From the IMG/VR virus record IMGVR_UViG_3300018875_000006, positions 1 to 63,484 of that record: 63,484 nt of DNA, one strand, 5' to 3'. Of this stretch, positions 1 to 63,484 are shown piece by piece. This DNA comes from a virus (Duplodnaviria > Caudoviricetes). Numbering within the stretch: position 1 is the stretch's first letter; every line of letters begins with the position of its first letter. A program made the translations under genes and the position numbers. Below the pieces are notes generated by a model, which searched no databases, was not told where the DNA came from, and saw only the letters and a list, made by a program, of their open reading frames with translations.

Positions 1-126
1 ACGTCTACACCGAATGGCGCGGCGGCACCTGCCGCGTGAAGTGGTGGACGGGCGAGTACCACGACGACGGCCGTAAGCGCTTCGAGTCCAAAGGCGGCTT
101 CACCGACGAGGACGAAGCCTACGACT
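1..126. repeat. Terminal direct repeat, copy 1 (circularisation/assembly overlap)
   Basis: 1-126 is identical to 63354-63479. Confidence 0.95.
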
Positions 127-1271
127 ACGGCCTCGACAAGATGGCGGAGATACGCCGCGGAGAGCACGTCTCCAACCGCGACGGCCGGACCCTCATGACG
201 GACTGGCTCGACGACTGGCTCGAGGCCATGGACCACGCCCATCTCACCGAACGCGGCTACCGGTCCGTCATCGAAAACCACATCCGCCCGTACTTCAAGA
301 AGCGGAACACCGCCGTCGCCGACATCGACGTCCTCGCCTACCGCGCGTTCCGCAAGCACATCAACAGCGTCCTCAAGCCGGGCAGCGCCAAGAACGTGAT
401 GATGGTCCTCGGCATGGTCCTCGACGACGCCGTGCCCCGCCTCATCAAGACCTCCCCTGTCGAACGGACCAGGCGGCGCGGCAAGTTCACGAGGAAGCCG
501 AAGGAGCGCAAGAAGGACGTCTCCGAAGAGGCTGTCGAGCAGCTCGCGGTGAACGCCCGTACCTTCTTCGGCAGCGAATCCGGCTACGTCTTCATGTGGA
601 CCATGGCGATGACCGGCATGAGGCCGGCCGAGCTCTACGGGCTGACGCGCGAGTACTGCTACCCGAACTGGCCTGCCACCGACCCGCGGCCGGACCCCGA
701 GGAAGAGCCGCGCTACGACGAGGATCTCGAACGCTACGGCAAGGGCGAGGGTCTGATGCCCGCGATCCGCGTGGAGCGCCAGGTGCAGTACGCGGATTCG
801 GAGCTGAGCTTCTTCCCTCCGAAATACGAGAGTTACCGGACCTTGGTGGTGCCGCCGTTTCTGGCGGGCATGCTTGAGCAGCTGCTGGCCTCGCACGACA
901 GCCGCTGGGTTTTCCCGGCCATCCAGGGCGGGAGCCTGGGCGCGATCAACTTCGACTACGCGTACTGGCGGCCGATCGCGGACGGCGCCGACGCGAGACA
1001 GGGACCGCGCGTGAGGAAGCCGCGCCCGGCTATGCCCCCGGTCCCCACGTTTGCTGGGAAGCGGCTGTACCTCCTGCGCCATGCCCACAAGGCGTGGCTG
1101 GACGAGGACGGCCACAGCAAGTACGCGGTCGAGACCCGGATGGGGCACGAGGTGCAGGGCGTTGAGGGGACGTACAGCAGCTTGACCGTGGCGATGGAGC
1201 GTGCCTTCATGAAGACACTGCAGGAGCGCTGGGAGCGCCTGCAGGAGCGCCTTGGGCGGGCTGGGGCCTGA
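1..1271 (+). CDS. int: Tyrosine integrase (3' part; gene starts at 63335 across the circular junction)
   Basis: TGMRPAEL, YLLRHAHK, MGH...Y catalytic motifs; N-terminal arm-binding region; in frame with ATG 63335. Confidence 0.93.
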   Translation, partial: VYTEWRGGTCRVKWWTGEYHDDGRKRFESKGGFTDEDEAYDYGLDKMAEIRRGEHVSNRDGRTLMTDWLDDWLEAMDHAHLTERGYRSVIENHIRPYFKKRNTAVADIDVLAYRAFRKHINSVLKPGSAKNVMMVLGMVLDDAVPRLIKTSPVERTRRRGKFTRKPKERKKDVSEEAVEQLAVNARTFFGSESGYVFMWTMAMTGMRPAELYGLTREYCYPNWPATDPRPDPEEEPRYDEDLERYGKGEGLMPAIRVERQVQYADSELSFFPPKYESYRTLVVPPFLAGMLEQLLASHDSRWVFPAIQGGSLGAINFDYAYWRPIADGADARQGPRVRKPRPAMPPVPTFAGKRLYLLRHAHKAWLDEDGHSKYAVETRMGHEVQGVEGTYSSLTVAMERAFMKTLQERWERLQERLGRAGA

Positions 1272-1272
1272 C

Positions 1273-1511
1273 TCATTTCCCACTCGTTTCCCACCGGGTA
1301 GGGGGGAACCGGGGAGGTAGCAGGTCAGGGGCGAACTGAGCCCTAATCCCCCAACTTCCAGATGAAGTTGGTCTGCCATTTTCGCCCGCTGTCGTGACCT
1401 GCGCCTGCCGTCTCGGGTATGCCGCTGACCAGCAAGGAAGCCGTTCGAGGTCACTCACGTGTACTCATGTGTAAGCATGTGTGCGCATGATCATTTCCCA
1501 TTCGTTTCCCA
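1273..1511. other. Putative attP: arm-type repeats, core palindrome and phased 10-bp repeats
   Basis: TCATTTCCCA(C/T)TCGTTTCCCA at 1273 and 1491; CCAACTTC-CAGAT-GAAGTTGG at 1351-1371; 10-bp period repeats at 1451-1490; directly downstream of int. Confidence 0.7.
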
Positions 1512-1911
1512 GTGGCAGACTGTCCTTGCGGGCGATGCACACATAGGCGCCGGGCCCGGCTCCCTTGGGACGCCCCTGGAGGCGATGCGAGAGCCGGGCC
1601 CGGCTTATATGCGGGTGCCCCGTGGACCGCAGGACGGCACACGGTTACCCCGTTCGAGAGCCGCTGGCCGAGGCCATGGGCCCCCAGGCCCACTTCAGGG
1701 CCGGTGGGGTATCCCGGCCGAGAAGTGCACCCAACGAGGCTGCAACTCGGAAGTCGCAGCCTCGAAGCTCGGAGAGGCGCTGGCATATGCCAAGGAGGCA
1801 GGAGGGTCATACCCGCGCAGGTGAAGCGGTCACACCCGTCCGACACCTTGGTCGAAAAATGCCTCAGATCTGCTGCTGACTTATGATCATGGTCGATAAA
1901 GCGTTGGCCGG

Positions 1912-2142
1912 GTGCCAGCCGATCAACCGCAGTGGATCCTCGACGCCCACCAGGGTGTCGGCGACCGCATTCGCGTGCGGCGGCTGCAGCAGGGCATGAC
2001 CCAGGAATCCCTCGCTTACGCCAGCGGCCTGGACCGATCGACGATCCAGCGCATGGAGGCCGGCGCCGAGATGAAACTCAGCCATCTGCTGCACGTTGCG
2101 CACGCGCTGAGGATCCACGTCACTGACCTCCTTCACGGCTGA
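1912..2142 (+). CDS. XRE-family HTH regulator
   Basis: IRVRRLQQGMTQESLAYASGLDRSTIQRMEAG HTH pattern. Confidence 0.88.
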   Translation: MPADQPQWILDAHQGVGDRIRVRRLQQGMTQESLAYASGLDRSTIQRMEAGAEMKLSHLLHVAHALRIHVTDLLHG

Positions 2143-2283
2143 CGGCGCCCCCGGCCGCTTCCTGACCGGGCGCATAGACCCAGAGTCAACACCACGTCAC
2201 GCTGCGACGGAAGTGTGCCGGGGGCATATATCTGCACGGAAGCTGTACACCCTATGACGCTCCACACATGCCCTGGCCTGGGC

Positions 2284-2460
2284 TTAGGCGTTCCTGACCT
2301 TGGGCGCCTGGCCCCCGTGGCAGCCATGCCCGCACCGCAGCAGAGGCACCGCTGGCCCGCCGCCCGCTTTGAGGTCGACGTTGCCGTGGCAGTGGCCGCA
2401 CTGCCCGAGGCTGCACGCGCCAGAGACGTCCTCGTCGGCCCGTGCCGCAGCCCGGGTCAC
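2284..2460 (-). CDS. Small Cys/His-rich hypothetical protein (58 aa)
   Basis: GTG 2460 overlaps the upstream TGA (GTGA); CSLGQCGHCHG...CGHGCH. Confidence 0.55.
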   Translation of the reverse strand: MTRAAARADEDVSGACSLGQCGHCHGNVDLKAGGGPAVPLLRCGHGCHGGQAPKVRNA

Positions 2461-2636
2461 AGGACGCCCCGCAGGCCGGCCGGGCTCTGGGCCGGGCACA
2501 CGTAGACGCCCTCCGCCGCGCCGCTGGGCGCCAGTCGCTCTCCGATGCGGATGGGCTGGTGCTCGGTGCAGCCGCAGCAGCAGGTGTCGGGTGCGGTGGT
2601 CTGGCGTTCGGGGCCAGGGTCCGTAGGCTCGTCCAC
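2457..2636 (-). CDS. Small Cys-rich hypothetical protein (59 aa, not in ORF track)
   Basis: GAGGAG RBS then GTG; VDEPTDPGPERQTTAPDTCCCGCTEHQPIRIG... Confidence 0.55.
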   Translation of the reverse strand: MDEPTDPGPERQTTAPDTCCCGCTEHQPIRIGERLAPSGAAEGVYVCPAQSPAGLRGVL

Positions 2637-2799
2637 GTCGACGCTCCTCAGCAGCGTGGGCCATGCCCCCGGGCCGCGGGCCAGCGGTCGCGGGGGTCCT
2701 GCAATTGCAGGCTAGCTGCACTTGTATCGCCCTGTCTCGCTACGTGTCGATACGTAGCTCGCGGTGCTGACCTGTAGGGGCTTGCCTAGCGTCGAGATC

Positions 2800-3066
2800 A
2801 TGGCCATGGATCCAGACGCTGAGATCGACCACGAGGGCCCGGTCACGCCGTACCGGCAGCTCGCCGAGATCCTGAAGGCGCGGATTGCGCGCGGGGACTG
2901 GGCGGAGGGCCGGCCGATCGCGTCCGAGACGCGGCTGGTGCAGGAGTACGGGCTGGCCCGGACGACGGTGCGACGCGCGATCGCGGTGCTCGTCGAGGAG
3001 GGCGTGGTGTGGACGGTGCAGGGCCGCGGCACCTACGTGGGGCAACCGCCCGCGGGGAACTCGTAG
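2800..3066 (+). CDS. GntR-family winged-HTH regulator
   Basis: YRQLAEILKARI...SETRLVQEYGLARTTVRRAIAVLVEEGVV...GRGTYV. Confidence 0.92.
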   Translation: MAMDPDAEIDHEGPVTPYRQLAEILKARIARGDWAEGRPIASETRLVQEYGLARTTVRRAIAVLVEEGVVWTVQGRGTYVGQPPAGNS

Positions 3067-3098
3067 CCGCTGTCAGACCCGCGCCCTAGAATCGCGGC

Positions 3099-3275
3099 AT
3101 GATCCCCTCTCCCCCGCCCGAGGCCGCGCGGCCTGCCGAGGTTGTGCAGGCGGAGATCCGTGCGCTGATGCGGGAGACGGGCGGCTGGCTGTGGGGGCCG
3201 ACCCGGGCCCGGTATGAGCAGCTGCGGGACGAGTGGGTGCGCGCGATGCACGGGGAGATGGCTCCCGCGGCGTGA
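3099..3275 (+). CDS. Small hypothetical protein (58 aa, not in ORF track)
   Basis: MIPSPPPEAARPAEVVQAEIRALMRETGGWLWGPTRARYEQLRDEWVRAM...; GC3-rich codons. Confidence 0.6.
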   Translation: MIPSPPPEAARPAEVVQAEIRALMRETGGWLWGPTRARYEQLRDEWVRAMHGEMAPAA

Positions 3276-3302
3276 TCACTTTGCGGGCACCCGCAAAGTG
3301 AT
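3275..3302. promoter_or_regulatory. Perfect 13-bp-arm palindrome (operator candidate)
   Basis: ATCACTTTGCGGG-CA-CCCGCAAAGTGAT just upstream of the HTH gene at 3312. Confidence 0.6.
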
Positions 3303-3311
3303 ACCTGCGGC

Positions 3312-4157
3312 GTGACAGCAGCCCGCCCCGGTGCATCACGCCGGGGCGGGACCAGCAGCAGCAACCCGACTTGTCTCGGGATGCTAGGTGTCTCCACTGT
3401 ACGGGCGGCCACTGACAATGCGTCTTGGGCGAACCTCTTGCGCTACGCCGTCGCCGCGGAAGAGGAAATCGAGAGGCTGCTCGGGCTGCCGTCCCAGGGC
3501 GGCGGCTACTTCGACGAGGACACTCAGGGCTTCTCCGACACAGACCTGATCGGCGTGTGGGACCTAGACGGAGCCGTCAACGGCCAGGAGGCCAGCGAGT
3601 ACGGTATTACCGCCGACACCACCGACGCCCGGCTCGATGAGATCGAGCAGACGATCCTCGACGACCTCCAGAAGTGCGGTGAGCACCCGGTTGTCGTTTG
3701 TCCCGGCCTGGACGACTACCTCAAGGAACTGCGGGACAACTTGGCGGACGAAGACCCGCTGACCCCGGCCGAACTGCGGATCGCCCGCGAGTACCTGGGG
3801 CTGACGGGCGACAAGATGGCGGAGAAGCTGGGCGTGAACCCGCGCACGCTGCGTTCCTGGGAGCAGGGCCGTGACCCGATTCCCGGCCGCATCCGTCCGG
3901 AGATCGCCGAGATGAAGGCCGCTACAGACGCCGCTGTCGCGAAGCTGGTTGCCAGCCTGGAGGATTCGGACGACGACACGCTGCTCACCTACCGCACCGA
4001 TGACGAGTACAAGGCCGGGGTGAGCGGCACCAGCTGGTCGGAGGGCTGGCACGGTTGGTCGGCGTCTTGGCACCGGCAGGTCTGCGCCCGGGCCGCAGCC
4101 CAGACCGGGGCGCGCATCGACTACGCCGAGACCGAGGAAGACGAGTCCACCGACTGA
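3312..4157 (+). CDS. Acidic N-terminal domain fused to an XRE-type HTH (DUF1870/Aca2-YdiL-like); start uncertain (3312 or 3381)
   Basis: LTPAELRIAREYLGLTGDKMAEKLGVNPRTLRSWEQGRDPIP; D/E-rich N-terminal half. Confidence 0.72.
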   Translation: MTAARPGASRRGGTSSSNPTCLGMLGVSTVRAATDNASWANLLRYAVAAEEEIERLLGLPSQGGGYFDEDTQGFSDTDLIGVWDLDGAVNGQEASEYGITADTTDARLDEIEQTILDDLQKCGEHPVVVCPGLDDYLKELRDNLADEDPLTPAELRIAREYLGLTGDKMAEKLGVNPRTLRSWEQGRDPIPGRIRPEIAEMKAATDAAVAKLVASLEDSDDDTLLTYRTDDEYKAGVSGTSWSEGWHGWSASWHRQVCARAAAQTGARIDYAETEEDESTD

Positions 4158-4180
4158 CCAGTTCCGCCTGAAGAAATGGT

Positions 4181-4211
4181 GAGGCCCCACCCGGTGTCGG
4201 GTGGGGCCTTC
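4181..4211 (+). terminator. Intrinsic terminator-like hairpin
   Basis: GAGGCCCCACCCG-GTGT-CGGGTGGGGCCTT after stop 4157. Confidence 0.7.
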
Positions 4212-4599
4212 GACCCCCGCGGCGGCGGGGAGCAGTACTTCACGCCCCTGGAATCTGGGCCATCCCCACTACGGTGGGGACCCGCTGTCATGTCGTCATG
4301 AGCATCGGGGACATCCCCGCCAGTGCGGGGAGCAACCGCCGGTTTCCCGGCGGCCAGACCACTATGGCACGACCCACTGACTGTCCGCAGAGAAACGCGT
4401 AACAGGGGGGCGCCGGCCTCCCGTGGGGAGCCGGGAGGCGCGGCGGGCCCTGCCGTCCGCAGCAGACGGCAGGGCCCAGCGAGGGGGACCACCCGGGGGG
4501 CGGTGATCCCGTGCGCACCACCATGCACCACATCCAGCCACGGCGGAAGATATCGGCCACGGGAATCTGGCAGCCGAGTCCGGCGAACGGCTGCGGAGT

Positions 4600-4630
4600 T
4601 ACCGCAGATAGCGGCACACTATCTGCGGTA
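4600..4630. other. lox/dif-like recombination site candidate
   Basis: TACCGCAGATAG-CGGCACA-CTATCTGCGGTA (12-7-12); extra half-site CTATCTGCGATA at 4685-4696. Confidence 0.65.
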
Positions 4631-4710
4631 GCAGCGGAGGCGGCCTGGAGGAACGGGCCCGCCGGAGGCTACCGACTCGGGAAACTATCTGCGATAGACG
4701 AGGGGACTCC

Positions 4711-5634
4711 TTGGGAACCGTCCACGCCCTGCCCGCCCGCACCACCGCCCCGGCGCTGCGCGACGCCGCCGCCACCTACCTTGCGACCATCGCCGACGCC
4801 GCCACCGCCCGCACCTACCGCGTCGTCCTCGACCGGCTCACCGCCCACTACGGGCCCGACGCCGGCGTCGACGCGGTCGCCGACCCGGACCGGCTCGCCG
4901 CCTGGTTCACCGATCAGTGGGGCAGCTCGGCGCCGCGCACCTGGAACACGCGCATGAACGCCCTGCACTCGGCGACCGGCTACTGGCGACAGCAGGGCTG
5001 GCTCGTCGACGACCCGACCGTGCGGCTGCGGATGCGCCCCACCCCCGCGGACCGCGACCGCGCGCTCAGCCGCGACCAGGTGCAGGCCTTGCTCGGCGAC
5101 AAGGCACCCGCGCTGCGCGATCGCGTGCTCTGGCACCTGCTGTACGAGACCGCGGCCCGCGCCGAGGAAGCCCTGCGCCTGAACGTGCTCGACCTCGACA
5201 TGCCGGCCCGGACCGCGCGCACCCGCCGCAAGGGCGGCGCCCGGGACGTCATCGCCTGGCAGACCGGAACCGCGCGGCTCCTCCCCCGCCTGCTGTCCGG
5301 GCGCCGCTCGGGCCCGGTGTTCCTCACCGAGCGGCGGGCCCGGCCGTCCGTGGCCGTCGCCGACGTCGACCCGACGACCGGCTGCGCGCGCCTGTCGTAC
5401 CGGCGGGCCGCGGAGCTGTTCGAGGAACACACCGAGCGCGTCCTGGGCGAGAAGGCCACGCTCCACCAGCTGCGGCACTCCGCGCTGACCCACGCGGCGG
5501 AGGACGGGGCCAGCACGCCGATGCTGATGGCGCTGTCCGGGCACACGTCGGTGCGTTCGCTGGCGAAGTACGCGCGGCCGTCCGCGGAGGCGCTCGCGCG
5601 CTGGCAGGCTGAGCGCGACCCGGCCCGGCGATAG
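4711..5634 (+). CDS. Second tyrosine recombinase (XerC/Cre-like, no arm-binding domain)
   Basis: LYETAARAEE, RRKGG, LHQLRHS, SGH...Y motifs; 307 aa. Confidence 0.9.
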   Translation: MGTVHALPARTTAPALRDAAATYLATIADAATARTYRVVLDRLTAHYGPDAGVDAVADPDRLAAWFTDQWGSSAPRTWNTRMNALHSATGYWRQQGWLVDDPTVRLRMRPTPADRDRALSRDQVQALLGDKAPALRDRVLWHLLYETAARAEEALRLNVLDLDMPARTARTRRKGGARDVIAWQTGTARLLPRLLSGRRSGPVFLTERRARPSVAVADVDPTTGCARLSYRRAAELFEEHTERVLGEKATLHQLRHSALTHAAEDGASTPMLMALSGHTSVRSLAKYARPSAEALARWQAERDPARR

Positions 5635-5706
5635 GGCATGTTATCGAGAGCTGAGAGGCCCAACTCCGCGAGTTGCCCGAGCCGTTCAACGCTCCGTAAA
5701 GGCAGC

Positions 5707-5750
5707 CTTGACACACCCCCTTGACGGTAATTCTTGACTTGCTACCTTGA
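5707..5750 (+). promoter_or_regulatory. Promoter with four CTTGA repeats at 13-bp spacing
   Basis: CTTGA at 5707, 5720, 5733, 5746; TTGACG (5721) and TACCTT (5743) precede ATG 5755. Confidence 0.55.
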
Positions 5751-5754
5751 ATGC

Positions 5755-5925
5755 ATGACGACGACCGAGAGTCAGATCCGCACGGCCGCCCTCAATGAGG
5801 CGATCGAGGCGGCACGCGGCGAGTACCTGCACGACGAGACCGGCACCCCGGAGGACGAGGCGTACAACCAAGCCGTGTCCGACGTCGTTGCCGCGATCGG
5901 CGCGCTGCTGGAGGGCGGGAAGTGA
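5755..5925 (+). CDS. Small hypothetical protein
   Basis: MTTTESQIRTAALNEAIEAARGE...; GTGA overlap with next gene. Confidence 0.7.
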   Translation: MTTTESQIRTAALNEAIEAARGEYLHDETGTPEDEAYNQAVSDVVAAIGALLEGGK

Positions 5926-6224
5926 GCAAGCCCCGCCTCCTGCCCACCGGCAACTGCTGGTGCGGCTGCGGAAAGGAAGTCGGCCTCGGAAAGTTCTTCG
6001 CCCAAGGCCACGACAAGACCGCAGAGTCCGCGCTGATTGCACTGAACTACGAAGGCAGTGTTCCGCACTTCCTCCACGCCCATGGGTACGGCCCTCAGCA
6101 CTCCGTTACCGGAGACGCCGTCGACAAGGCGGGCTGGCAGGAGTGCGTCTGCGGGTATCGGGGCGCCCCAGACAGTATTCGACGGCACCAAAAAAAGAGC
6201 GGCCACAGCGGCCTGGCGGAGTGA
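5922..6224 (+). CDS. Cys/His-rich hypothetical protein (putative Zn-binding)
   Basis: CWCGCG...GHD and C-terminal CVCG...HQ. Confidence 0.78.
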   Translation: MSKPRLLPTGNCWCGCGKEVGLGKFFAQGHDKTAESALIALNYEGSVPHFLHAHGYGPQHSVTGDAVDKAGWQECVCGYRGAPDSIRRHQKKSGHSGLAE

Positions 6225-6284
6225 GCCGCCTAACATGACGAAGCGCCCCCGCTCCCCTGCCGAGGCAGAGGTGCGGGGGCGTTG

Positions 6285-6443
6285 TCACGCGGGTTCATCG
6301 TCGGGCGGCCAGTCCGGCTCCAGGAAGGGGTTGGTGGCCGGCGCTGGCACGGGCGGCGGTTCCACCCGGCCGAGCTGGATGAGGGACCGCATGTCGGCCG
6401 CGGTGTCATCGCGGCGCGGCTGCAGCGGAATGGGTTCGGGCAT
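6285..6443 (-). CDS. Small Pro-rich hypothetical protein (52 aa, not in ORF track)
   Basis: AGGAGG RBS; MPEPIPLQPRRDDTAADMRSLIQLG... Confidence 0.6.
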   Translation of the reverse strand: MPEPIPLQPRRDDTAADMRSLIQLGRVEPPPVPAPATNPFLEPDWPPDDEPA

Positions 6444-6451
6444 CTCGCCTC

Positions 6452-7174
6452 CTACGGATATTCGCGCCGGCTGGGGTCAAGTCCGGCAGCGAGCGGGTCG
6501 GGTAGGTCGGGCCCGGGGTCCCCGGTCTGGCGGCATGTGTAGCGGGTGGAGCCGTCGCTATCGGGGGTGCACTCGTAGGTAGCGCCTCGGTACTCGAATG
6601 TCCAGCTCGACGGCGGCGACCCGGCCGGTCCTGGCTCGCCGCGCTCACCCTGCGGGCCCTGCGGTCCGGCGGGTCCTGGCTCTCCCGGGGATCCGGGATC
6701 TCCGGGCGGTCCGGGCGGTCCGGGTTCGCCGTCGGCGCCGTCCGCTCCTGGAGCTCCGTCGGATCCGGGCGCGCCGGACGCCCCCGGCGATCCAGGGGCG
6801 CCATCCTCCCCTGCTGATCCAGATGGACCGGGCGGTCCGGACCGCCCAGGTGAGCCGGACGGCCCCGGTGATCCCGGCTCGCCCGACACCCCGGGATCAC
6901 CCGGCTCCCCCGGGTCGCCCTTCGGTCCACGCACGGACTCGCCTGGCTCGCCGCGGGATCCGGGCGGGCCTGCGATCGGTGTGCCACCAAGCCGCTCGAC
7001 CTGCGTGGCCAGCGCGTCCCGGGCCTCGTTGGCAGTGCGCAAGTCGCCCGACAGCAGCACCACTTGGATGGCGAGCCAGCCGAGGAAGGCGACGACGAGG
7101 ACAGCGGTGAGGGCGATAAGCCATTCGGCGCGCGGCAGCCGAAGGGCGCGGCGCTTCTTGCGGAGGCCGATCAC
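6452..7174 (-). CDS. Membrane-anchored collagen-like protein of the lysis cassette
   Basis: N-terminal TM helix, coiled coil, long Gly-X-Y run, C-terminal Cys pair. Confidence 0.85.
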
Positions 7175-7521
7175 TTCTCCACCACCGCCCAGATCGCGAT
7201 CGCCGCCGACAGCAGTCCTATCAGCACCGGCACGATGAGCTGGTACAGGCGGGCCTGCCGCTCCCGCTCACGCCGGTCGCGTTCGTCGCGCTGATACTGC
7301 TCGAACGCGTTCTCCAACGCCTCGTTGGCGTCCTTGGCCTTCTGGAGCTCCTGGCTCAGCTGGTTGATGCGCTGGTCGGTGTAGGCGGACTGGAGGGCAT
7401 ACACCTCGGTGGAGACGACTTTGTCGAGGCGGGCGTTGATGCCCTGCCCCATCGCCTGGACCTCGTGACGGAGGGCCGCGACCGCGCGACCGAGCTCGCC
7501 GACGCTCAGGTCGTCGGTCAC
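7171..7521 (-). CDS. Coiled-coil membrane protein of the lysis cassette
   Basis: Coiled coil plus C-terminal TM helix; lies between holin and collagen gene. Confidence 0.8.
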
Positions 7522-7534
7522 GTGCTACTCCGAT

Positions 7535-7882
7535 TCAGATGCCCCGCGGACCGGCAGGCGAGTTGGCCGGGGACACCTGGCCGCGGGTGAGGAGGCCGAG
7601 CGCGGCGAGGACGACCGCGTTGAGGGCGCCGATCTTCTCCGGGTCGAGCTCCAGGCCGTATGCGGCGAGGAGCGCGGCCACGGCGGCGACCAGGCCGGTG
7701 AACGCGCTGGGCGCGATGGGCCGGGTCACGGCCGCGGTGGCCGCGGCGAACACCGCGGAGATGACGGCGACGATCGCGCCAGCCTGCTCGGCGGACAGGC
7801 CGAACCCGAACGTGACGAGCAGGGACAGGCCGGCCGAGATGGTGGCGATGAGAAGAGCAGGCTCTCTGCCGAAGATGCGCAT
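7535..7882 (-). CDS. Putative holin
   Basis: MRIFGREPA..., about four hydrophobic helices; TGATG overlap with endolysin. Confidence 0.8.
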   Translation of the reverse strand: MRIFGREPALLIATISAGLSLLVTFGFGLSAEQAGAIVAVISAVFAAATAAVTRPIAPSAFTGLVAAVAALLAAYGLELDPEKIGALNAVVLAALGLLTRGQVSPANSPAGPRGI

Positions 7883-8685
7883 CAGGACTCCTTCTGTGTG
7901 GCGGCCCGCAGCTGGGCGACCTCGGCACGGAGGGCTTCGAGCTGGCGGAGGATGGCGGTGGTGTCCTCGGCGGCGGCGCGGGCGTACCCGTAGGTCGAGC
8001 CGAGCGCCGTGTTCACCGTGATCGTCTTGTCGGCGAGGCCCTTGTCGTCGGGCCAGCGGGCGGGCAGCCAGCTGCCCAGCTTGACGTGGTCGCCGAGGTC
8101 CATGCCGGTCTCCTGCGCGGTCGAGGGGGTGTTGGGGCTCGGCGCGGGTACGGGGCTGCCCTTTGCGCGGGCGACGATGCCCGGGACCACGACCTCCCGG
8201 AACTGGCGGATGCGGGCCGCGCCCGGGCACGCGGTCCCGCCCGTAGACCACTGGGGGAAGAGGCTGTGGTAGCCGAACCCGGGGTCGTCGTGGCTGCGGC
8301 AGATCCGCAGGGGGATGCTGTGCCGCTGGTGCATCCACACACCGAGGCGGATCAGCTGCTCAATCTGCTCGGGCGTCCACGGGTCCGAGGCCTTCGTGTT
8401 GGACGCGGTCTCGATCGACACGGCGCCCGTGCCGTCCGGCCGACGGTTGGCGCCGGCGTTGGCGTCAGCGCGGGTCTCGGTGCCGATGTACTGGCCGAGC
8501 GATCCGTCGTAGTCCAGACCGAAGTGCGACTCCAGGTTGGTGCTGTCGCGCCAGTAGGCGTAGATCCGCTTTTCGTCCCACGGTGCGACGACCGAGTGGA
8601 CGATGAACTGCGTGGGTCGGATCGCGGGCTGCGCGTCCGACTCGGGCTGCAACTCCATGCGGGTGGCGCCGGGGTACCAGGCCAT
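7882..8685 (-). CDS. Endolysin, N-acetylmuramoyl-L-alanine amidase type
   Basis: IVHS, SHF, SIET, GYH, TACPG Zn-amidase motifs. Confidence 0.9.
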   Translation of the reverse strand: MAWYPGATRMELQPESDAQPAIRPTQFIVHSVVAPWDEKRIYAYWRDSTNLESHFGLDYDGSLGQYIGTETRADANAGANRRPDGTGAVSIETASNTKASDPWTPEQIEQLIRLGVWMHQRHSIPLRICRSHDDPGFGYHSLFPQWSTGGTACPGAARIRQFREVVVPGIVARAKGSPVPAPSPNTPSTAQETGMDLGDHVKLGSWLPARWPDDKGLADKTITVNTALGSTYGYARAAAEDTTAILRQLEALRAEVAQLRAATQKES

Positions 8686-8747
8686 AGCGGCTCCAGAAAC
8701 GGGAGAAGCCCCGGGCCGGGCGGCGCGGAGCGGAGGGCAGGGCGGGG

Positions 8748-9407
8748 TTATGCGGGTTCGACGATGAGCTCGCGCAGGGCGATGGTGGCGGTCGTGCCGG
8801 TCTGGCTGGTGCGGTGCAGCAGCCTCGTGGTGTAGGTGGCGCCGGGTGTGAGCCCGACAAGGAGATGGGAGGCTGTGCCGCGCGCGAAGGTGCTGCCGTA
8901 GTGGCTGAAGCCGTTGATGTCGGCGGCGGCTTCCACTATCGTCCCGGAGCCGATACTGCTGCCGGTGCGGGTCTCGGGCGCGACGAGGGATCCGGCCGTT
9001 GTGCTCGAGTTCTCCACGCGCGCCCCGGAGGTGATCTTCACCGTGCCGGAGAGGGGGGCGGTGAAGACGACGCCGCAGGTCGCGTAGCTGCCGCCGGTCG
9101 AGCCGGTGCCGTAGGTGGTGATGCTGGTGTCGAAGGACGGGCTCTGCTGGTCGGACACGGATGCGCCGAGGAGTGGGAGCCAGGCCGACCCGGTGTAGAT
9201 GGTGATCAGATTGGAGTCCTGTAGCCAGGCGGCCATGCCCTCAACGGGGCTGGAGATCGCGGCGTTGCGGGCGGAAGCGGACGCGAACCGCATGATCGAG
9301 CGCTGGGCGAGGGCGTTGGCGATGTTCTTTGCGAGGGCCTCGGCGTTGGGGGCGTCGGTGAGGGACGCGACGCTGAGCCCCTGTCCGTAGTCGTCCGTTG
9401 TGGCCAT
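8748..9407 (-). CDS. Minor tail protein
   Basis: RFASASARNAAISSPVEGMAAW motif; tail-tip position. Confidence 0.75.
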   Translation of the reverse strand: MATTDDYGQGLSVASLTDAPNAEALAKNIANALAQRSIMRFASASARNAAISSPVEGMAAWLQDSNLITIYTGSAWLPLLGASVSDQQSPSFDTSITTYGTGSTGGSYATCGVVFTAPLSGTVKITSGARVENSSTTAGSLVAPETRTGSSIGSGTIVEAAADINGFSHYGSTFARGTASHLLVGLTPGATYTTRLLHRTSQTGTTATIALRELIVEPA

Positions 9408-9421
9408 GCTGCACGACTCCC

Positions 9422-10021
9422 TTATGCGAGGCGGTACTTGCTGAGGGCGTCGAACTGGGCGTATTTGGTGCCGGTCGACGGCGGGGTTGGGTTGAAGTCG
9501 GTAAGCGTGACGGCACCGGTGCTGGTCACGGTCATGACACCGAAGTAGCCCGGGGCGACGCTCACGGTGACCCGGCTATTCTTCAGGGGTGTCGCCTCGG
9601 CGGGCAGAGTTGCGACCGTCATACCGGCCGTGAGCACACCCGAGATCGTGCCGATGCCGCACAGACCCGCCGTGCCGTCCCCGTACAGCCGGTAGGCGGG
9701 CGTGTTGTAGGAGGCGATCGCCGTCCATCCAGATGCCAACGTGAAAGGTTTCCACGCCCCGTCCCCGGTGGCGAGACGGCCGGCCGCAAGCCAGCTCCCG
9801 GAGCTGGAAACGGTGACAATGATGACGTCGCCGACGGTGGGCGCCTGGTAAGTCTGCAGGCGGCGGGCGACGATCCCGTCGGTGGTGGTGACCGTGCCGT
9901 CCGTGCCGACGGTCTGGACGACGGCCTGCCGCCAATCACTCCCACGTACCGTGGGGGACCGCTCTCCCGTGCGCCGGGCCTGCTGCCGCAGGGCGTAGGC
10001 CAGGTCCCGGTGTGTGCTCAC
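9422..10021 (-). CDS. Minor tail protein
   Basis: Tail-tip position; beta-rich C-terminal domain. Confidence 0.72.
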   Translation of the reverse strand: MSTHRDLAYALRQQARRTGERSPTVRGSDWRQAVVQTVGTDGTVTTTDGIVARRLQTYQAPTVGDVIIVTVSSSGSWLAAGRLATGDGAWKPFTLASGWTAIASYNTPAYRLYGDGTAGLCGIGTISGVLTAGMTVATLPAEATPLKNSRVTVSVAPGYFGVMTVTSTGAVTLTDFNPTPPSTGTKYAQFDALSKYRLA

Positions 10022-11109
10022 GTGCCCTCCCTCGCCGAGATGGTGCTGATCGGGAAGGCTCCGCCGATGTCGAGCGGCACGGTGAAGCTGGCGGTTTGGT
10101 GGAGTTCGGGGTAGCCGTCCGGGTGCACGATCCGGAGCACGTCGCCCGCCTCCAGAGCGGGGTTGGGCAGCGAGCTGAAGTCGCCGACAGCGTTAGGGGC
10201 CTTCAGTTCCGCGAGCTTCAGCCGGGCCGCTGACTGGCATGCCGCGGTGCTGATCAGCGTGGAGGAGCTATAGAAGGCCGGGCGGCGACCGAAAGGACCG
10301 CCCCAGTACGTGGGCGAGCCCGGGTCGTCGTCGGTGACCAGGGCGGAGACGGGTGCGACGCCGTCACTGGCGTTCTCGCCGCGGGCCAGGACCCCGTTGT
10401 GGACGCGGTCGCTGGACATGCCGCGAGTCGCCGAGATGTAGGCGCCGCCCTCCTTGGCCGCGATCTCCCAGACTGGGGTGGCGGTGAGCAGGTCAGGCAG
10501 GGTCGCGATGACGAACTCGCCATCCGGGGTCGCGTACACCTCGGCGCCCGCGGCGGCGGCGATCTCCTGGCACGCCGCCCACGAATCGCCCTCGATGTCG
10601 AAGGTGCGGCGGCCGATCGTGACGGTGCCGGTCGTGTTCAGGACGGAGGCGCTGGGCAGGGAGCGCTGGATGAGGGCGGTGATGGCGCTGGCCACGGTGC
10701 CGCTCGCGGTGTAGGGGGCGGTGAAGCGGTCGTCTGCGACGACCGCCGACAGGTCTTTGCCCTGCAGGGTGACGGGGCCCTCGGAGACGTCGCCGTCGAC
10801 CGAGTCGAGCCGGAACACGCCGAGTGGTACCAGCTCCTGGCTGCCGTCGCCGTAGTCGACGCCGCGGGAGATGCGGAGCCGGGCGCCATAGGTGGCCAGC
10901 TGGTCGGACGGGGTGCGCGGGATCAGCGCCGGGTCGGGGCAGGTGACGGTGCAGGTGCGGCGGATCACCTGTCCGCGGTCCACGGTCACCGACCCGCCCG
11001 TGTGCGGCAGGTCGATGACGCGTCCGTCTGTGAGGTACAGCTCCACCCGGGTGACTGGGGTGTGGTCTTCGGTGAGGCGGGTGAGGAACCGGTCGGAGAC
11101 GGGATACAC
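10018..11109 (-). CDS. Minor tail / hub protein (DUF5047-like)
   Basis: VYPVSDRFL... start; VPLGVFRL motif; second gene after tape measure. Confidence 0.78.
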   Translation of the reverse strand: MYPVSDRFLTRLTEDHTPVTRVELYLTDGRVIDLPHTGGSVTVDRGQVIRRTCTVTCPDPALIPRTPSDQLATYGARLRISRGVDYGDGSQELVPLGVFRLDSVDGDVSEGPVTLQGKDLSAVVADDRFTAPYTASGTVASAITALIQRSLPSASVLNTTGTVTIGRRTFDIEGDSWAACQEIAAAAGAEVYATPDGEFVIATLPDLLTATPVWEIAAKEGGAYISATRGMSSDRVHNGVLARGENASDGVAPVSALVTDDDPGSPTYWGGPFGRRPAFYSSSTLISTAACQSAARLKLAELKAPNAVGDFSSLPNPALEAGDVLRIVHPDGYPELHQTASFTVPLDIGGAFPISTISAREGT

Positions 11110-11116
11110 GGCTGGC

Positions 11117-13345
11117 TCACCTCCGCCGGTCGAGGAGCACGTCCTCCCAGGTCTCGTAGGTGTCGAGGACGTCCTGCCAGGTCGCAAACTCGGTGAGCAC
11201 GTCCTGCCAGGTGCGGCCTGCGGCTCCGTTGACGCCGACCGCGGTCGGCATGTCCGCCTCCACCACGGGCAGCGTCCACGCCCGCCACGGTTCCTGCGCG
11301 AGCGCTCCGACCCGGGCTTCGGTGATGCCGGCGACGTTGACGTACATGTCGCTGACGCCCATGCCGGGTGCGGCCTGCCACAGCAGCGTGCTCCCGGAGT
11401 CGAGCAGTCGGTGCAGGGCGGCGAGTTCCTCGGCGGAGCGCGTCCAGACCGTCAGGTCACCTTCCAAGCCCTGCCGCTGCCCTGACAGGACGACCTTGTT
11501 GCGCCGCCCGCGGACGACGAACGTGGCCTGTTCGATGGGCCGCTGCCAGTCCGGCGCCCGCTGCACCAGCACTCGCATGTTGCGCTGCGGGTTGCCGGGA
11601 TCCTTCAACCACGCCTCGTTGACGTCCGGCAGGTCGAGTGTGACCGTCTCGGAGGAGCGGGTGGCAGCGGCAGCGGTCTTGCTGGCCCGGAGTTCGATGC
11701 GGTAGTAGACCGGCGTCCGCATCGGCGCCTCGTGATCCTCCACGATCAGCAGGTCTGAGGTGATCGGCACTTGGTCGAGGAGCCCGGACGGCCCGCGGAC
11801 CAGGGTGCGGGACCCGTCCTGCGTCACCCGGTACACGGTGAGTAGGTACTCCAGGGGCAGCTCGCGCAGAGTCAGCGTCGTGTAGCCGTCGTCCGAGTGG
11901 GTTTTGACATCGGTGAGCGGCAGCACCTGCCACAGAGCGACCGAGTCGATGTGGATGACACTGCTGGCGGCCGTCGCGCTGACCAGCACCTCGACGGCAG
12001 CCTGAGTGGCCGCAGCCGGGGCCTCGCCGTCGCTGGGCATGCCGTACCAGGCCGTGCCGGGCAGCGAGTAGGCGGTGCCGGTCGACGCGCCGAGATCAGT
12101 GTTGGCAGCGTTGTACCAGCGGACCCGGACGAGCACGCCCGACCAGCTGCCGGCCGCCGGACGGGCGGTCAACCTGGCCCTCCAGTTCACACCGCCCGTC
12201 ACCGGCACCCGCGCCGACCGCAGCGTCGACACGGACGCGGTCGACGACGTGACGGCCAGGGAGTAGGAGCCGTCATAGGCGGCGTTTCCCCACGGCGTGG
12301 ACCGGGCGATCGTGGCCACCCCGGCCGCGACCGTCCATCCCGCGATGCCCTGCTCGAACGAGCTGTCCGCATACGGCAGGACGCTGCCGGCTTGTACTAC
12401 GGGGGCGGCCCGGATTACGACGGTCTCCAGGCGCAGCACTTGCCCGGCCGAGGCGCCGTCCAGGCCGGCCGCCAGCGAGCACGTCGCAGCGGTGGGCGGC
12501 GCGATCGCGGAGACCCGCTGCCGGTACATGCCCGTTCCCGGCGGGGCCAGCGTGCTGCGCTCGGCGCCGACCTGGTTGCCGTTGACGTCATGGAACCGCA
12601 GCTCAATCCACGCCGAGGCGGTGAGGACGGGCGGCTGGAGGTAGGCGTAGGCAAGGTACTCGGTGCCCGGCGTGACCGTCGGCCGGTCGACGGTCTGCAC
12701 GGCCGCGTTGCCGACGGCGACCGCGGTCATCGCCAGCGTGTGCCCGCCCGCGAGCCAGCTCGTCGCCGACCACGACATCACCGGCACCTGGCGGGTGATG
12801 GTCGCGTTGACCAGCGGCATCCACCCGGAGGCGTCGACCTCGGTGGACTCCACGTTGAACGGCAGCAAATTGCCCTGCGTCCGCAGCGGCAGGCCGAGGT
12901 AGGCGTTCTCCCAGTAATGGTTGACGCCCGCACCGGGCTCTGTCGACGAAAGGATCACCTGCGCCCGCGTGGCGCCGGCCGGCGCGACCCCGGCGACACT
13001 GACCCGGTGCCACGACGAGGACGCGGCCATCGTGGACAGCGACCAGGTGATGCTGAGCTCGGTGGCCACGTTGGACATCCAGCGGATGCCGATCCGCTCC
13101 GCCGTCGACGATGCCCCGGCCGTGTCCGCGAACACGAAGTACGTCGTGCCCGCGGTGACCGGATAGGAGGCCATGGTGACGGCCTGCATCTCGCCCGCCG
13201 CCGCCGACTTGACGACGAGGCAGCCGTCACCCACCCGCCCGCCCGTCCCCTTCGACAGGGTGCAGTTGAGCTTCTGGACCCAGCCGGCGATGGTCGGATC
13301 CATCGTCTCGGTCGTCGAGGAGAGGAAGTTCCCGGGGAACGCCAA
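11117..13345 (-). CDS. Distal-tail-like protein with three carbohydrate-binding-like repeats
   Basis: Three ~160-aa repeats (NFL/NLL/SVL...E...GW...PVT.G); directly follows tape measure. Confidence 0.75.
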   Translation of the reverse strand: MAFPGNFLSSTTETMDPTIAGWVQKLNCTLSKGTGGRVGDGCLVVKSAAAGEMQAVTMASYPVTAGTTYFVFADTAGASSTAERIGIRWMSNVATELSITWSLSTMAASSSWHRVSVAGVAPAGATRAQVILSSTEPGAGVNHYWENAYLGLPLRTQGNLLPFNVESTEVDASGWMPLVNATITRQVPVMSWSATSWLAGGHTLAMTAVAVGNAAVQTVDRPTVTPGTEYLAYAYLQPPVLTASAWIELRFHDVNGNQVGAERSTLAPPGTGMYRQRVSAIAPPTAATCSLAAGLDGASAGQVLRLETVVIRAAPVVQAGSVLPYADSSFEQGIAGWTVAAGVATIARSTPWGNAAYDGSYSLAVTSSTASVSTLRSARVPVTGGVNWRARLTARPAAGSWSGVLVRVRWYNAANTDLGASTGTAYSLPGTAWYGMPSDGEAPAAATQAAVEVLVSATAASSVIHIDSVALWQVLPLTDVKTHSDDGYTTLTLRELPLEYLLTVYRVTQDGSRTLVRGPSGLLDQVPITSDLLIVEDHEAPMRTPVYYRIELRASKTAAAATRSSETVTLDLPDVNEAWLKDPGNPQRNMRVLVQRAPDWQRPIEQATFVVRGRRNKVVLSGQRQGLEGDLTVWTRSAEELAALHRLLDSGSTLLWQAAPGMGVSDMYVNVAGITEARVGALAQEPWRAWTLPVVEADMPTAVGVNGAAGRTWQDVLTEFATWQDVLDTYETWEDVLLDRRR

Positions 13346-13355
13346 GATGACCTCC

Positions 13356-16300
13356 TCAGCTCGCGTTCAGTGCCTGGATGAGCTCGCCTTGTGCGGTCCG
13401 CACCTCTGCCCGTGCGATGTCAGTGATCTGCTCGTTGCCGACGTACACGGCGATGGCGAGGTCGCCCAGCTGCTGCTGCGCCGACCGCGTGGCCAGTGAG
13501 GTGAGGGCGTTGGCTTGGGCCGTCGTGTAAACGGGCTCGGGCCGACCGGTGCCGTTGTAGGCAAGGTTCATCCCCGGCTGGAGGTAGCCGCCGCTGTCGT
13601 AGCTGCTGGGCTTGAAGCCGTACCAGCTGTCGAAGAGGCGGTCGTTGTAGCCTCGCGCCCGCCGGCCGACGACGACGCCGTCTCCGCCGCGGCTTTCGAC
13701 GTTGACGCCGCCGAGGGTGCCTGCGGTGTGGCCGACGCCCGCGTTCGTGATGCCGATCATAAACGGGGACTTCTGGCCCAGCCTCCACCCGGGCGGGGCT
13801 GTCCGGCCGGAAAACGCCATAGTCGCCCAGCGTCGGTGGGGCTTCTGGCCTCGAATCACCGACTCGATCGCCGACATGAATCCGGAGCAGTCCCAGCTGG
13901 GGTCGCCGTTGCCTGCCCACTGGTAGGGCTTGCCGTGCTGAGTCTTTGCCCAGGCCAGCGCCTTCTGGATGCGCGGCCCTCCGACGCCTCCGGCGCCCCG
14001 CTTGTCTGCCTCCTTGGAGTAGCCGAACAAGGCGTCGATGATCCGTGTGGGGATGCGGCGCAGCATTCGGCCGATACCGGTGTCCATACCGGGGAACCGC
14101 TTGAGCAGCGGGTCGACGACCTTCTCGACGCCCGCGCGCGCGGACCCTTCGAGGGTGTCGCCCAGCCACGATGCCCCCTCCTTGATCTTGTTCCAGGCGG
14201 CCGAGCCAGCGCCGGCGACGGCCGAGCCAGCGGACTTGATCCATCCGAAGATGCCGCCGTCCGCGAACCGCTGCACCGGGTAGGTACCGCCCGCCGCGTA
14301 GCGCAGCGAGCGGTCGGTGGGCGTGGGCGGGTTGCCTCCGAACACCGGCGCGAGGGCGGCCTTGATGCCCTGCGCACCCCGGGAACGGGCGATGGCGTTC
14401 ATGGTGTTGACGAAGCCTGAACCCATCGCGCGGGTGAATTCTGGCCGCATGATGGCTTCGCCGCCGCTGAGCTCCAGGGCTCCGCCGGTTGGGGAGATGA
14501 AGCGGTGCACGTCCCGTCCGGGGGTGTAGCCGGGCATGATGCCGCCGGACCGGAAGGTGAAGCGGTTCAGTTTGGGGGCACCGAACGCGCCCGCGATCTT
14601 GTTCCAGACGCCGCGGATGCCATTGTTGTAGACGACATCGACGATGAACTGTACGGGCGCCTTGGCGATGCCCTCCAGCTTGTCCCACGCAATCTTGATC
14701 GCCTTGCGGGCGGCGTCGAAGCTTGCGGCGACCGCCTTCACGGCGTCCTTGAGGGTGGTGAAAACGGGTTTGATGCCCTTCTCCCACACGGTGGAGATCG
14801 TCGACTTGATGCCGTCCCACACCGGCCTGATCACGTGGTCGTAGATCCACCGGAAGACTGCGGCGAACGGGCCTTTGATGTAGTCGGCGATGTCCGGCAG
14901 GATGCTGTGCCCGATCAGCACGTCGTAAAGCCACTCGAACTTACGGACGATCCAGCCGATGACCGGCTTGATGATCTCGGTCCACAGCCAGCTGAACCAT
15001 CCGCCGAGGGTCTGTAGGCCGCCCCACAGGTACTGAAAGCGCGGCTTGAGCCACTTGTCCCAGGCGGCGGCTACGGTGTCCTGGATGGCAGTCCACACCG
15101 CCTGGACGCCGTCCCGGAACCACTCGAACTTGGTGTAGAGGAACGCGACGATGGCGACCAGCCCGAGGATAGCCAGCCCGATCCAGCCCCAAGGCCCGGC
15201 CATGGAGACCAGATTGAACGCCGCCATAGCAACGCTGGCCAGCAGCATCGCTCCTCGCCACGCGAGCATGGCCAGTCGCCAGGCCGTCACGGCGAGGACG
15301 ATGCCGTAGATGCCTTGGATCACCCAGGGCGCGTTGTCTCCAACCCACTGGAGGCCCTGTGAGAGCACGCTGATCGTTCCGAGGACGATGCTAGTGATGG
15401 GCTGCATGGCCACAGCGATTGAGACCAGTGCGCCGCCGATGTCCTTCAGGACCTGCCAGAGCTGCGGCGCCATCTCTGCCGAGTAGGCGAGGAACCGCTC
15501 AAACCCCGGCGACCCCTTCAGGCTGGCACCCCAGTCGGCGAACCGCCCCGTAACGTCCTGCATCTTCTGAGAGATCGAATCCATGTGCGGCAGGAATGCG
15601 CCGACGATCCCCGCCATACCCTTGAAGACGTTGCCGAACGCCGTCCCCAAGCCGATAATGGCGGGCTTCACCGACTTCTGCAGGTCCTCCTTGAAGCCCT
15701 TCCAGAACGGCGTCTTCAGCTCTGCCGACGCCTTGTCCATGAGCGTCTGGATGGCCGACGCCGCCGCCAGCACGAAGGGGGTCAAGCCCGGAAGAGCATT
15801 CTTGATCGCGTTCAGCGCCCTCGTGAAGATCGGCATCACCGCGGGCTGCAGCGACCGCGACCACTGGGAGAACGCCGTGCGCAGGCCGAGAAACGCATTG
15901 AACGTCTCCCGGGCAGCAGGCGTCAGCTTCGCAAGCTCCTGCCGGTACTTAGCCTGCGCGATGGCAGCCTGATCGACGCCCCCGGCCGCCTGAAGCGACG
16001 CGGAGGCGATCCCACGCTGCGCGGACGCGATCGAGTCGGCCGCGGACTGCTGTGCCTCAGCCAGCTGCTCCTGCGCCCGGGCCACCGAGCGTGCGCCGTC
16101 CTCCTGGGTGCGTGCCACGTTGCGCTGGGCCTCGGCGACCGCCTGCTGCGCTTCGACCTGCTGCCGGGCAGCGTCCTGCCGCGCCCGGGCCAGCTCCGCC
16201 TGCTGTCGGGTGACCGCCTCGTCGGCCTCACGCAGACGCTCCTGCGCGGCACGGACCGTCTCCGAGCCTTCGATGCCCGCCTTGTCCGCAGCCTTCTTCT

Positions 16301-17645
16301 CCGAGGTCAGGTCTTTGGTTTCGGCCCGAGCCTCCTTAAGGCGCTGTATGGCCTGGTCGTAGGCGAGCTGGGCGCGCTGCTGCTCGATGAGCGTGGCTTT
16401 CGAGCCCTCCGCCTGCACTGCGCGGAGCCGGTCCTGCGCCTCCTGCACAGACAGCACGGCGTCCCGCTCGGACAGTTGGGCGTTCGTGAGGCGGGTCTCG
16501 AGGTCGGCGAGTTCCTGGGCGGCGTCCCGGCGCGCCTGGGTCAGGTCTTCCTGGGCCTGGCGGGCGGTGCGCTGCGCGTCGGCAAGGGACTCCTCGGCGC
16601 GGCGGACCTGTTCGGCGGCCTGCCGCTGCCGGTCCGCGGCCTGCTGCACCGCGTCCGCAAGCTGCTGCTTGGCTCGCCGGTTCGCGTCGGACGCCGACCG
16701 GACGGCGTCGGCTACTCCCTGCTCGGCCTGCGCGATCTGCCGGGCAGCCTTGCGGTGTGCCGTAGCCAGGGCCTGCTGGGCGCCGGCCATCTGCAGCGAC
16801 CGCGACGCCGCTTGCGATGCCGCCTGCCCACCCCTCAGCGTGGCGTTGGTGGCTGCGTCCTGGGCGGCTTTCTGGGCCTGCATGACCTTGCTCATCTGCA
16901 CGAACGCGGGGACCGCGACCAGGGCGATCGAGCCGATGCCGACGGCTGCCGCGGTGGCGGCAGCGGCGATCGCTCCGAGGCCGGCGGCTACCACCGGCAG
17001 AGCCGGGATGATGGCCGGCCCGAATGCGATGGCGGCGGTGGTCAGTAGGTGGAGGTTCGCTGTCGCCGACCGAGTGTCCACATCGACGTTCGCGGTCTGC
17101 CCGTCCAGCCGGTTGACCTGCGCCTGTATGGCGGCGAGCGTTGTGGCGGCGCCCGCGGCATCCACCCGGATCGCCACGTCTGCGTCCGACGCCGACAGGC
17201 GCTGCAGCCGCTCCTGCAGATGATTGACCGCGGCCACAGCCTGTGCGGAGCTGATGTCGATGCCGATTCGGGCGTCCTGCAGCGCCATGATCTGGCGACG
17301 GATGTTGTAGATCTCCCGCTCGGCGTCCGAGCTGTTCGCGTGCAGCCGCACCTCGGGCAGGTTACGCAGCGCGGCTTCCAGGGTGGTGCGCAGCGAGCGG
17401 GCAAAGGTGCTGCCCGTCGCCTGCCCCTGCCGGGCGGCCGGCGCCTGCGCAGTCCGGCCGCCAGCGGTGACGCCGTTACGGATTGCGGCGGCCACCTGGG
17501 TGGAGATGTGCCGGCCGAGGATGCGGCCCAGCTCGTCGCCGATCTGGTTGCCTGCCGGGACGAGGGCGGCCTGCAGGCGTGACCGGATGCCGCGCGTGTT
17601 GGGAACAACGTCGACTTCGACGGAACCAACGCTGATGGCGGCCAC
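13356..17645 (-). CDS. Tape measure protein with C-terminal NlpC/P60-like domain
   Basis: 1429 aa, Ala/Gln coiled coils, Trp-periodic segment, PYQWAG...DCSG...GHT. Confidence 0.92.
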   Translation of the reverse strand: MAAISVGSVEVDVVPNTRGIRSRLQAALVPAGNQIGDELGRILGRHISTQVAAAIRNGVTAGGRTAQAPAARQGQATGSTFARSLRTTLEAALRNLPEVRLHANSSDAEREIYNIRRQIMALQDARIGIDISSAQAVAAVNHLQERLQRLSASDADVAIRVDAAGAATTLAAIQAQVNRLDGQTANVDVDTRSATANLHLLTTAAIAFGPAIIPALPVVAAGLGAIAAAATAAAVGIGSIALVAVPAFVQMSKVMQAQKAAQDAATNATLRGGQAASQAASRSLQMAGAQQALATAHRKAARQIAQAEQGVADAVRSASDANRRAKQQLADAVQQAADRQRQAAEQVRRAEESLADAQRTARQAQEDLTQARRDAAQELADLETRLTNAQLSERDAVLSVQEAQDRLRAVQAEGSKATLIEQQRAQLAYDQAIQRLKEARAETKDLTSEKKAADKAGIEGSETVRAAQERLREADEAVTRQQAELARARQDAARQQVEAQQAVAEAQRNVARTQEDGARSVARAQEQLAEAQQSAADSIASAQRGIASASLQAAGGVDQAAIAQAKYRQELAKLTPAARETFNAFLGLRTAFSQWSRSLQPAVMPIFTRALNAIKNALPGLTPFVLAAASAIQTLMDKASAELKTPFWKGFKEDLQKSVKPAIIGLGTAFGNVFKGMAGIVGAFLPHMDSISQKMQDVTGRFADWGASLKGSPGFERFLAYSAEMAPQLWQVLKDIGGALVSIAVAMQPITSIVLGTISVLSQGLQWVGDNAPWVIQGIYGIVLAVTAWRLAMLAWRGAMLLASVAMAAFNLVSMAGPWGWIGLAILGLVAIVAFLYTKFEWFRDGVQAVWTAIQDTVAAAWDKWLKPRFQYLWGGLQTLGGWFSWLWTEIIKPVIGWIVRKFEWLYDVLIGHSILPDIADYIKGPFAAVFRWIYDHVIRPVWDGIKSTISTVWEKGIKPVFTTLKDAVKAVAASFDAARKAIKIAWDKLEGIAKAPVQFIVDVVYNNGIRGVWNKIAGAFGAPKLNRFTFRSGGIMPGYTPGRDVHRFISPTGGALELSGGEAIMRPEFTRAMGSGFVNTMNAIARSRGAQGIKAALAPVFGGNPPTPTDRSLRYAAGGTYPVQRFADGGIFGWIKSAGSAVAGAGSAAWNKIKEGASWLGDTLEGSARAGVEKVVDPLLKRFPGMDTGIGRMLRRIPTRIIDALFGYSKEADKRGAGGVGGPRIQKALAWAKTQHGKPYQWAGNGDPSWDCSGFMSAIESVIRGQKPHRRWATMAFSGRTAPPGWRLGQKSPFMIGITNAGVGHTAGTLGGVNVESRGGDGVVVGRRARGYNDRLFDSWYGFKPSSYDSGGYLQPGMNLAYNGTGRPEPVYTTAQANALTSLATRSAQQQLGDLAIAVYVGNEQITDIARAEVRTAQGELIQALNAS

Positions 17646-17664
17646 GGAGCCTCCCTCCGCGGCG

Positions 17665-18132
17665 CTACTCGGCGCCCCCTTGGATGAGATGGAACAGGCG
17701 GTTGGCGCTGCCCTCGGTCAACGCGGCCTTCGCCTTGCGCGGCTTGGCACCGGGCCGCGGGATGGGCTCAGGCGGATCGGGGCGCTTCGACTTCTTGTCG
17801 GTGTTCACGCACCACAGCACCCACTCAACGCGGGCCAGCCGGTCGGCGACCAGCGCCAGCAGCTGCTCCTGCTGGGACCACTGCCCCTTCTCCGGATCGC
17901 CCTTGTCCGCCTGCGCGGCGAGCTCCGCCGGCGGCATGGCGTTGCGCAGCGCCGTCCACGTGGCGGACTCGGGCGGCAGTCGCTGGATAAGGACCCGTAG
18001 CCGTCGCGCGGACAGCTCGCCGCGGTAGTACGCGGCGAGCTGGTCCTCGCTGCGCGGGTAGTAGAAGGCGAGGTCGCCCTCTACCGCCTCCTCGTGCGCT
18101 GCGACGACCTGCCGGGTCCACGCGATTTCCCC
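17665..18132 (-). CDS. Tail assembly chaperone, frameshifted (GT-like) extension
   Basis: The -1 frame from GGGGAAA (18132-18126) is open through ORF 17665..17937. Confidence 0.75.
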   Translation of the reverse strand, partial: GEIAWTRQVVAAHEEAVEGDLAFYYPRSEDQLAAYYRGELSARRLRVLIQRLPPESATWTALRNAMPPAELAAQADKGDPEKGQWSQQEQLLALVADRLARVEWVLWCVNTDKKSKRPDPPEPIPRPGAKPRKAKAALTEGSANRLFHLIQGGAE

Positions 18133-18497
18133 AGGCTCTCACCGGCCTGCTGGGCCGCGTCCTCAATGAAGTCGTAGAACTCGGTGTTGACGGGGTCGAT
18201 CTCCCAGAAGGCTTCGAGGTCGTCCGGGTGCACGACGTGCTCGACGAAGGCAGCGATCTGCCCCTGGTTGAGGAGGGCCTGCCAGGAGGCCCGCCACGAA
18301 CCGGGCGGGATGATCTGCAGTTCCTCACCGCAGAGCTCGGCGGTGACGTAGATGCCTTCCGCCTCCGTCTCCGCCGCGGTCGGCTGCTGCACGTTGACGT
18401 CCTGCTCCTCCTGCTCCGGTGCGGGACGCGAGGGCCGGGAAGCGGCTCGGGCGGCGGTGCGGGGCTTCCTGCTGGTGGTGTTGCGCGTGCTGGCCAC
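18081..18497 (-). CDS. Tail assembly chaperone (G-like)
   Basis: Between major tail and tape measure genes; slippery site near 3' end. Confidence 0.85.
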   Translation of the reverse strand: MASTRNTTSRKPRTAARAASRPSRPAPEQEEQDVNVQQPTAAETEAEGIYVTAELCGEELQIIPPGSWRASWQALLNQGQIAAFVEHVVHPDDLEAFWEIDPVNTEFYDFIEDAAQQAGESLGKSRGPGRSSQRTRRR

Positions 18498-18582
18498 GGC
18501 GCGGGCCTCCTTCGTTCAGGGCGCGGGCAAGGTGAAGGTGGACGGGCCGGGCCCGCGCCAGGGTGGCGGCCCGTCCACCGGC

Positions 18583-19170
18583 TCAGGACCCGGTGTACGC
18601 CTCGGTCTCCGGCACACGGTCGAAGTGGTAGACGGTGTTGCCGGCCGAGTCCGGGTAGGCGGTGATCGTCCACTCGAAGCCGGCGACCTCGTCCTGCTTG
18701 TGGGTGACGTCGGACCGCTCGGTGATCTCTCCCTCGGGGACGTAGAAGCCGCGCTGGAAGCTGTCGCCGTCGAGGACGATGAACCAGAACGCACGCCGGT
18801 CGGGGCTCGGGCTCGCGGTCTCCGCGAACGTCGTCAGCCCGGACGTCGGAGCGAGGTCGGCGACGTCGACGCGGTACTGCAGGGACTGCACGGTGGTGCG
18901 GCCCGTCTCCCACGCCGTCAGGCCGAACGTGCGCAGCGACGACGTGATCGCGGTGCGGATCGGCGCAGTCAGGCCCCAGGGGGTGAAGGACTGGGAGTCC
19001 TCCTCGAAGCCCTGGACGAGGCCGTCGTCGCTGATGGCGCCGAGCGGCAGCCACGGTGACGGCGGCTGGGTGGCCGGGTCGCCGGGCGAGGTCGTGCCGA
19101 GAGGGGCAACCCAGCCGGCGCCGTTTGCACCGACTTCCAGGAGGTCCGCCGCGCGGGTGATCGAAACCAT
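18583..19170 (-). CDS. Major tail (tube) protein
   Basis: LGAISDDGL, TPWG, GEITERSDV motifs; position. Confidence 0.87.
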   Translation of the reverse strand: MVSITRAADLLEVGANGAGWVAPLGTTSPGDPATQPPSPWLPLGAISDDGLVQGFEEDSQSFTPWGLTAPIRTAITSSLRTFGLTAWETGRTTVQSLQYRVDVADLAPTSGLTTFAETASPSPDRRAFWFIVLDGDSFQRGFYVPEGEITERSDVTHKQDEVAGFEWTITAYPDSAGNTVYHFDRVPETEAYTGS

Positions 19171-19245
19171 GGAGGGTCTCCAGACATGCGAAGACCCCGC
19201 GGCTGGCGGGGTCAGGGTTACAGGGTCCGGCGCGGGCCCAGCCGG

Positions 19246-19644
19246 TCAGGAGACCGGGTGACAGAAGATTTCGTAGGTCGCCCCGACACGGCGAAGGGCG
19301 GTGTTCTCGTAGGGGCGAACCGCGGGTCGGGAGATCGTGCCCGTCCGGCCGAACACCGCGGTGTGAGTGCTGCTGCCCCGCAGTTCGGTGAGCACCCAGC
19401 CGCGAATCTGCGCGGCTAGGGCGATCGCGTCGGCGCGGGTGGAGTGGTAGACGTCGATGTCGACGAACGACCGGTCCAGACGGATCCCGTCGTCGTCACC
19501 GCCGGACACCTGCACCTGCACGGTCGGCAGCTCCGCCGCGAGGTCGTTGTCGAGTTCGTCGCGCACCACCACGCCGTCGCCGAGGAACGCGCGCAAGGCG
19601 ACCATCACCTCCAGCTCGACGTCGACCGAGCCGACGGCGGCCAT
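19246..19644 (-). CDS. Tail terminator protein
   Basis: MAAVGSVDVE...; just upstream of major tail gene. Confidence 0.75.
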   Translation of the reverse strand: MAAVGSVDVELEVMVALRAFLGDGVVVRDELDNDLAAELPTVQVQVSGGDDDGIRLDRSFVDIDVYHSTRADAIALAAQIRGWVLTELRGSSTHTAVFGRTGTISRPAVRPYENTALRRVGATYEIFCHPVS

Positions 19645-19970
19645 CAGTCGCCGCCCGACGCTGCGGCCCGCAGCAGCACGTGGTGGGCAGGGACGCGCTC
19701 GGTGCCGTACTCCACCCAGCGGGCGTAATAAGTGCCGTTCCGCACGTAGGCGACGGCACGGTCCCGGCGGTGGCCACCGCGTCTCGTGCTCGACACCTCC
19801 CAGGCGCCCTTGTACTGGCCCGGGTGCGGGTCGCGGGCAGAGCCCACCGGTGAGATCGCGACAGCCATCGCCTTGATGCCTTCTGCGCGGCGTACCAGGT
19901 CGCCGCGGATCATCTCTGATCGAAGCAACTGACCCACGCCCTTCTTCTTCAGCTTGAACCGGGCTGCCAT
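19644..19970 (-). CDS. HK97 gp10-like neck protein
   Basis: GQYKGAW...YARWVEYGT motif. Confidence 0.8.
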   Translation of the reverse strand: MAARFKLKKKGVGQLLRSEMIRGDLVRRAEGIKAMAVAISPVGSARDPHPGQYKGAWEVSSTRRGGHRRDRAVAYVRNGTYYARWVEYGTERVPAHHVLLRAAASGGD

Positions 19971-19978
19971 GGCACCTC

Positions 19979-20341
19979 CTAGCCGGTGACCCGGTCCGCC
20001 GCGAACTGCACCACGCCGCGCAGCCCGGTGAAGGGGTTGCGGCCCCAGTCGCCGGGCTCGCCAGTGATGTCGCAGACGATCCCGCGGATGCGGACCTTGT
20101 CGGTCGTGAGGATGACGGTTCCGGCGGGGGCGTACACCGTCCACCCCACGATGACCGTGTCACGGCCTTGCTGCTCGGAGCCACCCACCGTCGGCGTCTG
20201 CTCCCTCGGGGTGACGACGCAGCCCGGCACGTCAAAGGACTCGTCCGGGCCGGGCAGCGGCTGCCCGCGCGGATCCCGCCCGGGTGAGGGACCGGTGCGC
20301 AGGATCCGCACTGTCTCCCCGAACGGATACGGGGCGGGCAC
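19979..20341 (-). CDS. Head-to-tail stopper
   Basis: Position; beta-rich 120 aa. Confidence 0.72.
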   Translation of the reverse strand: MPAPYPFGETVRILRTGPSPGRDPRGQPLPGPDESFDVPGCVVTPREQTPTVGGSEQQGRDTVIVGWTVYAPAGTVILTTDKVRIRGIVCDITGEPGDWGRNPFTGLRGVVQFAADRVTG

Positions 20342-20755
20342 CTACACCCACCCCCAGCCCGGCTCCCACTCCAGCGGCGGACCGGAGTCGTCGATCGGAT
20401 ACGTCGGCGACGGGTCCGCCGTGGCAGGCGTCGGGTCCACGGTGAACGCCCCTCCCCGGCCCGCCAGCGCCTTCAGCGCCGTCTTGTCGGCCTTCGTCAG
20501 GTACAGGCCTCCGGAACCCTGGGGTCGCTGCACCGACATGGGGCCGATCGTCTCGTAAGAGACCTGCTGAGGGTTGACGTAGGCCCGTCCGGCGGCTGAC
20601 AGGACCACCGCGGTGGCCTGGTCCGGGAGCGGCTTCACCACCGTCTCGCACAAGGCGATCGCCTGCTGGATCAGCAGCTCCGCTCGCGGCCCGCTGATCT
20701 CCGGCAGGTCCAGGTAGAGGGCCAGTTGCTCGGCCGTCGGGGTCACGAACGCCAT
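20342..20755 (-). CDS. Head-to-tail adaptor
   Basis: RAYVNPQQVSYETIGP...GGLYLT motif. Confidence 0.8.
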   Translation of the reverse strand: MAFVTPTAEQLALYLDLPEISGPRAELLIQQAIALCETVVKPLPDQATAVVLSAAGRAYVNPQQVSYETIGPMSVQRPQGSGGLYLTKADKTALKALAGRGGAFTVDPTPATADPSPTYPIDDSGPPLEWEPGWGWV

Positions 20756-20763
20756 GATCGCTC

Positions 20764-21786
20764 CTAGGCCAGGGCCTCGACGGCCTCACACCAGGCGGCC
20801 AGGTCGGCAGTCGGGTCCAGCTCGGCAGACCGCGCCCGGGCCCGTTTCGACGCCAGCCGGTACTCGGCCGGCACAAGCAGCTTGCGCAGCACCGCCTCGT
20901 AGCCGTCCAGATCGTTGCGGTCGACGAACACGCCCGCCTCGCCCAGCGACTCGCACAGGCCCGGCGTCGGGTGGGCCACCACGGGGATGCCCGAAGCGAG
21001 CGCCTCGACGCCGACCCGTCCCCACGACTCATACGAGGACGGCATCAGCAGCACCCGCGTGCGGCCGTACACCTTCTCCCGCATGTCCTCCCCACGGACG
21101 TGGTCGAGCACCGTCACGTTGGGCAGGTCCGGGAGGATCTGCTCCCCGTAGGCGCCACGCACGGCGAGGAACTGTTGATCCGGCATCCGGCGGGCCAAGG
21201 CCTCGAAGATCTTCCCGCCCTTGGCCTCGTTGCAGTTGATCAGTGTGATGGCCTTGCCGGGTCGCGTCCGGTACTCGTCGGCGAACACCGGAGGCCGCAC
21301 GATCAGCGACGCCCCGGGCCGCACGGCCTTCGGGTATTCGGCGAAGAACAGCTCCGCCTCCCGCTCCATCCAGTGGCTGTTGTAGACCGCCAGGGCGGTC
21401 CCGCCGGCAGCCATGTCACGGAACGTCGGCCGGTGCGTGTTGTGGCAGATCACCACCACCGGCTTGCCGTAGCCGCGGGCCAGCGCACTGGTCGACGGCA
21501 CGCATTCCAGATGCGAGACCAGCACGTGCGCCTGGCGGACCGCCGAGGGGAAATCCAGGCGGGCCTCCAACGGCACCACACGGATGCCCCGGTACTCGTA
21601 GACCTTGCTGGCCTTGCCGTACCGGGACAGCCACACCTGCACATCGTGCCCGCGCTCCACTAGAGGCCGCAGCATCGACACGAGCATGTGCTCGGCGCCC
21701 GCATTGTGCTCCGGCGGCATCGCGTGCACGCGGGCCACGATACGGAGCGCGGTCCCGCCCGGCGCGGAAGCCGGGACCGCCCCCAT
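20764..21786 (-). CDS. GT-B (GT4-like) glycosyltransferase
   Basis: NAGAEH, LVERGHDV, LMPSSYESWGRVGVEALASGIPVV (E-X7-E) motif. Confidence 0.9.
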   Translation of the reverse strand: MGAVPASAPGGTALRIVARVHAMPPEHNAGAEHMLVSMLRPLVERGHDVQVWLSRYGKASKVYEYRGIRVVPLEARLDFPSAVRQAHVLVSHLECVPSTSALARGYGKPVVVICHNTHRPTFRDMAAGGTALAVYNSHWMEREAELFFAEYPKAVRPGASLIVRPPVFADEYRTRPGKAITLINCNEAKGGKIFEALARRMPDQQFLAVRGAYGEQILPDLPNVTVLDHVRGEDMREKVYGRTRVLLMPSSYESWGRVGVEALASGIPVVAHPTPGLCESLGEAGVFVDRNDLDGYEAVLRKLLVPAEYRLASKRARARSAELDPTADLAAWCEAVEALA

Positions 21787-22745
21787 CAGGACCCCGACGG
21801 GGTGCCGGTGAACTTGACGAACGCCTCGGCGTCGCCCAGGACGAAGCCGTAGTACGCCTCGGCGAGGAGCAGCACCAGGTTCTCCTGGAACGCGGAGTGG
21901 ACCGCGCCGTCCTCGTCGATGTACGTAGCCTCACGGGACAGCTTGATGGAGATGTCCATGCCGACGCCGTAGGCGGCCTGCGAGAAGTCGCCGCCGATGG
22001 CGCGCAGCCCCGAGTCGACCGAGGTGGACTGGCGGCGCAGCTTGCCGGAGACGCTGCGAGAGTAGGCGATCGGCTCGCCGATCAGCTCGCCCTGCAGCGC
22101 CGCGCCAGTGCCGGCGCCGGGCTGACGGGTTGCCACGAACAGCGGCTCACCCGTGGTGGACGTGGCGGCGAGGAGCTTCGGCTTCAGCCGGTTGTCGGCG
22201 ACGGTACCGGTGTAGTCCCAGTCGTCGTCGATGATCTCCTCCATGCCGGCGACGAAGTCGCCCCAGATGCCGCCCTGGTTCTGCGCGGTCGTGCCGAGCG
22301 AGACGGCCTTGGAAGTGGCGGCCAGGTAGTCGACGAAGGGGCCGGTGCCGCCCTTCATGTTCTTGCCGTGGATCGTCGCCATGTCGAAGGCCCGGGCGAA
22401 CGCGGTCGGCAGGTCCCGCTGCAGCTGCGTCCACAACCCAGCCGCGTTGGAGTTCGCGACCTCCATCGACACGGGGATGAGCACGGCGATCTTCTTGCCG
22501 CTCATCTGCTTGACCTCGACACCGCCTGAGCTGAGCGGCTTACGGCCACCCTCGGACACCCAGTCTGCAGTCGGCACGTCCAGCGGCACCGGCACCGCGG
22601 TGTTCGCCGTCATCGACAGCGGCACCCGGCGGGCCAGCGACATCACGGCAGAGCCTTCGACGGACTTCTCGAAGATCGGGCCGACCAGCGTCTCCGGAAG
22701 GAAGATCGGGTCGATGGTGGACAGCTTGATGGGATTCGTCGCCAT
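21786..22745 (-). CDS. Major capsid protein (HK97 fold)
   Basis: WVSEGGRKP, KIAVLIPVS, GDFSQ, FQENLV motifs; follows scaffold gene. Confidence 0.93.
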   Translation of the reverse strand: MATNPIKLSTIDPIFLPETLVGPIFEKSVEGSAVMSLARRVPLSMTANTAVPVPLDVPTADWVSEGGRKPLSSGGVEVKQMSGKKIAVLIPVSMEVANSNAAGLWTQLQRDLPTAFARAFDMATIHGKNMKGGTGPFVDYLAATSKAVSLGTTAQNQGGIWGDFVAGMEEIIDDDWDYTGTVADNRLKPKLLAATSTTGEPLFVATRQPGAGTGAALQGELIGEPIAYSRSVSGKLRRQSTSVDSGLRAIGGDFSQAAYGVGMDISIKLSREATYIDEDGAVHSAFQENLVLLLAEAYYGFVLGDAEAFVKFTGTPSGS

Positions 22746-22760
22746 CGGGGGCTACCTCTC

Positions 22761-23357
22761 TCAGTGGCCCCGTGCGAGGCCCTGGTTCAGGAAGGCGGCG
22801 AACTCGGCCGCCGGATCGTTGGGGGTTCGGTTGCCGTTGCCCGAGGAGCCCTGCGTGCGGTCCGCCTTCGGGGCCCGCGGTGAGGTGTCGGCCGGCTTGG
22901 CGAGGTGCGGCTTGCGCTTCAGCAGGTCCTTCAGGTCCTGCTGGATTGCCGCGGTGTCGACGTCGCCGTCTTCGTCCACGTAGGAGTTGAGGTCGAGGAA
23001 CGCGTGGGCGTCCTCCGGGTCGGCGAACTCGGTCGCCGCCAGGGCCTTCACCTCGGATCGGACAGCGCGCTGCCGGAAGGACTGGATGCGCTGCTCGGCC
23101 GCAGTGAGCTGCTCGGTGAGCCGCTCCTGTTCCGACTTCTGTGCGTCCTCCAGTTCCCGCGCCTTCTGAGCCAAGGGCTTGGTCTCCTGGTACTTCGTGC
23201 GCCATCCGGCGGACTCCTTGCGGAGCTTCTCGATCTCCTTGCGGGCCGCCTCCGGGTCCGCCCACGGATCCGCCTTCGCCTGCTCCGCCTCCGGGGCGGG
23301 CTCGGTCTCCTGCGGCTCCATCTCGACCTGCTCGGTCGTCTCCTCGTTCTCGGGCAT
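22761..23357 (-). CDS. Capsid scaffolding protein
   Basis: Acidic coiled coil, KSEQERL motif; directly upstream of capsid gene. Confidence 0.85.
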   Translation of the reverse strand: MPENEETTEQVEMEPQETEPAPEAEQAKADPWADPEAARKEIEKLRKESAGWRTKYQETKPLAQKARELEDAQKSEQERLTEQLTAAEQRIQSFRQRAVRSEVKALAATEFADPEDAHAFLDLNSYVDEDGDVDTAAIQQDLKDLLKRKPHLAKPADTSPRAPKADRTQGSSGNGNRTPNDPAAEFAAFLNQGLARGH

Positions 23358-23416
23358 GGTGAAGTCGCCCTCCAGGGGCTGAGAGAGGCCGCCACCGGGA
23401 CGGCCATAGGGGTTGG

Positions 23417-24190
23417 TCAGCGCGAGCTCGGCAGCGGGTTGCTGTCGTGCTCAGCGAGCGCCAGGCGGAACCGCCTGAGCTGATCACCCGAATGGGGCGC
23501 CGCGTATTCGCGGTAGATGCGCTCCCACTCGCGGGCCTGCGGAGACAGCTCGAAACGCTGCCCCCGAAACACCGGGATCACGCCGCAGTGGCAGCCGTCG
23601 TGCGCCCGGAAATCTGCCGTGTCCTGCGCGTACACCGCGCCGCGCAACGCGAGCATCTTGCAGAAGGTGCACGCCCCGAAGGCCGCCGAACGGGCCCACG
23701 CCGTGGCCTGCCGGTCCTGCCGCACCGCCTCCCGGACGGTGCCGCGTCCCGTGTCCGCGACCAACTTCTGCGCCACCAGCTCGGCCTTCTTCTCGGCCTG
23801 CACCAGGCGGACATCCATCGGCTGCAACTGGGCTGGCGTCGCCTCCTCCGGCTCCCGCGGCCACAGATCCTTGACCGCCCACCGCAGCGACTCCTCCGTC
23901 TGCTGCTCGGGCGGCGGATCCGCCAACGGCACCGCGAACGCCCCCGGCACCCCGGCGACCTCCCGCTGCCCGTCGTAGAAGTCGGCCGCCAAGGACGCCG
24001 ACACCCTCGCGTACTGGGCGATCACCGCGTCCATCGCCGTCAGCCAGTCAGGAACGGACTCGCGCAGCCGCTGGGGCAGGATCAGCCGCCGCAAGCGCCG
24101 CACATCCCGCACCAGCAGCCGTGTCAAGCCGACCTGCGCCGCCCGGTAGCGATTCGCGTCGTCACTGCTGTCCGAGACCGTCGTCGCCAC
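23417..24190 (-). CDS. Minor head / maturation protein (MuF-like)
   Basis: ACTFCKMLALRG and HDGCHC motifs; follows portal. Confidence 0.8.
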   Translation of the reverse strand: MATTVSDSSDDANRYRAAQVGLTRLLVRDVRRLRRLILPQRLRESVPDWLTAMDAVIAQYARVSASLAADFYDGQREVAGVPGAFAVPLADPPPEQQTEESLRWAVKDLWPREPEEATPAQLQPMDVRLVQAEKKAELVAQKLVADTGRGTVREAVRQDRQATAWARSAAFGACTFCKMLALRGAVYAQDTADFRAHDGCHCGVIPVFRGQRFELSPQAREWERIYREYAAPHSGDQLRRFRLALAEHDSNPLPSSR

Positions 24191-25598
24191 CGGTCACCTC
24201 CGCAGCCGACGGCACCTCGCCCGCGCCGCCCAGCGCAGCCAGCCGCTTCATGAGCTGCCCGCCAGCCGCAGCGCCGGCGCTGCGGCGCCGTTCGGCCGCC
24301 ACCCGGCGCCGCTGGTCCTCAGACAGGCCCGCCATCTCCAGCACGACGTCGCCGTCGGCCGGCAGGATCCCGGCCTGAACCATCTTGACCGCGGCGTCCG
24401 TCTGGGCCGCGATCGTCGGGGTGGCAGGGTTCCGCCACACGCACTCGATGCGGCGTTCCTTCGGCGGCGGCTCGCCGTCCCGGAACCAGATCGCGAGCCG
24501 CATGGCGTCCCGATGCGTCGCCCCGAAGCGGCGGATCCGCCGTTCGGCCTTCTTCACCAGCATCGCCTCAGACGAGCGGATCGCGTCCGCCGAGGCCGGG
24601 TTGTCGCTGGTGTAACCCAGCATGTGCGGCGGCAGACCCAGCTGCGTCGCCATGATCCGCGCATACAGGTCAATGATCTTCGTCTGGCCGGACGGGTCAT
24701 GCGCCGCGAACTGGCCGACCGTCGGCACGTCACCGTTTTCGTCCCGTTCCAGCGCCAGCACGCGCCCGATGTACGTCTCCCACGCACTCTTGGCGTTGCC
24801 CTCAGCATCCTGGAAGGCGCTCTCCGACACACCCAGGATGTAGCGCTGCGGCGCCTGAAAGAACTCCGCGCCGACCTCGATGCCCATGAGCCGGCGGCAC
24901 GCCGCATCCGTGATCGACATGACCTCGGGCGTGATCTCCGACTTCCCGACCCGATCCGCGGTGCGCTGCCGGTTCGCCATCCGCAACACCGGCACGATCC
25001 CCAGATTGTGGATGTCACGGTCCAGGACTTCCCAGCCGCCATCGACCTCGGCCGCCAGGATCTTCTGGTTCGGGAGATCGAGCGTGACGATCCGGACCCC
25101 GTCCTCCACGGACTCGCGAAGCGCCGACGTCGCCATCCGAAGCCGCGCATCCCAGAACATCGTCATGTCCAGAGGACTTTCGAAGGTGATCAGCGGTGGG
25201 CCGTCACCCTCACCCGAGCCGACCGCCACGTACTCGCGGCCGTAGGTCAGCGCATCCAGATGCGCCAACGACGCCTCGTCGTACAAGTCGTTCGACTCAG
25301 CGATCTCCTCCAAGTCGGAGGCATCCGCGCCGTCCGCCCAGCGAAACGCCTCCAAGTCAAGACGCTGCTCCAGCGCCTCGACGCCGATACGCGGCCAGCC
25401 GATCACCGTGTGCAGGCCCTTGAGCTGCGGGGGAATCGCGATGCCGAGATCCCGCACAAGCTGCCCGCCGTTGAAGTACGCGTCCAGCAACTGCAGCTTG
25501 AAACGCTGCGACAGCAGATCCGAGCGCAGCGCCGTCAACAGGTCCAGCTCGTCCGGCGACAGCGACAGGAGCGGCAACTCGGGAATGACCGCAGTCAT
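24162..25598 (-). CDS. Portal protein (SPP1 gp6-like)
   Basis: GWPRIGVEAL, GKSEI, PQRY, NPASADAI motifs. Confidence 0.9.
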   Translation of the reverse strand: MTAVIPELPLLSLSPDELDLLTALRSDLLSQRFKLQLLDAYFNGGQLVRDLGIAIPPQLKGLHTVIGWPRIGVEALEQRLDLEAFRWADGADASDLEEIAESNDLYDEASLAHLDALTYGREYVAVGSGEGDGPPLITFESPLDMTMFWDARLRMATSALRESVEDGVRIVTLDLPNQKILAAEVDGGWEVLDRDIHNLGIVPVLRMANRQRTADRVGKSEITPEVMSITDAACRRLMGIEVGAEFFQAPQRYILGVSESAFQDAEGNAKSAWETYIGRVLALERDENGDVPTVGQFAAHDPSGQTKIIDLYARIMATQLGLPPHMLGYTSDNPASADAIRSSEAMLVKKAERRIRRFGATHRDAMRLAIWFRDGEPPPKERRIECVWRNPATPTIAAQTDAAVKMVQAGILPADGDVVLEMAGLSEDQRRRVAAERRRSAGAAAGGQLMKRLAALGGAGEVPSAAEVTGGDDGLGQQ

Positions 25599-27268
25599 CG
25601 CAGCACCACCACCCTCCCAGCGCGCGCCTTCTTCTTGCCGAGCCCCTTGGCCAGCGCGTCGACCCGGCACTGCCACGCGAGGACCGCAGCCACAGCGGCA
25701 TCGATCTTGCGGGGTGACTCCGGATGCTCCTTGGCGATCTGGATACCGGACCGCGACTCGCGCCGCCGCGCGTTCAGGATGTGCCTCGTCAGAACGCTCG
25801 AACCGTCATGCGTCAGCTCCCCGTCCACGACCGACGAGCGGAACTTTTCCAGCGCCCGCACAATCTGCACCGCCCGTCCACCCGTCATCCACCACTCGAT
25901 CGGGTGCTGCATCGACGACTTCACCTTGAGGCGACGCCCATGCTTCGCCTCAAGAGCCGCGATGTGCGACTCCCACTTCGCCGGGTCCGCGTACATGCCG
26001 ACCACTCGGTAGTTCCGGAAGGCGTCCTCCACTGCGGCCAGAACCTCGACAGTGGGCACCTGCCAGTCGGCGCCGAACGGGCCATCCGGCTGCTCCCAGC
26101 AGCCCAGCAGGAAGAGGTGCCCATCCGACACGCGGCAGCCCACCAGTGCGGTCGCATCCGTCACCCCGCGCGAGCGTCGTCGCGAGCCATCGAAACCGAG
26201 AACGATCTCATCCCGGTCCCCGACAACCTTCTCCGGCGCCGCCACAGCCGCCCACTCCGGTTGGCTGATCCAGCCGTCCGTGGCGTGTGTGACCTGGTTG
26301 AGGTAGTAGCGGCGGGCATCCTGGGGATCCGTATCCGGGTCCCAGTACTCCGCCAGCAGGCGCCGCAGATTCACCCAGCCACCGTTGCGGTCCGCCGAGT
26401 CGCCGTAAGCCACTGCCAGCCCGTCCAGCAGCGAGCGCTCCTCGGCCGGGTCCGTATCTGCCGGCGCCTCACGATGGTCGAAGAGAAGGCCCTCGTCGAG
26501 CTTCAGCTTGCCTTCCTGCTGCTTCTTCCACGCCTCGAACGACCTCTCGGCTACAGACTCCTCTCCCGGGATAAAGGCGTTCGGCGTCTCGACGGAGCAG
26601 CCGTTCACCTTGCCCAAGTTGCGGCGGATCGTGGCAGCCAACTTCCGACCTCCGTTGGAGGGGATCCACGACTCCGTCTGGTCCATCGCCGAGAACACCG
26701 GTCGGAACCCCTCTCGGCTCGTGCCCGAGCTGGTGACGAACTCGATGCGTCCGCGAGGAACGTTGACGAAGCTCTCCATCGGCTCAATGTCGTAGGCGTC
26801 GAGCACGGGCCCGCCGCGCGCCATCTCCAGCAGCGGATCCCATGTGTTCGCCGTCTGATCTTCCGATACAGCGACGATCTGCACCTTCGCCTTGAACCCC
26901 AGCGAGGTCCAAGGGCGCCCGACCGGCTCCCCGTCCGCATCCCAGCCGTCCGGAACAACATCCGCCAGAGCCTCAGCAAGACACAGAGCTGCGACCAGAG
27001 GCGACTTCCCCCAGCCCTTCGGGCGCGAGAGAACGGCCCGCCGAATCTTGCGTCCGTTACGCAGAGCGCGCCCCCCGACGGCCGGCCCCTTGAAGTCGGG
27101 GTCGATCGCGTACAACTGCAGGACGAACATCGCCTGCTCATCGGTGAACTCCAGCGGCTCACCAGCAGCCGGGCCGTCCGGAACGATCAGGTTGTCCGCG
27201 ATCCAGCCCAGCACCTGGTAGCCGAGAGTCGGCACCTCTCCGGGATAGGAAGGTCCGCGCCAAGGCAT
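25595..27268 (-). CDS. Terminase large subunit
   Basis: RPKGWGKS Walker A; GFDGS and KIDAAVA nuclease motifs. Confidence 0.93.
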   Translation of the reverse strand: MPWRGPSYPGEVPTLGYQVLGWIADNLIVPDGPAAGEPLEFTDEQAMFVLQLYAIDPDFKGPAVGGRALRNGRKIRRAVLSRPKGWGKSPLVAALCLAEALADVVPDGWDADGEPVGRPWTSLGFKAKVQIVAVSEDQTANTWDPLLEMARGGPVLDAYDIEPMESFVNVPRGRIEFVTSSGTSREGFRPVFSAMDQTESWIPSNGGRKLAATIRRNLGKVNGCSVETPNAFIPGEESVAERSFEAWKKQQEGKLKLDEGLLFDHREAPADTDPAEERSLLDGLAVAYGDSADRNGGWVNLRRLLAEYWDPDTDPQDARRYYLNQVTHATDGWISQPEWAAVAAPEKVVGDRDEIVLGFDGSRRRSRGVTDATALVGCRVSDGHLFLLGCWEQPDGPFGADWQVPTVEVLAAVEDAFRNYRVVGMYADPAKWESHIAALEAKHGRRLKVKSSMQHPIEWWMTGGRAVQIVRALEKFRSSVVDGELTHDGSSVLTRHILNARRRESRSGIQIAKEHPESPRKIDAAVAAVLAWQCRVDALAKGLGKKKARAGRVVVLR

Positions 27269-27272
27269 CGGA

Positions 27273-27761
27273 TCACCCCCCGGAAGACTTGCCCTCCTCG
27301 CCAGGCTTCACGACCCGCAGCTTCGCGTACCGGGCCTTCGCCGCCTCCGTACCCGACGACCCCTTACCGCCGTCAGCGTCATCAGCCTCCGCGAACGCCA
27401 TCCGAAGCCGCGCCCGGTCCTCCATCGTGGCGCCATGCTTCGCCACCCGAAGCCGCAGCTCCGCTGCCACCGACACGTCACCGCGCCAGAACCGGGCATG
27501 GATCAGCGCCGTGTCCAGCAGGAAGTCCCAGTCTGTGGATCCGAAGTGCTCCGCCTGCGGCGAGTCGATCCACATCTGCCACCACTCGCGCGTGCGCTCG
27601 GGCCAGATGAACTCGACCAGCTCGCCATCCTTCTCGATCCGGAAGTCGGGCAGCTCGGGCGCCTCGGCTCGCTCGAAGCGGAGGATCGTCTGCGGCTGCG
27701 CCTCCTTGTTCCGGCGCGCCCGGCGGGAGGGGTCCTTCGGGGCCGGCCCCACGCCTGCCAT
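27273..27761 (-). CDS. Terminase small subunit
   Basis: GPAPK...ELRLRVAKHGATMEDRARLRM; directly upstream of TerL. Confidence 0.85.
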   Translation of the reverse strand: MAGVGPAPKDPSRRARRNKEAQPQTILRFERAEAPELPDFRIEKDGELVEFIWPERTREWWQMWIDSPQAEHFGSTDWDFLLDTALIHARFWRGDVSVAAELRLRVAKHGATMEDRARLRMAFAEADDADGGKGSSGTEAAKARYAKLRVVKPGEEGKSSGG

Positions 27762-27858
27762 TCAGACCACCTCCCAGAATCCCAGACCCGTACAGAAGGA
27801 CAGCGGCAATACGTCCCCGATCCGGAAAGATCATGGGAGGGGGTTTTCCCCCAGGTGA

Positions 27859-28398
27859 TCATGAGAGCTTGATCGGCTCGACTTGATCGATGATCTTGTC
27901 ACACTTGCGGCTGTTGCATCCCAGGTGGGCGCTCTGCACGTTGGCCATGCTGTGAGCTCCTCCCAGCGCGAGCGGAACGACGTGATCCACTGACGCACTC
28001 ATCGGGTCTGGCCACGCGACCTCAGGGTCGATGGGTAGACCGCACAGCTGGCATGTCCATCCGTCCCTGGCGTGCACAGTGGCCGGCACGACAAGCTCAC
28101 CCTGGCTCGCCTGCTCAACCCTCATGCGTCGGCGCGCATCGTAGGCTGCTGCAGCTGCTGGGTAGAGCTGCCTCCAGTGGCCACGCTCCTCGCGCCTCTG
28201 CCTGTGGTACACGCGCTGGGCTTCACCGTGCTTGTGGCTGGTGTACCACTGGCCATGCTCAGCCTGGTACTCACGCTGCCACTTGCGCATGCGCTCAGCG
28301 TTGAAGGCCCGCTTACAGTCGGGCTTCCCGCACTGCTTGCGCCTCGGGTTGGTCATGGGATCGCTGCAGTAGGGACAGGCTCGCGTAGCCTGGGTCAT
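27859..28398 (-). CDS. HNH endonuclease with N-terminal Zn finger
   Basis: CPYC...CGKPDC; RDGWTCQLC, DHVVP...N...H..CN. Confidence 0.88.
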   Translation of the reverse strand: MTQATRACPYCSDPMTNPRRKQCGKPDCKRAFNAERMRKWQREYQAEHGQWYTSHKHGEAQRVYHRQRREERGHWRQLYPAAAAAYDARRRMRVEQASQGELVVPATVHARDGWTCQLCGLPIDPEVAWPDPMSASVDHVVPLALGGAHSMANVQSAHLGCNSRKCDKIIDQVEPIKLS

Positions 28399-28496
28399 GT
28401 CGCTCCTGTCGTGTCAGGGTCGGCCATTGCCCCGGGAGCGTTGGCCCGCTCGCCGGGGCTTCATCTTCCCAACCGACACTGACAGCGGCGCCGTCT

Positions 28497-28721
28497 TCAT
28501 CGGCTCCGGCCCACATTGCGTCGGTCACCGGGCCAGACGCCGGTTCGTTCGCGGTGGATGCGGGCGCAGTAGCCCTTCGCCCGGGCGCCGAGGTACTTGT
28601 GCAGCTGCCTCGTGCACCTGGTGTAGTCGCCGGGCGAGCCCCACCTGATCTTGGCCGCGCCTCGGCCTTGGCCCCAGTACCGCTTCAGCGTCGCGGCGCT
28701 GCCGCCCTTGCTCCTTGCCAC
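28497..28721 (-). CDS. Small basic hypothetical protein
   Basis: LKRYW...AAKIRWGSPGDYTRC...GYCARIH...TGVWPG. Confidence 0.72.
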   Translation of the reverse strand: MARSKGGSAATLKRYWGQGRGAAKIRWGSPGDYTRCTRQLHKYLGARAKGYCARIHRERTGVWPGDRRNVGRSR

Positions 28722-28727
28722 AGTGGA

Positions 28728-28934
28728 TCACTCCTCGTGTGGCGCGGGCTCCTGTTCGTCTACCCGCTGGATGGACGCTCCTTGCCCGCTGGGGATGGCG
28801 AGGCAGACGCCTCGGTCGTCGGCGAGGATGGCCCAGCCGGCTTCGAACGTGAGGGTAAGGGCGGGGTCCTCGACAAGGACGTCGTCCCGGCGTTGATCGC
28901 GGGGGTGGACGATGAGATAGGCCGGCATCTTCAC
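28728..28934 (-). CDS. Hypothetical protein
   Basis: GTGA-coupled to HNH gene. Confidence 0.65.
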   Translation of the reverse strand: MKMPAYLIVHPRDQRRDDVLVEDPALTLTFEAGWAILADDRGVCLAIPSGQGASIQRVDEQEPAPHEE

Positions 28935-29224
28935 CTCAGCCCAGGGTGTTGTTCGGGTGGCCGCTTCCGTCCGGGCCGGGGGGTGGCGCGCTGGGCAGCG
29001 TTCCCTTCAGCGCTGGACTTGCGGTCGTGGCATGGGCCGCAGACGCCTTGGAGTCCTTGCTCGCTGTGGTCGTCGGCCTTGGCCACGATGTGGTCGCAGC
29101 GGGTCGAGGGGCGCACGCCGCACAGCTTGCAGATGGGATCGCGCTCCAGGATGCGGGCCCGGATCCTTGCCCAGCCGGACGGGAGCCGGGCCTTGCGATC
29201 CGAGCCCTGCCAGCCGCCGCTCAT
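28931..29224 (-). CDS. Packaging-associated HNH endonuclease (HK97 gp74-like)
   Basis: ILERDPICKLC...DHI...CGPCHDRKS. Confidence 0.87.
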   Translation of the reverse strand: MSGGWQGSDRKARLPSGWARIRARILERDPICKLCGVRPSTRCDHIVAKADDHSEQGLQGVCGPCHDRKSSAEGNAAQRATPRPGRKRPPEQHPGLR

Positions 29225-29682
29225 GACGCGCTGGCGTCTTGTTCCCGTGTGGTGTCAACCTGCTCCCGCATGCCGCGGGCAGCATTGACGATGTCGTCCC
29301 AGTCGAGCAGTCGGTCCAGGCCGAGCGCGTCGGTCAGGTTGGCCTTGCGCAGCTCCTCAATGGCGTAGCGCTTGTCCATGAACGCCTTGAGCTTTTCCTC
29401 GGCTCGCATGGCTCGCTCGTTCGCGCGAGGCGTTTCGGCCTGTTCCTCCGCTTCACCGAGGTAGGCGGTGAGGTCGTTCGCCGGGATATCGACGGCCTCC
29501 TCGAAGACGAGGACGGCGCGGGCGCCGATTTTTTTGGCGATGCTCTCGAACTGGTCGACGGGCTCGGGCTGGTCGGACCCGAGGATGTAGCGCTGCGGCA
29601 CATACTGGTCGACGACGAGGACGAACGGCGGCCGGTCGTCGTTGGCGCCTTCGGGGAGTTCGAGTATCTGCAGGCGCGCCAT
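29221..29682 (-). CDS. Hypothetical protein
   Basis: Coupled ORF with phage-like codon usage. Confidence 0.72.
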   Translation of the reverse strand: MARLQILELPEGANDDRPPFVLVVDQYVPQRYILGSDQPEPVDQFESIAKKIGARAVLVFEEAVDIPANDLTAYLGEAEEQAETPRANERAMRAEEKLKAFMDKRYAIEELRKANLTDALGLDRLLDWDDIVNAARGMREQVDTTREQDASAS

Positions 29683-29870
29683 CAGCCGGTCACCGCCTTG
29701 GGCTCCTCGACGAGAACGATGCTGAGAACGTTCCCCTCCGGGACGTAGGCGACCACGCGGCCGTTGGCGTCGTGGAAGCGGTAGTCGTCTCCGTCGATGC
29801 TCTTGTCGACCCTGGCGGCGTGAACGGTCTCCTCGTCGCCGGTGAGGTAGTTGATCGTGTAGCGGGCCAT
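29682..29870 (-). CDS. Small hypothetical protein
   Basis: MARYTINYLTGDEETV...; GAAAGG RBS. Confidence 0.7.
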   Translation of the reverse strand: MARYTINYLTGDEETVHAARVDKSIDGDDYRFHDANGRVVAYVPEGNVLSIVLVEEPKAVTG

Positions 29871-29895
29871 GGGCGCGGGCCTTTCGTGTCGGGGG

Positions 29896-30441
29896 TCAGG
29901 TGCGGCGGCTCCACCACCACACGCCGAGCGTGTCACCGCGCATCGACTCGACCCGGCCGCCGAGTTTGGCAAGGACGGAGTCCATGTCGTTGGCGTCCCA
30001 GTGGTGGACGTGCTCTTCGTGGGGGTTGCCGTCGACTTCGCCCTGTGGGGCTTCGACGATCGGCAGGCTGACGAGGATGTTCCACGCCCCGGCCGCCTCC
30101 GCCTTGCGCAGCAGGTCGATGGCGTCTCCGCGGGCCATGTGCTCCAGGACGTCACCGAAAATCACGAGGTCCCGATAGAACAGGTGGTCGGATGCGACGC
30201 GGGCATCGAGGTTGTGCACCTCGTCGTACATGTCCTTGCGCTTGGCCGTGTTCTTCAGCCCGTACTTGCGGATGTAAGGCTTGTGGACCTCGATGGCCGT
30301 CCACCACACGCCGTGGTGTGCGGGCCGGAACAGCTTGGCGTAGGTGCCTTCGCCGGGGCCGACGTCGCACACAGTGTCGGGGCGGGCATGCTTGAACCGT
30401 GCCAGGGACCAGTCCTTACCCTCGGCGATGCTGGTCGGCAT
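29896..30441 (-). CDS. Class I SAM-dependent methyltransferase (non-DNA type)
   Basis: DVGPGEG motif I and GDVLEH; no DPPY or PC motif. Confidence 0.85.
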   Translation of the reverse strand: MPTSIAEGKDWSLARFKHARPDTVCDVGPGEGTYAKLFRPAHHGVWWTAIEVHKPYIRKYGLKNTAKRKDMYDEVHNLDARVASDHLFYRDLVIFGDVLEHMARGDAIDLLRKAEAAGAWNILVSLPIVEAPQGEVDGNPHEEHVHHWDANDMDSVLAKLGGRVESMRGDTLGVWWWSRRT

Positions 30442-30450
30442 GGTGGTCTC

Positions 30451-30768
30451 CTAATAGACGGTGAGCATTCCTGCCCGGTAGACGGGCGCCTCGGTGCCTG
30501 CCGCCCACGTCAGCCACACCCGGTAGTCGCCGGGCACCAAAGTGACGGCGCCGCCGTTCGGGCCGACGAGGATCCGAGCGTGCGGCGCGGCCCACTCCCC
30601 TGTCAGCCAGTCCTCGGCGGCGGGATTGTCGGTGATCGATGCAGCCAGGAAAGCAAACTTGGGCGGGGCGGCCAGGGTGATGGCACTGCCTGCAGCCATC
30701 GATACGGCGGTGACTCGCACGTACTCGGTGCTGGCGGCGGCTATCTCCACGGCCGGCTCACCACCCAT
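30451..30768 (-). CDS. Putative virion Ig-like protein
   Basis: Beta-rich, PGDYRVWL motif; start uncertain. Confidence 0.6.
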   Translation of the reverse strand: MGGEPAVEIAAASTEYVRVTAVSMAAGSAITLAAPPKFAFLAASITDNPAAEDWLTGEWAAPHARILVGPNGGAVTLVPGDYRVWLTWAAGTEAPVYRAGMLTVY

Positions 30769-31574
30769 CCGCTCGATGGAGTTCCGACGAGGGTGTCAAT
30801 GTCGGTGATCAGGTCGGCGTCACCGGATGCGGTGGCGTGGGTGTCGAGGTTGCCGCTGCCGGTTGCGTAGTACACGGCTCGGGCTGTCGCCGAGGTGTTC
30901 GTGTCGAGGCTGCCGAAGCCGACGCCGACAGCGGTGTGCTGTGCGGCGGCGGTGACGGTGACGTCGAGTCCGCCGGAGCCTGTCCCGTTGTGGGTGGCGC
31001 CATTGGCGAGGGTGTTGAAAAGGTCGAATTCGGCGTAGTCGGCTGTGCCGGCGTCGCGGTGGGCGCTCATGTCGAGTGCGCACGTGTCGACCGCGGCGGT
31101 GATCCATGCCGGAGTGGCGAGGGTGCGCCGGTTCGTCCATGTGGTGCCGTCGGGTGATGTGTCCCAGTAGAGGTTGGTGCCGTCCTCGCGCAGGCGCAGG
31201 AACGCGTGCGCGACCGGGTCGAAGGCGATCTCGACGGCCGCCGGGTCGAAGTAGCCGCTGTCGGACTGCATCCGCAGCAGGCTGCCGACGGCCTTCACGG
31301 TGAACCCTACGCGGGTGCCCGCGTTGTCGCCGTTGACGAGGACGCCGCAGTACGCCTCGGTCGCGCCGGCAGGGGACGGCACGGTGACGACCTTCACGAA
31401 GAAGCTCGCACCGGCCATCGTCCAGCTGTACGCGGTCTGGTAGCCGGCGAACCCGGTCGTGCAGGGCACACGGGCCCGGCCGCCTGTCTCCGTGACGCCG
31501 CCGTAGCTGTTGCCCCAGTCGGGTGCGATCGCGCCGTCGTTGAAGTTGTCGATCAGGGTAGACAGGCTGGGCAC
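30741..31574 (-). CDS. Putative virion lectin/beta-propeller-like protein
   Basis: FLRLRED...YWDTSPDGTTW Asp-box-like motif; Thr/Ala/Gly-rich tail. Confidence 0.65.
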   Translation of the reverse strand: MPSLSTLIDNFNDGAIAPDWGNSYGGVTETGGRARVPCTTGFAGYQTAYSWTMAGASFFVKVVTVPSPAGATEAYCGVLVNGDNAGTRVGFTVKAVGSLLRMQSDSGYFDPAAVEIAFDPVAHAFLRLREDGTNLYWDTSPDGTTWTNRRTLATPAWITAAVDTCALDMSAHRDAGTADYAEFDLFNTLANGATHNGTGSGGLDVTVTAAAQHTAVGVGFGSLDTNTSATARAVYYATGSGNLDTHATASGDADLITDIDTLVGTPSSGWVVSRPWR

Positions 31575-31586
31575 CGGCGCCTCCGA

Positions 31587-31979
31587 TCAGGATGACGTCC
31601 AGGTCCAGCCGCCCGCGGCGACCCGGAACTCGTCGCCGGCCGAGACGGTCTTCGGCGCGTCGAACAGCCCGTAGGACCAACGGACGGGGGTGCCGGCGGA
31701 GTCCCAGATCTCCCAGCCGACAACCGTGCACGCGGGCATCCCGGTGAACGACAGGTCAGCACTGTTGGACACGGACCCGTTGACCGCGGCAGCGACGGTG
31801 AGCGTCTTCCGGCTGTAGGAGCCGCCGGTAACCTCGGTGCCCTCGGTCGCATCGGTGCCGTTCGCGGTGGTCAGCGCCATCCGCAGCGGCAGTGTGGGCC
31901 CGGTCGCCGCCGTCCCGAAAAGCCAGTCCGTGACCCGATTCTCGGCGGTGTTCGTCAGGTTGTCCGCGATGGGACTCAC
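31587..31979 (-). CDS. Putative fibre/decoration protein
   Basis: GTEVTGGSYSR...SNSADLSF motif seen in phage fibre-like proteins. Confidence 0.68.
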   Translation of the reverse strand: MSPIADNLTNTAENRVTDWLFGTAATGPTLPLRMALTTANGTDATEGTEVTGGSYSRKTLTVAAAVNGSVSNSADLSFTGMPACTVVGWEIWDSAGTPVRWSYGLFDAPKTVSAGDEFRVAAGGWTWTSS

Positions 31980-32033
31980 CCCCTTGTGGAAGCCCCGCCG
32001 TCCGGGACGGGGGTGGCACGGACGGCGGGACGA

Positions 32034-32282
32034 TCAGGCGGCGCGGCGGCTCGGGGTCATCGAGCGGCGGAGGTAGTAGCTGGTCCCCTCCGGCGGCACT
32101 GCCCTAGCCGCAGGGTCACGCACATCTCTGCGACCGCTCCATTCGCAGGGGAGCATCGAGCTCTCCTCCAACAGCATCAGCTGATCCAGCTCGGCTCCTG
32201 TGAAGGTCGCTTTGACCAGCTGCCGGAAGCGGGCGGCAAGAATGCCCTTGGGGCGCCAGCCGCAGGCTTCGCAAGAGTCCAT
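32034..32282 (-). CDS. Hypothetical protein
   Basis: GAGGAGG RBS; CEAC motif. Confidence 0.5.
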   Translation of the reverse strand: MDSCEACGWRPKGILAARFRQLVKATFTGAELDQLMLLEESSMLPCEWSGRRDVRDPAARAVPPEGTSYYLRRSMTPSRRAA

Positions 32283-32295
32283 GGCGGTCACCTCC

Positions 32296-32523
32296 TCAGG
32301 CGGCGCGGGCGCCGGCGGGCAACGGTGGCGGCTTGCCGGGCTCCAGCAGCTCGCGCGTGTACTCGTCGCGGCGCGCCTTCGGCAGGTCGAAGACGAGGTA
32401 GCCCGCGGTCTTGCCGCGGCCGGTCTTGCTGATGCGACCTTCGGAGGCCCAGCGCCAGATGGTGCCGACGGGCACGCCCGCGTAGTAGGCGGCGTCGGAG
32501 GCGGATACGTAGCCGGGGGGCAT
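32296..32523 (-). CDS. MerR/Xis-like HTH DNA-binding protein
   Basis: SASDAAYYAGVPVGTIWRWASEGRI. Confidence 0.78.
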   Translation of the reverse strand: MPPGYVSASDAAYYAGVPVGTIWRWASEGRISKTGRGKTAGYLVFDLPKARRDEYTRELLEPGKPPPLPAGARAA

Positions 32524-32685
32524 GGTCACCTCCCCTGGAAATGGCGAGAGGCCCACCGATGTGGCGGGCCTCAAAGCGCACGAAGGCTATCTGAGCAGAT
32601 CTTGGCTTCGCTCCTGCTGATCTGTCAAGTCCTCAACTACCTCAGTAGTCGACTTCAGGGCTCGTGGTAGCTGGGGATCAGAGGG

Positions 32686-32988
32686 TCAGCTCCACTGCCA
32701 GGTCTGGTTGGCTCGCGCGGCGCGGTGCGCCGCAGAGGCGATGAGCGAGGCCAGTGTGCCCCATTCCGGGTCCATGGTTCGGTGCGCGGCGGCCTTGGTG
32801 AGGAGGTCCCCGATGCGGCCGGCTTGCGCGGGCGGGATGGCGACGGGGACGGCGAGCCGGCCGTCGAAGAGGTGCGCTACCTCCCGCCATTCGCTGCTGG
32901 TGAGGGCGTGGGCGAGGTGCTGGCCGAGGTTGGCGATGGTCGTCGCGGAGCGGGTGGAGGTGAGGCCGTGGCTGATGAAGATTCCCAA
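32686..32988 (-). CDS. Hypothetical protein
   Basis: GC3-rich ORF in minus-strand operon. Confidence 0.7.
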   Translation of the reverse strand: MGIFISHGLTSTRSATTIANLGQHLAHALTSSEWREVAHLFDGRLAVPVAIPPAQAGRIGDLLTKAAAHRTMDPEWGTLASLIASAAHRAARANQTWQWS

Positions 32989-32997
32989 GGAGGGCTC

Positions 32998-33462
32998 CTA
33001 GAGGTTGCGGCTGTCGGCGAGTTGGGCGGCGCGGTCGAGCTGAAGGAGGACGGGTGCGGCGCCGGGCTGGCGGGCGTTCCAGGCGGGGATGGTGTGGTCG
33101 CCGAAGTCGCGTTCGATCGACTCGAGCAGGAGCACGCACGCGTCGTCGGCCTGCCCGCGGGTGTGGGCGGTGCGGCGGATGGCGTGGATGGGGCAAACGG
33201 CGCCGGCCTCGTCGTAGGCGGCGTCGCGGCACCAGCCCGCGGTTTCGATGAGGACGCGGGCCCGGTGCAGCAGCTGGGCGACCGGGGTGGTGTAGGGGCT
33301 GGGGGTCGGCTGCGGGGTGTCAACGGGGATGCGGATGATGTCGGCCAGGTCGACGGGGGTGGTGTCGATGCGGGCGTCGATGGCGAGGGCGGCGAGGGTG
33401 AGGCGCTCCTCGAAGGTGAGCGGCTTCGGCGGGCTTGCCGCGGGGGCAGTGATCGTGATCAT
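32998..33462 (-). CDS. Hypothetical protein (DUF6197-like)
   Basis: LIETAGWCR...CPIHAIR...IPAWN motif. Confidence 0.72.
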   Translation of the reverse strand: MITITAPAASPPKPLTFEERLTLAALAIDARIDTTPVDLADIIRIPVDTPQPTPSPYTTPVAQLLHRARVLIETAGWCRDAAYDEAGAVCPIHAIRRTAHTRGQADDACVLLLESIERDFGDHTIPAWNARQPGAAPVLLQLDRAAQLADSRNL

Positions 33463-33547
33463 GTGGGGGTGCCCTTCTGCGCTGTCGTGGTCGGGTGGCG
33501 GGGCGCCCCTGGTCGCTTCCAGGCATTCGAGGGGCGCCCCGGGCCAG

Positions 33548-33715
33548 CTAGCCGCGCTGGCGGCGCATTTCGGCGGCGATATCGTCGTGCGTGGCTCCCG
33601 CTTCGAGAGCCCGGCGCATCGCCTCCATCGGGAGGCTCGGGTCGGTGAGCGCTGCGGGCCCGCCGTGCGCGAGAACTTCGCGGGCGGCTTCCTTCACTGC
33701 TTGCCGTCGATCCAT
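33548..33715 (-). CDS. Small hypothetical protein (55 aa, not in ORF track)
   Basis: GAAAGGA RBS; MDRRQAVKEAAREVLAHGGPAALTDP... Confidence 0.65.
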   Translation of the reverse strand: MDRRQAVKEAAREVLAHGGPAALTDPSLPMEAMRRALEAGATHDDIAAEMRRQRG

Positions 33716-33760
33716 CTCGGTTCCTTTCAGGTGACGGTCGTGTCTGGGTTGGGTTGGTGG

Positions 33761-34171
33761 TCAGACGCGCCAGCTTCCGAGGCGGCGGCGGGTGCGGGGG
33801 TTGGATCCGTCGGCGACCTGCTTCTCCAGGGCGCGCAGTTCGGCTTCGTCGAGGACGCCTTCGTAGTTGCCGCCGAGCGGCCCGGCGACCTGCGGGGCGG
33901 GGGCGGCGATGTTGCGGACGCCGCGCGGGGGCTGCTCGTAGACGGTGCCTTCCTGGGCGAGGAGCCCGGAGGCGGAGAGGTGGCTGGTCATCCACTCGCC
34001 GGTGATCGGTGACCGCCGGTCGAAGGTGTGGGCGGAGTAGAGCTGGCTGTCCTCGTAGGGGGCGATGTTCCGGGCGACGTTGCGGAGGGTGTAGACGGTC
34101 TTGCCCTTGCTGAGCCAGCGGTTGAGTTCCTTGGCGCCCTTCTTGGTGGGCTCCCAGCTGCGTCCGGCCAT
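33761..34171 (-). CDS. Hypothetical protein
   Basis: AGGAG RBS; GC3-rich ORF. Confidence 0.75.
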   Translation of the reverse strand: MAGRSWEPTKKGAKELNRWLSKGKTVYTLRNVARNIAPYEDSQLYSAHTFDRRSPITGEWMTSHLSASGLLAQEGTVYEQPPRGVRNIAAPAPQVAGPLGGNYEGVLDEAELRALEKQVADGSNPRTRRRLGSWRV

Positions 34172-34290
34172 GATCGGTCTCCTGTCTGGTGTGTGGTGAG
34201 GTTTGCCCAGCTTTGGGCGGTTCGGTAGGCGGTCGGCACCCAGTCGGTGCCTCTTTTGCGGTGGTTTGCGGCGTGGTCGAGGCGGGGTCT

Positions 34291-34386
34291 ACCCGGTCGG
34301 GCGACCGGGTGCGAGGCGGGCCCGACCGGGAGACATACCGGGTGATATCGGGGCGAGACCACGCACTGACCGGGTCTCGACCGGGT
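34291..34386. repeat. clt-like array of 8-mer repeats (GACCGGGT / ACCCGGTC)
   Basis: Copies at 34303, 34324 (GACCGGGA), 34336 (TACCGGGT), 34368, 34379, inverted copy at 34291; starts 9 bp past the translocase stop. Confidence 0.65.
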
Positions 34387-34394
34387 GATATGCC

Positions 34395-36455
34395 CTACTT
34401 TCCGAGAGCTTCGGCGAGCTGCTCGCGGGTGTAGCCGTTCGGGTTGGTCATGCCGTCGAGCGCGCCGAGCTTGCGCGTGCCACCCGCCTTGGCGTCCCGC
34501 AGGCGGGCCTGCAGAACAGGCTCGGTCAGCCCCTGGTAGCGGTCGGGCCGGTGCGCGATCAGCAGTTTCAGAAGCCGCGGGGTGCGGGCCCTGTCCACGT
34601 TGGCGGAGTCGAGGACGGCGAGGCAGTCGGCCAGCAGGTCCTTGTGCCCGGTTGCCGCCCGGTCGGCCTTGCCGTAGTGGGCGGCGAACCCGGTGAGGGT
34701 GCCGGCGTCAATGCGGAGCTGCCGGCCGCGCATGCAGATCTCTCGGAACTCGGGGATCGTCATGAAGTCGGTCTTGAGGGTGACGTGGCCTTCCTCGCCG
34801 CCCTGGTCGAGGACGACGACGCCCTTCTGCGAGTCGAGCAGCATGTGGGGCGCGGCACCTGCGGCGACCGCGTCGTCACCGAGGACCATCCGGGAGCTGG
34901 CGGCGCCCTTGACGCGGAAGCAGGCGCGCTTACGGCAGACGTCGCGCAGCATGGTCGGCACGCTGGTGGCGTCCGGGCGCTGGGTGATGAACAGGCCCAT
35001 GCCGCCCACGTACCGGCTGACGCGCACGAACCGGGCCATCGTCTCGACGAGGACGTCCTTTCCGTTCCGGCCGCGGTCCTTGGCGTCCGGGTCGTCCTCC
35101 GTCTTGATCTTCATCATGGCGGCGGCGTCCAGGAGCTCCTGCAACTCATCCACGATCAGCAGGGTCAGGCCGCGCTTCCACTCCTTCGCCAGCTCCGGGG
35201 TGAGCTTGCCCTCGGGGCAGCGCTCCGGATGCTCCTCCGACAGCTGCTCCAGGCGCTCACCGATCTGCTGCATGTCGGCGATCAGCTCGTTGAGCAGGCC
35301 GAGGAAGGCGAGGATCTTCTCCGGGGTGTTGCCCGCGACGTAAGAGTGGGCGAACTGCTTGGTCCCCACCCAGTCCGGGCCGGCCTTGCCGGTGGCGACG
35401 TGGACGGTCATGTACGGGTCGAGCGCAGCGGCGGCAGTCACCAGGCGGGCCAGGAAGGACTTGCCGTAGTCGGGCAGGCCGCCCAGCAGGATGGAGCACC
35501 ACACCAGCTCAAGAGCGTGCCGCGCTCCGCGGGCGTCGGTTCCCAGTGGCACCCCGTACTGCCAGAAGTCCAGGCGGTCCGCGGTGAGCAGCGGCGAGGG
35601 CACCGGCTTGGAGCCGTAGGGGTTGGGCTCGTTCGCCACCCACAGCACCACCTGCCCCTCGTGGCCGTCTTCGGAGGTGTCGGCACGCATCTCGATCTGG
35701 GACTTCTTGACCCGCATCGACGAGGCCAGTTCTTCGGCGCGGGAGGTGGCGGCGGAGGCCTTCATGCCGCGGGGCAGTTCGATCGTGGCGGTCCATCCGG
35801 GCCCGGCCGGCTGGATGATGCCGACGATGTGAGTCTCCTCGCGTTGCGCTTCGGTGATGATCCCGGCCTTGATGAGCGCCGTCACCAGGTCGGCTTCGCC
35901 GCGGATCTGGGCTGCGTCCCGCGGGGCGACCGGGTCCTCAGGCGACTCGACCGCGTCGTGCTGGTCGCGGTCGCGGCCGTGGAAGGCTCCGATCCCCCAG
36001 GTGCCGAGGAGCGCGAGCGCGTCGATCCACAGGCTGCCGGTGACCGCTCCGAAGCCGACTCCCCCGGCGACCGCCCCGGCGACCCCGGCGGTCTTGGTCG
36101 CGAAGGTCTTGCGGTGCTGCTTGTACTCCGCGCGGTAGCCGTCGGCGAGCTTCTTGAAGTGGGCCGCCTGGCCGATGTCGCCGGCCGCGTCGCGCACGGC
36201 CCGGTCGGCGTCGGCGATCAGCTGCGGGTAGTGGTCGTGGTAGCGCTCCAGCCAGCGGCGGCCGAGCTGTCGGTAGCCGCGGACGGTGTGCGGGAGCAGG
36301 GCCAGGCGGGCGACCCGGTTGGTGCGGGCTGCGACGGTGCGGGCGGACTCGACCCACGTCGGCCGGCCGGGCTCGGCCTGGTCCTTGTAGACGGGGGTGG
36401 CGGGCGGCGGGACGAGCGTCAGGGTGGGGCGCTCGTCGGGCAGAGGGGTAGCCAT
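34395..36455 (-). CDS. FtsK/SpoIIIE-family DNA translocase, TraB-like
   Basis: N-terminal TM pair, GLPDYGKS Walker A, LLIVDE Walker B, TQRP, C-terminal winged-helix-like domain. Confidence 0.85.
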   Translation of the reverse strand: MATPLPDERPTLTLVPPPATPVYKDQAEPGRPTWVESARTVAARTNRVARLALLPHTVRGYRQLGRRWLERYHDHYPQLIADADRAVRDAAGDIGQAAHFKKLADGYRAEYKQHRKTFATKTAGVAGAVAGGVGFGAVTGSLWIDALALLGTWGIGAFHGRDRDQHDAVESPEDPVAPRDAAQIRGEADLVTALIKAGIITEAQREETHIVGIIQPAGPGWTATIELPRGMKASAATSRAEELASSMRVKKSQIEMRADTSEDGHEGQVVLWVANEPNPYGSKPVPSPLLTADRLDFWQYGVPLGTDARGARHALELVWCSILLGGLPDYGKSFLARLVTAAAALDPYMTVHVATGKAGPDWVGTKQFAHSYVAGNTPEKILAFLGLLNELIADMQQIGERLEQLSEEHPERCPEGKLTPELAKEWKRGLTLLIVDELQELLDAAAMMKIKTEDDPDAKDRGRNGKDVLVETMARFVRVSRYVGGMGLFITQRPDATSVPTMLRDVCRKRACFRVKGAASSRMVLGDDAVAAGAAPHMLLDSQKGVVVLDQGGEEGHVTLKTDFMTIPEFREICMRGRQLRIDAGTLTGFAAHYGKADRAATGHKDLLADCLAVLDSANVDRARTPRLLKLLIAHRPDRYQGLTEPVLQARLRDAKAGGTRKLGALDGMTNPNGYTREQLAEALGK

Positions 36456-36461
36456 GGCGGG

Positions 36462-37811
36462 TCAGTCCTCCTGCTTCTTGGCTGCGTTCAGGCGGCGCTT
36501 CGTCTCGCCGTGGAGGCGGCGCGCGACAGGGTGGAATCGGGGTGTGTCGCCGGGCTTCCGGACGGGCGGAGTGGGCTTGTACGAGGACCGTCGTGCGGGC
36601 GCCTTAACTTGGATCGCACGCTGGGCGTTCATGGTCTTGCCGAGGGTGTTCACGGGGGCGCCAGTAAGGGCTGCTTCGACGCGCTTCTCGGCGGAGCGGC
36701 GGGCGGTGATGGACTCGATCGTCTCGCCCGGGTCGCAGCCCTTGATGTTGCGGTAGGCGCGCGTCCACACGGCGTCGTCGTCGGGGGTCGATCCGACCGC
36801 CGCAGCGATCTTCACGGCCTCCTTCCACACGTCCTCGAACTCCCGCTGACGCTCCGCCGCGAGCCGCTGCCGTTCTGCCTCGGCAGCCTTCTTCGTGGCG
36901 GCTTCCTCGGCGGCGCGCCGCTTCTCCTCCGCAGCCCTCTCCTTGGCTGCCGCAGCCTCGGCCTTGCGCTGCGCGCGGCGCTCCCGCCAGGTCGGCTTGC
37001 CGTCCCGCTTGCGGATGCGGCCGTGCTCGTGGAGGTCCCACATACCGGGGCCAGCCACCGAGGCGAGGGCAGTGCCGAAGGCGGTCGCCGCGTCGAACGC
37101 TTCGAGGCCGTGGACGATGTTGATCGTGGCGGCGGTGAGGGCTCCCGCCCATGCAACGAGCCGGTAGTGCCAGTGGGCACGGCCCGCCGTGACCGCGGCC
37201 GCCGCGCCAACGAGGGCGACGAGCGCGATCACCTCAATGAACACGGGGGCGACGAGCAGGTACTCGGCGTTCGGGTCATAGAAGGCGGCCATCTGGACGG
37301 GCAGGGCCACGCCGGCGCACAGGGCGTAGAAGGCCATCGCGACGCGACGCCAGCGCGTGCTGGACTTCTCGACCGCCTCGCTCTTGCTGGCCTCGGCTTG
37401 CTGCTCCTCCTCGGCCTTACGGGCGGCGTCGGCGCGGGCCCGGTCGGCTTCGTCGCGGCGCCGGTTGTGCTCGGCGATCCGCGCCTCGGAAGCGGCGGCC
37501 TCCTCGGCGGCCTTGCGCTCGGCACGGTCGTTGGCGAGGCGCAGCTTGCGCGCCTCCTCCTCCGCCTTGACGCGGATCGCGTCCGCCTGGGCCTCGGCCT
37601 TGAGCCTCTGCTCCTCTGCCTCGGCCCACGCCTTGGCGCGGATCGCTTCGGCCTTGGCCTGAGCGACGAGGTCGCTGTCGATCTGCGGCGTACTGGCCAG
37701 GGAGGACGGTGCGGTCTCCGCGGTGGGGGTGGCCTCTATGGGCTGCCAGTCCCCCAGCACGGGCGGGGCGGGCGGCCTCTCGTGGCCGTTCACCTGCGGG
37801 CTGGCAGTCAT
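36462..37811 (-). CDS. SpdB2/DUF2637-like multi-TM coiled-coil protein
   Basis: Coiled coil, four TM helices, coiled coil, basic tail; directly upstream of translocase. Confidence 0.72.
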   Translation of the reverse strand: MTASPQVNGHERPPAPPVLGDWQPIEATPTAETAPSSLASTPQIDSDLVAQAKAEAIRAKAWAEAEEQRLKAEAQADAIRVKAEEEARKLRLANDRAERKAAEEAAASEARIAEHNRRRDEADRARADAARKAEEEQQAEASKSEAVEKSSTRWRRVAMAFYALCAGVALPVQMAAFYDPNAEYLLVAPVFIEVIALVALVGAAAAVTAGRAHWHYRLVAWAGALTAATINIVHGLEAFDAATAFGTALASVAGPGMWDLHEHGRIRKRDGKPTWRERRAQRKAEAAAAKERAAEEKRRAAEEAATKKAAEAERQRLAAERQREFEDVWKEAVKIAAAVGSTPDDDAVWTRAYRNIKGCDPGETIESITARRSAEKRVEAALTGAPVNTLGKTMNAQRAIQVKAPARRSSYKPTPPVRKPGDTPRFHPVARRLHGETKRRLNAAKKQED

Positions 37812-37900
37812 GGCTGATCAGTCCTCTCTGCTCTAGCTGGCGGTGCCTTGGGGGCGGCGGCTGTCGTCGGTGCGGGCGCCGTGCGCGCGGTCGGCGGCCA

Positions 37901-38110
37901 TCAGGCGGCGCTCGCGGGCGCCGGGGCGGGGGCGGGCTGGTGTCGCCACCAGGCGATGAGGCCGGCGGCCAGCCAGACGGGCACGGGGATGAGGCTGAGG
38001 ATCACGGCGGCCCCGGCGGCGGCGAGCTTGAGCGGTGTCGCGGCGGCCGGCCACAGGCCGACGGTGATCAGGAAGGCTGCGAGCAGCAGTCAGCGGATGA
38101 GACGGATCAT
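37901..38110 (-). pseudogene. Small membrane protein with in-frame TGA at codon 7
   Basis: GAGG RBS; MIRLIR*LLLAAFLITVGLWPAAA...IAWWRHQPAPAPAPASAA. Confidence 0.6.
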
Positions 38111-38201
38111 GGCGACCTCTTCGGGGGGCGGATTCGGATGGGGGTGGTGCTGGCCGGATCTCCAGGGCGCACGCGCTGTGTCGTGCGCCGAGGGCTACCG
38201 G

Positions 38202-38714
38202 TCAGCGAGGGCCGTGACCGCGGGCGAACTCGGCGGCGGCGACCAGCAGGTCCCGCACCTCGCCCCAGGCGCGGCCCCGCTTCGACACCCACGCGCCGTG
38301 GGAGACGAACGGCGCCCCGGTGTACGCGCGGAGCAGCGCGCCCATCACGCGGTCGGCGGCGGCCGCCGTGTCCTGGTCGCCGGCCGAGCCCTGCACCCGG
38401 CCCATCGCGACCGACAGGGTCAGCGAGCCCCGGTCCGCCGACCAGTCCCGCGCGACCCGCAGCAGGCTGAGCAGCATGGCCTTCACCGACATCGACTCGT
38501 CGGCCTCCGGCATCTCCGGGTCCGGGTCGCCGAACGTGCGGGACCAGCCGCGCTTCTCCAGAAGCTCGCGGGCCGCGTCCAGGTGCTCGGCGACCTCCTC
38601 GCCGTACACCGGCTCGCCGGAGTATCCGACCCAGAAGCCGGGCTCGGCCGCGACGATCTCGGCGGCGGCAGCCATCACGGCCGGCTCAGTCAGCGAACGG
38701 ATTGCGGTGGTCAT
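38202..38714 (-). CDS. Hypothetical protein (DUF6197-like)
   Basis: HLDAARELLEKRGWSR...W...GRAWGEVRDLL. Confidence 0.7.
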   Translation of the reverse strand: MTTAIRSLTEPAVMAAAAEIVAAEPGFWVGYSGEPVYGEEVAEHLDAARELLEKRGWSRTFGDPDPEMPEADESMSVKAMLLSLLRVARDWSADRGSLTLSVAMGRVQGSAGDQDTAAAADRVMGALLRAYTGAPFVSHGAWVSKRGRAWGEVRDLLVAAAEFARGHGPR

Positions 38715-38732
38715 GGGGTGTCCTCTCAAAGC

Positions 38733-38805
38733 GGGTGGATGGGGTGGTCTGGTGCGCGCCCCGGGCCGGATCCGATCCGGCACCATCGCGGCTGGGCCGG
38801 GGCTG
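38733..38805 (-). repeat. 73-bp intergenic repeat copy A (tRNA-half-like fold)
   Basis: One mismatch to 38989-39061. Confidence 0.85.
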
Positions 38806-38811
38806 AGTGGG

Positions 38812-38973
38812 TCAGCGGCCGTTCTTCTCGTGCTTGCTGGCCGCCTCCTCGGCGACGGAGCGGCTGCCGTAGTCGCCGCCGCGGGCCCCGCAGGTGCAGG
38901 TCCACGTGTGCGAGTAGCGGCCGTAGCCACGACCGTGACTGGAGACGTAGGCGCGGTGGGTGGGGGCGGGCAT
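38812..38973 (-). CDS. Small Cys/His protein (mobile-element-transfer-like)
   Basis: GAAGGAG RBS; WTCTCG...AEEAASKH. Confidence 0.65.
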   Translation of the reverse strand: MPAPTHRAYVSSHGRGYGRYSHTWTCTCGARGGDYGSRSVAEEAASKHEKNGR

Positions 38974-38988
38974 GGCGGGCTCCTTCAG

Positions 38989-39061
38989 GGGTGGATGAGG
39001 TGGTCTGGTGCGCGCCCCGGGCCGGATCCGATCCGGCACCATCGCGGCTGGGCCGGGGCTG
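38989..39061 (-). repeat. 73-bp intergenic repeat copy B (tRNA-half-like fold)
   Basis: One mismatch to 38733-38805. Confidence 0.85.
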
Positions 39062-39108
39062 GGTGCCGGGCGCGGCTGGGGGATGTACCGCGCCCGGCGG
39101 TCGGTGGG

Positions 39109-39318
39109 TCAGTGCTTGGGCCGCCAGGTGCCGTTCTTCGCGGCGTTCAGCTCGTCCAGGTGCTCGTCGACGGCTTCGCCCATGCGGGCGGCGAGCCGGT
39201 GCTGGCCGGCCTCCTGCAGGTCGCGCTGGGCTCCGCGGGCCGACGCGACGTCGGCCTTGATCTCGTCCACGAGCTGCTCGGTGGAGCTGGGCCGGGAGAA
39301 GTGACGGGATGCGGACAT
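39109..39318 (-). CDS. Hypothetical protein
   Basis: GAAGGA RBS; helical 69 aa. Confidence 0.7.
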   Translation of the reverse strand: MSASRHFSRPSSTEQLVDEIKADVASARGAQRDLQEAGQHRLAARMGEAVDEHLDELNAAKNGTWRPKH

Positions 39319-39331
39319 GGGTTTCCTTCGG

Positions 39332-39712
39332 TTAGCGGTTGACGACGTCCTTGTGGACGTCGCGGTGGGTGACGGTCACGGTGTGGCCTCGGCGGCGGAG
39401 GCGGCGGGCGAGCCTGTCGGCGACGACGACGGACCGGTGGCGGCCTCCCGCACAGCCGGAGCCGATGACGATCCGCTCGGCGGACGGGCCGGCGGCGTAT
39501 GCCTGGACCTGTCGGGTGGTGGCTCGCAGCAGCCGCCGGATACCGCGGGTGCGAAGGACCTTTCGCTGCACAAGCGGGTCCCGGCCGGTCAGCTCCCGCA
39601 TCCGCGGGTCGACGTGCGGGTCCCGGAACGCGCGCCGCAAGTCGAGCACCACGTCCGCTTGCGGGGCGGCGCCGTGCAGGAACCCGAACGAGACGATCTC
39701 GACGACGGCCAT
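39332..39712 (-). CDS. Stand-alone RapZ C-terminal-domain protein
   Basis: IVSFGFLHG, DLR...DP, GCAGGRHRSV, HRDV motifs. Confidence 0.85.
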   Translation of the reverse strand: MAVVEIVSFGFLHGAAPQADVVLDLRRAFRDPHVDPRMRELTGRDPLVQRKVLRTRGIRRLLRATTRQVQAYAAGPSAERIVIGSGCAGGRHRSVVVADRLARRLRRRGHTVTVTHRDVHKDVVNR

Positions 39713-39945
39713 CAGGCGGCGGCCGGCAGGTCGAAGCCGTCGAGTTCGGCGAGCAGGTCGTCGTCGCCCTGGGCGGCGAGCCGGATGAGGACGGCGCGGG
39801 TCTCGTCGCCGGACTGGCGGGCCCGGGCGTAGTCGGTGAACAGGTCGCTGATCGACAGGACGGAGGCGTCGGCGACGGTGATGCGGGCGCGGGCCTGACC
39901 GTGGTCGGTGGCGGCGTGATCGGCGGAGAACAGGAACGGAGACAT
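39712..39945 (-). CDS. Hypothetical protein
   Basis: TGATG-coupled to RapZ-CTD gene. Confidence 0.7.
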   Translation of the reverse strand: MSPFLFSADHAATDHGQARARITVADASVLSISDLFTDYARARQSGDETRAVLIRLAAQGDDDLLAELDGFDLPAAA

Positions 39946-39984
39946 GGCGGTGCCCTTTCGGGTGCGGTGGGAGGGGGTGGGTGG

Positions 39985-40377
39985 TCAGGCGGTGGGGCGG
40001 GGCAGGGCGCGGCACTTTTCGGCGTGGGCCTGGGCATGCTTGCGGGCAGCCAGCCGGTGCTCCTCGGTGAAGTCGCCGTGATCGCAGTCGAAGACCAGGT
40101 CGCGCATCGAGACTTCGGCGAGCGGGTCGGTGCAGCCGAACCCGGAGCAGACCACGACGAAGCGGTGAAGGACGCTGACGCCGTGGTCGTGGGGTCCGAC
40201 GTCGATGCGCTGCTCTGCTGCTACCTCGGCGCCCACGAGGTTCCCGAACAAGCCGATCCGGAGTGCTCCGGAGCGGTTCTCTTGCCAGCCTTCACGGCGG
40301 TACTCGTTGCGTAGGTCGTTGACCTTGTCGTTCACCGTTGCGGCGTCGGAGCTGACGGTCTGGGTGGAAGAAGGCAT
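39985..40377 (-). CDS. Hypothetical Zn-binding protein
   Basis: CSGFGC...AQAHAEKCRALPRP. Confidence 0.72.
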   Translation of the reverse strand: MPSSTQTVSSDAATVNDKVNDLRNEYRREGWQENRSGALRIGLFGNLVGAEVAAEQRIDVGPHDHGVSVLHRFVVVCSGFGCTDPLAEVSMRDLVFDCDHGDFTEEHRLAARKHAQAHAEKCRALPRPTA

Positions 40378-40488
40378 GGCGGATCTCCTCGGTTGGTCAT
40401 GCCGGGATGGCGTGGGATGGGAAGAAGGGGGAGCCGCGGGGCGGGTGGCGGGGGATGGAACCGCCCCGCGGCGGATCTGGGGGTGCGG

Positions 40489-40656
40489 CTACCTGCAGGC
40501 GTCGCAGATGCCGCCGTCCCAGTCGTCCAGCCACGCACCGCAGTAGGCGCACTGGCCGGAGCCGAAGAAGCAGACGAACGGGCTGATGCCCTGCGGGTGC
40601 GGGCGAGGTGGCCTCGTGGGGAGGGGGTCTTTCACGCGCTCGTGCTCGGCGCTCAC
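40489..40656 (-). CDS. Small Zn-ribbon protein (55 aa, not in ORF track)
   Basis: CAYCG...CDAC; GTGA overlap. Confidence 0.55.
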   Translation of the reverse strand: MSAEHERVKDPLPTRPPRPHPQGISPFVCFFGSGQCAYCGAWLDDWDGGICDACR

Positions 40657-40880
40657 CGCTGCTCACCCCGCTCGGCGTCCAGCGCGGCAAGCAGGTTGTG
40701 CAGGACGTAGTGGAGGCCGCAGGCGGCGCGGATCATCTCGTCCCGGTCGTGGATGTTCGCCCGGGCCTTCTCGTCGACGACCTTGCGGGCGTGGGCGATG
40801 GCCTGCTCCAGCGTCGGAACGACCTGTGTGTCGCTGCCCGGGTCATGGAGCGGCCTGTAGGAGATGCCATCCACGGTCAC
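40653..40880 (-). CDS. Hypothetical protein
   Basis: VTVDGISYRP...NIHDRDEMIRAACGL. Confidence 0.65.
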   Translation of the reverse strand: MTVDGISYRPLHDPGSDTQVVPTLEQAIAHARKVVDEKARANIHDRDEMIRAACGLHYVLHNLLAALDAERGEQR

Positions 40881-40980
40881 CACTTCCTGACGGCGAGCGT
40901 GCGGCGGCGGGCGGCCGGCTCCTGCGGCAACGGCGGCAGATCCGGCGTCGGCTCGGGCTGCGGCGCGGGGGCCGGGGCGC

Positions 40981-41493
40981 TCACGCGGCACCTCCTCGGA
41001 CCCGGCGCAGCGCCTCCTCCACGTCCGGGTCGGAGTCGCCAGCCGCGTTGTGCAGGCGAGCCGTGCGGGAGAGCGAGCGGAGCGAGGACGCCAGGGTGAT
41101 CAGGTCGTCAGCGAGCTTGTCCGCCATGTCCGGGGTGAGATGCGATCCCTCGTCACCGGAGGCGTCCCCGATGGCGATGTGCGCGGCGCGGAACTGCGGG
41201 TCCGTCGCGGTCGGGTCGGACTCGACCCAGGCGTGCATCTGCACGGGATAGGCGCCGTAGCCGAAGGTCGGCACGTGCACGCTGGCAGTGTCGCCGCGGT
41301 GCATGACGTCCTCGACGGCGCGCACCGGCTCGTCGAGGTGGTCCTCAACACACCAAAATGGATCTTCGATCCAGGCGACGGTGCTGGTCGCTCCGGTGCC
41401 GATCCGCGCCGGGACCAGGCGGTGACCCGGCTTGATCGCAGGGAAGGGGTGCACGGTACCCAGGGGTGCCTGGGTAGACTGCTGGTCAGCCAT
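40981..41493 (-). CDS. Hypothetical protein (DUF6907-like)
   Basis: PFWCVEDH...H motif; GAAGGG RBS. Confidence 0.72.
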   Translation of the reverse strand: MADQQSTQAPLGTVHPFPAIKPGHRLVPARIGTGATSTVAWIEDPFWCVEDHLDEPVRAVEDVMHRGDTASVHVPTFGYGAYPVQMHAWVESDPTATDPQFRAAHIAIGDASGDEGSHLTPDMADKLADDLITLASSLRSLSRTARLHNAAGDSDPDVEEALRRVRGGAA

Positions 41494-41623
41494 GAGGGGA
41501 CCCTTCAGAAGTTCCTCGTGGTTAGGGTCGGCCTGCGAGTGGAGTCGCAGCGTCGGCCCGCTTTGTTTTGTGGTGCTGGTGGAGCAGCACGAATGTCCCA
41601 TCTGGACCGGTGGAGCGGTCCGA

Positions 41624-41671
41624 GTGGCACTCCACTAACGTAGCGCCTTCTCTAGACCGTGGCAATCCACT
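41624..41671. promoter_or_regulatory. Paired operator-like sites in divergent promoter
   Basis: GTGGCACTCCACT at 41624 and GTGGCAATCCACT at 41659. Confidence 0.6.
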
Positions 41672-41687
41672 GTGCGACGATTCGGTC

Positions 41688-41897
41688 ATGCCAGCCGGAG
41701 TCCACCTGAGAACCGCACGCACATTCCGCCCCGATCCCGACGTGTACGAGCGGGCAAAGGAGGCGGTGAAAGCCGTGGACTCGGACATGAACACGCACAT
41801 CAACGCGTTCCTGCTCTGGCTGGTGCACGACACGGACGAGCTGCCCGAGCGCCCGCCGAAACGTGAGCGCGGCGAGGCCCGGCCGAACGGCTCATGA
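41688..41897 (+). CDS. Ribbon-helix-helix-like regulator
   Basis: RTFRPDPDVYERAKEAV...MNTHINAFLLWL. Confidence 0.7.
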   Translation: MPAGVHLRTARTFRPDPDVYERAKEAVKAVDSDMNTHINAFLLWLVHDTDELPERPPKRERGEARPNGS

Positions 41898-41958
41898 AGC
41901 GCTGAAGTCATGGCGTCGAGTCAAGCGGCGGCACGACCCAGCCGCCATGGCCACCCAG

Positions 41959-41996
41959 TGCAGCGCCGATGCAGCAGGAGTGCAGCCGCCGTGCAG
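41959..41996 (+). promoter_or_regulatory. Four TGCAG repeats at 11-bp spacing
   Basis: TGCAG at 41959, 41970, 41981, 41992, upstream of the HTH-Nudix gene. Confidence 0.55.
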
Positions 41997-42025
41997 TCCG
42001 CCCGAATCGATCCGGCAAAGGGGCG

Positions 42026-42658
42026 ATGATGGACGTCGTCGAGACGTGGAGCGGGAGTCTGGCGACCGCGTTACAGGCCGCCCTGCGGATGACGAACGAG
42101 CAGTTCGCCGAGCATCTCGACGTGAGCGTGCGGACGGTCGCCGGCTGGCACGCCGAGCCTGACACCGTCCCCCGCAACGACACCCAGCAACTGCTCGATA
42201 CCGCCTACGAGAGGGCATCCGCCTCGGTGCAACGCCGCTTCAGTCTCTTGGCCCGCCCCAAGCCGAACGCCATGGAGGCGCAGGCCTTGCGCGTGGCCAT
42301 CGCCGTCGTCATCCGCGATGACGAGGTGCTACTCGTCTGCCGGCGCGGGTCGGACTCGCTCAGCTGGCAGTTCCCGGCCGGCGTGGTGAAGCCGGGCGCC
42401 TCCCCCGCGGTCGTGGCGGTCGAGGAGACACACGCGGAGACCGGCGTCCGCTGCACGGTCCGCGCGCCACTGGGGTCCCGGGTCCATCCGATCACGGGCG
42501 TGGTCGCCGAGTACCTGGCATGTGACTACCTGATGGGCGACGCCACGAACCGCGACCCGCTGGAGAACGCCGACGTGGCCTGGGTGCCCCGGTCGGCTCT
42601 GACCCGCTTCATCCCCAAGCAGTCCATCTATCCGCCGATCTTGGAGGCGCTGGCATGA
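42026..42658 (+). CDS. HTH-Nudix hydrolase fusion
   Basis: LRMTNEQFAEHLDVSVRTVAGW HTH; WQFPAG...AVEETHAETG degenerate Nudix box; TTA at codon 16. Confidence 0.85.
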   Translation: MMDVVETWSGSLATALQAALRMTNEQFAEHLDVSVRTVAGWHAEPDTVPRNDTQQLLDTAYERASASVQRRFSLLARPKPNAMEAQALRVAIAVVIRDDEVLLVCRRGSDSLSWQFPAGVVKPGASPAVVAVEETHAETGVRCTVRAPLGSRVHPITGVVAEYLACDYLMGDATNRDPLENADVAWVPRSALTRFIPKQSIYPPILEALA

Positions 42659-43059
42659 CCGAGACGACCACGAAGCCGGGGATCTCCGCGGCGATCATCA
42701 CGAGCGAGGGCCGTGTGCTTATGGTCCGTCGCCGGGTGAAGGAGGGCGAGCTGTCGTGGCAGTTCCCGGCCGGCGGCATCGAGCCGGGCGAGACGCCGGA
42801 GGAGGCCGCGGTGCGGGAGACATTGGAGGAGACCGGCGTCAAGGTCGAGGCCGAACGGCTGATCGGCCAGCGCATCCACCCGAAGACCGGCCGCGAGATG
42901 AGCTACACCGCCTGCCGGGTCATCGACGGGGAGGCGCACGTCGCCGACGCCGACGAGCTGGACGCCGTCGCCTGGGTGTCACTGGAGGAGATCCCCGATT
43001 ACGTGCCCTACGGGCTGTTCGAGCCCGTGCAGAGGTATTTGACTGAGGTGATCCCGTAG
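42655..43059 (+). CDS. Nudix hydrolase
   Basis: GGIEPGETPEEAAVRETLEETG canonical Nudix box. Confidence 0.92.
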   Translation: MTETTTKPGISAAIITSEGRVLMVRRRVKEGELSWQFPAGGIEPGETPEEAAVRETLEETGVKVEAERLIGQRIHPKTGREMSYTACRVIDGEAHVADADELDAVAWVSLEEIPDYVPYGLFEPVQRYLTEVIP

Positions 43060-43091
43060 CGAGACGCGCGCCACCCAGAGGCGAACAACCA

Positions 43092-43128
43092 CGCGAAGGG
43101 CCGGACGGTTCCCGTCCGGCCCTTCGCG
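43092..43128. terminator. Bidirectional terminator hairpin
   Basis: 17-bp perfect stem CGCGAAGGGCCGGACGG-TTC-CCGTCCGGCCCTTCGCG between convergent genes. Confidence 0.8.
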
Positions 43129-43140
43129 CGCCTGCACCTA

Positions 43141-43563
43141 CTAGATGTCATCGACGATGCCTTGCCGCTTTAGGTCTTCGATGACGCGGCGGGAGAGTTC
43201 TCGGATCTCGGCGCCGGTGAGGGTGTCAGAGACAGCGACGAAGGCGCTGGTTACTGCGCCACGCAGGGCGTCCTCGGGTACACGAGCGACGTCGACCCTG
43301 TGTCGGGGACCAGGCGAGATGAGCACGGGCTCGGTGGCGCCGTCGAGGATCTCCTGAACAGAGCCGGCCGCCCATCCCAGGGCGTTCTCGATCTTGGCGT
43401 AGGTGACGTCGCGGACTGGCGAGCCATCCTCTACGCGCTGGTAGGTGTTGATGGAGATGCCGGCCGCTTCTGAGGTCGCACGCTTGGACAGGTTGAGTTC
43501 CATGCGTCGCTGCGCCATGAGCTTGCCGAGTCGCTGGAGCGACTCATTGTCGTTGGCATCCAT
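43141..43563 (-). CDS. Second XRE repressor (paralogue of 62462..62896)
   Basis: HTH; TYAKIENALGWAAGS and EIRELSRRVIEDLKRQG match the main repressor. Confidence 0.83.
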   Translation of the reverse strand: MDANDNESLQRLGKLMAQRRMELNLSKRATSEAAGISINTYQRVEDGSPVRDVTYAKIENALGWAAGSVQEILDGATEPVLISPGPRHRVDVARVPEDALRGAVTSAFVAVSDTLTGAEIRELSRRVIEDLKRQGIVDDI

Positions 43564-43719
43564 GTCTACATGATTGCAGACCACCTCAACTCCACCAACC
43601 CAGATGAGCGAAGTTGATGCAAGTTGATACTCGAATGCAGTACCGTGAGACGCGGCGGGCCCGCCCAGTACTTGGCGGTCAGGGCGGGCCCAGTCGATCA
43701 ATCCACTGTGTCCAAACAG

Positions 43720-44520
43720 ATGGGAATGACCTTGTCCATGGTCTCACCTGAAGGCCCCTCCCCGTTCGACGCCCTCCGCAAAGCCGACGGCCGCTGGTCC
43801 GCCCGTGATCTGCAGACCCTCATGGGCTACTCCCGATGGGAGAATCTGACGTCGGCGCTGAACCGGGCCATGGCCAGTGCCCGCAACGAAGGGCTGGACG
43901 TCGACAACAACTTCCTGCGATCCCAGGAAGTAGCAGGTCAACGCGGCCCCGGCCGCCTGGACTACCGCCTCACTCGCCACGCCGCTTACCTGCTGGCCAT
44001 GAACGGCGACCCCAACAAGCCGGAGGTCGCCGCAGCTCAGGCGTACTTCGCCGTCAAGACGCGGGAGGCCGAGGTCCGCGGCAAAGCTCCAGCCCTCCCC
44101 CAGGACTACGAGGAGGCACTGGTCCACCTCCTCGACAAGGTGCGCGAGAACAAGCAGCTGGAGTCCAAGGTCAAGGAACTGGAGCCGGCCGCCCAGGCGT
44201 GGGACGTCCTGGCTTCCGCTTCCGGGGATTACAGTCTCCGGGACGCCGCCTTCATCCTCAACCGGGACCCGGCGATCTCCACGGGCCAGAATCGGCTGCT
44301 GCGGTCGATCCGCGAGTTCGACATGGTGGACCGCAATGGCGTCCCCTACGCCAAGCACGCCGCCCACCTGGTCGAACGCGCGACCTCGTACAACCATCCA
44401 CACACCGGCGAGCCGATGCTTTCAAGGCAGGTCCGGGTCACGGTCCAGGGCCTGCGCTACCTGCACCGGCGGCTCGGCGGGGAAGGCGCGTTGAGCCTTC
44501 CGCTCCCCGAGGCTGGATAG
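43720..44520 (+). CDS. Phage antirepressor (BRO/DinD-like N-term, KilA-C-like C-term); start 43720-43738
   Basis: WSARDLQTLMGYSRWEN, NGDPNKPEVAAAQAYF, TGQNRL, VRVTVQG. Confidence 0.87.
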   Translation: MGMTLSMVSPEGPSPFDALRKADGRWSARDLQTLMGYSRWENLTSALNRAMASARNEGLDVDNNFLRSQEVAGQRGPGRLDYRLTRHAAYLLAMNGDPNKPEVAAAQAYFAVKTREAEVRGKAPALPQDYEEALVHLLDKVRENKQLESKVKELEPAAQAWDVLASASGDYSLRDAAFILNRDPAISTGQNRLLRSIREFDMVDRNGVPYAKHAAHLVERATSYNHPHTGEPMLSRQVRVTVQGLRYLHRRLGGEGALSLPLPEAG

Positions 44521-44638
44521 CTCTGCCTCCTACGCCGACGGGCGCCCTGCTGTGACAGGGCGCTCTCCACGTTTCTGCTCACCTCCTGCCCCGGCGCCCT
44601 CCTAAACTGGCCCGCGCCCCACGAAAGGATTTCTGTTC

Positions 44639-45025
44639 ATGCGCCCTCTGGAGTACCGCGACTATCTGGTTGACCTGCTCAAAAACTCGCCTGACGTGCA
44701 GCGTGTGGAGGTGCTGGAGAACGGCCCTTACCCCTACGCGCTGGCTGCTACGGCGGCTGGCCGCGAGCAGCGTTGGCAGGTGATTGGGCAGCTGGCGGAT
44801 GGGGCGAAGCACAGTGACGCGACGCCTTCTGTGGAGGGGCAGCCTCCCTCGTTCACGGCGGCGCCTGTGGGGGGTGCCGCGGATGCTTGGCTGGCTGGCG
44901 TGATTGGCGCGGCGGAGCCGGTGGACACGGAGCGGATCGAGGTGTGGTCGTCGCGTAAAGGCGCCTCGCAGGGGCTGACGGTGTTCTTCCGGAACGGGGA
45001 GCGTGCTTTCGTGCGCCTGGCTTGA
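44639..45025 (+). CDS. Hypothetical protein
   Basis: GAAAGGA RBS. Confidence 0.68.
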   Translation: MRPLEYRDYLVDLLKNSPDVQRVEVLENGPYPYALAATAAGREQRWQVIGQLADGAKHSDATPSVEGQPPSFTAAPVGGAADAWLAGVIGAAEPVDTERIEVWSSRKGASQGLTVFFRNGERAFVRLA

Positions 45026-45092
45026 GCCCTGCCTGCTGGGCGGCTTCGGCGTCATCGTGCGGTGGGTGATCCCGTCGAGCGAGGAGGCCAGA

Positions 45093-45239
45093 ATGGGTCT
45101 GTTCGATCCTGCCCGGGTTGAGGCGGCGTGTTCGGTGTGCGGGGCTTGGGTGGGTGCGGAGTCGGGTCAGCCGGCTGCGTATCACCAGACGCCTGGCGGT
45201 CGGGAGACGTGCCCGGGGAGTGGGCAGCCGACCCAGTAA
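45093..45239 (+). CDS. Small Zn-finger protein
   Basis: GAGGAGG RBS; CSVC...H...CPGSG. Confidence 0.65.
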   Translation: MGLFDPARVEAACSVCGAWVGAESGQPAAYHQTPGGRETCPGSGQPTQ

Positions 45240-45245
45240 CGCAAG

Positions 45246-45280
45246 AAGGGCCCCGACCGCAACCCGCGGTCGGGGCCCTT
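45246..45280. terminator. Bidirectional terminator hairpin
   Basis: AAGGGCCCCGACCGC-AACCC-GCGGTCGGGGCCCTT between convergent genes. Confidence 0.8.
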
Positions 45281-45282
45281 GG

Positions 45283-45501
45283 TCATCTGGTGTGTTCGAT
45301 GGCGCGGCAGGCGATGGTGTCGGCTTCGAGGTCGATGGCGGTTGCGCCGGCGTGGAGGTTGCAGTCGGGGTCGTCGGCGAGGTCGCGGTGGGTTTCGGCG
45401 ATGGCGCGGAGGAGGGCGACGACGGCGTGGGCTGGGATGTAGGCGTGCCCGTCGGTCGCGGTGACGATGGGCAGGCGGTCCGCGGCGTGCCGGGCGGTCA
45501 C
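45283..45501 (-). CDS. Hypothetical protein
   Basis: GTGA-coupled ORF. Confidence 0.68.
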   Translation of the reverse strand: MTARHAADRLPIVTATDGHAYIPAHAVVALLRAIAETHRDLADDPDCNLHAGATAIDLEADTIACRAIEHTR

Positions 45502-46148
45502 GCCGCCCGCCTCTCGGCGAGTGCCAGTTGGACGAGGGCGGAGTGGCCGTAGTCGCTGCCGCAGCCTTTGCAGTACCGAATGTGGGTGTTGAGGTTGAAC
45601 CGGATGACGGTGCCGCAGTGGCAGACCGCGGTGAGGGGCTTGGGCGGTCGGGCGCCGACGATCATTCCTTCGCAGGTGCCGCGGATCTCTCGGACCTCTT
45701 CGGCGAAGGCGCCGATCGCTTCATGCTGGCGGACGGCGGTGTCGAGGTTGAAGCGGAGGGTGGCGACGGCTTGGTCCATGCGGTACTGGGGGCGGACGGC
45801 TTCGCAGGGGGTGGCGTAGCCGCGGTGGCCCCAGTCGCGGACCCATTCTTCGAGGTCGTTGACGAGGCCGCCGTTGGCGGAGTCGTTGAGTGGTGCGAGG
45901 CGTGCGGGTATGGGTGCGTTCTTGCTGCCGGAGACGCGTGGGCCGGTGCCGCGGGCGCCGGGTTCGAGTTCGTTGGGGAGTGCGGCGAAGAGGCCGGAGA
46001 CAAGGCGCCCGTTCTGCCAGATGGGCGGGCCGGCGAGGGCGGCGAGGTTGTTGTCGATGCGGTTCTCGCAGGGGCGGCAGCAGTAGCGGTCCCATTCGTC
46101 GGCGAAGAGGTCGTTTCGGCAGACGAGGCAGGCGGCGGGCTCGTTCAC
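45498..46148 (-). CDS. Double Zn-ribbon protein (possible late regulator)
   Basis: CLVC/CRPC N-terminal and CHC/CKGC C-terminal motifs; end of early operon. Confidence 0.72.
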   Translation of the reverse strand: MNEPAACLVCRNDLFADEWDRYCCRPCENRIDNNLAALAGPPIWQNGRLVSGLFAALPNELEPGARGTGPRVSGSKNAPIPARLAPLNDSANGGLVNDLEEWVRDWGHRGYATPCEAVRPQYRMDQAVATLRFNLDTAVRQHEAIGAFAEEVREIRGTCEGMIVGARPPKPLTAVCHCGTVIRFNLNTHIRYCKGCGSDYGHSALVQLALAERRAA

Positions 46149-46171
46149 GGCGGGCTCCTTGGTGCGGTGGT

Positions 46172-46393
46172 TCAGGGGCGGTTCTGAATGAGCTGGAGCT
46201 GCTGCTCAGCGGGGAGGTGGTGCAGGAACTGGGCGTCGCCGTAGGTGATGGACTTGTCGACAAGGGCTTCGTTTTTCGTGGCGCCGCGGAGCCAGGCCCA
46301 GGTGGCGGTGCACCAGGGCTCCTCGCCGGAGACGAAGCGGTGCAGACGGCCGTGGCTGAAGCACCAAGCCCACTCGCCGGTCGGAGTGCTCAC
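46172..46393 (-). CDS. Hypothetical protein
   Basis: VSTPTGEWAWCFSHG...; GTGA overlap. Confidence 0.62.
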   Translation of the reverse strand: MSTPTGEWAWCFSHGRLHRFVSGEEPWCTATWAWLRGATKNEALVDKSITYGDAQFLHHLPAEQQLQLIQNRP

Positions 46394-46620
46394 TGCCCCT
46401 CCCCGGCGTACTTGTCGGTCCACCAAAGGCGGTCGTCGACTGCCGCCTCCCGGACGCTGGGGCCGGCGTCGTGGGTGTCGAGCCGCTGTGCGCCCGTCTC
46501 GCGGCCGTTCTCCCCCTCCGACGGCTCTCGTTGCCCACTCGGGGGGTTGAGTCCGTCCTGGGTCCCGTTGTGGCCGTTCTCGGGCATCTCGAGGGTGGTC
46601 GGGTCGGTGGGGGTCGTCAT
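46390..46620 (-). CDS. Hypothetical protein
   Basis: HDAGPSVREAAVDDRLWW motif; ATGA overlap. Confidence 0.62.
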   Translation of the reverse strand: MTTPTDPTTLEMPENGHNGTQDGLNPPSGQREPSEGENGRETGAQRLDTHDAGPSVREAAVDDRLWWTDKYAGEGQ

Positions 46621-46862
46621 GCGGCGGTCTCCCTCTGTTCGTCGGGGATGTGGATCTGGTGGACGCCCAACTCGCCGACGGCGAGGGCGATAGCGACGGC
46701 CTGGGCGCGGTCTCGGGCACCGAGCCGCCGGTATGCGGCGGTGAGGATCTCGCCGACGGAGTGCTGGGTCACGCCGAGCCAGTCGGCGATCTCCCGGTTG
46801 GTGTTGCCGTTCGCGGCGAGCAGCAGCACCTCCCGCTGCCGGACGGTGAGGCCACGGGTCAC
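46617..46862 (-). CDS. LuxR-type HTH protein
   Basis: LTVRQREVLLLAANGNTNREIA...LGARDRAQAV. Confidence 0.87.
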   Translation of the reverse strand: MTRGLTVRQREVLLLAANGNTNREIADWLGVTQHSVGEILTAAYRRLGARDRAQAVAIALAVGELGVHQIHIPDEQRETAA

Positions 46863-47110
46863 AGCAGCCCCCCGGTGGGTACGTCGTCGGTCCCGGGCCG
46901 GGTGGGCAGCCGCGGCTGGGCGGGCGTGCACCAGGGGCAGCCGGGGACGGGCGCCGCATGGTGCTGGTCGTGGACGGTGCGCCGGCACACACACCGGTCC
47001 CGGCCAAGGACGGCGACCGCGGCGTTGGCGGCGCCGGTGACCGCCTCCGGGTCGGTCACCCCGTGCTCGGCCAGGGCGGTGGTGAGGGCGGCGAGGAGCG
47101 GGTCGTTCAC
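46859..47110 (-). CDS. Hypothetical protein
   Basis: CVC...H...CPWC; coupled ORF. Confidence 0.6.
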   Translation of the reverse strand: MNDPLLAALTTALAEHGVTDPEAVTGAANAAVAVLGRDRCVCRRTVHDQHHAAPVPGCPWCTPAQPRLPTRPGTDDVPTGGLL

Positions 47111-47303
47111 GGCGCGGCCTGGCCGGTCTGGGGCTGGGCGGGCTGCACCCCGTCGGCGGGCCGGTTCGGGTTCGTCAGGCAGGTGTCGGGGTCGACGCCC
47201 AGGCAGTTCCGGCAGGAGTGCGGCGCGTCGCCGGTCTGGTTGCTCATGGTGTTCCTCTCGGGCGGGCCGGCCACCCCGCAGGGCAGCCGGCCAGGGGCGG
47301 GGG

Positions 47304-48101
47304 TCAGGTGGCGAGCGGTCGGTTGGACCAGAGGACTTCGGTGCGGTGGCGGCTATCTCGCCGGGCGTTGCCCGCGCTGGCTGCCAGCTCCACCCGCGAC
47401 CACGCGCCGTACAGCTCGTCGTAGAGCGGCGAGTCGTAGCCGGACAGGACGACCGCTGCCTGGCAGTCGGCGAGCGCGGCGGCCAGCTCCCGGTGCTCGG
47501 CTTCCGTGCGCATCTCGTGCCGGTAGCCGGTGGCGATCCGGGTGGACCCGAGGTACGGAGGATCGACGTACAGCAGCACGTCCGGTCGTCCACCGAACGC
47601 GTCGATCAACTCCAGGGCAGGCCGGCACTCCAGCTGCACGCCCATCAGCCGCTCGGCCGCCGGGTGAAGGCGCAGCCGGTACCCGTCGAGGTAGGCGGGC
47701 ATGTTGGTGCCGATGTCGGCTTTGCAGTGCCGCCAGCCGGTGCGGTCCATGCGCCCCGACCGGCCCTGGGTGAGGCGGACCCAGACGCGGCGGGCGGTCT
47801 CCAGGTCGTTGGCGGCCGGTTCGTAGGACTGGTGGTGCTCGGCACGGGAGTGCGGGGTGAGGGCGCAGACGCGGGCGAAGTCGTCGGGCTGTTCGCGGAG
47901 CACCCGCCAGAAGGTGACGAGTTCCTGATCCAGATCGTTCACCGTCTCCAGCGGGGCCCGGTCCTTGGCGAGGAGGACGGACAGGCCGCCGGCGTAGGGC
48001 TCGACGTAGTGGCTGTGCTCGGGCAGCAGGGCGGCGATGCGGCGGGCGAGGCGGCCCTTGCTGCCGAAGTACGGGACAGGCGGCCGAACGACCGTGCTCA
48101 T
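47304..48101 (-). CDS. DNA adenine methyltransferase (Dam/D12 class)
   Basis: PYFGSK, VEPYAGG, YVDPPY. Confidence 0.92.
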   Translation of the reverse strand: MSTVVRPPVPYFGSKGRLARRIAALLPEHSHYVEPYAGGLSVLLAKDRAPLETVNDLDQELVTFWRVLREQPDDFARVCALTPHSRAEHHQSYEPAANDLETARRVWVRLTQGRSGRMDRTGWRHCKADIGTNMPAYLDGYRLRLHPAAERLMGVQLECRPALELIDAFGGRPDVLLYVDPPYLGSTRIATGYRHEMRTEAEHRELAAALADCQAAVVLSGYDSPLYDELYGAWSRVELAASAGNARRDSRHRTEVLWSNRPLAT

Positions 48102-48175
48102 CGGGTTCCTTCCGGTGGTGGGTACGGTGGGTGCTGGGCTCGGCCGCGGTTCCAGCGCGGCCGAGCCCACAGCGG

Positions 48176-48661
48176 TCACGAAGCGGGGACGGCGGGACGC
48201 GGCTCGATGTAGGTCCGTCCGCGGTTGTAGTGCGGCACCGGGTCCGGGACGGCCAGCAGGACGCGGGAGTGCGGATCCAGCTCCTCGCCGTCACCGATCC
48301 GGTAGTACTCGGGCCGGTCCTGCTCGTGCTGGGCGCGCCACTCGGCGAACTCGTCGGCGGTCAGACCTTCCGGCGGGGTCTCCCCGCCGTACCAGTCGGC
48401 CTCGATCCCGGCCTCTGCGAGCTGCGCCTCGGTCATCTCGTTGATGATGTGCTCGGTCGCGGCCTCGACCTTGTACCGGTCCGGCTGCTCGACGTGCTGG
48501 AACGCGGCGTCCAGCTCTTTGAGGCAGGCGACCATGCGCTCCTGCCACTCGATCGGCATGGACTGGAGGAAGGTGCGGGGCAGGACTAGGTAGTTGCAGT
48601 AGGACAGGCCGAAGTGCTCGTGGATCGGGCCGTCGGTCGGGTGGGGGGCGGGTGTGGTCAT
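48176..48661 (-). CDS. Hypothetical protein
   Basis: HFGLSYCNYLVLPRTFLQSMP...WQ motif; AGGAG RBS. Confidence 0.75.
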   Translation of the reverse strand: MTTPAPHPTDGPIHEHFGLSYCNYLVLPRTFLQSMPIEWQERMVACLKELDAAFQHVEQPDRYKVEAATEHIINEMTEAQLAEAGIEADWYGGETPPEGLTADEFAEWRAQHEQDRPEYYRIGDGEELDPHSRVLLAVPDPVPHYNRGRTYIEPRPAVPAS

Positions 48662-48704
48662 GGTTGCTCCTGGGTGTGGTGGGGTGGTCTGCCGTGGGGC
48701 GGGA

Positions 48705-48989
48705 TCAGGCGGCGGGCTGGTCACGCCGGTGGATGGCCGGGTTGCCGCCGCACTTGGCGCAGGTGCACTGGTTGGGTGGCGGAGTGGGGCCGGTGGCTGC
48801 GGCGCCGAGCGGCCAGCCGCCGGTGTGGGCGATCCGGTAGCCGGGGTCCGGGACCGCGGTCAGGGCCGGCTTGGCGGCTGGTGCCGGGGTAGGCCTGGGT
48901 GCCTGCTCGGCGAGGAAGCGGAAGTACTCGCGGAGGCTGCCGTCGGCGCGCATCGCGGCGATGTCTTCGACGCTGGGTTCGTTGATCAT
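48705..48989 (-). CDS. Hypothetical protein
   Basis: MINEPSVEDIAAMRADG...CTCAKC; ATGA-coupled to dnaB. Confidence 0.65.
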   Translation of the reverse strand: MINEPSVEDIAAMRADGSLREYFRFLAEQAPRPTPAPAAKPALTAVPDPGYRIAHTGGWPLGAAATGPTPPPNQCTCAKCGGNPAIHRRDQPAA

Positions 48990-50362
48990 GTCTGCGCCAT
49001 GTCGATGAAGCGGCTGTAGTGGCCCTGGAAGGCGACCGTGATCGTGGCGGTCGGGCCGTTTCGGTGCTTGCCGACGATCAGGTCGGCCTCGCCGGCCCGG
49101 GGGGATTCCTTCTCGTAGGCGTCCTCGCGGTGCAGGAGGATCACGATGTCGGCGTCCTGTTCGATCGCGCCGGACTCGCGCAGGTCGGACACCATCGGCT
49201 TCTTCTCCTGCCGCTGCTCTGGGCCGCGGTTGAGCTGGCAGAGAACGATGACGGTGATGCCGAAGTCGCGGGCGATCAGCTTGAGGTTGCGGCTGATCTC
49301 GGCGACGGCCTGCTGCCGGTTCTCGGCCTTGGGGGCCTGCATGAGCTGCAGGTAGTCGACGATGACGAGGCGCAGGCCCTGGGTGCGGACGAGGTTGCGG
49401 ATCCGGCCGCGCAGGGTGGGCAGGGAGAGCAGCGCACCGTCGTTGATCCACAAGGGGGCGGCGGCAATGTCGGGGGCCCGACGGGCGGCCCGCTGCATGT
49501 CGTCGTCGGTGGCGATGCCGTTCTTCAGGTGATGCAGAGCGATGCGGGCCTCGGCGGACAGGATCCGGTCGGACAGCTCGCTTTTGCTCATCTCCAGCGA
49601 CTCGAACAGGGTGGGGATCTTGTGCCGGATGGCGGCGCCACGGGCGAAGTCCTGCGCGACCGTCGACTTGCCCATGGCGGGGCGGGCGCCGATGACGACG
49701 AGCTGTCCGGGGGCCCAGCCGCCGCTGAGGAGGGCGTCGAGGTCCATGAAGCCGGTGGGGACGCGCTGCTCGTTGGTGGGCGGGGTGGTGGCCCGGTCGA
49801 TGCTGTCGAGGAGGAGGTCGCCGATGGGGGCCATGTCGGCGTCGTCGCCGGCGTGGACGACGCCGTCGAGGTCTGCCTGGATGGAGGCGACGTCGGTGTC
49901 CTCGTCGAAGGCCGGGGAGCTGCCCTTGAGGATGGCGTCGTAGCCGAGGGCGACGAGGCGGGCGGCGGCGGCCTTCTTGGTGATGCGGCGGGCGTACCAC
50001 TCGGCGGCGCCCGGGTGGGCCTGGCCGTACAGCTCCATGAGCTGGACGGCGGAGGGCGGACGGACGGGCATGCGGCCGTCGGCGTGCCAGGTTTCGAGCT
50101 GCCGGTGAACGGCGAGGTGGCGGAGTTCGCCGGCCTGGAACTGGGTCTGGAGCTCTTCGACGGCCCACCAGATCCAGCGGTAGACGTCGGTGGTGATGTC
50201 GGCGGGGTCGAAGTTCTCGGCGCCGAGTTCGTCGACGACGGTGGGCTGCATCATGGCGGTCGCGACGAGAACACGTTCGGCTTCGATGTCACGGGGCCGC
50301 TCGGGAAGGCCGGGGGCGGGGGCGGTTTCGTCGGCTGCCCACATGTCGATGTCGGTGGTCAC
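48986..50362 (-). CDS. dnaB: Replicative DnaB helicase
   Basis: GARPAMGKS, SLEM, IVDYLQL, QLNR, DLRESGAIEQDAD, KHRNG. Confidence 0.95.
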   Translation of the reverse strand: MTTDIDMWAADETAPAPGLPERPRDIEAERVLVATAMMQPTVVDELGAENFDPADITTDVYRWIWWAVEELQTQFQAGELRHLAVHRQLETWHADGRMPVRPPSAVQLMELYGQAHPGAAEWYARRITKKAAAARLVALGYDAILKGSSPAFDEDTDVASIQADLDGVVHAGDDADMAPIGDLLLDSIDRATTPPTNEQRVPTGFMDLDALLSGGWAPGQLVVIGARPAMGKSTVAQDFARGAAIRHKIPTLFESLEMSKSELSDRILSAEARIALHHLKNGIATDDDMQRAARRAPDIAAAPLWINDGALLSLPTLRGRIRNLVRTQGLRLVIVDYLQLMQAPKAENRQQAVAEISRNLKLIARDFGITVIVLCQLNRGPEQRQEKKPMVSDLRESGAIEQDADIVILLHREDAYEKESPRAGEADLIVGKHRNGPTATITVAFQGHYSRFIDMAQT

Positions 50363-51069
50363 GCGGCGTTCCTCCGGCGGTCGTTGCCCTCCATGGGGAT
50401 GCGCTGGCACATCTCGGCGAGTCGGCTGGTGACGCGGTCGCCGAGGCGTTCGCCGAGTTCCTTGGGCCGGACGTTGGAGGTCATGAGGGTGGGCAGGTGG
50501 TGCTCGTACCGGTGGTTGATCAGCCGGAAGTTGATCTCTTCGGTGAACTCGGTGGGCTTCCGCTCGGCGCCGAGGTCGTCGACGAGGAGCAGCCGGGCGT
50601 CGCGGTAGCGGCGGAACTCGGCCTCGGAGTCGATGCCGTGGCGGGGGCGGAGCGCGGCATACAGGTCGGCTGCGGTGGTCACCTGCCACTGGGCGTAGAC
50701 GCCGGTGACGGCCAGCTCGCGCATCGCGCCGTAAGCCTCGTGGGTCTTGCCGACGCCGGTGGCGCCGAGGAGAAGCAGCGACGGGCCGTGGGTGATGCTG
50801 GCGATGGGGGAGCCGCGCTCGGCCTGCTGTTCGCGGGCGCCGTCGATGAGCGTGTTGATCCACTCGCGCAGCTGGGGCAGCGTCGGCAGGGCGGCCCGGT
50901 AGTGGAACGGGATCAGGCGGGCGGTCTCGGCGTAGGTGTAGCGGGCGACGTTCTGCGGGCTGTGCGGGTCGAAGTCGTGGAGGTTGATCCAGTCGGCGTC
51001 GTGGCCGCGGGCGGCGAGCAGCGGGGCGACGTTGTGGCCTCGGAGGTTGTTGGGCGGGATGTACTGCAT
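50359..51069 (-). CDS. DnaC/IstB-like helicase loader ATPase
   Basis: GATGVGKT, LLLVDDLG, RVTSRL. Confidence 0.92.
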   Translation of the reverse strand: MQYIPPNNLRGHNVAPLLAARGHDADWINLHDFDPHSPQNVARYTYAETARLIPFHYRAALPTLPQLREWINTLIDGAREQQAERGSPIASITHGPSLLLLGATGVGKTHEAYGAMRELAVTGVYAQWQVTTAADLYAALRPRHGIDSEAEFRRYRDARLLLVDDLGAERKPTEFTEEINFRLINHRYEHHLPTLMTSNVRPKELGERLGDRVTSRLAEMCQRIPMEGNDRRRNAA

Positions 51070-51896
51070 CAGAAGTCCTCCTCGTAGACGGATTGGTCGG
51101 TGGGGTTGCGGTAGGGCTGGTAACCGCCGGCGACAGCGCGGAGCGGTGGGCGGCCGTTGGGGTCCGGCTGGGGCGCGAACTTGTCCTCGTAGCGGCGCTC
51201 GCGGAGCCAGTTGGCGGACTGCTTGATGAAGCGGAATTCCTGGCCGGCTGTCTCGCGGGCGTAGGCGAGGGCGGCGGCTGAGATGGCCTTGGGGTCGGCG
51301 CCGGCAAGGACAGCCTCGGTCCACGCTTCGAGGGTTCGGTCGTAGTCCTTGCTCTTCGGGTGGTGATGCCAGAAGCGGCCGAACTCCAGCTTGTCCTCGC
51401 TGCCGATCTGACGGGCAGGGGCGCCGGTAGAAGCTTCTTCTTCTACGTGGTTTCTGTGGTTCTGGTTATGGGGTCCGGTGACCGGACCCCTAGAGGTCCG
51501 GTTTTCGGACCCCTGGGGTCCGGTGACCGGACCCCTAGCGTTTTTGCTAGAGGTCCGGTTTTCGGACCCCTGCGCTTCGTCTAGAGGTCCGGTGACCGGA
51601 CCCCTGGAGCCGAAGTCGGGGCGGACGAATCCGACTGCTCCGGGGATCTTGTAGAGCGCGGGCCGGGTGCCACGCCCCTCCTCCAGGAGGTCCAGTTCGC
51701 CCGACTTCACGAGGGCATCGATGGCCGTGATGGCGGACGATCGGGCGGCGTTGCTGAACCTCACGAGTTCGGTGGTGCTGACCCGCGCCATGCCGTCGTC
51801 GCCGGTGATCCGGTTGGCGATCGCCAGCATGACGTGCCTTCCGACTCCCTTCGACTGGGAGTGGAGCCAGACCCAGTACATGGCGTCGATGCTCAC
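51069..51896 (-). CDS. Replication initiator (lambda O-like organisation)
   Basis: N-terminal wHTH, internal iterons, FGRFWHHHP...ANWL; upstream of loader and helicase. Confidence 0.83.
   Translation of the reverse strand: MSIDAMYWVWLHSQSKGVGRHVMLAIANRITGDDGMARVSTTELVRFSNAARSSAITAIDALVKSGELDLLEEGRGTRPALYKIPGAVGFVRPDFGSRGPVTGPLDEAQGSENRTSSKNARGPVTGPQGSENRTSRGPVTGPHNQNHRNHVEEEASTGAPARQIGSEDKLEFGRFWHHHPKSKDYDRTLEAWTEAVLAGADPKAISAAALAYARETAGQEFRFIKQSANWLRERRYEDKFAPQPDPNGRPPLRAVAGGYQPYRNPTDQSVYEEDF
51472..51605. repeat. Replication origin iterons (5 x 20 bp)
   Basis: GGTCCGGT(GAC/TTT)CGGACCCCT at 51472, 51495, 51517, 51552, 51586 inside the initiator gene. Confidence 0.85.
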
Positions 51897-51980
51897 GTGG
51901 ACTCTTTTCTCGGTAGCGCTGGATGGCGGCGGGTTGGGGTGGGGTGTGTCAGGGCCGGTCGCGCGGCCAGCGGCCCGCGG

Positions 51981-52931
51981 TCACTGGGTGGCCGCCCGGA
52001 TGAGTGCGGCGGCGAGCGGCGGCGGGCAGGCGTTGCCGACCTGCTGCGGGATGTCACTGCCGGACCAGGGCCAATCGGCGGGGAACCCTTGGAGCCGGCC
52101 GGCTTCGGAGGGAGTGAGCCGTGGAAGCTCGGTGCCGTCGGGGGCGACGAGCCGAAGACGGCTGATCTTTCCGGTGACGGTGAACGCCGGCTCTCGGCTC
52201 GACCGGCGTCCGCGGTTCTTCGGGTCGCCGCCGGTGCCGTAGTTGGAGATCACTTCGAACGGTTCGGGCCGGTCAAGGGCCTCCCCCATCGACACCCACG
52301 GCTTCAGGCTCGGGTCACCGTCCTGCTGCGACTGGCCGCTGTCGTAGGTGCGGTGGGTGGGGGTGGGCAGCGAAACCGGAGCGTCGAGCCTGGCCACGAG
52401 CACGGCTCGACGGCGGGTCTGCGGGATCCCGTGCTGCTCGGTGCGCAGTACGCCGGTGGCGACCTCGTAGCCTTCCGCCCGCAGGACTTCGGCGTAGGCG
52501 TTCCACACCTGCTGCACCTGCTCCAGCACTACCGCCTCGTAGCCGCAGCCGGCGTCGAGGTCGGCGAGGATCCAGCGCAGCGGTTCGAGGACGAGTCCGG
52601 TGCGTTCGTCTCCGAACACTCGTGGGTCGACGGCTTCGCGGGCGCCCATGCGCTTGACGGCTTCGATGATGTCGGCGAGGACGAGGCGTCCGGCCCCGCC
52701 ACCGGCGACGGTGAAGGTCTGGCAGGGCGGGCCCGCGGTGAGCAGGCTGGCGCGGGGGAAGTCGTTGGGCCCGTGTTTACGCACGTCGGCGTGGATGGTG
52801 GGCAGCCCGGCGGCGCGCCGGGTGGCTACGGCGTTGTCGTCCCACTCGATGCCGGCGCCGTGGATGCCCTCGGCTTGGGCTCCGGCATCGAGCCCGCCGG
52901 GCCCGGCGAAGAGGTGGATGGCCTCGGTCAC
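51981..52931 (-). CDS. DNA cytosine-C5 methyltransferase
   Basis: LFAGPGG, GPPCQ, EQV, QTRRR, QVGNA. Confidence 0.9.
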   Translation of the reverse strand: MTEAIHLFAGPGGLDAGAQAEGIHGAGIEWDDNAVATRRAAGLPTIHADVRKHGPNDFPRASLLTAGPPCQTFTVAGGGAGRLVLADIIEAVKRMGAREAVDPRVFGDERTGLVLEPLRWILADLDAGCGYEAVVLEQVQQVWNAYAEVLRAEGYEVATGVLRTEQHGIPQTRRRAVLVARLDAPVSLPTPTHRTYDSGQSQQDGDPSLKPWVSMGEALDRPEPFEVISNYGTGGDPKNRGRRSSREPAFTVTGKISRLRLVAPDGTELPRLTPSEAGRLQGFPADWPWSGSDIPQQVGNACPPPLAAALIRAATQ

Positions 52932-53794
52932 GCGGCCACCTGCTTCCGCTGCCGCGTCTGCCCGGTGCGCCACTCCTGTACGGCCTGGCGGACGGTAGAG
53001 AGGGACACCTCGCGGTTGAGCCGCTCGACGATCTCCTCGGCGCTGTAGCCGCACCAGGCCAGGTGCTCGATGTCCTCGCGGCGGAGACGCGCCCGTTCGT
53101 GGAGGTTGAGCTCGTGCTCGGCTTCGTCCGGGTCGAAGGCCGGGTCGTCGATGCGGTCGTAGTCCTCCCACCACTGCGGGTCGCGCCACCCCTTGCCTCG
53201 GGCCACGTTCTGAGTCCGGGTGGTGTGCTTGCTCGGAGTCGGCGGAGTGGCGGCGAACAGCGGGTAGATGGCCGCGATGCGGTTGGCGAGCGTGCGGCGC
53301 ACGGTGGGCTGCCGGCCGTTGATGATGAACATGATTCGGTTGGGTGACGTGTCGGCCGCTGCCGACAGGGTGGCGTAGGAGTGACCCATGACCGAGAGGG
53401 CTTGGAGGCGACGCATGCTGCCGGTGACGTCGACGTACTGGCCGGGGTCGCCTTCGACGGGGACGGCGACAGCAAGGATCTTCGCCTCGGTTTCGTGGCG
53501 GATCTTCGTGCGACTTCCGTTGTAGATCGCGATGAGGTTGCTGAACCACACGCCCGTTGCGGTTTCAAGGCTGTCCCAGCTCATGGGCTTGTGAAGCAGG
53601 TGCAGGTGGGCTTGCGCCTTGATCGGGCTGGTGAACGGGCTGCGACCGAGCTCACGGTTGATGCGGATCTGCTTTTGGTGGCGGTTGCGGGCCGTCCGGC
53701 AGGGCTTGCAGTTGCAGCGGGGCCAGCGGCCGGGACTTCCGTAGCCGCGCGCGGTGGTTCCGTGGGGCGGTCGGGGTTTGACGGCGGTGGTCAC
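52928..53794 (-). CDS. Multi-HTH DNA-binding protein with N-terminal Zn knuckle
   Basis: HGT..GY...CNCKPC; RRLQALSVMGHS; C-terminal HTH. Confidence 0.72.
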   Translation of the reverse strand: MTTAVKPRPPHGTTARGYGSPGRWPRCNCKPCRTARNRHQKQIRINRELGRSPFTSPIKAQAHLHLLHKPMSWDSLETATGVWFSNLIAIYNGSRTKIRHETEAKILAVAVPVEGDPGQYVDVTGSMRRLQALSVMGHSYATLSAAADTSPNRIMFIINGRQPTVRRTLANRIAAIYPLFAATPPTPSKHTTRTQNVARGKGWRDPQWWEDYDRIDDPAFDPDEAEHELNLHERARLRREDIEHLAWCGYSAEEIVERLNREVSLSTVRQAVQEWRTGQTRQRKQVAA

Positions 53795-53997
53795 GGGTTC
53801 TCCTTCCGGCTGGTGGTGGGCAGTACGTTGATGTGGCGGCAGACGGTGAGGGCGGCGGTGTCGCGGCCGGGCTGGTTGTCGGGGGCGGCGGGGATGCGGC
53901 GCGGGCCGGCGATGGCGTGCCACACGGCCCACACGCCGACGGTGAGAGCACCGGTGGCGACGGCGAGGGGGTAGGCCAGGCCGAGGTTGACCGTCAT
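53791..53997 (-). CDS. Small membrane protein
   Basis: Single TM helix; coupled ORF. Confidence 0.62.
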   Translation of the reverse strand: MTVNLGLAYPLAVATGALTVGVWAVWHAIAGPRRIPAAPDNQPGRDTAALTVCRHINVLPTTSRKENP

Positions 53998-54335
53998 CAG
54001 GCCGCCTCCGCCTGGTCAGCCGCGGTGCGCTTCCGGTACACGGCTATCGGGTGGCCCTTGGTGCGGGGCGACGTGGACGGCACGTAGTTGCCGGTGTGGA
54101 TCAGGTAGTTGTGGCTCATGCCGCGGAGCACGCCCGGCAGGACGCCGCCGGCCACCTCGGGCAGCTGGTCGCGGAGGTCGTTGGCGGAGACGGTGTCGTG
54201 GTCGCGCATCCAGATGAGGACGGCCTGGGCGACGACCTTGCGGTCCCAGTCGGAGGCCTGGCGGACGAGCTGGGCCAGGGTCTTGTCGCGGGCGTCGGCG
54301 GCGACCTGCTCGGCGAGAGTCAGGCGGCGGCTCAT
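53997..54335 (-). CDS. Hypothetical protein
   Basis: VSANDLRDQLP...YVPSTSPRTKGHPI. Confidence 0.7.
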   Translation of the reverse strand: MSRRLTLAEQVAADARDKTLAQLVRQASDWDRKVVAQAVLIWMRDHDTVSANDLRDQLPEVAGGVLPGVLRGMSHNYLIHTGNYVPSTSPRTKGHPIAVYRKRTAADQAEAA

Positions 54336-54580
54336 GACGCCTTCCCCTTGATCTCGGCGAGCTCCATTCCTGCCGCAGGGCTGAAGGGGACGGCTCCGAC
54401 GACGGGCCAAGCGGCGACGGTCTCGTCGGGCTCGTAGCCGGTGGAGCCCCACCGGTCGGTGACCATCCAGCGGGCGGGGTGCGGCGGGGAGGGCCAGAGG
54501 ACGGCGAGGCGCGTGCCTTCCGGTGAGCGGCGGACGGAACCGATCAGGTCGGCGAGGAGGACGGTGGGCTTCTTGGCCAT
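54332..54580 (-). CDS. Hypothetical protein
   Basis: AAGGAG RBS; MAKKPTV... Confidence 0.65.
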   Translation of the reverse strand: MAKKPTVLLADLIGSVRRSPEGTRLAVLWPSPPHPARWMVTDRWGSTGYEPDETVAAWPVVGAVPFSPAAGMELAEIKGKAS

Positions 54581-54647
54581 GAGGTGTGGTCTCCTTGGGG
54601 TGAGGGGCCGCCCGCACTGCCCGCGGGCGGCCGTTCGCGTGTGCGGG

Positions 54648-55616
54648 CTAGTCGACGAGTTCGCCTTCGACGGGCTCGTCCTCGATGTCGCTGGCTTCGG
54701 CGTCCATGCGCTCTGCGATCGCCATGAGCTGCTTGGACAGTTCGTCGCGCCCCTTCGGGTCGACGTGGCCGGCGGCGCGGGCCTTGCGCCACACGTCGCG
54801 GACGTCGTCGGAGGTGAGGGCACCCTCGGCCTCGGCGAGATAGTCCGGGCGCGGCGCCTCGATCGCAGCCACGGCCTGGCTGCCGCCCGGGTCCAGGGCG
54901 AGCGCGGTGGGCAGCGGCCCCGTGAGCGCCTGCCGCGGGGTGATGCCGCGGACTTCGACGACCACGACGGGGAAGTGCTTCGTCTGGCCGCCCGCGACGC
55001 GGGTTCGCGGCTCGATCCGCAGCGTCACCGGGACCAGGCCCTGGCCGCCGGTGCCGGACAGCACCATGTCGACGGTGCCGCCCCACTCGTTCGCGGCGTA
55101 GAAGCTGTGCGTCTCCGCCCGCCACACGCCCACGTCGGGCATGTCCGGGAGGACGACGTTCAGGCGGGATGTGGCCGCGCAGACCTTGTCCTTGCGGTAC
55201 TGGTCCTGCCGCAGCAGGTGCCAGTCCTCACCGAACTCGGCCAGGCACAGGCAGGGGCGGCGGGTGATCTGCTCCGTCTGTCCGTCACATCGCCGCTGGC
55301 AGCCGCCCTTGGTCCACATCTCGTTGTGCTGGTTCAGTGGGTCGCCGGGCGGCAGAAGGGCGTCGATCTGGCTGGCGTTGGTGATCACGCGGAACTGGGG
55401 GGCGCCGTTGCCCTGGGGCTGCCAGCATTCGACGTCACCGCCCCAGGCCTCGGCTGCCGCCTGCACGTAGTGCTCGGCGTGAGATGTCACGACCCAGGTC
55501 TTGGACTTCACCGGGCGGGGCCGCTTGTTCGGGTCGTCGTTGGGCACCGACCAGCCGGTGCGGAGCCGGCCCAGTTCGCGAGCCTGGCGCTGAAGGGTGA
55601 GGATGCGGGAGCCCAT
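54648..55616 (-). CDS. Recombination protein (Gp3-like RDF / annealase-like)
   Basis: ELGRLRTG, RRCDG, GVWRAETHS; paired with exonuclease. Confidence 0.72.
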   Translation of the reverse strand: MGSRILTLQRQARELGRLRTGWSVPNDDPNKRPRPVKSKTWVVTSHAEHYVQAAAEAWGGDVECWQPQGNGAPQFRVITNASQIDALLPPGDPLNQHNEMWTKGGCQRRCDGQTEQITRRPCLCLAEFGEDWHLLRQDQYRKDKVCAATSRLNVVLPDMPDVGVWRAETHSFYAANEWGGTVDMVLSGTGGQGLVPVTLRIEPRTRVAGGQTKHFPVVVVEVRGITPRQALTGPLPTALALDPGGSQAVAAIEAPRPDYLAEAEGALTSDDVRDVWRKARAAGHVDPKGRDELSKQLMAIAERMDAEASDIEDEPVEGELVD

Positions 55617-55619
55617 CGG

Positions 55620-56465
55620 TCAGGCTGCCTTTCGGGTGGGCTGCTGCTCGGCGGCGGGCGGCAGCAGGGCGGGATAGGTGGCCGGCGCGGCGTGCAGCCA
55701 CTTGGTGGTCTCCAGGGCGCCGCGGAAGGCTCGGTGGGCGCGCCGGTTGCCGGGCATCGGCACGAGAGCGTGGGATCGGGAGCGGAGGTTGAGGATCCCG
55801 GTGCGCTGCACGGCCGGGACGGGGTGCTCGCTGTCGTCGGGCAGCAGCACCGTCTCGGCATAGCGCAGGGCCGCCAGCTGCAGCGTGTACTCGGGATAGA
55901 CGGAGGAGGCGGGCCGGGTCGCCGACGTCTTGTAGTCGACGAGCCATGACTGCTTCGCCCTGCGCCCGCGGATGCGGCGCCAGCCTGTGCGCAGCAGCAT
56001 CACGACGTCGCCGGTGCCGGCGTAGCCGAGGCGGCGGTGCAGAAACGTCATCTCGGCGGCGAGGATGTCGTCGTCGAGGTCGACGTCCCAGCGCTGCCAG
56101 AACAGCACCAGTTGGCGGGCGTAGGGGTCGACCTCGGCGTCCTCCGGGTACGGGGCGCCGAGCGCCATCATGTGGGCGCGGTGGTGGATGCGGCTGCCGA
56201 GATCCTTGGCCTTGTCGCTGGCGTTGCGGTGAACGGCCTTGATCTCCCTGAGCAGTTCCTCGCGGTCGGTCACGGCTCGGCGGGCGACCTCGATGCGGTG
56301 CTCGAGCACCCATTCGGCGGTGAGCTTGACGGCCCACGGCGGGATGGCGTGCTTGGCGACGCCGACGGAGAGGACGTTGGTGACGGAGACGAGGTCCGGC
56401 CCGCCGGCTGGGTCGATGTAGTAGCGGCCGTTGTCGGTGTCCTTGGCGTACTTGGGGTCGGTCAT
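55620..56465 (-). CDS. PD-(D/E)XK (Cas4/RecB-like) exonuclease
   Basis: SVTNVL, GSRIH, YAGTGD, VDYKT, QLAA. Confidence 0.87.
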   Translation of the reverse strand: MTDPKYAKDTDNGRYYIDPAGGPDLVSVTNVLSVGVAKHAIPPWAVKLTAEWVLEHRIEVARRAVTDREELLREIKAVHRNASDKAKDLGSRIHHRAHMMALGAPYPEDAEVDPYARQLVLFWQRWDVDLDDDILAAEMTFLHRRLGYAGTGDVVMLLRTGWRRIRGRRAKQSWLVDYKTSATRPASSVYPEYTLQLAALRYAETVLLPDDSEHPVPAVQRTGILNLRSRSHALVPMPGNRRAHRAFRGALETTKWLHAAPATYPALLPPAAEQQPTRKAA

Positions 56466-56767
56466 GCGGCGCCGTCCAGGGGCATCGGGCGGGCGCACGG
56501 CTCGCACAGCTGCTCGTCGGTGAACGGGCCGTCCTCGCCACGGCAGCGGCTGCAGCGGATTGGTTCGGCGGCAGCGCCGATGAGGATGCAGCCGCCCTGC
56601 CCCATCCGGTTGCCGACCCGGTAGGTGGCGGCGACGTTGTAGGGGTACGGGGCGTCACCGTCGGCGAGCAGGTACTGAAGGTTGCCCTCCAGGCTGTCGC
56701 CGCTGGCGACCCGGGCCCGGATGTCGTCGAGGAGACTGACGAGTTCTGTGCGACCCATGTTCTGCAT
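56462..56767 (-). CDS. Hypothetical Zn-binding protein
   Basis: CSRC...CEPC; AGGAG RBS. Confidence 0.65.
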   Translation of the reverse strand: MQNMGRTELVSLLDDIRARVASGDSLEGNLQYLLADGDAPYPYNVAATYRVGNRMGQGGCILIGAAAEPIRCSRCRGEDGPFTDEQLCEPCARPMPLDGAA

Positions 56768-56891
56768 GTGAGGCTCCTGAGGGTGTGCGGGGTGGGGGCC
56801 GCCGCCCCGGGACGGGGAGGTTGCGGGGCGGCGGCCGGGGTGCCGCGGAGCGCTGGGGGTCGCTCAACGCGGCCGATGTGGGGGCTGCGGA

Positions 56892-58007
56892 TCAGGCGGC
56901 TGCAGCCTTGGCGGGGTCGCGGACGGGGGTGACGAGGTACTGGAAGGTGGGCTCGTCGATCGCCGCGTGGATGAGGGCGGGCTTGGCGTAGGTGGTGAGG
57001 TCGATCGCGACCTTGCCGTCGATGGGGGTCAGCCCGTCGAGGAGGAAGCGCGGATTAAACGCCACGTCGAAGGAGTCGGCACCTTCGAGCTGGCAGTCGA
57101 TGCGGGCTTTGCCGGTGGCTCGGGTGTTGCGTAGCGCCTGGACGGTCATGTGGTCGCTGGCCATGGACAGTTCGATCGCCTGGTGGCCTTCGAGGAGGAG
57201 CCCGATGCGGCGGAGTGCCTCCCGAAGTTCCTCAACGTCGCACGTGGCGGTCGCCGTGTAGTCCTTCGGGAAGGCCCGGTCGGCGTTGGGGAACTTGTCG
57301 ACGGGTAGCAGCCGGGAGACGGAGGTCCGGTTGCCGGCCTGCACGCCCGCCGAGCCGACAGTGAGCGCCAGGTCGACCGCTTCGGCCGCGCCCGCTGTCT
57401 TGGCGATGTCGACCAGGCCCTGCCCAGGGAGCAGGGCGGAGACGGCGTCCCCGCTCTGCTGCCACGGGATGTACTGCAGAGCGACCCGGTACCGGTCGGT
57501 GGCCATAACCTGCAGCCGGTCATCCATCGGTTGCAGGCGGATGCCGCCCAGTTCGGGCATGGCCTGCGTCTGATAGTCGACGGCCGGGGCGACGTTGGCG
57601 ACCGCGGTGGCGAACAGGTCGCCCGGGACGCTGCCGGACAGAGCCGGCATGGACGGCAGGCTCGGATAGCTGTGGACGTCGAGCGGGTTGAGGTGGAAGT
57701 CATTCTGCCCGGCGACCAGGTCGACGCCGCTGTCGCTGCTACTGATCTCCACCTGCGTCGGGGGCAGCGCGCTGAGGATGTCGGCGAAGATCCGGCCCGA
57801 CACTGCGGCCTTCCCGTCGTCGATGACGTTCGCGTCGACGGTGACGGACGCGGACACCTCGACGGAGCTGTAGGCGACGGTCAGTTGGTCGCCGTCCGCG
57901 GTGAGCAGTACAGCGAGGGCGGTCGGGTCGATGCCCTTCGTGGGGATGTGGCGGGCGATCCAGCGGGCGGCGTCCGCCAGCTCCGCCTGCTCGATTTGAA
58001 GCTTCAC
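56892..58007 (-). CDS. dnaN: DNA polymerase III beta sliding clamp
   Basis: 371 aa; ATDRYR, FNPRFLLDGL, YLVTPVR. Confidence 0.9.
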   Translation of the reverse strand: MKLQIEQAELADAARWIARHIPTKGIDPTALAVLLTADGDQLTVAYSSVEVSASVTVDANVIDDGKAAVSGRIFADILSALPPTQVEISSSDSGVDLVAGQNDFHLNPLDVHSYPSLPSMPALSGSVPGDLFATAVANVAPAVDYQTQAMPELGGIRLQPMDDRLQVMATDRYRVALQYIPWQQSGDAVSALLPGQGLVDIAKTAGAAEAVDLALTVGSAGVQAGNRTSVSRLLPVDKFPNADRAFPKDYTATATCDVEELREALRRIGLLLEGHQAIELSMASDHMTVQALRNTRATGKARIDCQLEGADSFDVAFNPRFLLDGLTPIDGKVAIDLTTYAKPALIHAAIDEPTFQYLVTPVRDPAKAAAA

Positions 58008-59203
58008 GACGCCTCCGCAAGGGCTCGCAGACTGCGGTGCTGTTCTTCGGTGATCAGGCCCTTAGCGAGCCACTCGTCATCCAGGGAGCCCTGGATGAGG
58101 CCGCCGCCGACACACTTCGCGCACGCCGGGGCGGGCACGATCTCCTCAGGCCCGGCGGGCTGCGGATTGAAGTCGGACGGCGGGGGTGTCCCCCATTTCC
58201 ATGCGGCGATGCCGGCCTCGCGGACGATCCGCTGCTCTTCCCGGATCCGCTCGGCGACCTGCGGGTAGAAGAACCCGATCTCATCGAGCTCGTTGGGCTT
58301 GGCGTAGCAGCCGCAGGTGCAGTCGCCGGACATGTGCAGGTTGGCGGTGACTTCGTTCAGCGGCAGCGCCTGCTCGAAGCACATGCGGTGAATCTCGTGC
58401 TTGTGGACCTTGTGGCAGCGCCAGCGGGCCCGGTACTCACGCATGTGGGCGTTGGTCCAGTGGACGAGTGCCGACACCCAGACGATCGCCCGCTTCTGGT
58501 CGATCTCCTCGGCGTTCTTGAAGCGCTTGTCGGACTCGTCCCACCTCATGCCGGCGATGTACAGCACCTTCTTGCGGGTGCCTTCGGTGCCGACGTACTG
58601 CTTGCGCAGCGCCTGCAGCGGCTGGTCCTTGAGTCGCATGTACATCACGTTGTGCGGCTGGCCGTTGCCCCCCGGGCCGGGGAAGCCGCGCCAGACAGGG
58701 CGGCCCACGTTCGGCGGCCGCGTCGACCGCACGTTGCCGAGGACCAGGTCCAGATAGGTGACCTTGGGGTGGAGCTCCAGCAGCTTGGTGCTCCACATCG
58801 CGGCGACCTCGCGGACGTGCTGCGTTGTCTGGGGGATGGCGATGCCGGTGTTGACGTGCACCATGCCCTTGAAGTGGTGCCGGAAGAGAGGCCGGTCGGC
58901 GAGGTAGCGGCGCAACATGTGCTGCAAGATCACCGAGTCGTTGCCGCCCGAGTACAGGCCGAACATCCCGGCAAGCTCTCGCGGGCCGTGGTTCTGCACC
59001 CGCCCCTTCTCGCTGACCGTGATCGCGTCGCCGGTCGAGTACTTCACGATGGCCTGGTCGAGGAGCTCGAACGTTCGCTGCTCGGCCTCCTCCAACGTGC
59101 GGGCCTTCCACGCCTCGTCGCCCGAGGCCTTCGGCGGCTTTTTCTCGACGCCATCCGGCATGCCGGGCAGCATCTCCCCGCCGTCACGGGCGCGGGACCT
59201 CAC
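58004..59203 (-). CDS. PAPS-reductase-family (adenine nucleotide alpha-hydrolase) protein
   Basis: YSGGNDS PP-loop, HVNTG, GMRWDES, CTCGC. Confidence 0.82.
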   Translation of the reverse strand: MRSRARDGGEMLPGMPDGVEKKPPKASGDEAWKARTLEEAEQRTFELLDQAIVKYSTGDAITVSEKGRVQNHGPRELAGMFGLYSGGNDSVILQHMLRRYLADRPLFRHHFKGMVHVNTGIAIPQTTQHVREVAAMWSTKLLELHPKVTYLDLVLGNVRSTRPPNVGRPVWRGFPGPGGNGQPHNVMYMRLKDQPLQALRKQYVGTEGTRKKVLYIAGMRWDESDKRFKNAEEIDQKRAIVWVSALVHWTNAHMREYRARWRCHKVHKHEIHRMCFEQALPLNEVTANLHMSGDCTCGCYAKPNELDEIGFFYPQVAERIREEQRIVREAGIAAWKWGTPPPSDFNPQPAGPEEIVPAPACAKCVGGGLIQGSLDDEWLAKGLITEEQHRSLRALAEAS

Positions 59204-59388
59204 TGGTCGTCTCCGCCCTGCTCGAACGGAAGCTCCTCGCGCTGCTGCGGGAGGAAGGCCGGTGGAGCGGTGAACGGGCTGCGCCCAGGCGCAAAGCCGA
59301 GGCATTCCTGGCAGGCCGGTCGGGGCTCCGTCTCCGGCGGCGGGGTGATGGCGTCGAGCGGGAACAGAGACAGCTGCTTGGCCTTCAT
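59200..59388 (-). CDS. Small hypothetical protein
   Basis: GAAGGA RBS; MKAKQLSLF... Confidence 0.55.
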   Translation of the reverse strand: MKAKQLSLFPLDAITPPPETEPRPACQECLGFAPGRSPFTAPPAFLPQQREELPFEQGGDDQ

Positions 59389-59497
59389 GTCTTCTTCCTT
59401 CTGGGATGCTGGTGGTGGGCCCCCGCCCGCTGGACCCGGGTGGGGTTCTTTCTTGGGCGCCGCCCCGCCGACCGGTGACATCCGGCAGGGCGGCGGG

Positions 59498-59680
59498 TCA
59501 GAGGGCGTCGCCGCAGAGGTCGTCGTCGATGTCGACGAGGCCGGCCTGGACGGACGCAACCAGGTCCGGGTCGGTGATCCAGGCGGGCACGCGGCGCGGG
59601 GTGATACCGAGACCGGACAGCAGGCCCGGCACTATCACCGGATCCGCGGCGACCGGAGTCGACGGCAAGTCGAGGATCAT
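59498..59680 (-). CDS. Small hypothetical protein
   Basis: ATGA-coupled; MILDLPS... Confidence 0.6.
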   Translation of the reverse strand: MILDLPSTPVAADPVIVPGLLSGLGITPRRVPAWITDPDLVASVQAGLVDIDDDLCGDAL

Positions 59681-60366
59681 GAGGTCGACTCCGCAGCTCG
59701 TGCGGGCAAGCACTTCAGCGCCTCGTCGATCGCGCTCCGCTTGGCCTCGTCGTCGTGCATCGGCCTGTTCCAGCCGCAGTTGGTGCACCAGAACTCGGCC
59801 GGTTCCGGCTTCGACTGGAAGTCGCGACACAGCGGACGCGGGTTGTTCGGCACGTTGCGTGCGGCGCTGGCCTCGGGGCTGGTGTCCGTCGCGCGGAAGG
59901 GGTCGATGTGGCTGAGGGCGATACAGGCGCTGTGCCCGTCGACCCAGACGACGCTGGTGTGGCCTCCCAGCACGGTGGCCTTGCTGCGCGTCCGGGTGAC
60001 GAGACGGGTGGCGTTGCGGTCATCCTCCGGGCGGCAGCCGGGGTAGGCGAGCACCGGGGTGCCCACCGGGTAGCGGGCGTTGAACTCGTCGACGCGGCGC
60101 TGCAGCTCGGCCTGCTCGGCTTCCTTCTTGGCCTGCTCGGCTTCCTTCTTGGCCCGGTAGTCAGCCTCGACCTTCTCCCGGTGCGCCCGGATCAGGGCGC
60201 GGGCCTCGTCGTCGGTGACCCCGGCCTCGCGCAGCGGCTGGCACGGCCACGCGATCGGGTCGTCGAAGCTGTCCTCGTCGTCGGGCGTGCAGTGCAGGCA
60301 GTAGAACCCGCCGAAGATCAGCTCGTCCCAGTCGTGCAGCTTCAGGAGCTCGGCGCGGTCGCTCAT
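59677..60366 (-). CDS. Hypothetical mosaic protein
   Basis: CLHC; FNARYPVGTPV domain; duplicated AKKEAEQ. Confidence 0.7.
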   Translation of the reverse strand: MSDRAELLKLHDWDELIFGGFYCLHCTPDDEDSFDDPIAWPCQPLREAGVTDDEARALIRAHREKVEADYRAKKEAEQAKKEAEQAELQRRVDEFNARYPVGTPVLAYPGCRPEDDRNATRLVTRTRSKATVLGGHTSVVWVDGHSACIALSHIDPFRATDTSPEASAARNVPNNPRPLCRDFQSKPEPAEFWCTNCGWNRPMHDDEAKRSAIDEALKCLPARAAESTS

Positions 60367-61094
60367 GCCGCCACCTCCGCCTGCTTGCGGGCGGCGTCGT
60401 ATTGGGCGATGGCCCACACGGCGGCGTGGCACTGGTAGACGAAGTGGTAGTTCAGCTTGTCGAGGTTCCAGTCGCCGACGTCGGAGAAGGCGAAGCCGCC
60501 GGTCTCGCGGACCTTGACCTTGTGGTCACCTGCCGGACGGTGCCGGTAGAACTCCCAGGTGACCGCTTCGTCGTAGGAGTCGTGGTCCTTGAAGGCGCCG
60601 CAGGTGCACTCGGCGCGGTAGGTGACGCCGTGCTCGAAGTCGTAGACCATCTGCATGGCCCAGTCCCGCGAGTGCAGTCGGTCGCTTCCCAGGATCTGTT
60701 CACGGACTGCAGCGCGCAGACCGCGCGGGGCGCCTTCCTTGACCGCGTCCGCGACCTCGTCCTTGATCTGAGCGATCAGACGGTCCCGGTCGTACTCGCG
60801 GACGCTGTCGGCGCCGTTGACGAGCTTCGATGCCCACCGGTCCGGCTCGACCCGGATCCCGCGCAGCCAGTCGAACATGTCCTCGCTGTCCGGGCCGAAG
60901 CGCTCGAAGTGGAACGAACCGTGCGAGCCGGCCACCAGCAGGTTGTACGGCCAGGTCACCAGGATGATCCGCGACCAGCCCTTCAGGGCCGTGAACTCGA
61001 CGTGCCGGTACAGGCCGTCCTCGCGGAGTTCGGTCAGCTTGCCGTCCTTCAGATCGCGGGCGACATGGGCGGCGATCTCGGCGTAGTCGGTCAT
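60363..61094 (-). CDS. Hypothetical protein
   Basis: EDGLYRHV...TWP...C.A..WAI..YD. Confidence 0.78.
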   Translation of the reverse strand: MTDYAEIAAHVARDLKDGKLTELREDGLYRHVEFTALKGWSRIILVTWPYNLLVAGSHGSFHFERFGPDSEDMFDWLRGIRVEPDRWASKLVNGADSVREYDRDRLIAQIKDEVADAVKEGAPRGLRAAVREQILGSDRLHSRDWAMQMVYDFEHGVTYRAECTCGAFKDHDSYDEAVTWEFYRHRPAGDHKVKVRETGGFAFSDVGDWNLDKLNYHFVYQCHAAVWAIAQYDAARKQAEVAA

Positions 61095-61327
61095 CGGGTC
61101 GCCTTCCTGGCGCGTCGGTTGTCGGCTTCGCGGGCGGCGACCCACTCGGCGAACCCCGGGTAGTCGGCGTCGGTGGCCAGCGGGGCCGTGGGGTGCAGCA
61201 GCTTCACGTCGAGCCGGTAGACCAGCTGGTCCTTCGGGTCGGTCGCCTTCGCGGCGGCGGCCAGGAAGCAGGCCTCGGTCTCAACCTCGGCCAGCGGCAC
61301 GTCGAGGGCGTCGATACGGCGCGTCAT
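61091..61327 (-). CDS. Hypothetical protein
   Basis: Coupled ORF. Confidence 0.68.
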   Translation of the reverse strand: MTRRIDALDVPLAEVETEACFLAAAAKATDPKDQLVYRLDVKLLHPTAPLATDADYPGFAEWVAAREADNRRARKATR

Positions 61328-61680
61328 CGGGAGCCTCCGCCCGAGCAGGTGCAGCGGGTCGTCATTCCGGAGACGTAGGCGCAGAGCTCTGCGTGGCCAC
61401 CACGGGGCGGGAACGGCTCCTCGGTGCGGGCGGCGTACACGGCCTCGCGGTGGTCGTCCATCGCGGCGTTGCGGCTACCTGCCGCCTTCGAGGAGTGGCT
61501 GATCACGTAGCCGCCGAGGAAGAACCCGGCGTGCCGCTTGTCGGAGCTCTCGTCGAAGATGACGGTGTCGTAGTAGCCGCCGCCGATACGGATGGTAGAT
61601 ACGAGCAGGTTCTTGGTGTCCGTTACGACCGGTGTCTGCCGGACGATGTCCGGGAGGGTTCGTGAGATGCTGGGAGTCAC
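61324..61680 (-). CDS. Hypothetical protein
   Basis: AGGGAG RBS; coupled ORF. Confidence 0.65.
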   Translation of the reverse strand: MTPSISRTLPDIVRQTPVVTDTKNLLVSTIRIGGGYYDTVIFDESSDKRHAGFFLGGYVISHSSKAAGSRNAAMDDHREAVYAARTEEPFPPRGGHAELCAYVSGMTTRCTCSGGGSR

Positions 61681-61767
61681 GCGACTCCCTCCTTTCGCTC
61701 TGGTAGGGGGTTGTTCGCGTCGAGGTCGCCCGGACTTGGCCGTTGGGGCGGCCTCTTTGCATGCCGC

Positions 61768-62037
61768 TCAGGCAGCGGCGCGGGCCGGGCGGCGGCGGGC
61801 GGTTCGCGGGAGGGCGACGAGTCGGGTGGCCTCGTGGTAGGCGTCCAGGTCGGCGCGGGAGACGCGGATCGTGCCGCCCTTCGCGCTCTGACTGCACGGG
61901 AGCAGGCCGGCCTCGATGTAGCGGCGGACCGTGGGGACGCTGCAGTCCAGGATCCAGGCCACCTCGCGGATGTTGAAGAAGGGGGCGTTGAGGTCCCGGG
62001 GCTTAGTGGGGGTCCGCGGGGAATGCTTGGTGGGCAC
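61768..62037 (-). CDS. Excisionase-like HTH protein
   Basis: FNIREVAWILDCSVPTVRRYIEAGLL...IRVSRADLDAY. Confidence 0.82.
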   Translation of the reverse strand: MPTKHSPRTPTKPRDLNAPFFNIREVAWILDCSVPTVRRYIEAGLLPCSQSAKGGTIRVSRADLDAYHEATRLVALPRTARRRPARAAA

Positions 62038-62038
62038 G

Positions 62039-62284
62039 TCACTTCCTTTCTGGCGGGTGGGCGTGGGGGGCGAGGAGTTCGTCGTCGGTCGCGTCCAGGG
62101 CGGCTCTGAGCCGTATGTACGGCTTGGGGCTCATGTGTCTGCGGGTGCCGCGTTCGAGCTTTCGCAGGTAGTTCGCGGTGATGCCGACGAGGTCGGCGAG
62201 CTGATTGACTTCCATCCCCGCTTGCATGCGCTTGGTGCAGATAGCCGTCCCGTCCACCTCGAAGGTGGTTGGGGTTTGTGCCAT
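62039..62284 (-). CDS. Cro-like XRE regulator
   Basis: HTH; first gene of leftward early operon, divergent from repressor. Confidence 0.83.
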   Translation of the reverse strand: MAQTPTTFEVDGTAICTKRMQAGMEVNQLADLVGITANYLRKLERGTRRHMSPKPYIRLRAALDATDDELLAPHAHPPERK

Positions 62285-62461
62285 GCCAAGAAGTTACCTA
62301 TACATGCCCACCCTGTCTACCCACAGGCGCTGATTAGATGCCCATCTGTACTCAGGTGATACCTCTAGATGCGCGTTGACCTGCGCGAACGTGGGGTCAA
62401 GATTGGGCCTAAGTGCCTCCCAGTCCTGGCTGGTCCCCGCCAGTCCTGCCAAGATGAGCCC

Positions 62462-62896
62462 ATGCCACCCACCCACGAACGTGACTACGCGCGGCTGGCA
62501 GCCATCGCCAGGCGTCGCCGGGCCGAACTGGGGCTCGCGTTGAATGACGCGAACGCCAAAGCGGCCGGCATGTCCAACCGCACCTGGCAGCGCGTCGAGA
62601 AGGGTCTCCCTATCCGCGAGACCAACTACGTGAAGATCGACGGAGCGCTGCAGTGGGCACCGGGGAGTTCCCTGCAGGTGCTCGAAGGCGGCGAACCGGT
62701 ACCGGTGAGCGACATGGCGGACGCCGACGCCGCCAGTGTCCAGAAGTCACCGGTGCCGCAAGAGGTCATCGACGAGGAGGTCCGTGATGTCGTACAGCTG
62801 GCACTGATCGCTACGGCGAAGGGGACGACAGCCGAGGAGATCCGTGAGATCAGCGATCGGGTCGTGCGCGACCTGCGGGAACGGGGCCTGGTCTGA
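62462..62896 (+). CDS. Immunity (CI-like) repressor
   Basis: HTH (RRRRAELGL...AGMSNRTWQRVEKG); divergent from cro and upstream of int. Confidence 0.85.
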   Translation: MPPTHERDYARLAAIARRRRAELGLALNDANAKAAGMSNRTWQRVEKGLPIRETNYVKIDGALQWAPGSSLQVLEGGEPVPVSDMADADAASVQKSPVPQEVIDEEVRDVVQLALIATAKGTTAEEIREISDRVVRDLRERGLV

Positions 62897-63056
62897 CCGA
62901 AGTTCACTCGATCGGCGTACAACCTTCCGGCCGTTACCATTCCGTTACTTACTTTCCGTGCATCACTCAGTCCTAAGTAGTCCCATCAGCAACAAAACGT
63001 GGCACAGTCGTGACACGCCCTTGGAGGCTTCCCTTCCGAAGACATAAGGGGGAGCC

Positions 63057-63260
63057 ATGCAGCAAAAGGACGCGCTCATAGTCGACTACGGGCCAGCCTT
63101 CGACGGGGCGGCAGCCCGTACCGATGGAGGGATCGTCTGCGTGGTTCCGATCCAGATCCGCAACAAGCCTGAAGCTCAGGCGTCGATGCGGGAGATGGTG
63201 AGGGACCTTGGTGGTGAGTGTGGTCACTGCCCGCACTGTCCCCTGGGGCAGGCGAGCTGA
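63057..63260 (+). CDS. Small Cys-rich protein between repressor and integrase
   Basis: AGGGGGAG RBS; CGHCPHCP C-terminus. Confidence 0.72.
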   Translation: MQQKDALIVDYGPAFDGAAARTDGGIVCVVPIQIRNKPEAQASMREMVRDLGGECGHCPHCPLGQAS

Positions 63261-63334
63261 GATCATGACGACGCGGAGGCACGGCGGGAAGGGGTACCCG
63301 CCGGCCCCCGCGCCACCAGCACCAAGGGGGCAAC

Positions 63335-63484
63335 ATGGCCAGACGCGCGAGGGACGTCTACACCGAATGGCGCGGCGGCACCTGCCGCGTGAAGTGGTGG
63401 ACGGGCGAGTACCACGACGACGGCCGTAAGCGCTTCGAGTCCAAAGGCGGCTTCACCGACGAGGACGAAGCCTACGACTTTACG
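63335..63484 (+). CDS. int: Tyrosine integrase N-terminus (MARRARDVYTEWRGGTCRVKWW...)
   Basis: ATG 63335 preceded by AAGGGGG; reads in frame through the terminal repeat into ORF 36..1271. Confidence 0.85.
   Translation, partial: MARRARDVYTEWRGGTCRVKWWTGEYHDDGRKRFESKGGFTDEDEAYDFT
63354..63479. repeat. Terminal direct repeat, copy 2
   Basis: Identical to 1-126, followed by TTACG (two extra T relative to copy 1, probably end noise). Confidence 0.95.

Follow-up and report, generated by a model that had tools for sequence, protein, structure and literature searches.

Results

Gene Content of the Locus

At the locus a gene for a TraB-family dsDNA translocase is preceded by one for an SpdB2-like membrane protein, is followed at once by an array of 8-mers and lies in a series of minus-strand genes bordered by a Nudix pair on the opposite strand, Table 1. 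The window, by which we mean the whole stretch of 63,484 nucleotides (∼63.4 kb) that was analysed, is an entire, circularly assembled genome; the two ends of the contig join, phage genes are present to both sides of the block, and terminal-repeat assembly is shared with three relatives (G008, G416 and G427).

Table 1. Features of the phage genome, in order of position
Feature	Position	Strand	Basis and remarks
Integrase-like gene	36..1271	+	adjoins circular junction; 5'-open frame, runs off the 5' end of the window
Packaging/virion module	TerS at 27761 down to ∼7882	-	PHROG matches
Terminase large subunit (TerL)	25595-27268	-	phrog_9, E 4.6e-75
Terminase small subunit (TerS)	27273-27761	-	PF25673, E 1.8e-34
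DUF7739 gene, downstream cassette end	32686..32988	-	PF24881, E 8.9e-31
DUF6197 gene	32998..33462	-	PF19698, E 1.3e-17
Conserved 136-aa gene, first after array	33761..34171	-	GC3 0.93
clt-like array	34291..34387	-	six 8-mers, core CCCGGT, ∼nACCCGGTC
TraB-family FtsK-like dsDNA translocase, 686 aa	34395..36455	-	phrog_1358, trees, motor fold
SpdB2-like membrane protein, 449 aa	36462..37811	-	ends 6 bp before translocase start
Second DUF6197-domain gene	38202..38930	-	PF19698, E 1.3e-8, residues 110-234
RapZ C-terminal-like domain gene	39332..40015	-	PF22740, E 3.4e-29; domain residues 105-221
DUF6907 gene	40981..41601	-	PF21848, E 1.4e-18; first clear minus-strand gene after divergent region
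69-aa ORF	41688..41897	+	translation; probably the candidate RHH gene of the first-pass annotation
HTH-like N-terminus and Nudix hydrolase domain	41969..42658	+	NUDIX PF00293, E 1.6e-13, residues 107-219
Nudix hydrolase	42655..43059	+	PF00293, E 6.8e-26
Inverted repeat I11 (hairpin), perfect 17-bp, closes Nudix unit	43092..43128	+	100% complementary, 3-nt loop

The first-pass annotation of this DNA had described head, tail and lysis genes that look intact, and this description is borne out by TerS together with PHROG matches that extend from TerL through portal (phrog_104), protease, major head, major tail, tape measure and tail proteins to the endolysin. The TerS-to-endolysin module is full, collinear and intact, with 42-98% amino acid identity across relatives, and CheckV places five relatives at 84-100% completeness. 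The integrase-like gene gives a weak match to Phage_int_SAM_3 (E 0.0022, below cut-off), and a homologue of 48% identity is found at the end of a provirus record (G006). The window represents a temperate Streptomyces siphophage in its circular form, one member of a prophage lineage that is common and uncultured. Against 50,697 phage records the best identity of the portal is below 40%; no cultured phage is close and the case for virion formation therefore comes entirely from gene content.

The Translocase and Its Family

The translocase is FtsK/SpoIIIE-like by its phrog_1358 match (E 1.3e-20), with Walker A at residues 326-333, Walker B at 432-439 and a single hydrophobic stretch at residues ∼118-160 that agrees with the TM anchor described earlier. 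N-terminal helices and this anchor are followed by the motor and a winged-helix-like C-terminal domain. The best PDB matches of the structural model are FtsK motor domains (E 2e-13), with EccC further down. As for the C-terminal wHTH that had been proposed, the topology agrees but the fold match is not significant (best E 0.17), and FtsK gamma is absent among the matches listed for this part of the model. Values of dN/dS against seven relatives lie between 0.23 and 0.34 and the gene is under purifying selection. Pfam FtsK_SpoIIIE gives nothing for the protein even at E≤10, and NCBIfam plasmid_TraB gives E 5.8e-7 with 28 bits, the cut-off being 800. In genome G001 the same Pfam model detects FtsK, EccC-like genes and others and misses the orthologue of the window's translocase at E≤0.001.

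Phylogeny had been suggested as a check on the assignment to TraB, and its outcome is a position for the translocase within the TraB clade. In a tree of 38 rows the window protein, its homologues and all seven plasmid TraBs sampled form one clade (support 99/98) that takes in pSVH1, pSG5, pSTS2 and SLP2, with chromosomal FtsK, EccC D1-D3 and two FtsK-like proteins of ∼540-580 aa outside; the placement is the same in a second tree of 43 rows. In tblastn searches 76 plasmid records (61 from Streptomyces) reach E≤1e-3 and no phage record out of 50,697 reaches E≤1e-5, the one phage to appear being a Bacillus phage at E 2. Judged by its sequence, the translocase is a member of the TraB family, grouped with TraB of pSVH1, pSG5 and SLP2.

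The Repeat Array

An 8-mer array directly after the translocase had been claimed and is indeed present, beginning 8 bases past the stop codon, with five of its six cores on the gene strand as direct repeats and one inverted. Exact copies of ACCCGGTC number nine in the window, four of these inside the array, and 116-bp frames with at least five copies of a 7-mer occur at three places in the window, the array among them. Close relatives keep CCCGGTC after the translocase gene, while relatives of 47-52% identity have a CCCCGGAC or CTGCTA motif along with different translocase C-termini. Divergent cassettes in portal-related records carry an array with its own motif in 19 of 19 cases, and at least four copies of a 7-mer within 180 bp are found in 18 of these 19 vs 3.8% of background frames. 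The array motif co-varies with the C-terminal domain of the translocase.

Other Genes of the Cassette

The SpdB2-like protein begins with a charged, coiled-coil-like part rich in Ala, Glu, Lys and Arg, after which come three strong hydrophobic segments and one weaker one, consistent with the four-TM coiled-coil gene of the first-pass annotation. BLASTP aligns it with pSVH1 SpdB2 (26% over 312 aa, E 8e-7) and with the pSG5 homologue (E 1e-5); it has no Pfam match and no record among the 50,697 phage genomes, and its sequence is poorly conserved across relatives. The 136-aa gene matches nothing in Pfam, PHROG or NCBIfam and has homologues in all five full relatives (37-74%) and in four of five non-phage contexts (G103, G394, G296 and G012; 36-50%), and DUF7739 homologues (39-72%) adjoin TraB in prophages and non-phage relatives. 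The minus-strand operon does not end with the translocase, as had been thought, since the 136-aa, DUF6197 and DUF7739 genes continue toward the packaging genes. Toward the divergent region, the true start of the second DUF6197-domain gene is probably internal, the N-terminal part of the translation appearing non-coding, and the RapZ C-terminal-like gene, which also matches NF003828 (E 7.5e-25, below its cut-off), likely starts near 39712. No GntR-type TraR/Kor regulator was found among ∼50 ORFs scanned, and the element occurs in no RNA run.

Both Nudix genes said to flank the block have PF00293 matches, the HTH-like stretch of the first having been read by eye from the translation, and the pair recurs next to TraB in related prophages. 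The second could be Pif-like, judging by domain only. An RHH regulator had also been named; the 69-aa ORF has no Pfam family at E≤0.05 and we do not retain this assignment.

Position in Related Prophages

TraB, the 136-aa gene and DUF6197 are found in all five full-length relatives, amid mosaic surroundings, and homologues of the window's virion genes lie downstream of the cassette in 13 of 16 distinct full-length relatives. Our portal-related sample consists of 24 long, near-complete IMG/VR records. A TraB-like gene is present in 19 of these, or in 17 of 20 when completeness of 90% or more is required, and the remaining five give no match to the translocase query. In 17 of the 19 this gene shares a strand with the portal and is located 5.7-12 kb upstream of it, and the slot between early and packaging genes is held in chromosomal prophages as well. 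The cassette is a trait of a whole prophage lineage and not of a single hybrid. What stands of the phage/AICE hybrid proposed earlier is a cassette inside a phage genome, conserved in relatives; what does not is an AICE nested within it, as neither an integrase of AICE type nor a replication gene nor an att pair encloses the block, and even the longest repeats on its flanks are short and imperfect. The TraB match in record G433 is part of a pSVH1-like element that is distinct from the prophage next to it, so that a tandem arrangement of this kind does occur.

Discussion

Proposed Mechanism and Alternatives

The underlying observation of the first-pass annotation, a phage genome with a transfer module, is confirmed, and its interpretation is partly supported. 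In the mechanism that we favor, a plasmid/AICE-type dsDNA transfer cassette, which has a constant place immediately upstream of the packaging genes, would be expressed from the excised or replicating phage circle. The N-terminal anchor would seat the TraB-like protein in the membrane, where by analogy with FtsK and pSVH1 TraB it may assemble as a ring, the C-terminal domain would bind the 8-mer array behind its own gene, and the motor would pump the double-stranded phage genome across the wall of the hypha or its septal cross-walls. Onward spread of DNA through the mycelium would be aided by the SpdB2-like protein and small conserved genes, and a possible role of the Nudix pair is to curb redundant transfer between lysogens, in the manner of Pif in pSAM2. 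On this view the phage would be able to travel both in virions and by direct transfer of its DNA from cell to cell. We estimate the probability that the cassette moves phage DNA from cell to cell at about 0.6, and assign roughly two thirds of this to true transfer between mycelia.

It is rather unlikely that the cassette serves spread only, moving phage DNA past the septal cross-walls of a single mycelium once injection or induction has taken place, so that the infected or lysogenised zone widens and the prophage enters spores with no transfer to a separate recipient mycelium. Thoma et al. suggested just such spreading of phage DNA for actinophage SpdB2 homologues, and the pSVH1 spd genes are described in the same account as serving spreading and not primary transfer (PMC4447253); moreover, virions already give the phage access to new hosts. 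Nevertheless, deletion of traB abolished pSVH1 transfer, as related there (PMC4447253), and the window keeps the full pair of TraB and array, not merely an Spd protein. Elements in which phage genes were not detected also house the closest non-phage homologues; some of these elements share the repeat, the single context of this type scanned by Pfam is AICE-like, and conjugal transfer is reported for pZL12 in the sections of PMC3583192 that deal with it.

Some other job for the translocase, such as partitioning of phage or prophage DNA after replication to hyphal compartments or spores, host growth arrest (kil/pock-like) or interference with plasmids or AICEs having the same motif, appears improbable to us. 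Lytic Streptomyces phages have FtsK-like genes without a known role, as described in portions of PMC11536984 and bioRxiv 10.1101/2024.02.16.580700, traB without regulation is called probably toxic in PMC4447253, and the CCCGGTC motif is found in non-phage relatives too. However, those FtsK-like genes are not detectable homologues of the window's gene in the phage search above, the array has the cis position found in self-transmissible plasmids, immediately after the gene, and varies together with the C-terminal domain, and the SpdB2-like partner and small cassette genes are retained.

We regard as very improbable an independent AICE or integrated plasmid in or beside the prophage that the cassette would serve. 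G433 provides an example, with a pSVH1-like transfer region (84-90% amino acid identity to six pSVH1 proteins) that is 46 kb from the portal at the end of a 75-kb provirus record, and AICEs are reported to accrete at a single site (PMC9513070). By contrast, the flanks of the window's block contain neither an integrase nor a replication gene nor an att-like direct repeat, the contig is self-closing, and the cassette has a constant place in chromosomal prophages and in 17 of the 19 portal-related records with a match. That the prophage is defective, producing no infectious particles and in effect a large AICE or particle-producing island moved by the translocase only, draws on the lack of a cultured relative and on a virion case made from genes, but is hardly credible given the intact module, the completeness of relatives and the terminal repeats noted above. 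If the favored mechanism, cell-to-cell movement of phage DNA, is true, the phage may spread with or without virus particles.

Comparison with Known Systems

TraB of pSVH1 and pSG5 is in the same clade as the window translocase (BLASTP to pSVH1 TraB, 29% over 369 aa, E 8e-30), and in both plasmids, as here, an SpdB2-like gene is directly upstream. A layout of SpdB2/DUF2637 gene, TraB, ∼200 bp gap and small genes is shared by pSVH1, pSG5 and four further plasmids, and the plasmid-like order of SpdB2-like gene, TraB and 8-mer array claimed for the window matches that of pSVH1. The pSVH1 array, also right after traB, has four direct and one inverted 8-mers as compared with five and one in the window, with an ACCCGG core common to both. 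In the passages of PMC4447253 on these proteins TraB binds clt, clt regions being direct 8-bp repeats, and SpdB2 is pore-forming and required for spreading. The window differs in being a 63-kb phage and not a 12-kb plasmid; unlike pSVH1/pSG5, it has no GntR TraR, orf108/RRQRL gene or plasmid rep that we could find, and its translocase misses the plasmid_TraB cut-off. The N-terminal 175 residues are unrelated to pSVH1/pSG5 TraB and the C-terminal domain gives no BLAST alignment to pSVH1 TraB.

The nearest non-phage homologues are of ∼750 aa, with 62-69% identity over translocase residues 177-684, and have homologues of the SpdB2-like, 136-aa and DUF7739 genes as neighbours. No phage genes were detected in the elements concerned; the context scanned with Pfam includes a GntR regulator, a DUF3987 replication protein and integrases, the CCCGGTC array is present in strong form in two of five contexts, and the G103 element additionally has a TrwC relaxase. 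AICEs of the pSAM2, SLP1 and pMEA300 type are without virion genes and have their own Rep, whereas the window is a phage, with a translocase N-terminal domain of phage-lineage type that differs from that of the AICE-like homologues. A Nudix immunity gene, pif, is carried by pSAM2, as noted in PMC2440964.

Chromosomal FtsK/SpoIIIE and EccC have the RecA-like motor fold in common with the window translocase but lie outside the TraB clade, and the Pfam model FtsK_SpoIIIE misses the window protein. The FtsK-like genes of lytic Streptomyces phages and the SpdB2 homologues reported on phiC31 and VWB (PMC4447253) are of the same broad superfamilies as the window's genes; a TraB and array pair is not described for any of these phages in the relevant portions of PMC4447253, PMC11536984 and bioRxiv 10.1101/2024.02.16.580700.

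pZL12 (phage ZL12, GQ919031) is described as a virion-forming Streptomyces plasmid-phage (Zhong et al. 2010, in their title), and a major tra gene together with a pair of neighbours is needed for its conjugal transfer (PMC3583192). The FtsK-like gene 71c of pZL12, its gene 72c and the membrane protein 73c are located just upstream of the packaging genes, which is the window's slot. pZL12 is plasmid-maintained (ParA/ParB) whereas the window's relatives are integrated proviruses, Tra of this type has no BLAST similarity to the window TraB and falls outside the TraB clade, no repeat array follows 71c, and the virion genes are unrelated. An 88-kb plasmid has the pZL12 tra cassette (59-88% identity) in the same slot together with a virion module of the window type (portal 75%, capsid 70%). 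A virion-forming, conjugative Streptomyces element is already in print, and pZL12 is the precedent.

Genome and Cassette Organization

The record is a single contig of 63,484 bases, filed as a virus, and the window covers all of it. Positions 1-126 and 63354-63479 carry identical bases, with the final five bases differing, which suggests the terminal overlap of a circularly assembled contig; an integrase-like frame crosses the circular junction. Genes were called from third-position G+C in a sequence whose G+C content is 65-74%. Because family scans place an integrase, TerS and TerL, portal, protease, capsid, tail, tape measure and lysis genes on one replicon, we take the window to be a temperate tailed phage genome of the siphophage type, and the head, tail and lysis genes reported in the first-pass annotation are recovered as a full late module, from TerS to endolysin. 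The window has no close relative among cultured phages (portal identity <40%), and a DNA-level search of the virion region against phages returned 4 tiny matches and nothing useful. The window has no tRNA genes, and no RNA sequencing runs are listed as containing its sequence. It probably derives from a biocrust metagenome: one sequencing run contains every word sampled from it, and another run of that study contains 0.73 of them, which does not count as independent support.

Genes and other features of the window, with the cassette in order of coordinate
Feature	Position	Strand	Remarks
Integrase-like gene	36-1271	+	family scan
HTH regulator			among integration/control genes; family scan
Second tyrosine recombinase	4711-5634		family scan
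Late module		-	TerS, TerL, portal, protease, major head, major tail, tail proteins, endolysin
Tape measure protein	13356-17645	-	late module; 1,429 aa
phrog_26352-like gene	20764-21786		between major capsid and head-tail genes
DUF7739	32686-32988	-
DUF6197	32998-33462	-
Conserved 136-aa gene		-	after a 223-bp gap behind the translocase
Repeat array	34291-34387		six CCCGGT cores within 97 bp
Translocase	34395-36455	-	686 aa; six bases after the 449-aa gene
SpdB2-like gene	36462-37811	-	449 aa; charged N-terminus, three to four hydrophobic segments
DUF6197-domain gene	38202-38930	-
77-bp direct duplication	38733-38809, 38989-39065		97% identity; palindrome GCCGGATCCGATCCGGC in each copy
RapZ-C-like domain gene		-	after small ORFs, before the 38202-38930 gene
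DUF6907	40981-41601	-	first in transcription order, then several small ORFs
Divergent unit		+	69-aa ORF, HTH-like/Nudix fusion, second Nudix gene
HTH-like/Nudix fusion	41969-42658	+	HTH-like N-terminus, Nudix domain
Early genes			antirepressor, Dam and Dcm methylases, DnaC/IstB-like ATPase, Gp3-like protein; family scans
Further early genes			DNA polymerase III beta clamp, PAPS-reductase-like protein; family scans
Overlapping frames	48986-51307, 50359-51324	-	each partly supported
Tandem 22/34-bp repeats	51472-51606		on palindrome GGTCCGGTGACCGGACC
Gp3-like domain	54648-55616		PF18897, E 5e-42

The cassette occupies the minus strand, with the early genes on one side and the packaging genes on the other. 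The plus-strand unit that diverges from it is closed by a perfect 17-bp hairpin and contains Nudix domains, as expected from the flanking Nudix genes noticed earlier; the RHH regulator named with them, presumably the 69-aa ORF, has no family match. Across 31.5-44 kb, promoter and terminator predictions do not exceed chance: no promoter was predicted, and 5 terminator-like sites compare with an expectation of 3.3. A DNA-level search of the block against plasmids gave no match. The 77-bp duplication within the cassette may represent a regulatory site present twice, ahead of two small genes.

Several features elsewhere in the genome deserve mention. The tandem repeats, which separate the DnaC/IstB-like gene from that of the cytosine methylase, form the strongest k-mer cluster of the window and may serve as an origin of the iteron type or as a set of operators. 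Despite the Gp3-like 'recombination directionality factor' domain, the recombinases among the ORFs scanned are of the tyrosine type only, with no serine integrase. The phrog_26352 match (E 5e-171) is accompanied by a weaker match to a glycosyltransferase PHROG, and the equivalent slot of the plasmid NZ_CP108705.1 is annotated glycosyltransferase family 4. Residues 534-1400 of the tape measure protein match the 'endolysin' phrog_971 (E 1.7e-108), besides tape-measure families, and may constitute a cell-wall-degrading domain. Finally, the longer of the two overlapping frames is supported by matches of relatives and the shorter by an IstB/DnaA-like domain; the stretch 48986-51324 may contain either two genes, one of them wrongly extended at its upstream end, or a frameshift.

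Family and Structure of the Translocase

The translocase matches the PHROG for FtsK/SpoIIIE-like proteins and contains Walker A (GLPDYGKS, residues 326-333) and Walker B (LLIVDELQ, 432-439) motifs in which G331, K332, S333 and E437 are invariant across 37 sequences; dN/dS relative to seven relatives is 0.23-0.34. It is not listed by Pfam FtsK_SpoIIIE (PF01580) even at E<=10, and the NCBIfam equivalog NF041214 (plasmid_TraB) gives 28.4 bits, under its cut-off of 800. A tblastn search at E<=1e-3 returns 76 plasmid records, among which 61 are from Streptomyces and include pSVH1 (NC_007431.1) and pSG5 (NC_008792.1); at E<=1e-5 it returns none of 50,697 phage records, a single Bacillus phage appearing at E 2. 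Identity to the pSVH1 TraB is 29% over 369 residues (E 8e-30) and to that of pSG5 27% over 498 residues.

The assignment of the translocase to a Streptomyces-type transfer system, made at first pass from the sequence, is upheld by phylogeny against TraB, FtsK and EccC. In a motor-domain tree of 38 rows the protein and its homologues cluster with all seven sampled plasmid TraBs (pSVH1, pSG5, pSTS2, SLP2 and 3 others) with support 99/98, a clade with small sampling and long branches. One chromosomal FtsK, three EccC proteins, two small FtsK-like proteins and the Tra of the pZL12 type fall outside; three EccC 'D3' rows, which duplicate D2 and are 19% filled, serve as outgroup rows only. A second tree, of 43 rows, repeats the same grouping.

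A PDB sequence search produced chance matches only. The AlphaFold model (pLDDT 74) is best matched by FtsK motor domains (E 2e-13), followed by the conjugation coupling protein TcpA and by EccC. A hydrophobic stretch at about residues 118-160, a candidate N-terminal membrane anchor, reaches a hydropathy peak of 1.52, in a region of low model confidence. The C-terminal winged-helix (wHTH) domain proposed in the first-pass annotation fares less decisively: modelled separately, the last 100 residues (pLDDT 85.8) run as helix, strand, three helices and hairpin, a topology resembling that of a winged helix, and the Foldseek matches listed are mostly winged-helix domains, but since the best of these has an E of only 0.17 we consider the assignment plausible and go no further.

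Repeat Array as a Candidate clt

The 8-mer array seen at first pass immediately behind the translocase is indeed present. It starts 8 bases past the stop codon, with five cores on the gene strand and one inverted, and a consensus of about nACCCGGTC. This arrangement closely recalls that of pSVH1, where the 100 bp after traB contain the plasmid's own 8-mer four times in direct and once in inverted orientation. According to Thoma et al. (PMC4447253), clt regions contain direct repeats of 8 bp that the cognate TraB recognises; the window has direct repeats of this kind on the same replicon as its translocase, and we refer to the array as a putative clt.

The significance of the motif lies in its local clustering, not in its genome-wide count. 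At least five copies of a 7-mer within 116 bp occur at only three places in the window. CMCCCGGT is not enriched over the genome (10 observed against 11.1 expected), and for ACCCGGTC 9 occurrences compare with 5.3 expected, a number reached in 9 of 100 shuffles.

The strongest evidence on this candidate site comes from comparison of related sequences. CCCGGTC arrays are kept in relatives whose translocases are 75-85% identical; a 52%-identical relative has CTGCTA repeats after the translocase, three relatives at 47-50% identity have CCCCGGAC repeats, and plasmids and AICE-like elements each have a motif of their own. In every case compared the C-terminal ~70-100 residues of the translocase switch together with the repeat motif, and this co-change supports, indirectly, a DNA-reading role that the C-terminal domain would play. 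In six related genomes the background frequency of 180-bp frames with four copies of a 7-mer is 3.8%, falling to 0.5% for five copies. Among the loci compared, the stop codon of L010 and L012 was misplaced, and that of L008 was corrected.

A second motif, CTGACCTGC(A/G), is found about 120-150 bp past the TraB stop at the TraB-like loci L032, L033, L058, L001, L016, L173 and L181-L189, and trails the arrays of many plasmid, AICE-like and phage cassettes regardless of the 8-mer. The cassette type of the window has CAAACCACCGCAAA in its place. CTGACCTGC(A/G) may be a conserved promoter or a site for downstream genes.

SpdB2-Like and Nudix Proteins

The protein encoded upstream of traB is similar to SpdB2 of pSVH1 (BLASTP E 8e-7) and to its pSG5 homologue (E 1e-5), and its position and build fit those of spread proteins, which are integral to the membrane with four TM helices and have a coiled coil at the N-terminus; the fourth hydrophobic segment is weak and Pfam DUF2637 was not matched. 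A gene product of 370-525 aa with a charged N-terminus and hydrophobic segments is encoded directly upstream of TraB in 11 of the 15 rows examined, these proteins belonging to two or three mutually unrelated sequence types. Nudix domains recur beside the cassette in relatives, and Pif, the Nudix protein of the TraB-type element pSAM2, is reported to prevent redundant transfer (PMC2440964). The HTH-Nudix build of the fusion in the divergent unit is one that Choufa et al. describe on a Streptomyces ICE and liken to cI-type repressors (PMC9513070).

Distribution in the Phage Lineage

That a phage with virion genes carries such a cassette is confirmed, and the observation extends well beyond the window. 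Close homologues of the translocase were found on nine IMG/VR contigs and at six genome loci, among which two pairs are duplicates (L010 is the contig of L012, and L009 is near-identical to L011), each pair being counted once. Five related records, four proviruses and one with terminal repeats, were compared whole. TraB (77-84% identity), the 136-aa gene and DUF6197 are kept in all five, the other neighbours being mosaic, and the virion module of the window appears in the same order in four; the fifth carries another virion module. Homologues of the window's virion genes lie downstream on the same strand in 13 of 16 distinct full-length relatives with flanks examined; in the remaining 3 the flank ends at a contig end or at the end of the examined stretch.

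A search from the virion side gives a similar picture. Portals 71-90% identical to that of the window are encoded at 58 IMG/VR loci, and 24 of the records concerned, each of at least 45 kb, were searched for the translocase at E<=1e-5. A match is present in 19, and in 17 of the 20 that are at least 90% complete; with the window translocase as query the other five of the 24 gave none. By arithmetic, 17 of the 19 matches share the strand of the portal and lie upstream of it at a distance of 5.7-12 kb. Of the other two, that in record G421 fits this position only if the linear record is circularly permuted, and that in G433, 46 kb from the portal, belongs to a separate pSVH1-like element beside the prophage. 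A repeat array follows all 19 matched genes, reaching at least four copies of a 7-mer in 18.

The G433 element occupies 1.9-7.4 kb (loci L192/L193), at one end of a 75-kb IMG/VR provirus record, and encodes pSVH1-like SpdB3, Spd79, SpdB2, orf108, TraB and spd198 at 84-90% aa identity; it adjoins a prophage of the window lineage, making a tandem of AICE and prophage. A nested AICE could in principle also account for the block in the window, and the tandem of G433 is real, but we reject this explanation for the window, whose block is bracketed neither by att-like repeats nor by an integrase or a replication gene.

Probable Exchange of Domains with Plasmids and AICEs

The translocase is matched at E<=1e-60 in 26 of 401 sampled Streptomyces species genomes. 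One group of homologues, of ~750 aa, is 62-69% identical over residues 177-684 and has a different N-terminus. In five contexts of this group no window phage gene occurs within 20 kb, and homologues of the SpdB2-like protein, the 136-aa gene and DUF7739 are found; CCCGGTC arrays are strong in two and weaker in the others. The one context scanned with Pfam contains a GntR/UTRA regulator, a DUF3987/DnaB-N replication protein, two integrases and a TrwC relaxase. Conversely, three portal-related records (G420, G423 and G431; loci L185-L187) combine the N-terminal ~170 residues of the window protein (65-68% identity) with a motor and a C-terminus that differ strongly from those of the window, and the arrays there differ from that of the window, being CTGATCA/CTGCTCA; G035:C24 likewise joins a window-type N-terminal ~170 residues to unrelated motor and C-terminal domains. 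That N-terminus and motor each occur with other partners suggests a modular cassette, with a join near residue 170-177 and domain shuffling. In the 43-row tree phage-borne and plasmid-borne TraB-like proteins interleave, the phage protein of G414 being the sister of the TraB of a 29-kb plasmid with support 100/100; the row PHAGE_L182 is the pSVH1-like element beside a prophage and is not to be counted as phage-borne.

Functional Interpretation

We infer binding, translocation, transfer and virion production alike, and put at roughly 60% the probability that a working TraB-clt-Spd cassette moves the phage's own dsDNA genome from cell to cell, between mycelia or within one. Such a route would be additional to virions. 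A broader proposal, which we advance only tentatively and consider somewhat doubtful, is that this large, uncultured lineage of 60-65 kb Streptomyces temperate phages is dual-mode, combining virions with AICE-like conjugation and spread by means of TraB-clt cassettes that are swapped with plasmids and AICEs, each with its own DNA specificity and with the N-terminus of the lineage placed on an interchangeable motor and reader.

If the cassette works, a temperate phage could reach new hyphae without adsorption or injection, escaping receptor loss and other surface-level barriers, and a multicellular host could be filled from a single entry. The boundary between prophage and conjugative element would be blurred in the main antibiotic-producing genus, and prophages would become possible drivers of TraB-dependent chromosomal transfer, which has been discussed for AICEs (PMC11571958). 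Were the dual-mode proposal true, integrated copies could in addition mobilise, in cis, the chromosomal DNA next to them, and mutual mobilisation could occur between prophages and AICEs sharing a motif. The interest of the finding lies in its breadth across the lineage and in the C-terminal domains paired with their repeat motifs, which form a natural series from which to learn how TraB reads DNA.

Comparison with Known Systems

AICEs, in the definition used in PMC3218068, combine modules for Int, Rep (RepSA, RepAM or Prim-Pol) and Tra and lack virion genes; the window, in contrast, has a full virion module, and no AICE-type Rep occurs among its ORFs scanned. Full-text literature searches, subscription journals and supplements aside, turned up no account of integrated prophages with TraB-clt cassettes; the precedents that they did turn up are pZL12 and a remark on SpdB2 concerning actinophages.

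pZL12 is, by the title of the paper describing it, a plasmid-phage with a lytic cycle. Its record (GQ919031) places the FtsK-like 71c, gene 72c and the membrane protein 73c directly upstream of packaging genes, and carries ParA/ParB. The 88-kb Streptomyces plasmid NZ_CP108705.1 has the tra cassette of pZL12 (59-88% identity) together with a virion module of the window's type (portal 75%, capsid 70%, major tail 72%), to which the virion genes of pZL12 are unrelated; we considered and rejected a description of this plasmid as pZL12-like as a whole, only its tra region and some other genes being so. On the basis of pZL12 and the 88-kb plasmid, the slot upstream of the packaging genes holds some translocase cassette across a wider group, and the principle is one that pZL12 already shows. 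The components are nonetheless different. No window protein matches pZL12 genes 71c-73c, and Tra of the pZL12 type has no BLAST similarity to the window TraB; it lies outside the TraB clade with no array behind its gene, whereas the window protein lies inside the clade and is followed by an array. pZL12 is kept with ParA/ParB plasmid maintenance, neither of which was found among the window ORFs scanned, whereas the relatives of the window are integrated proviruses.
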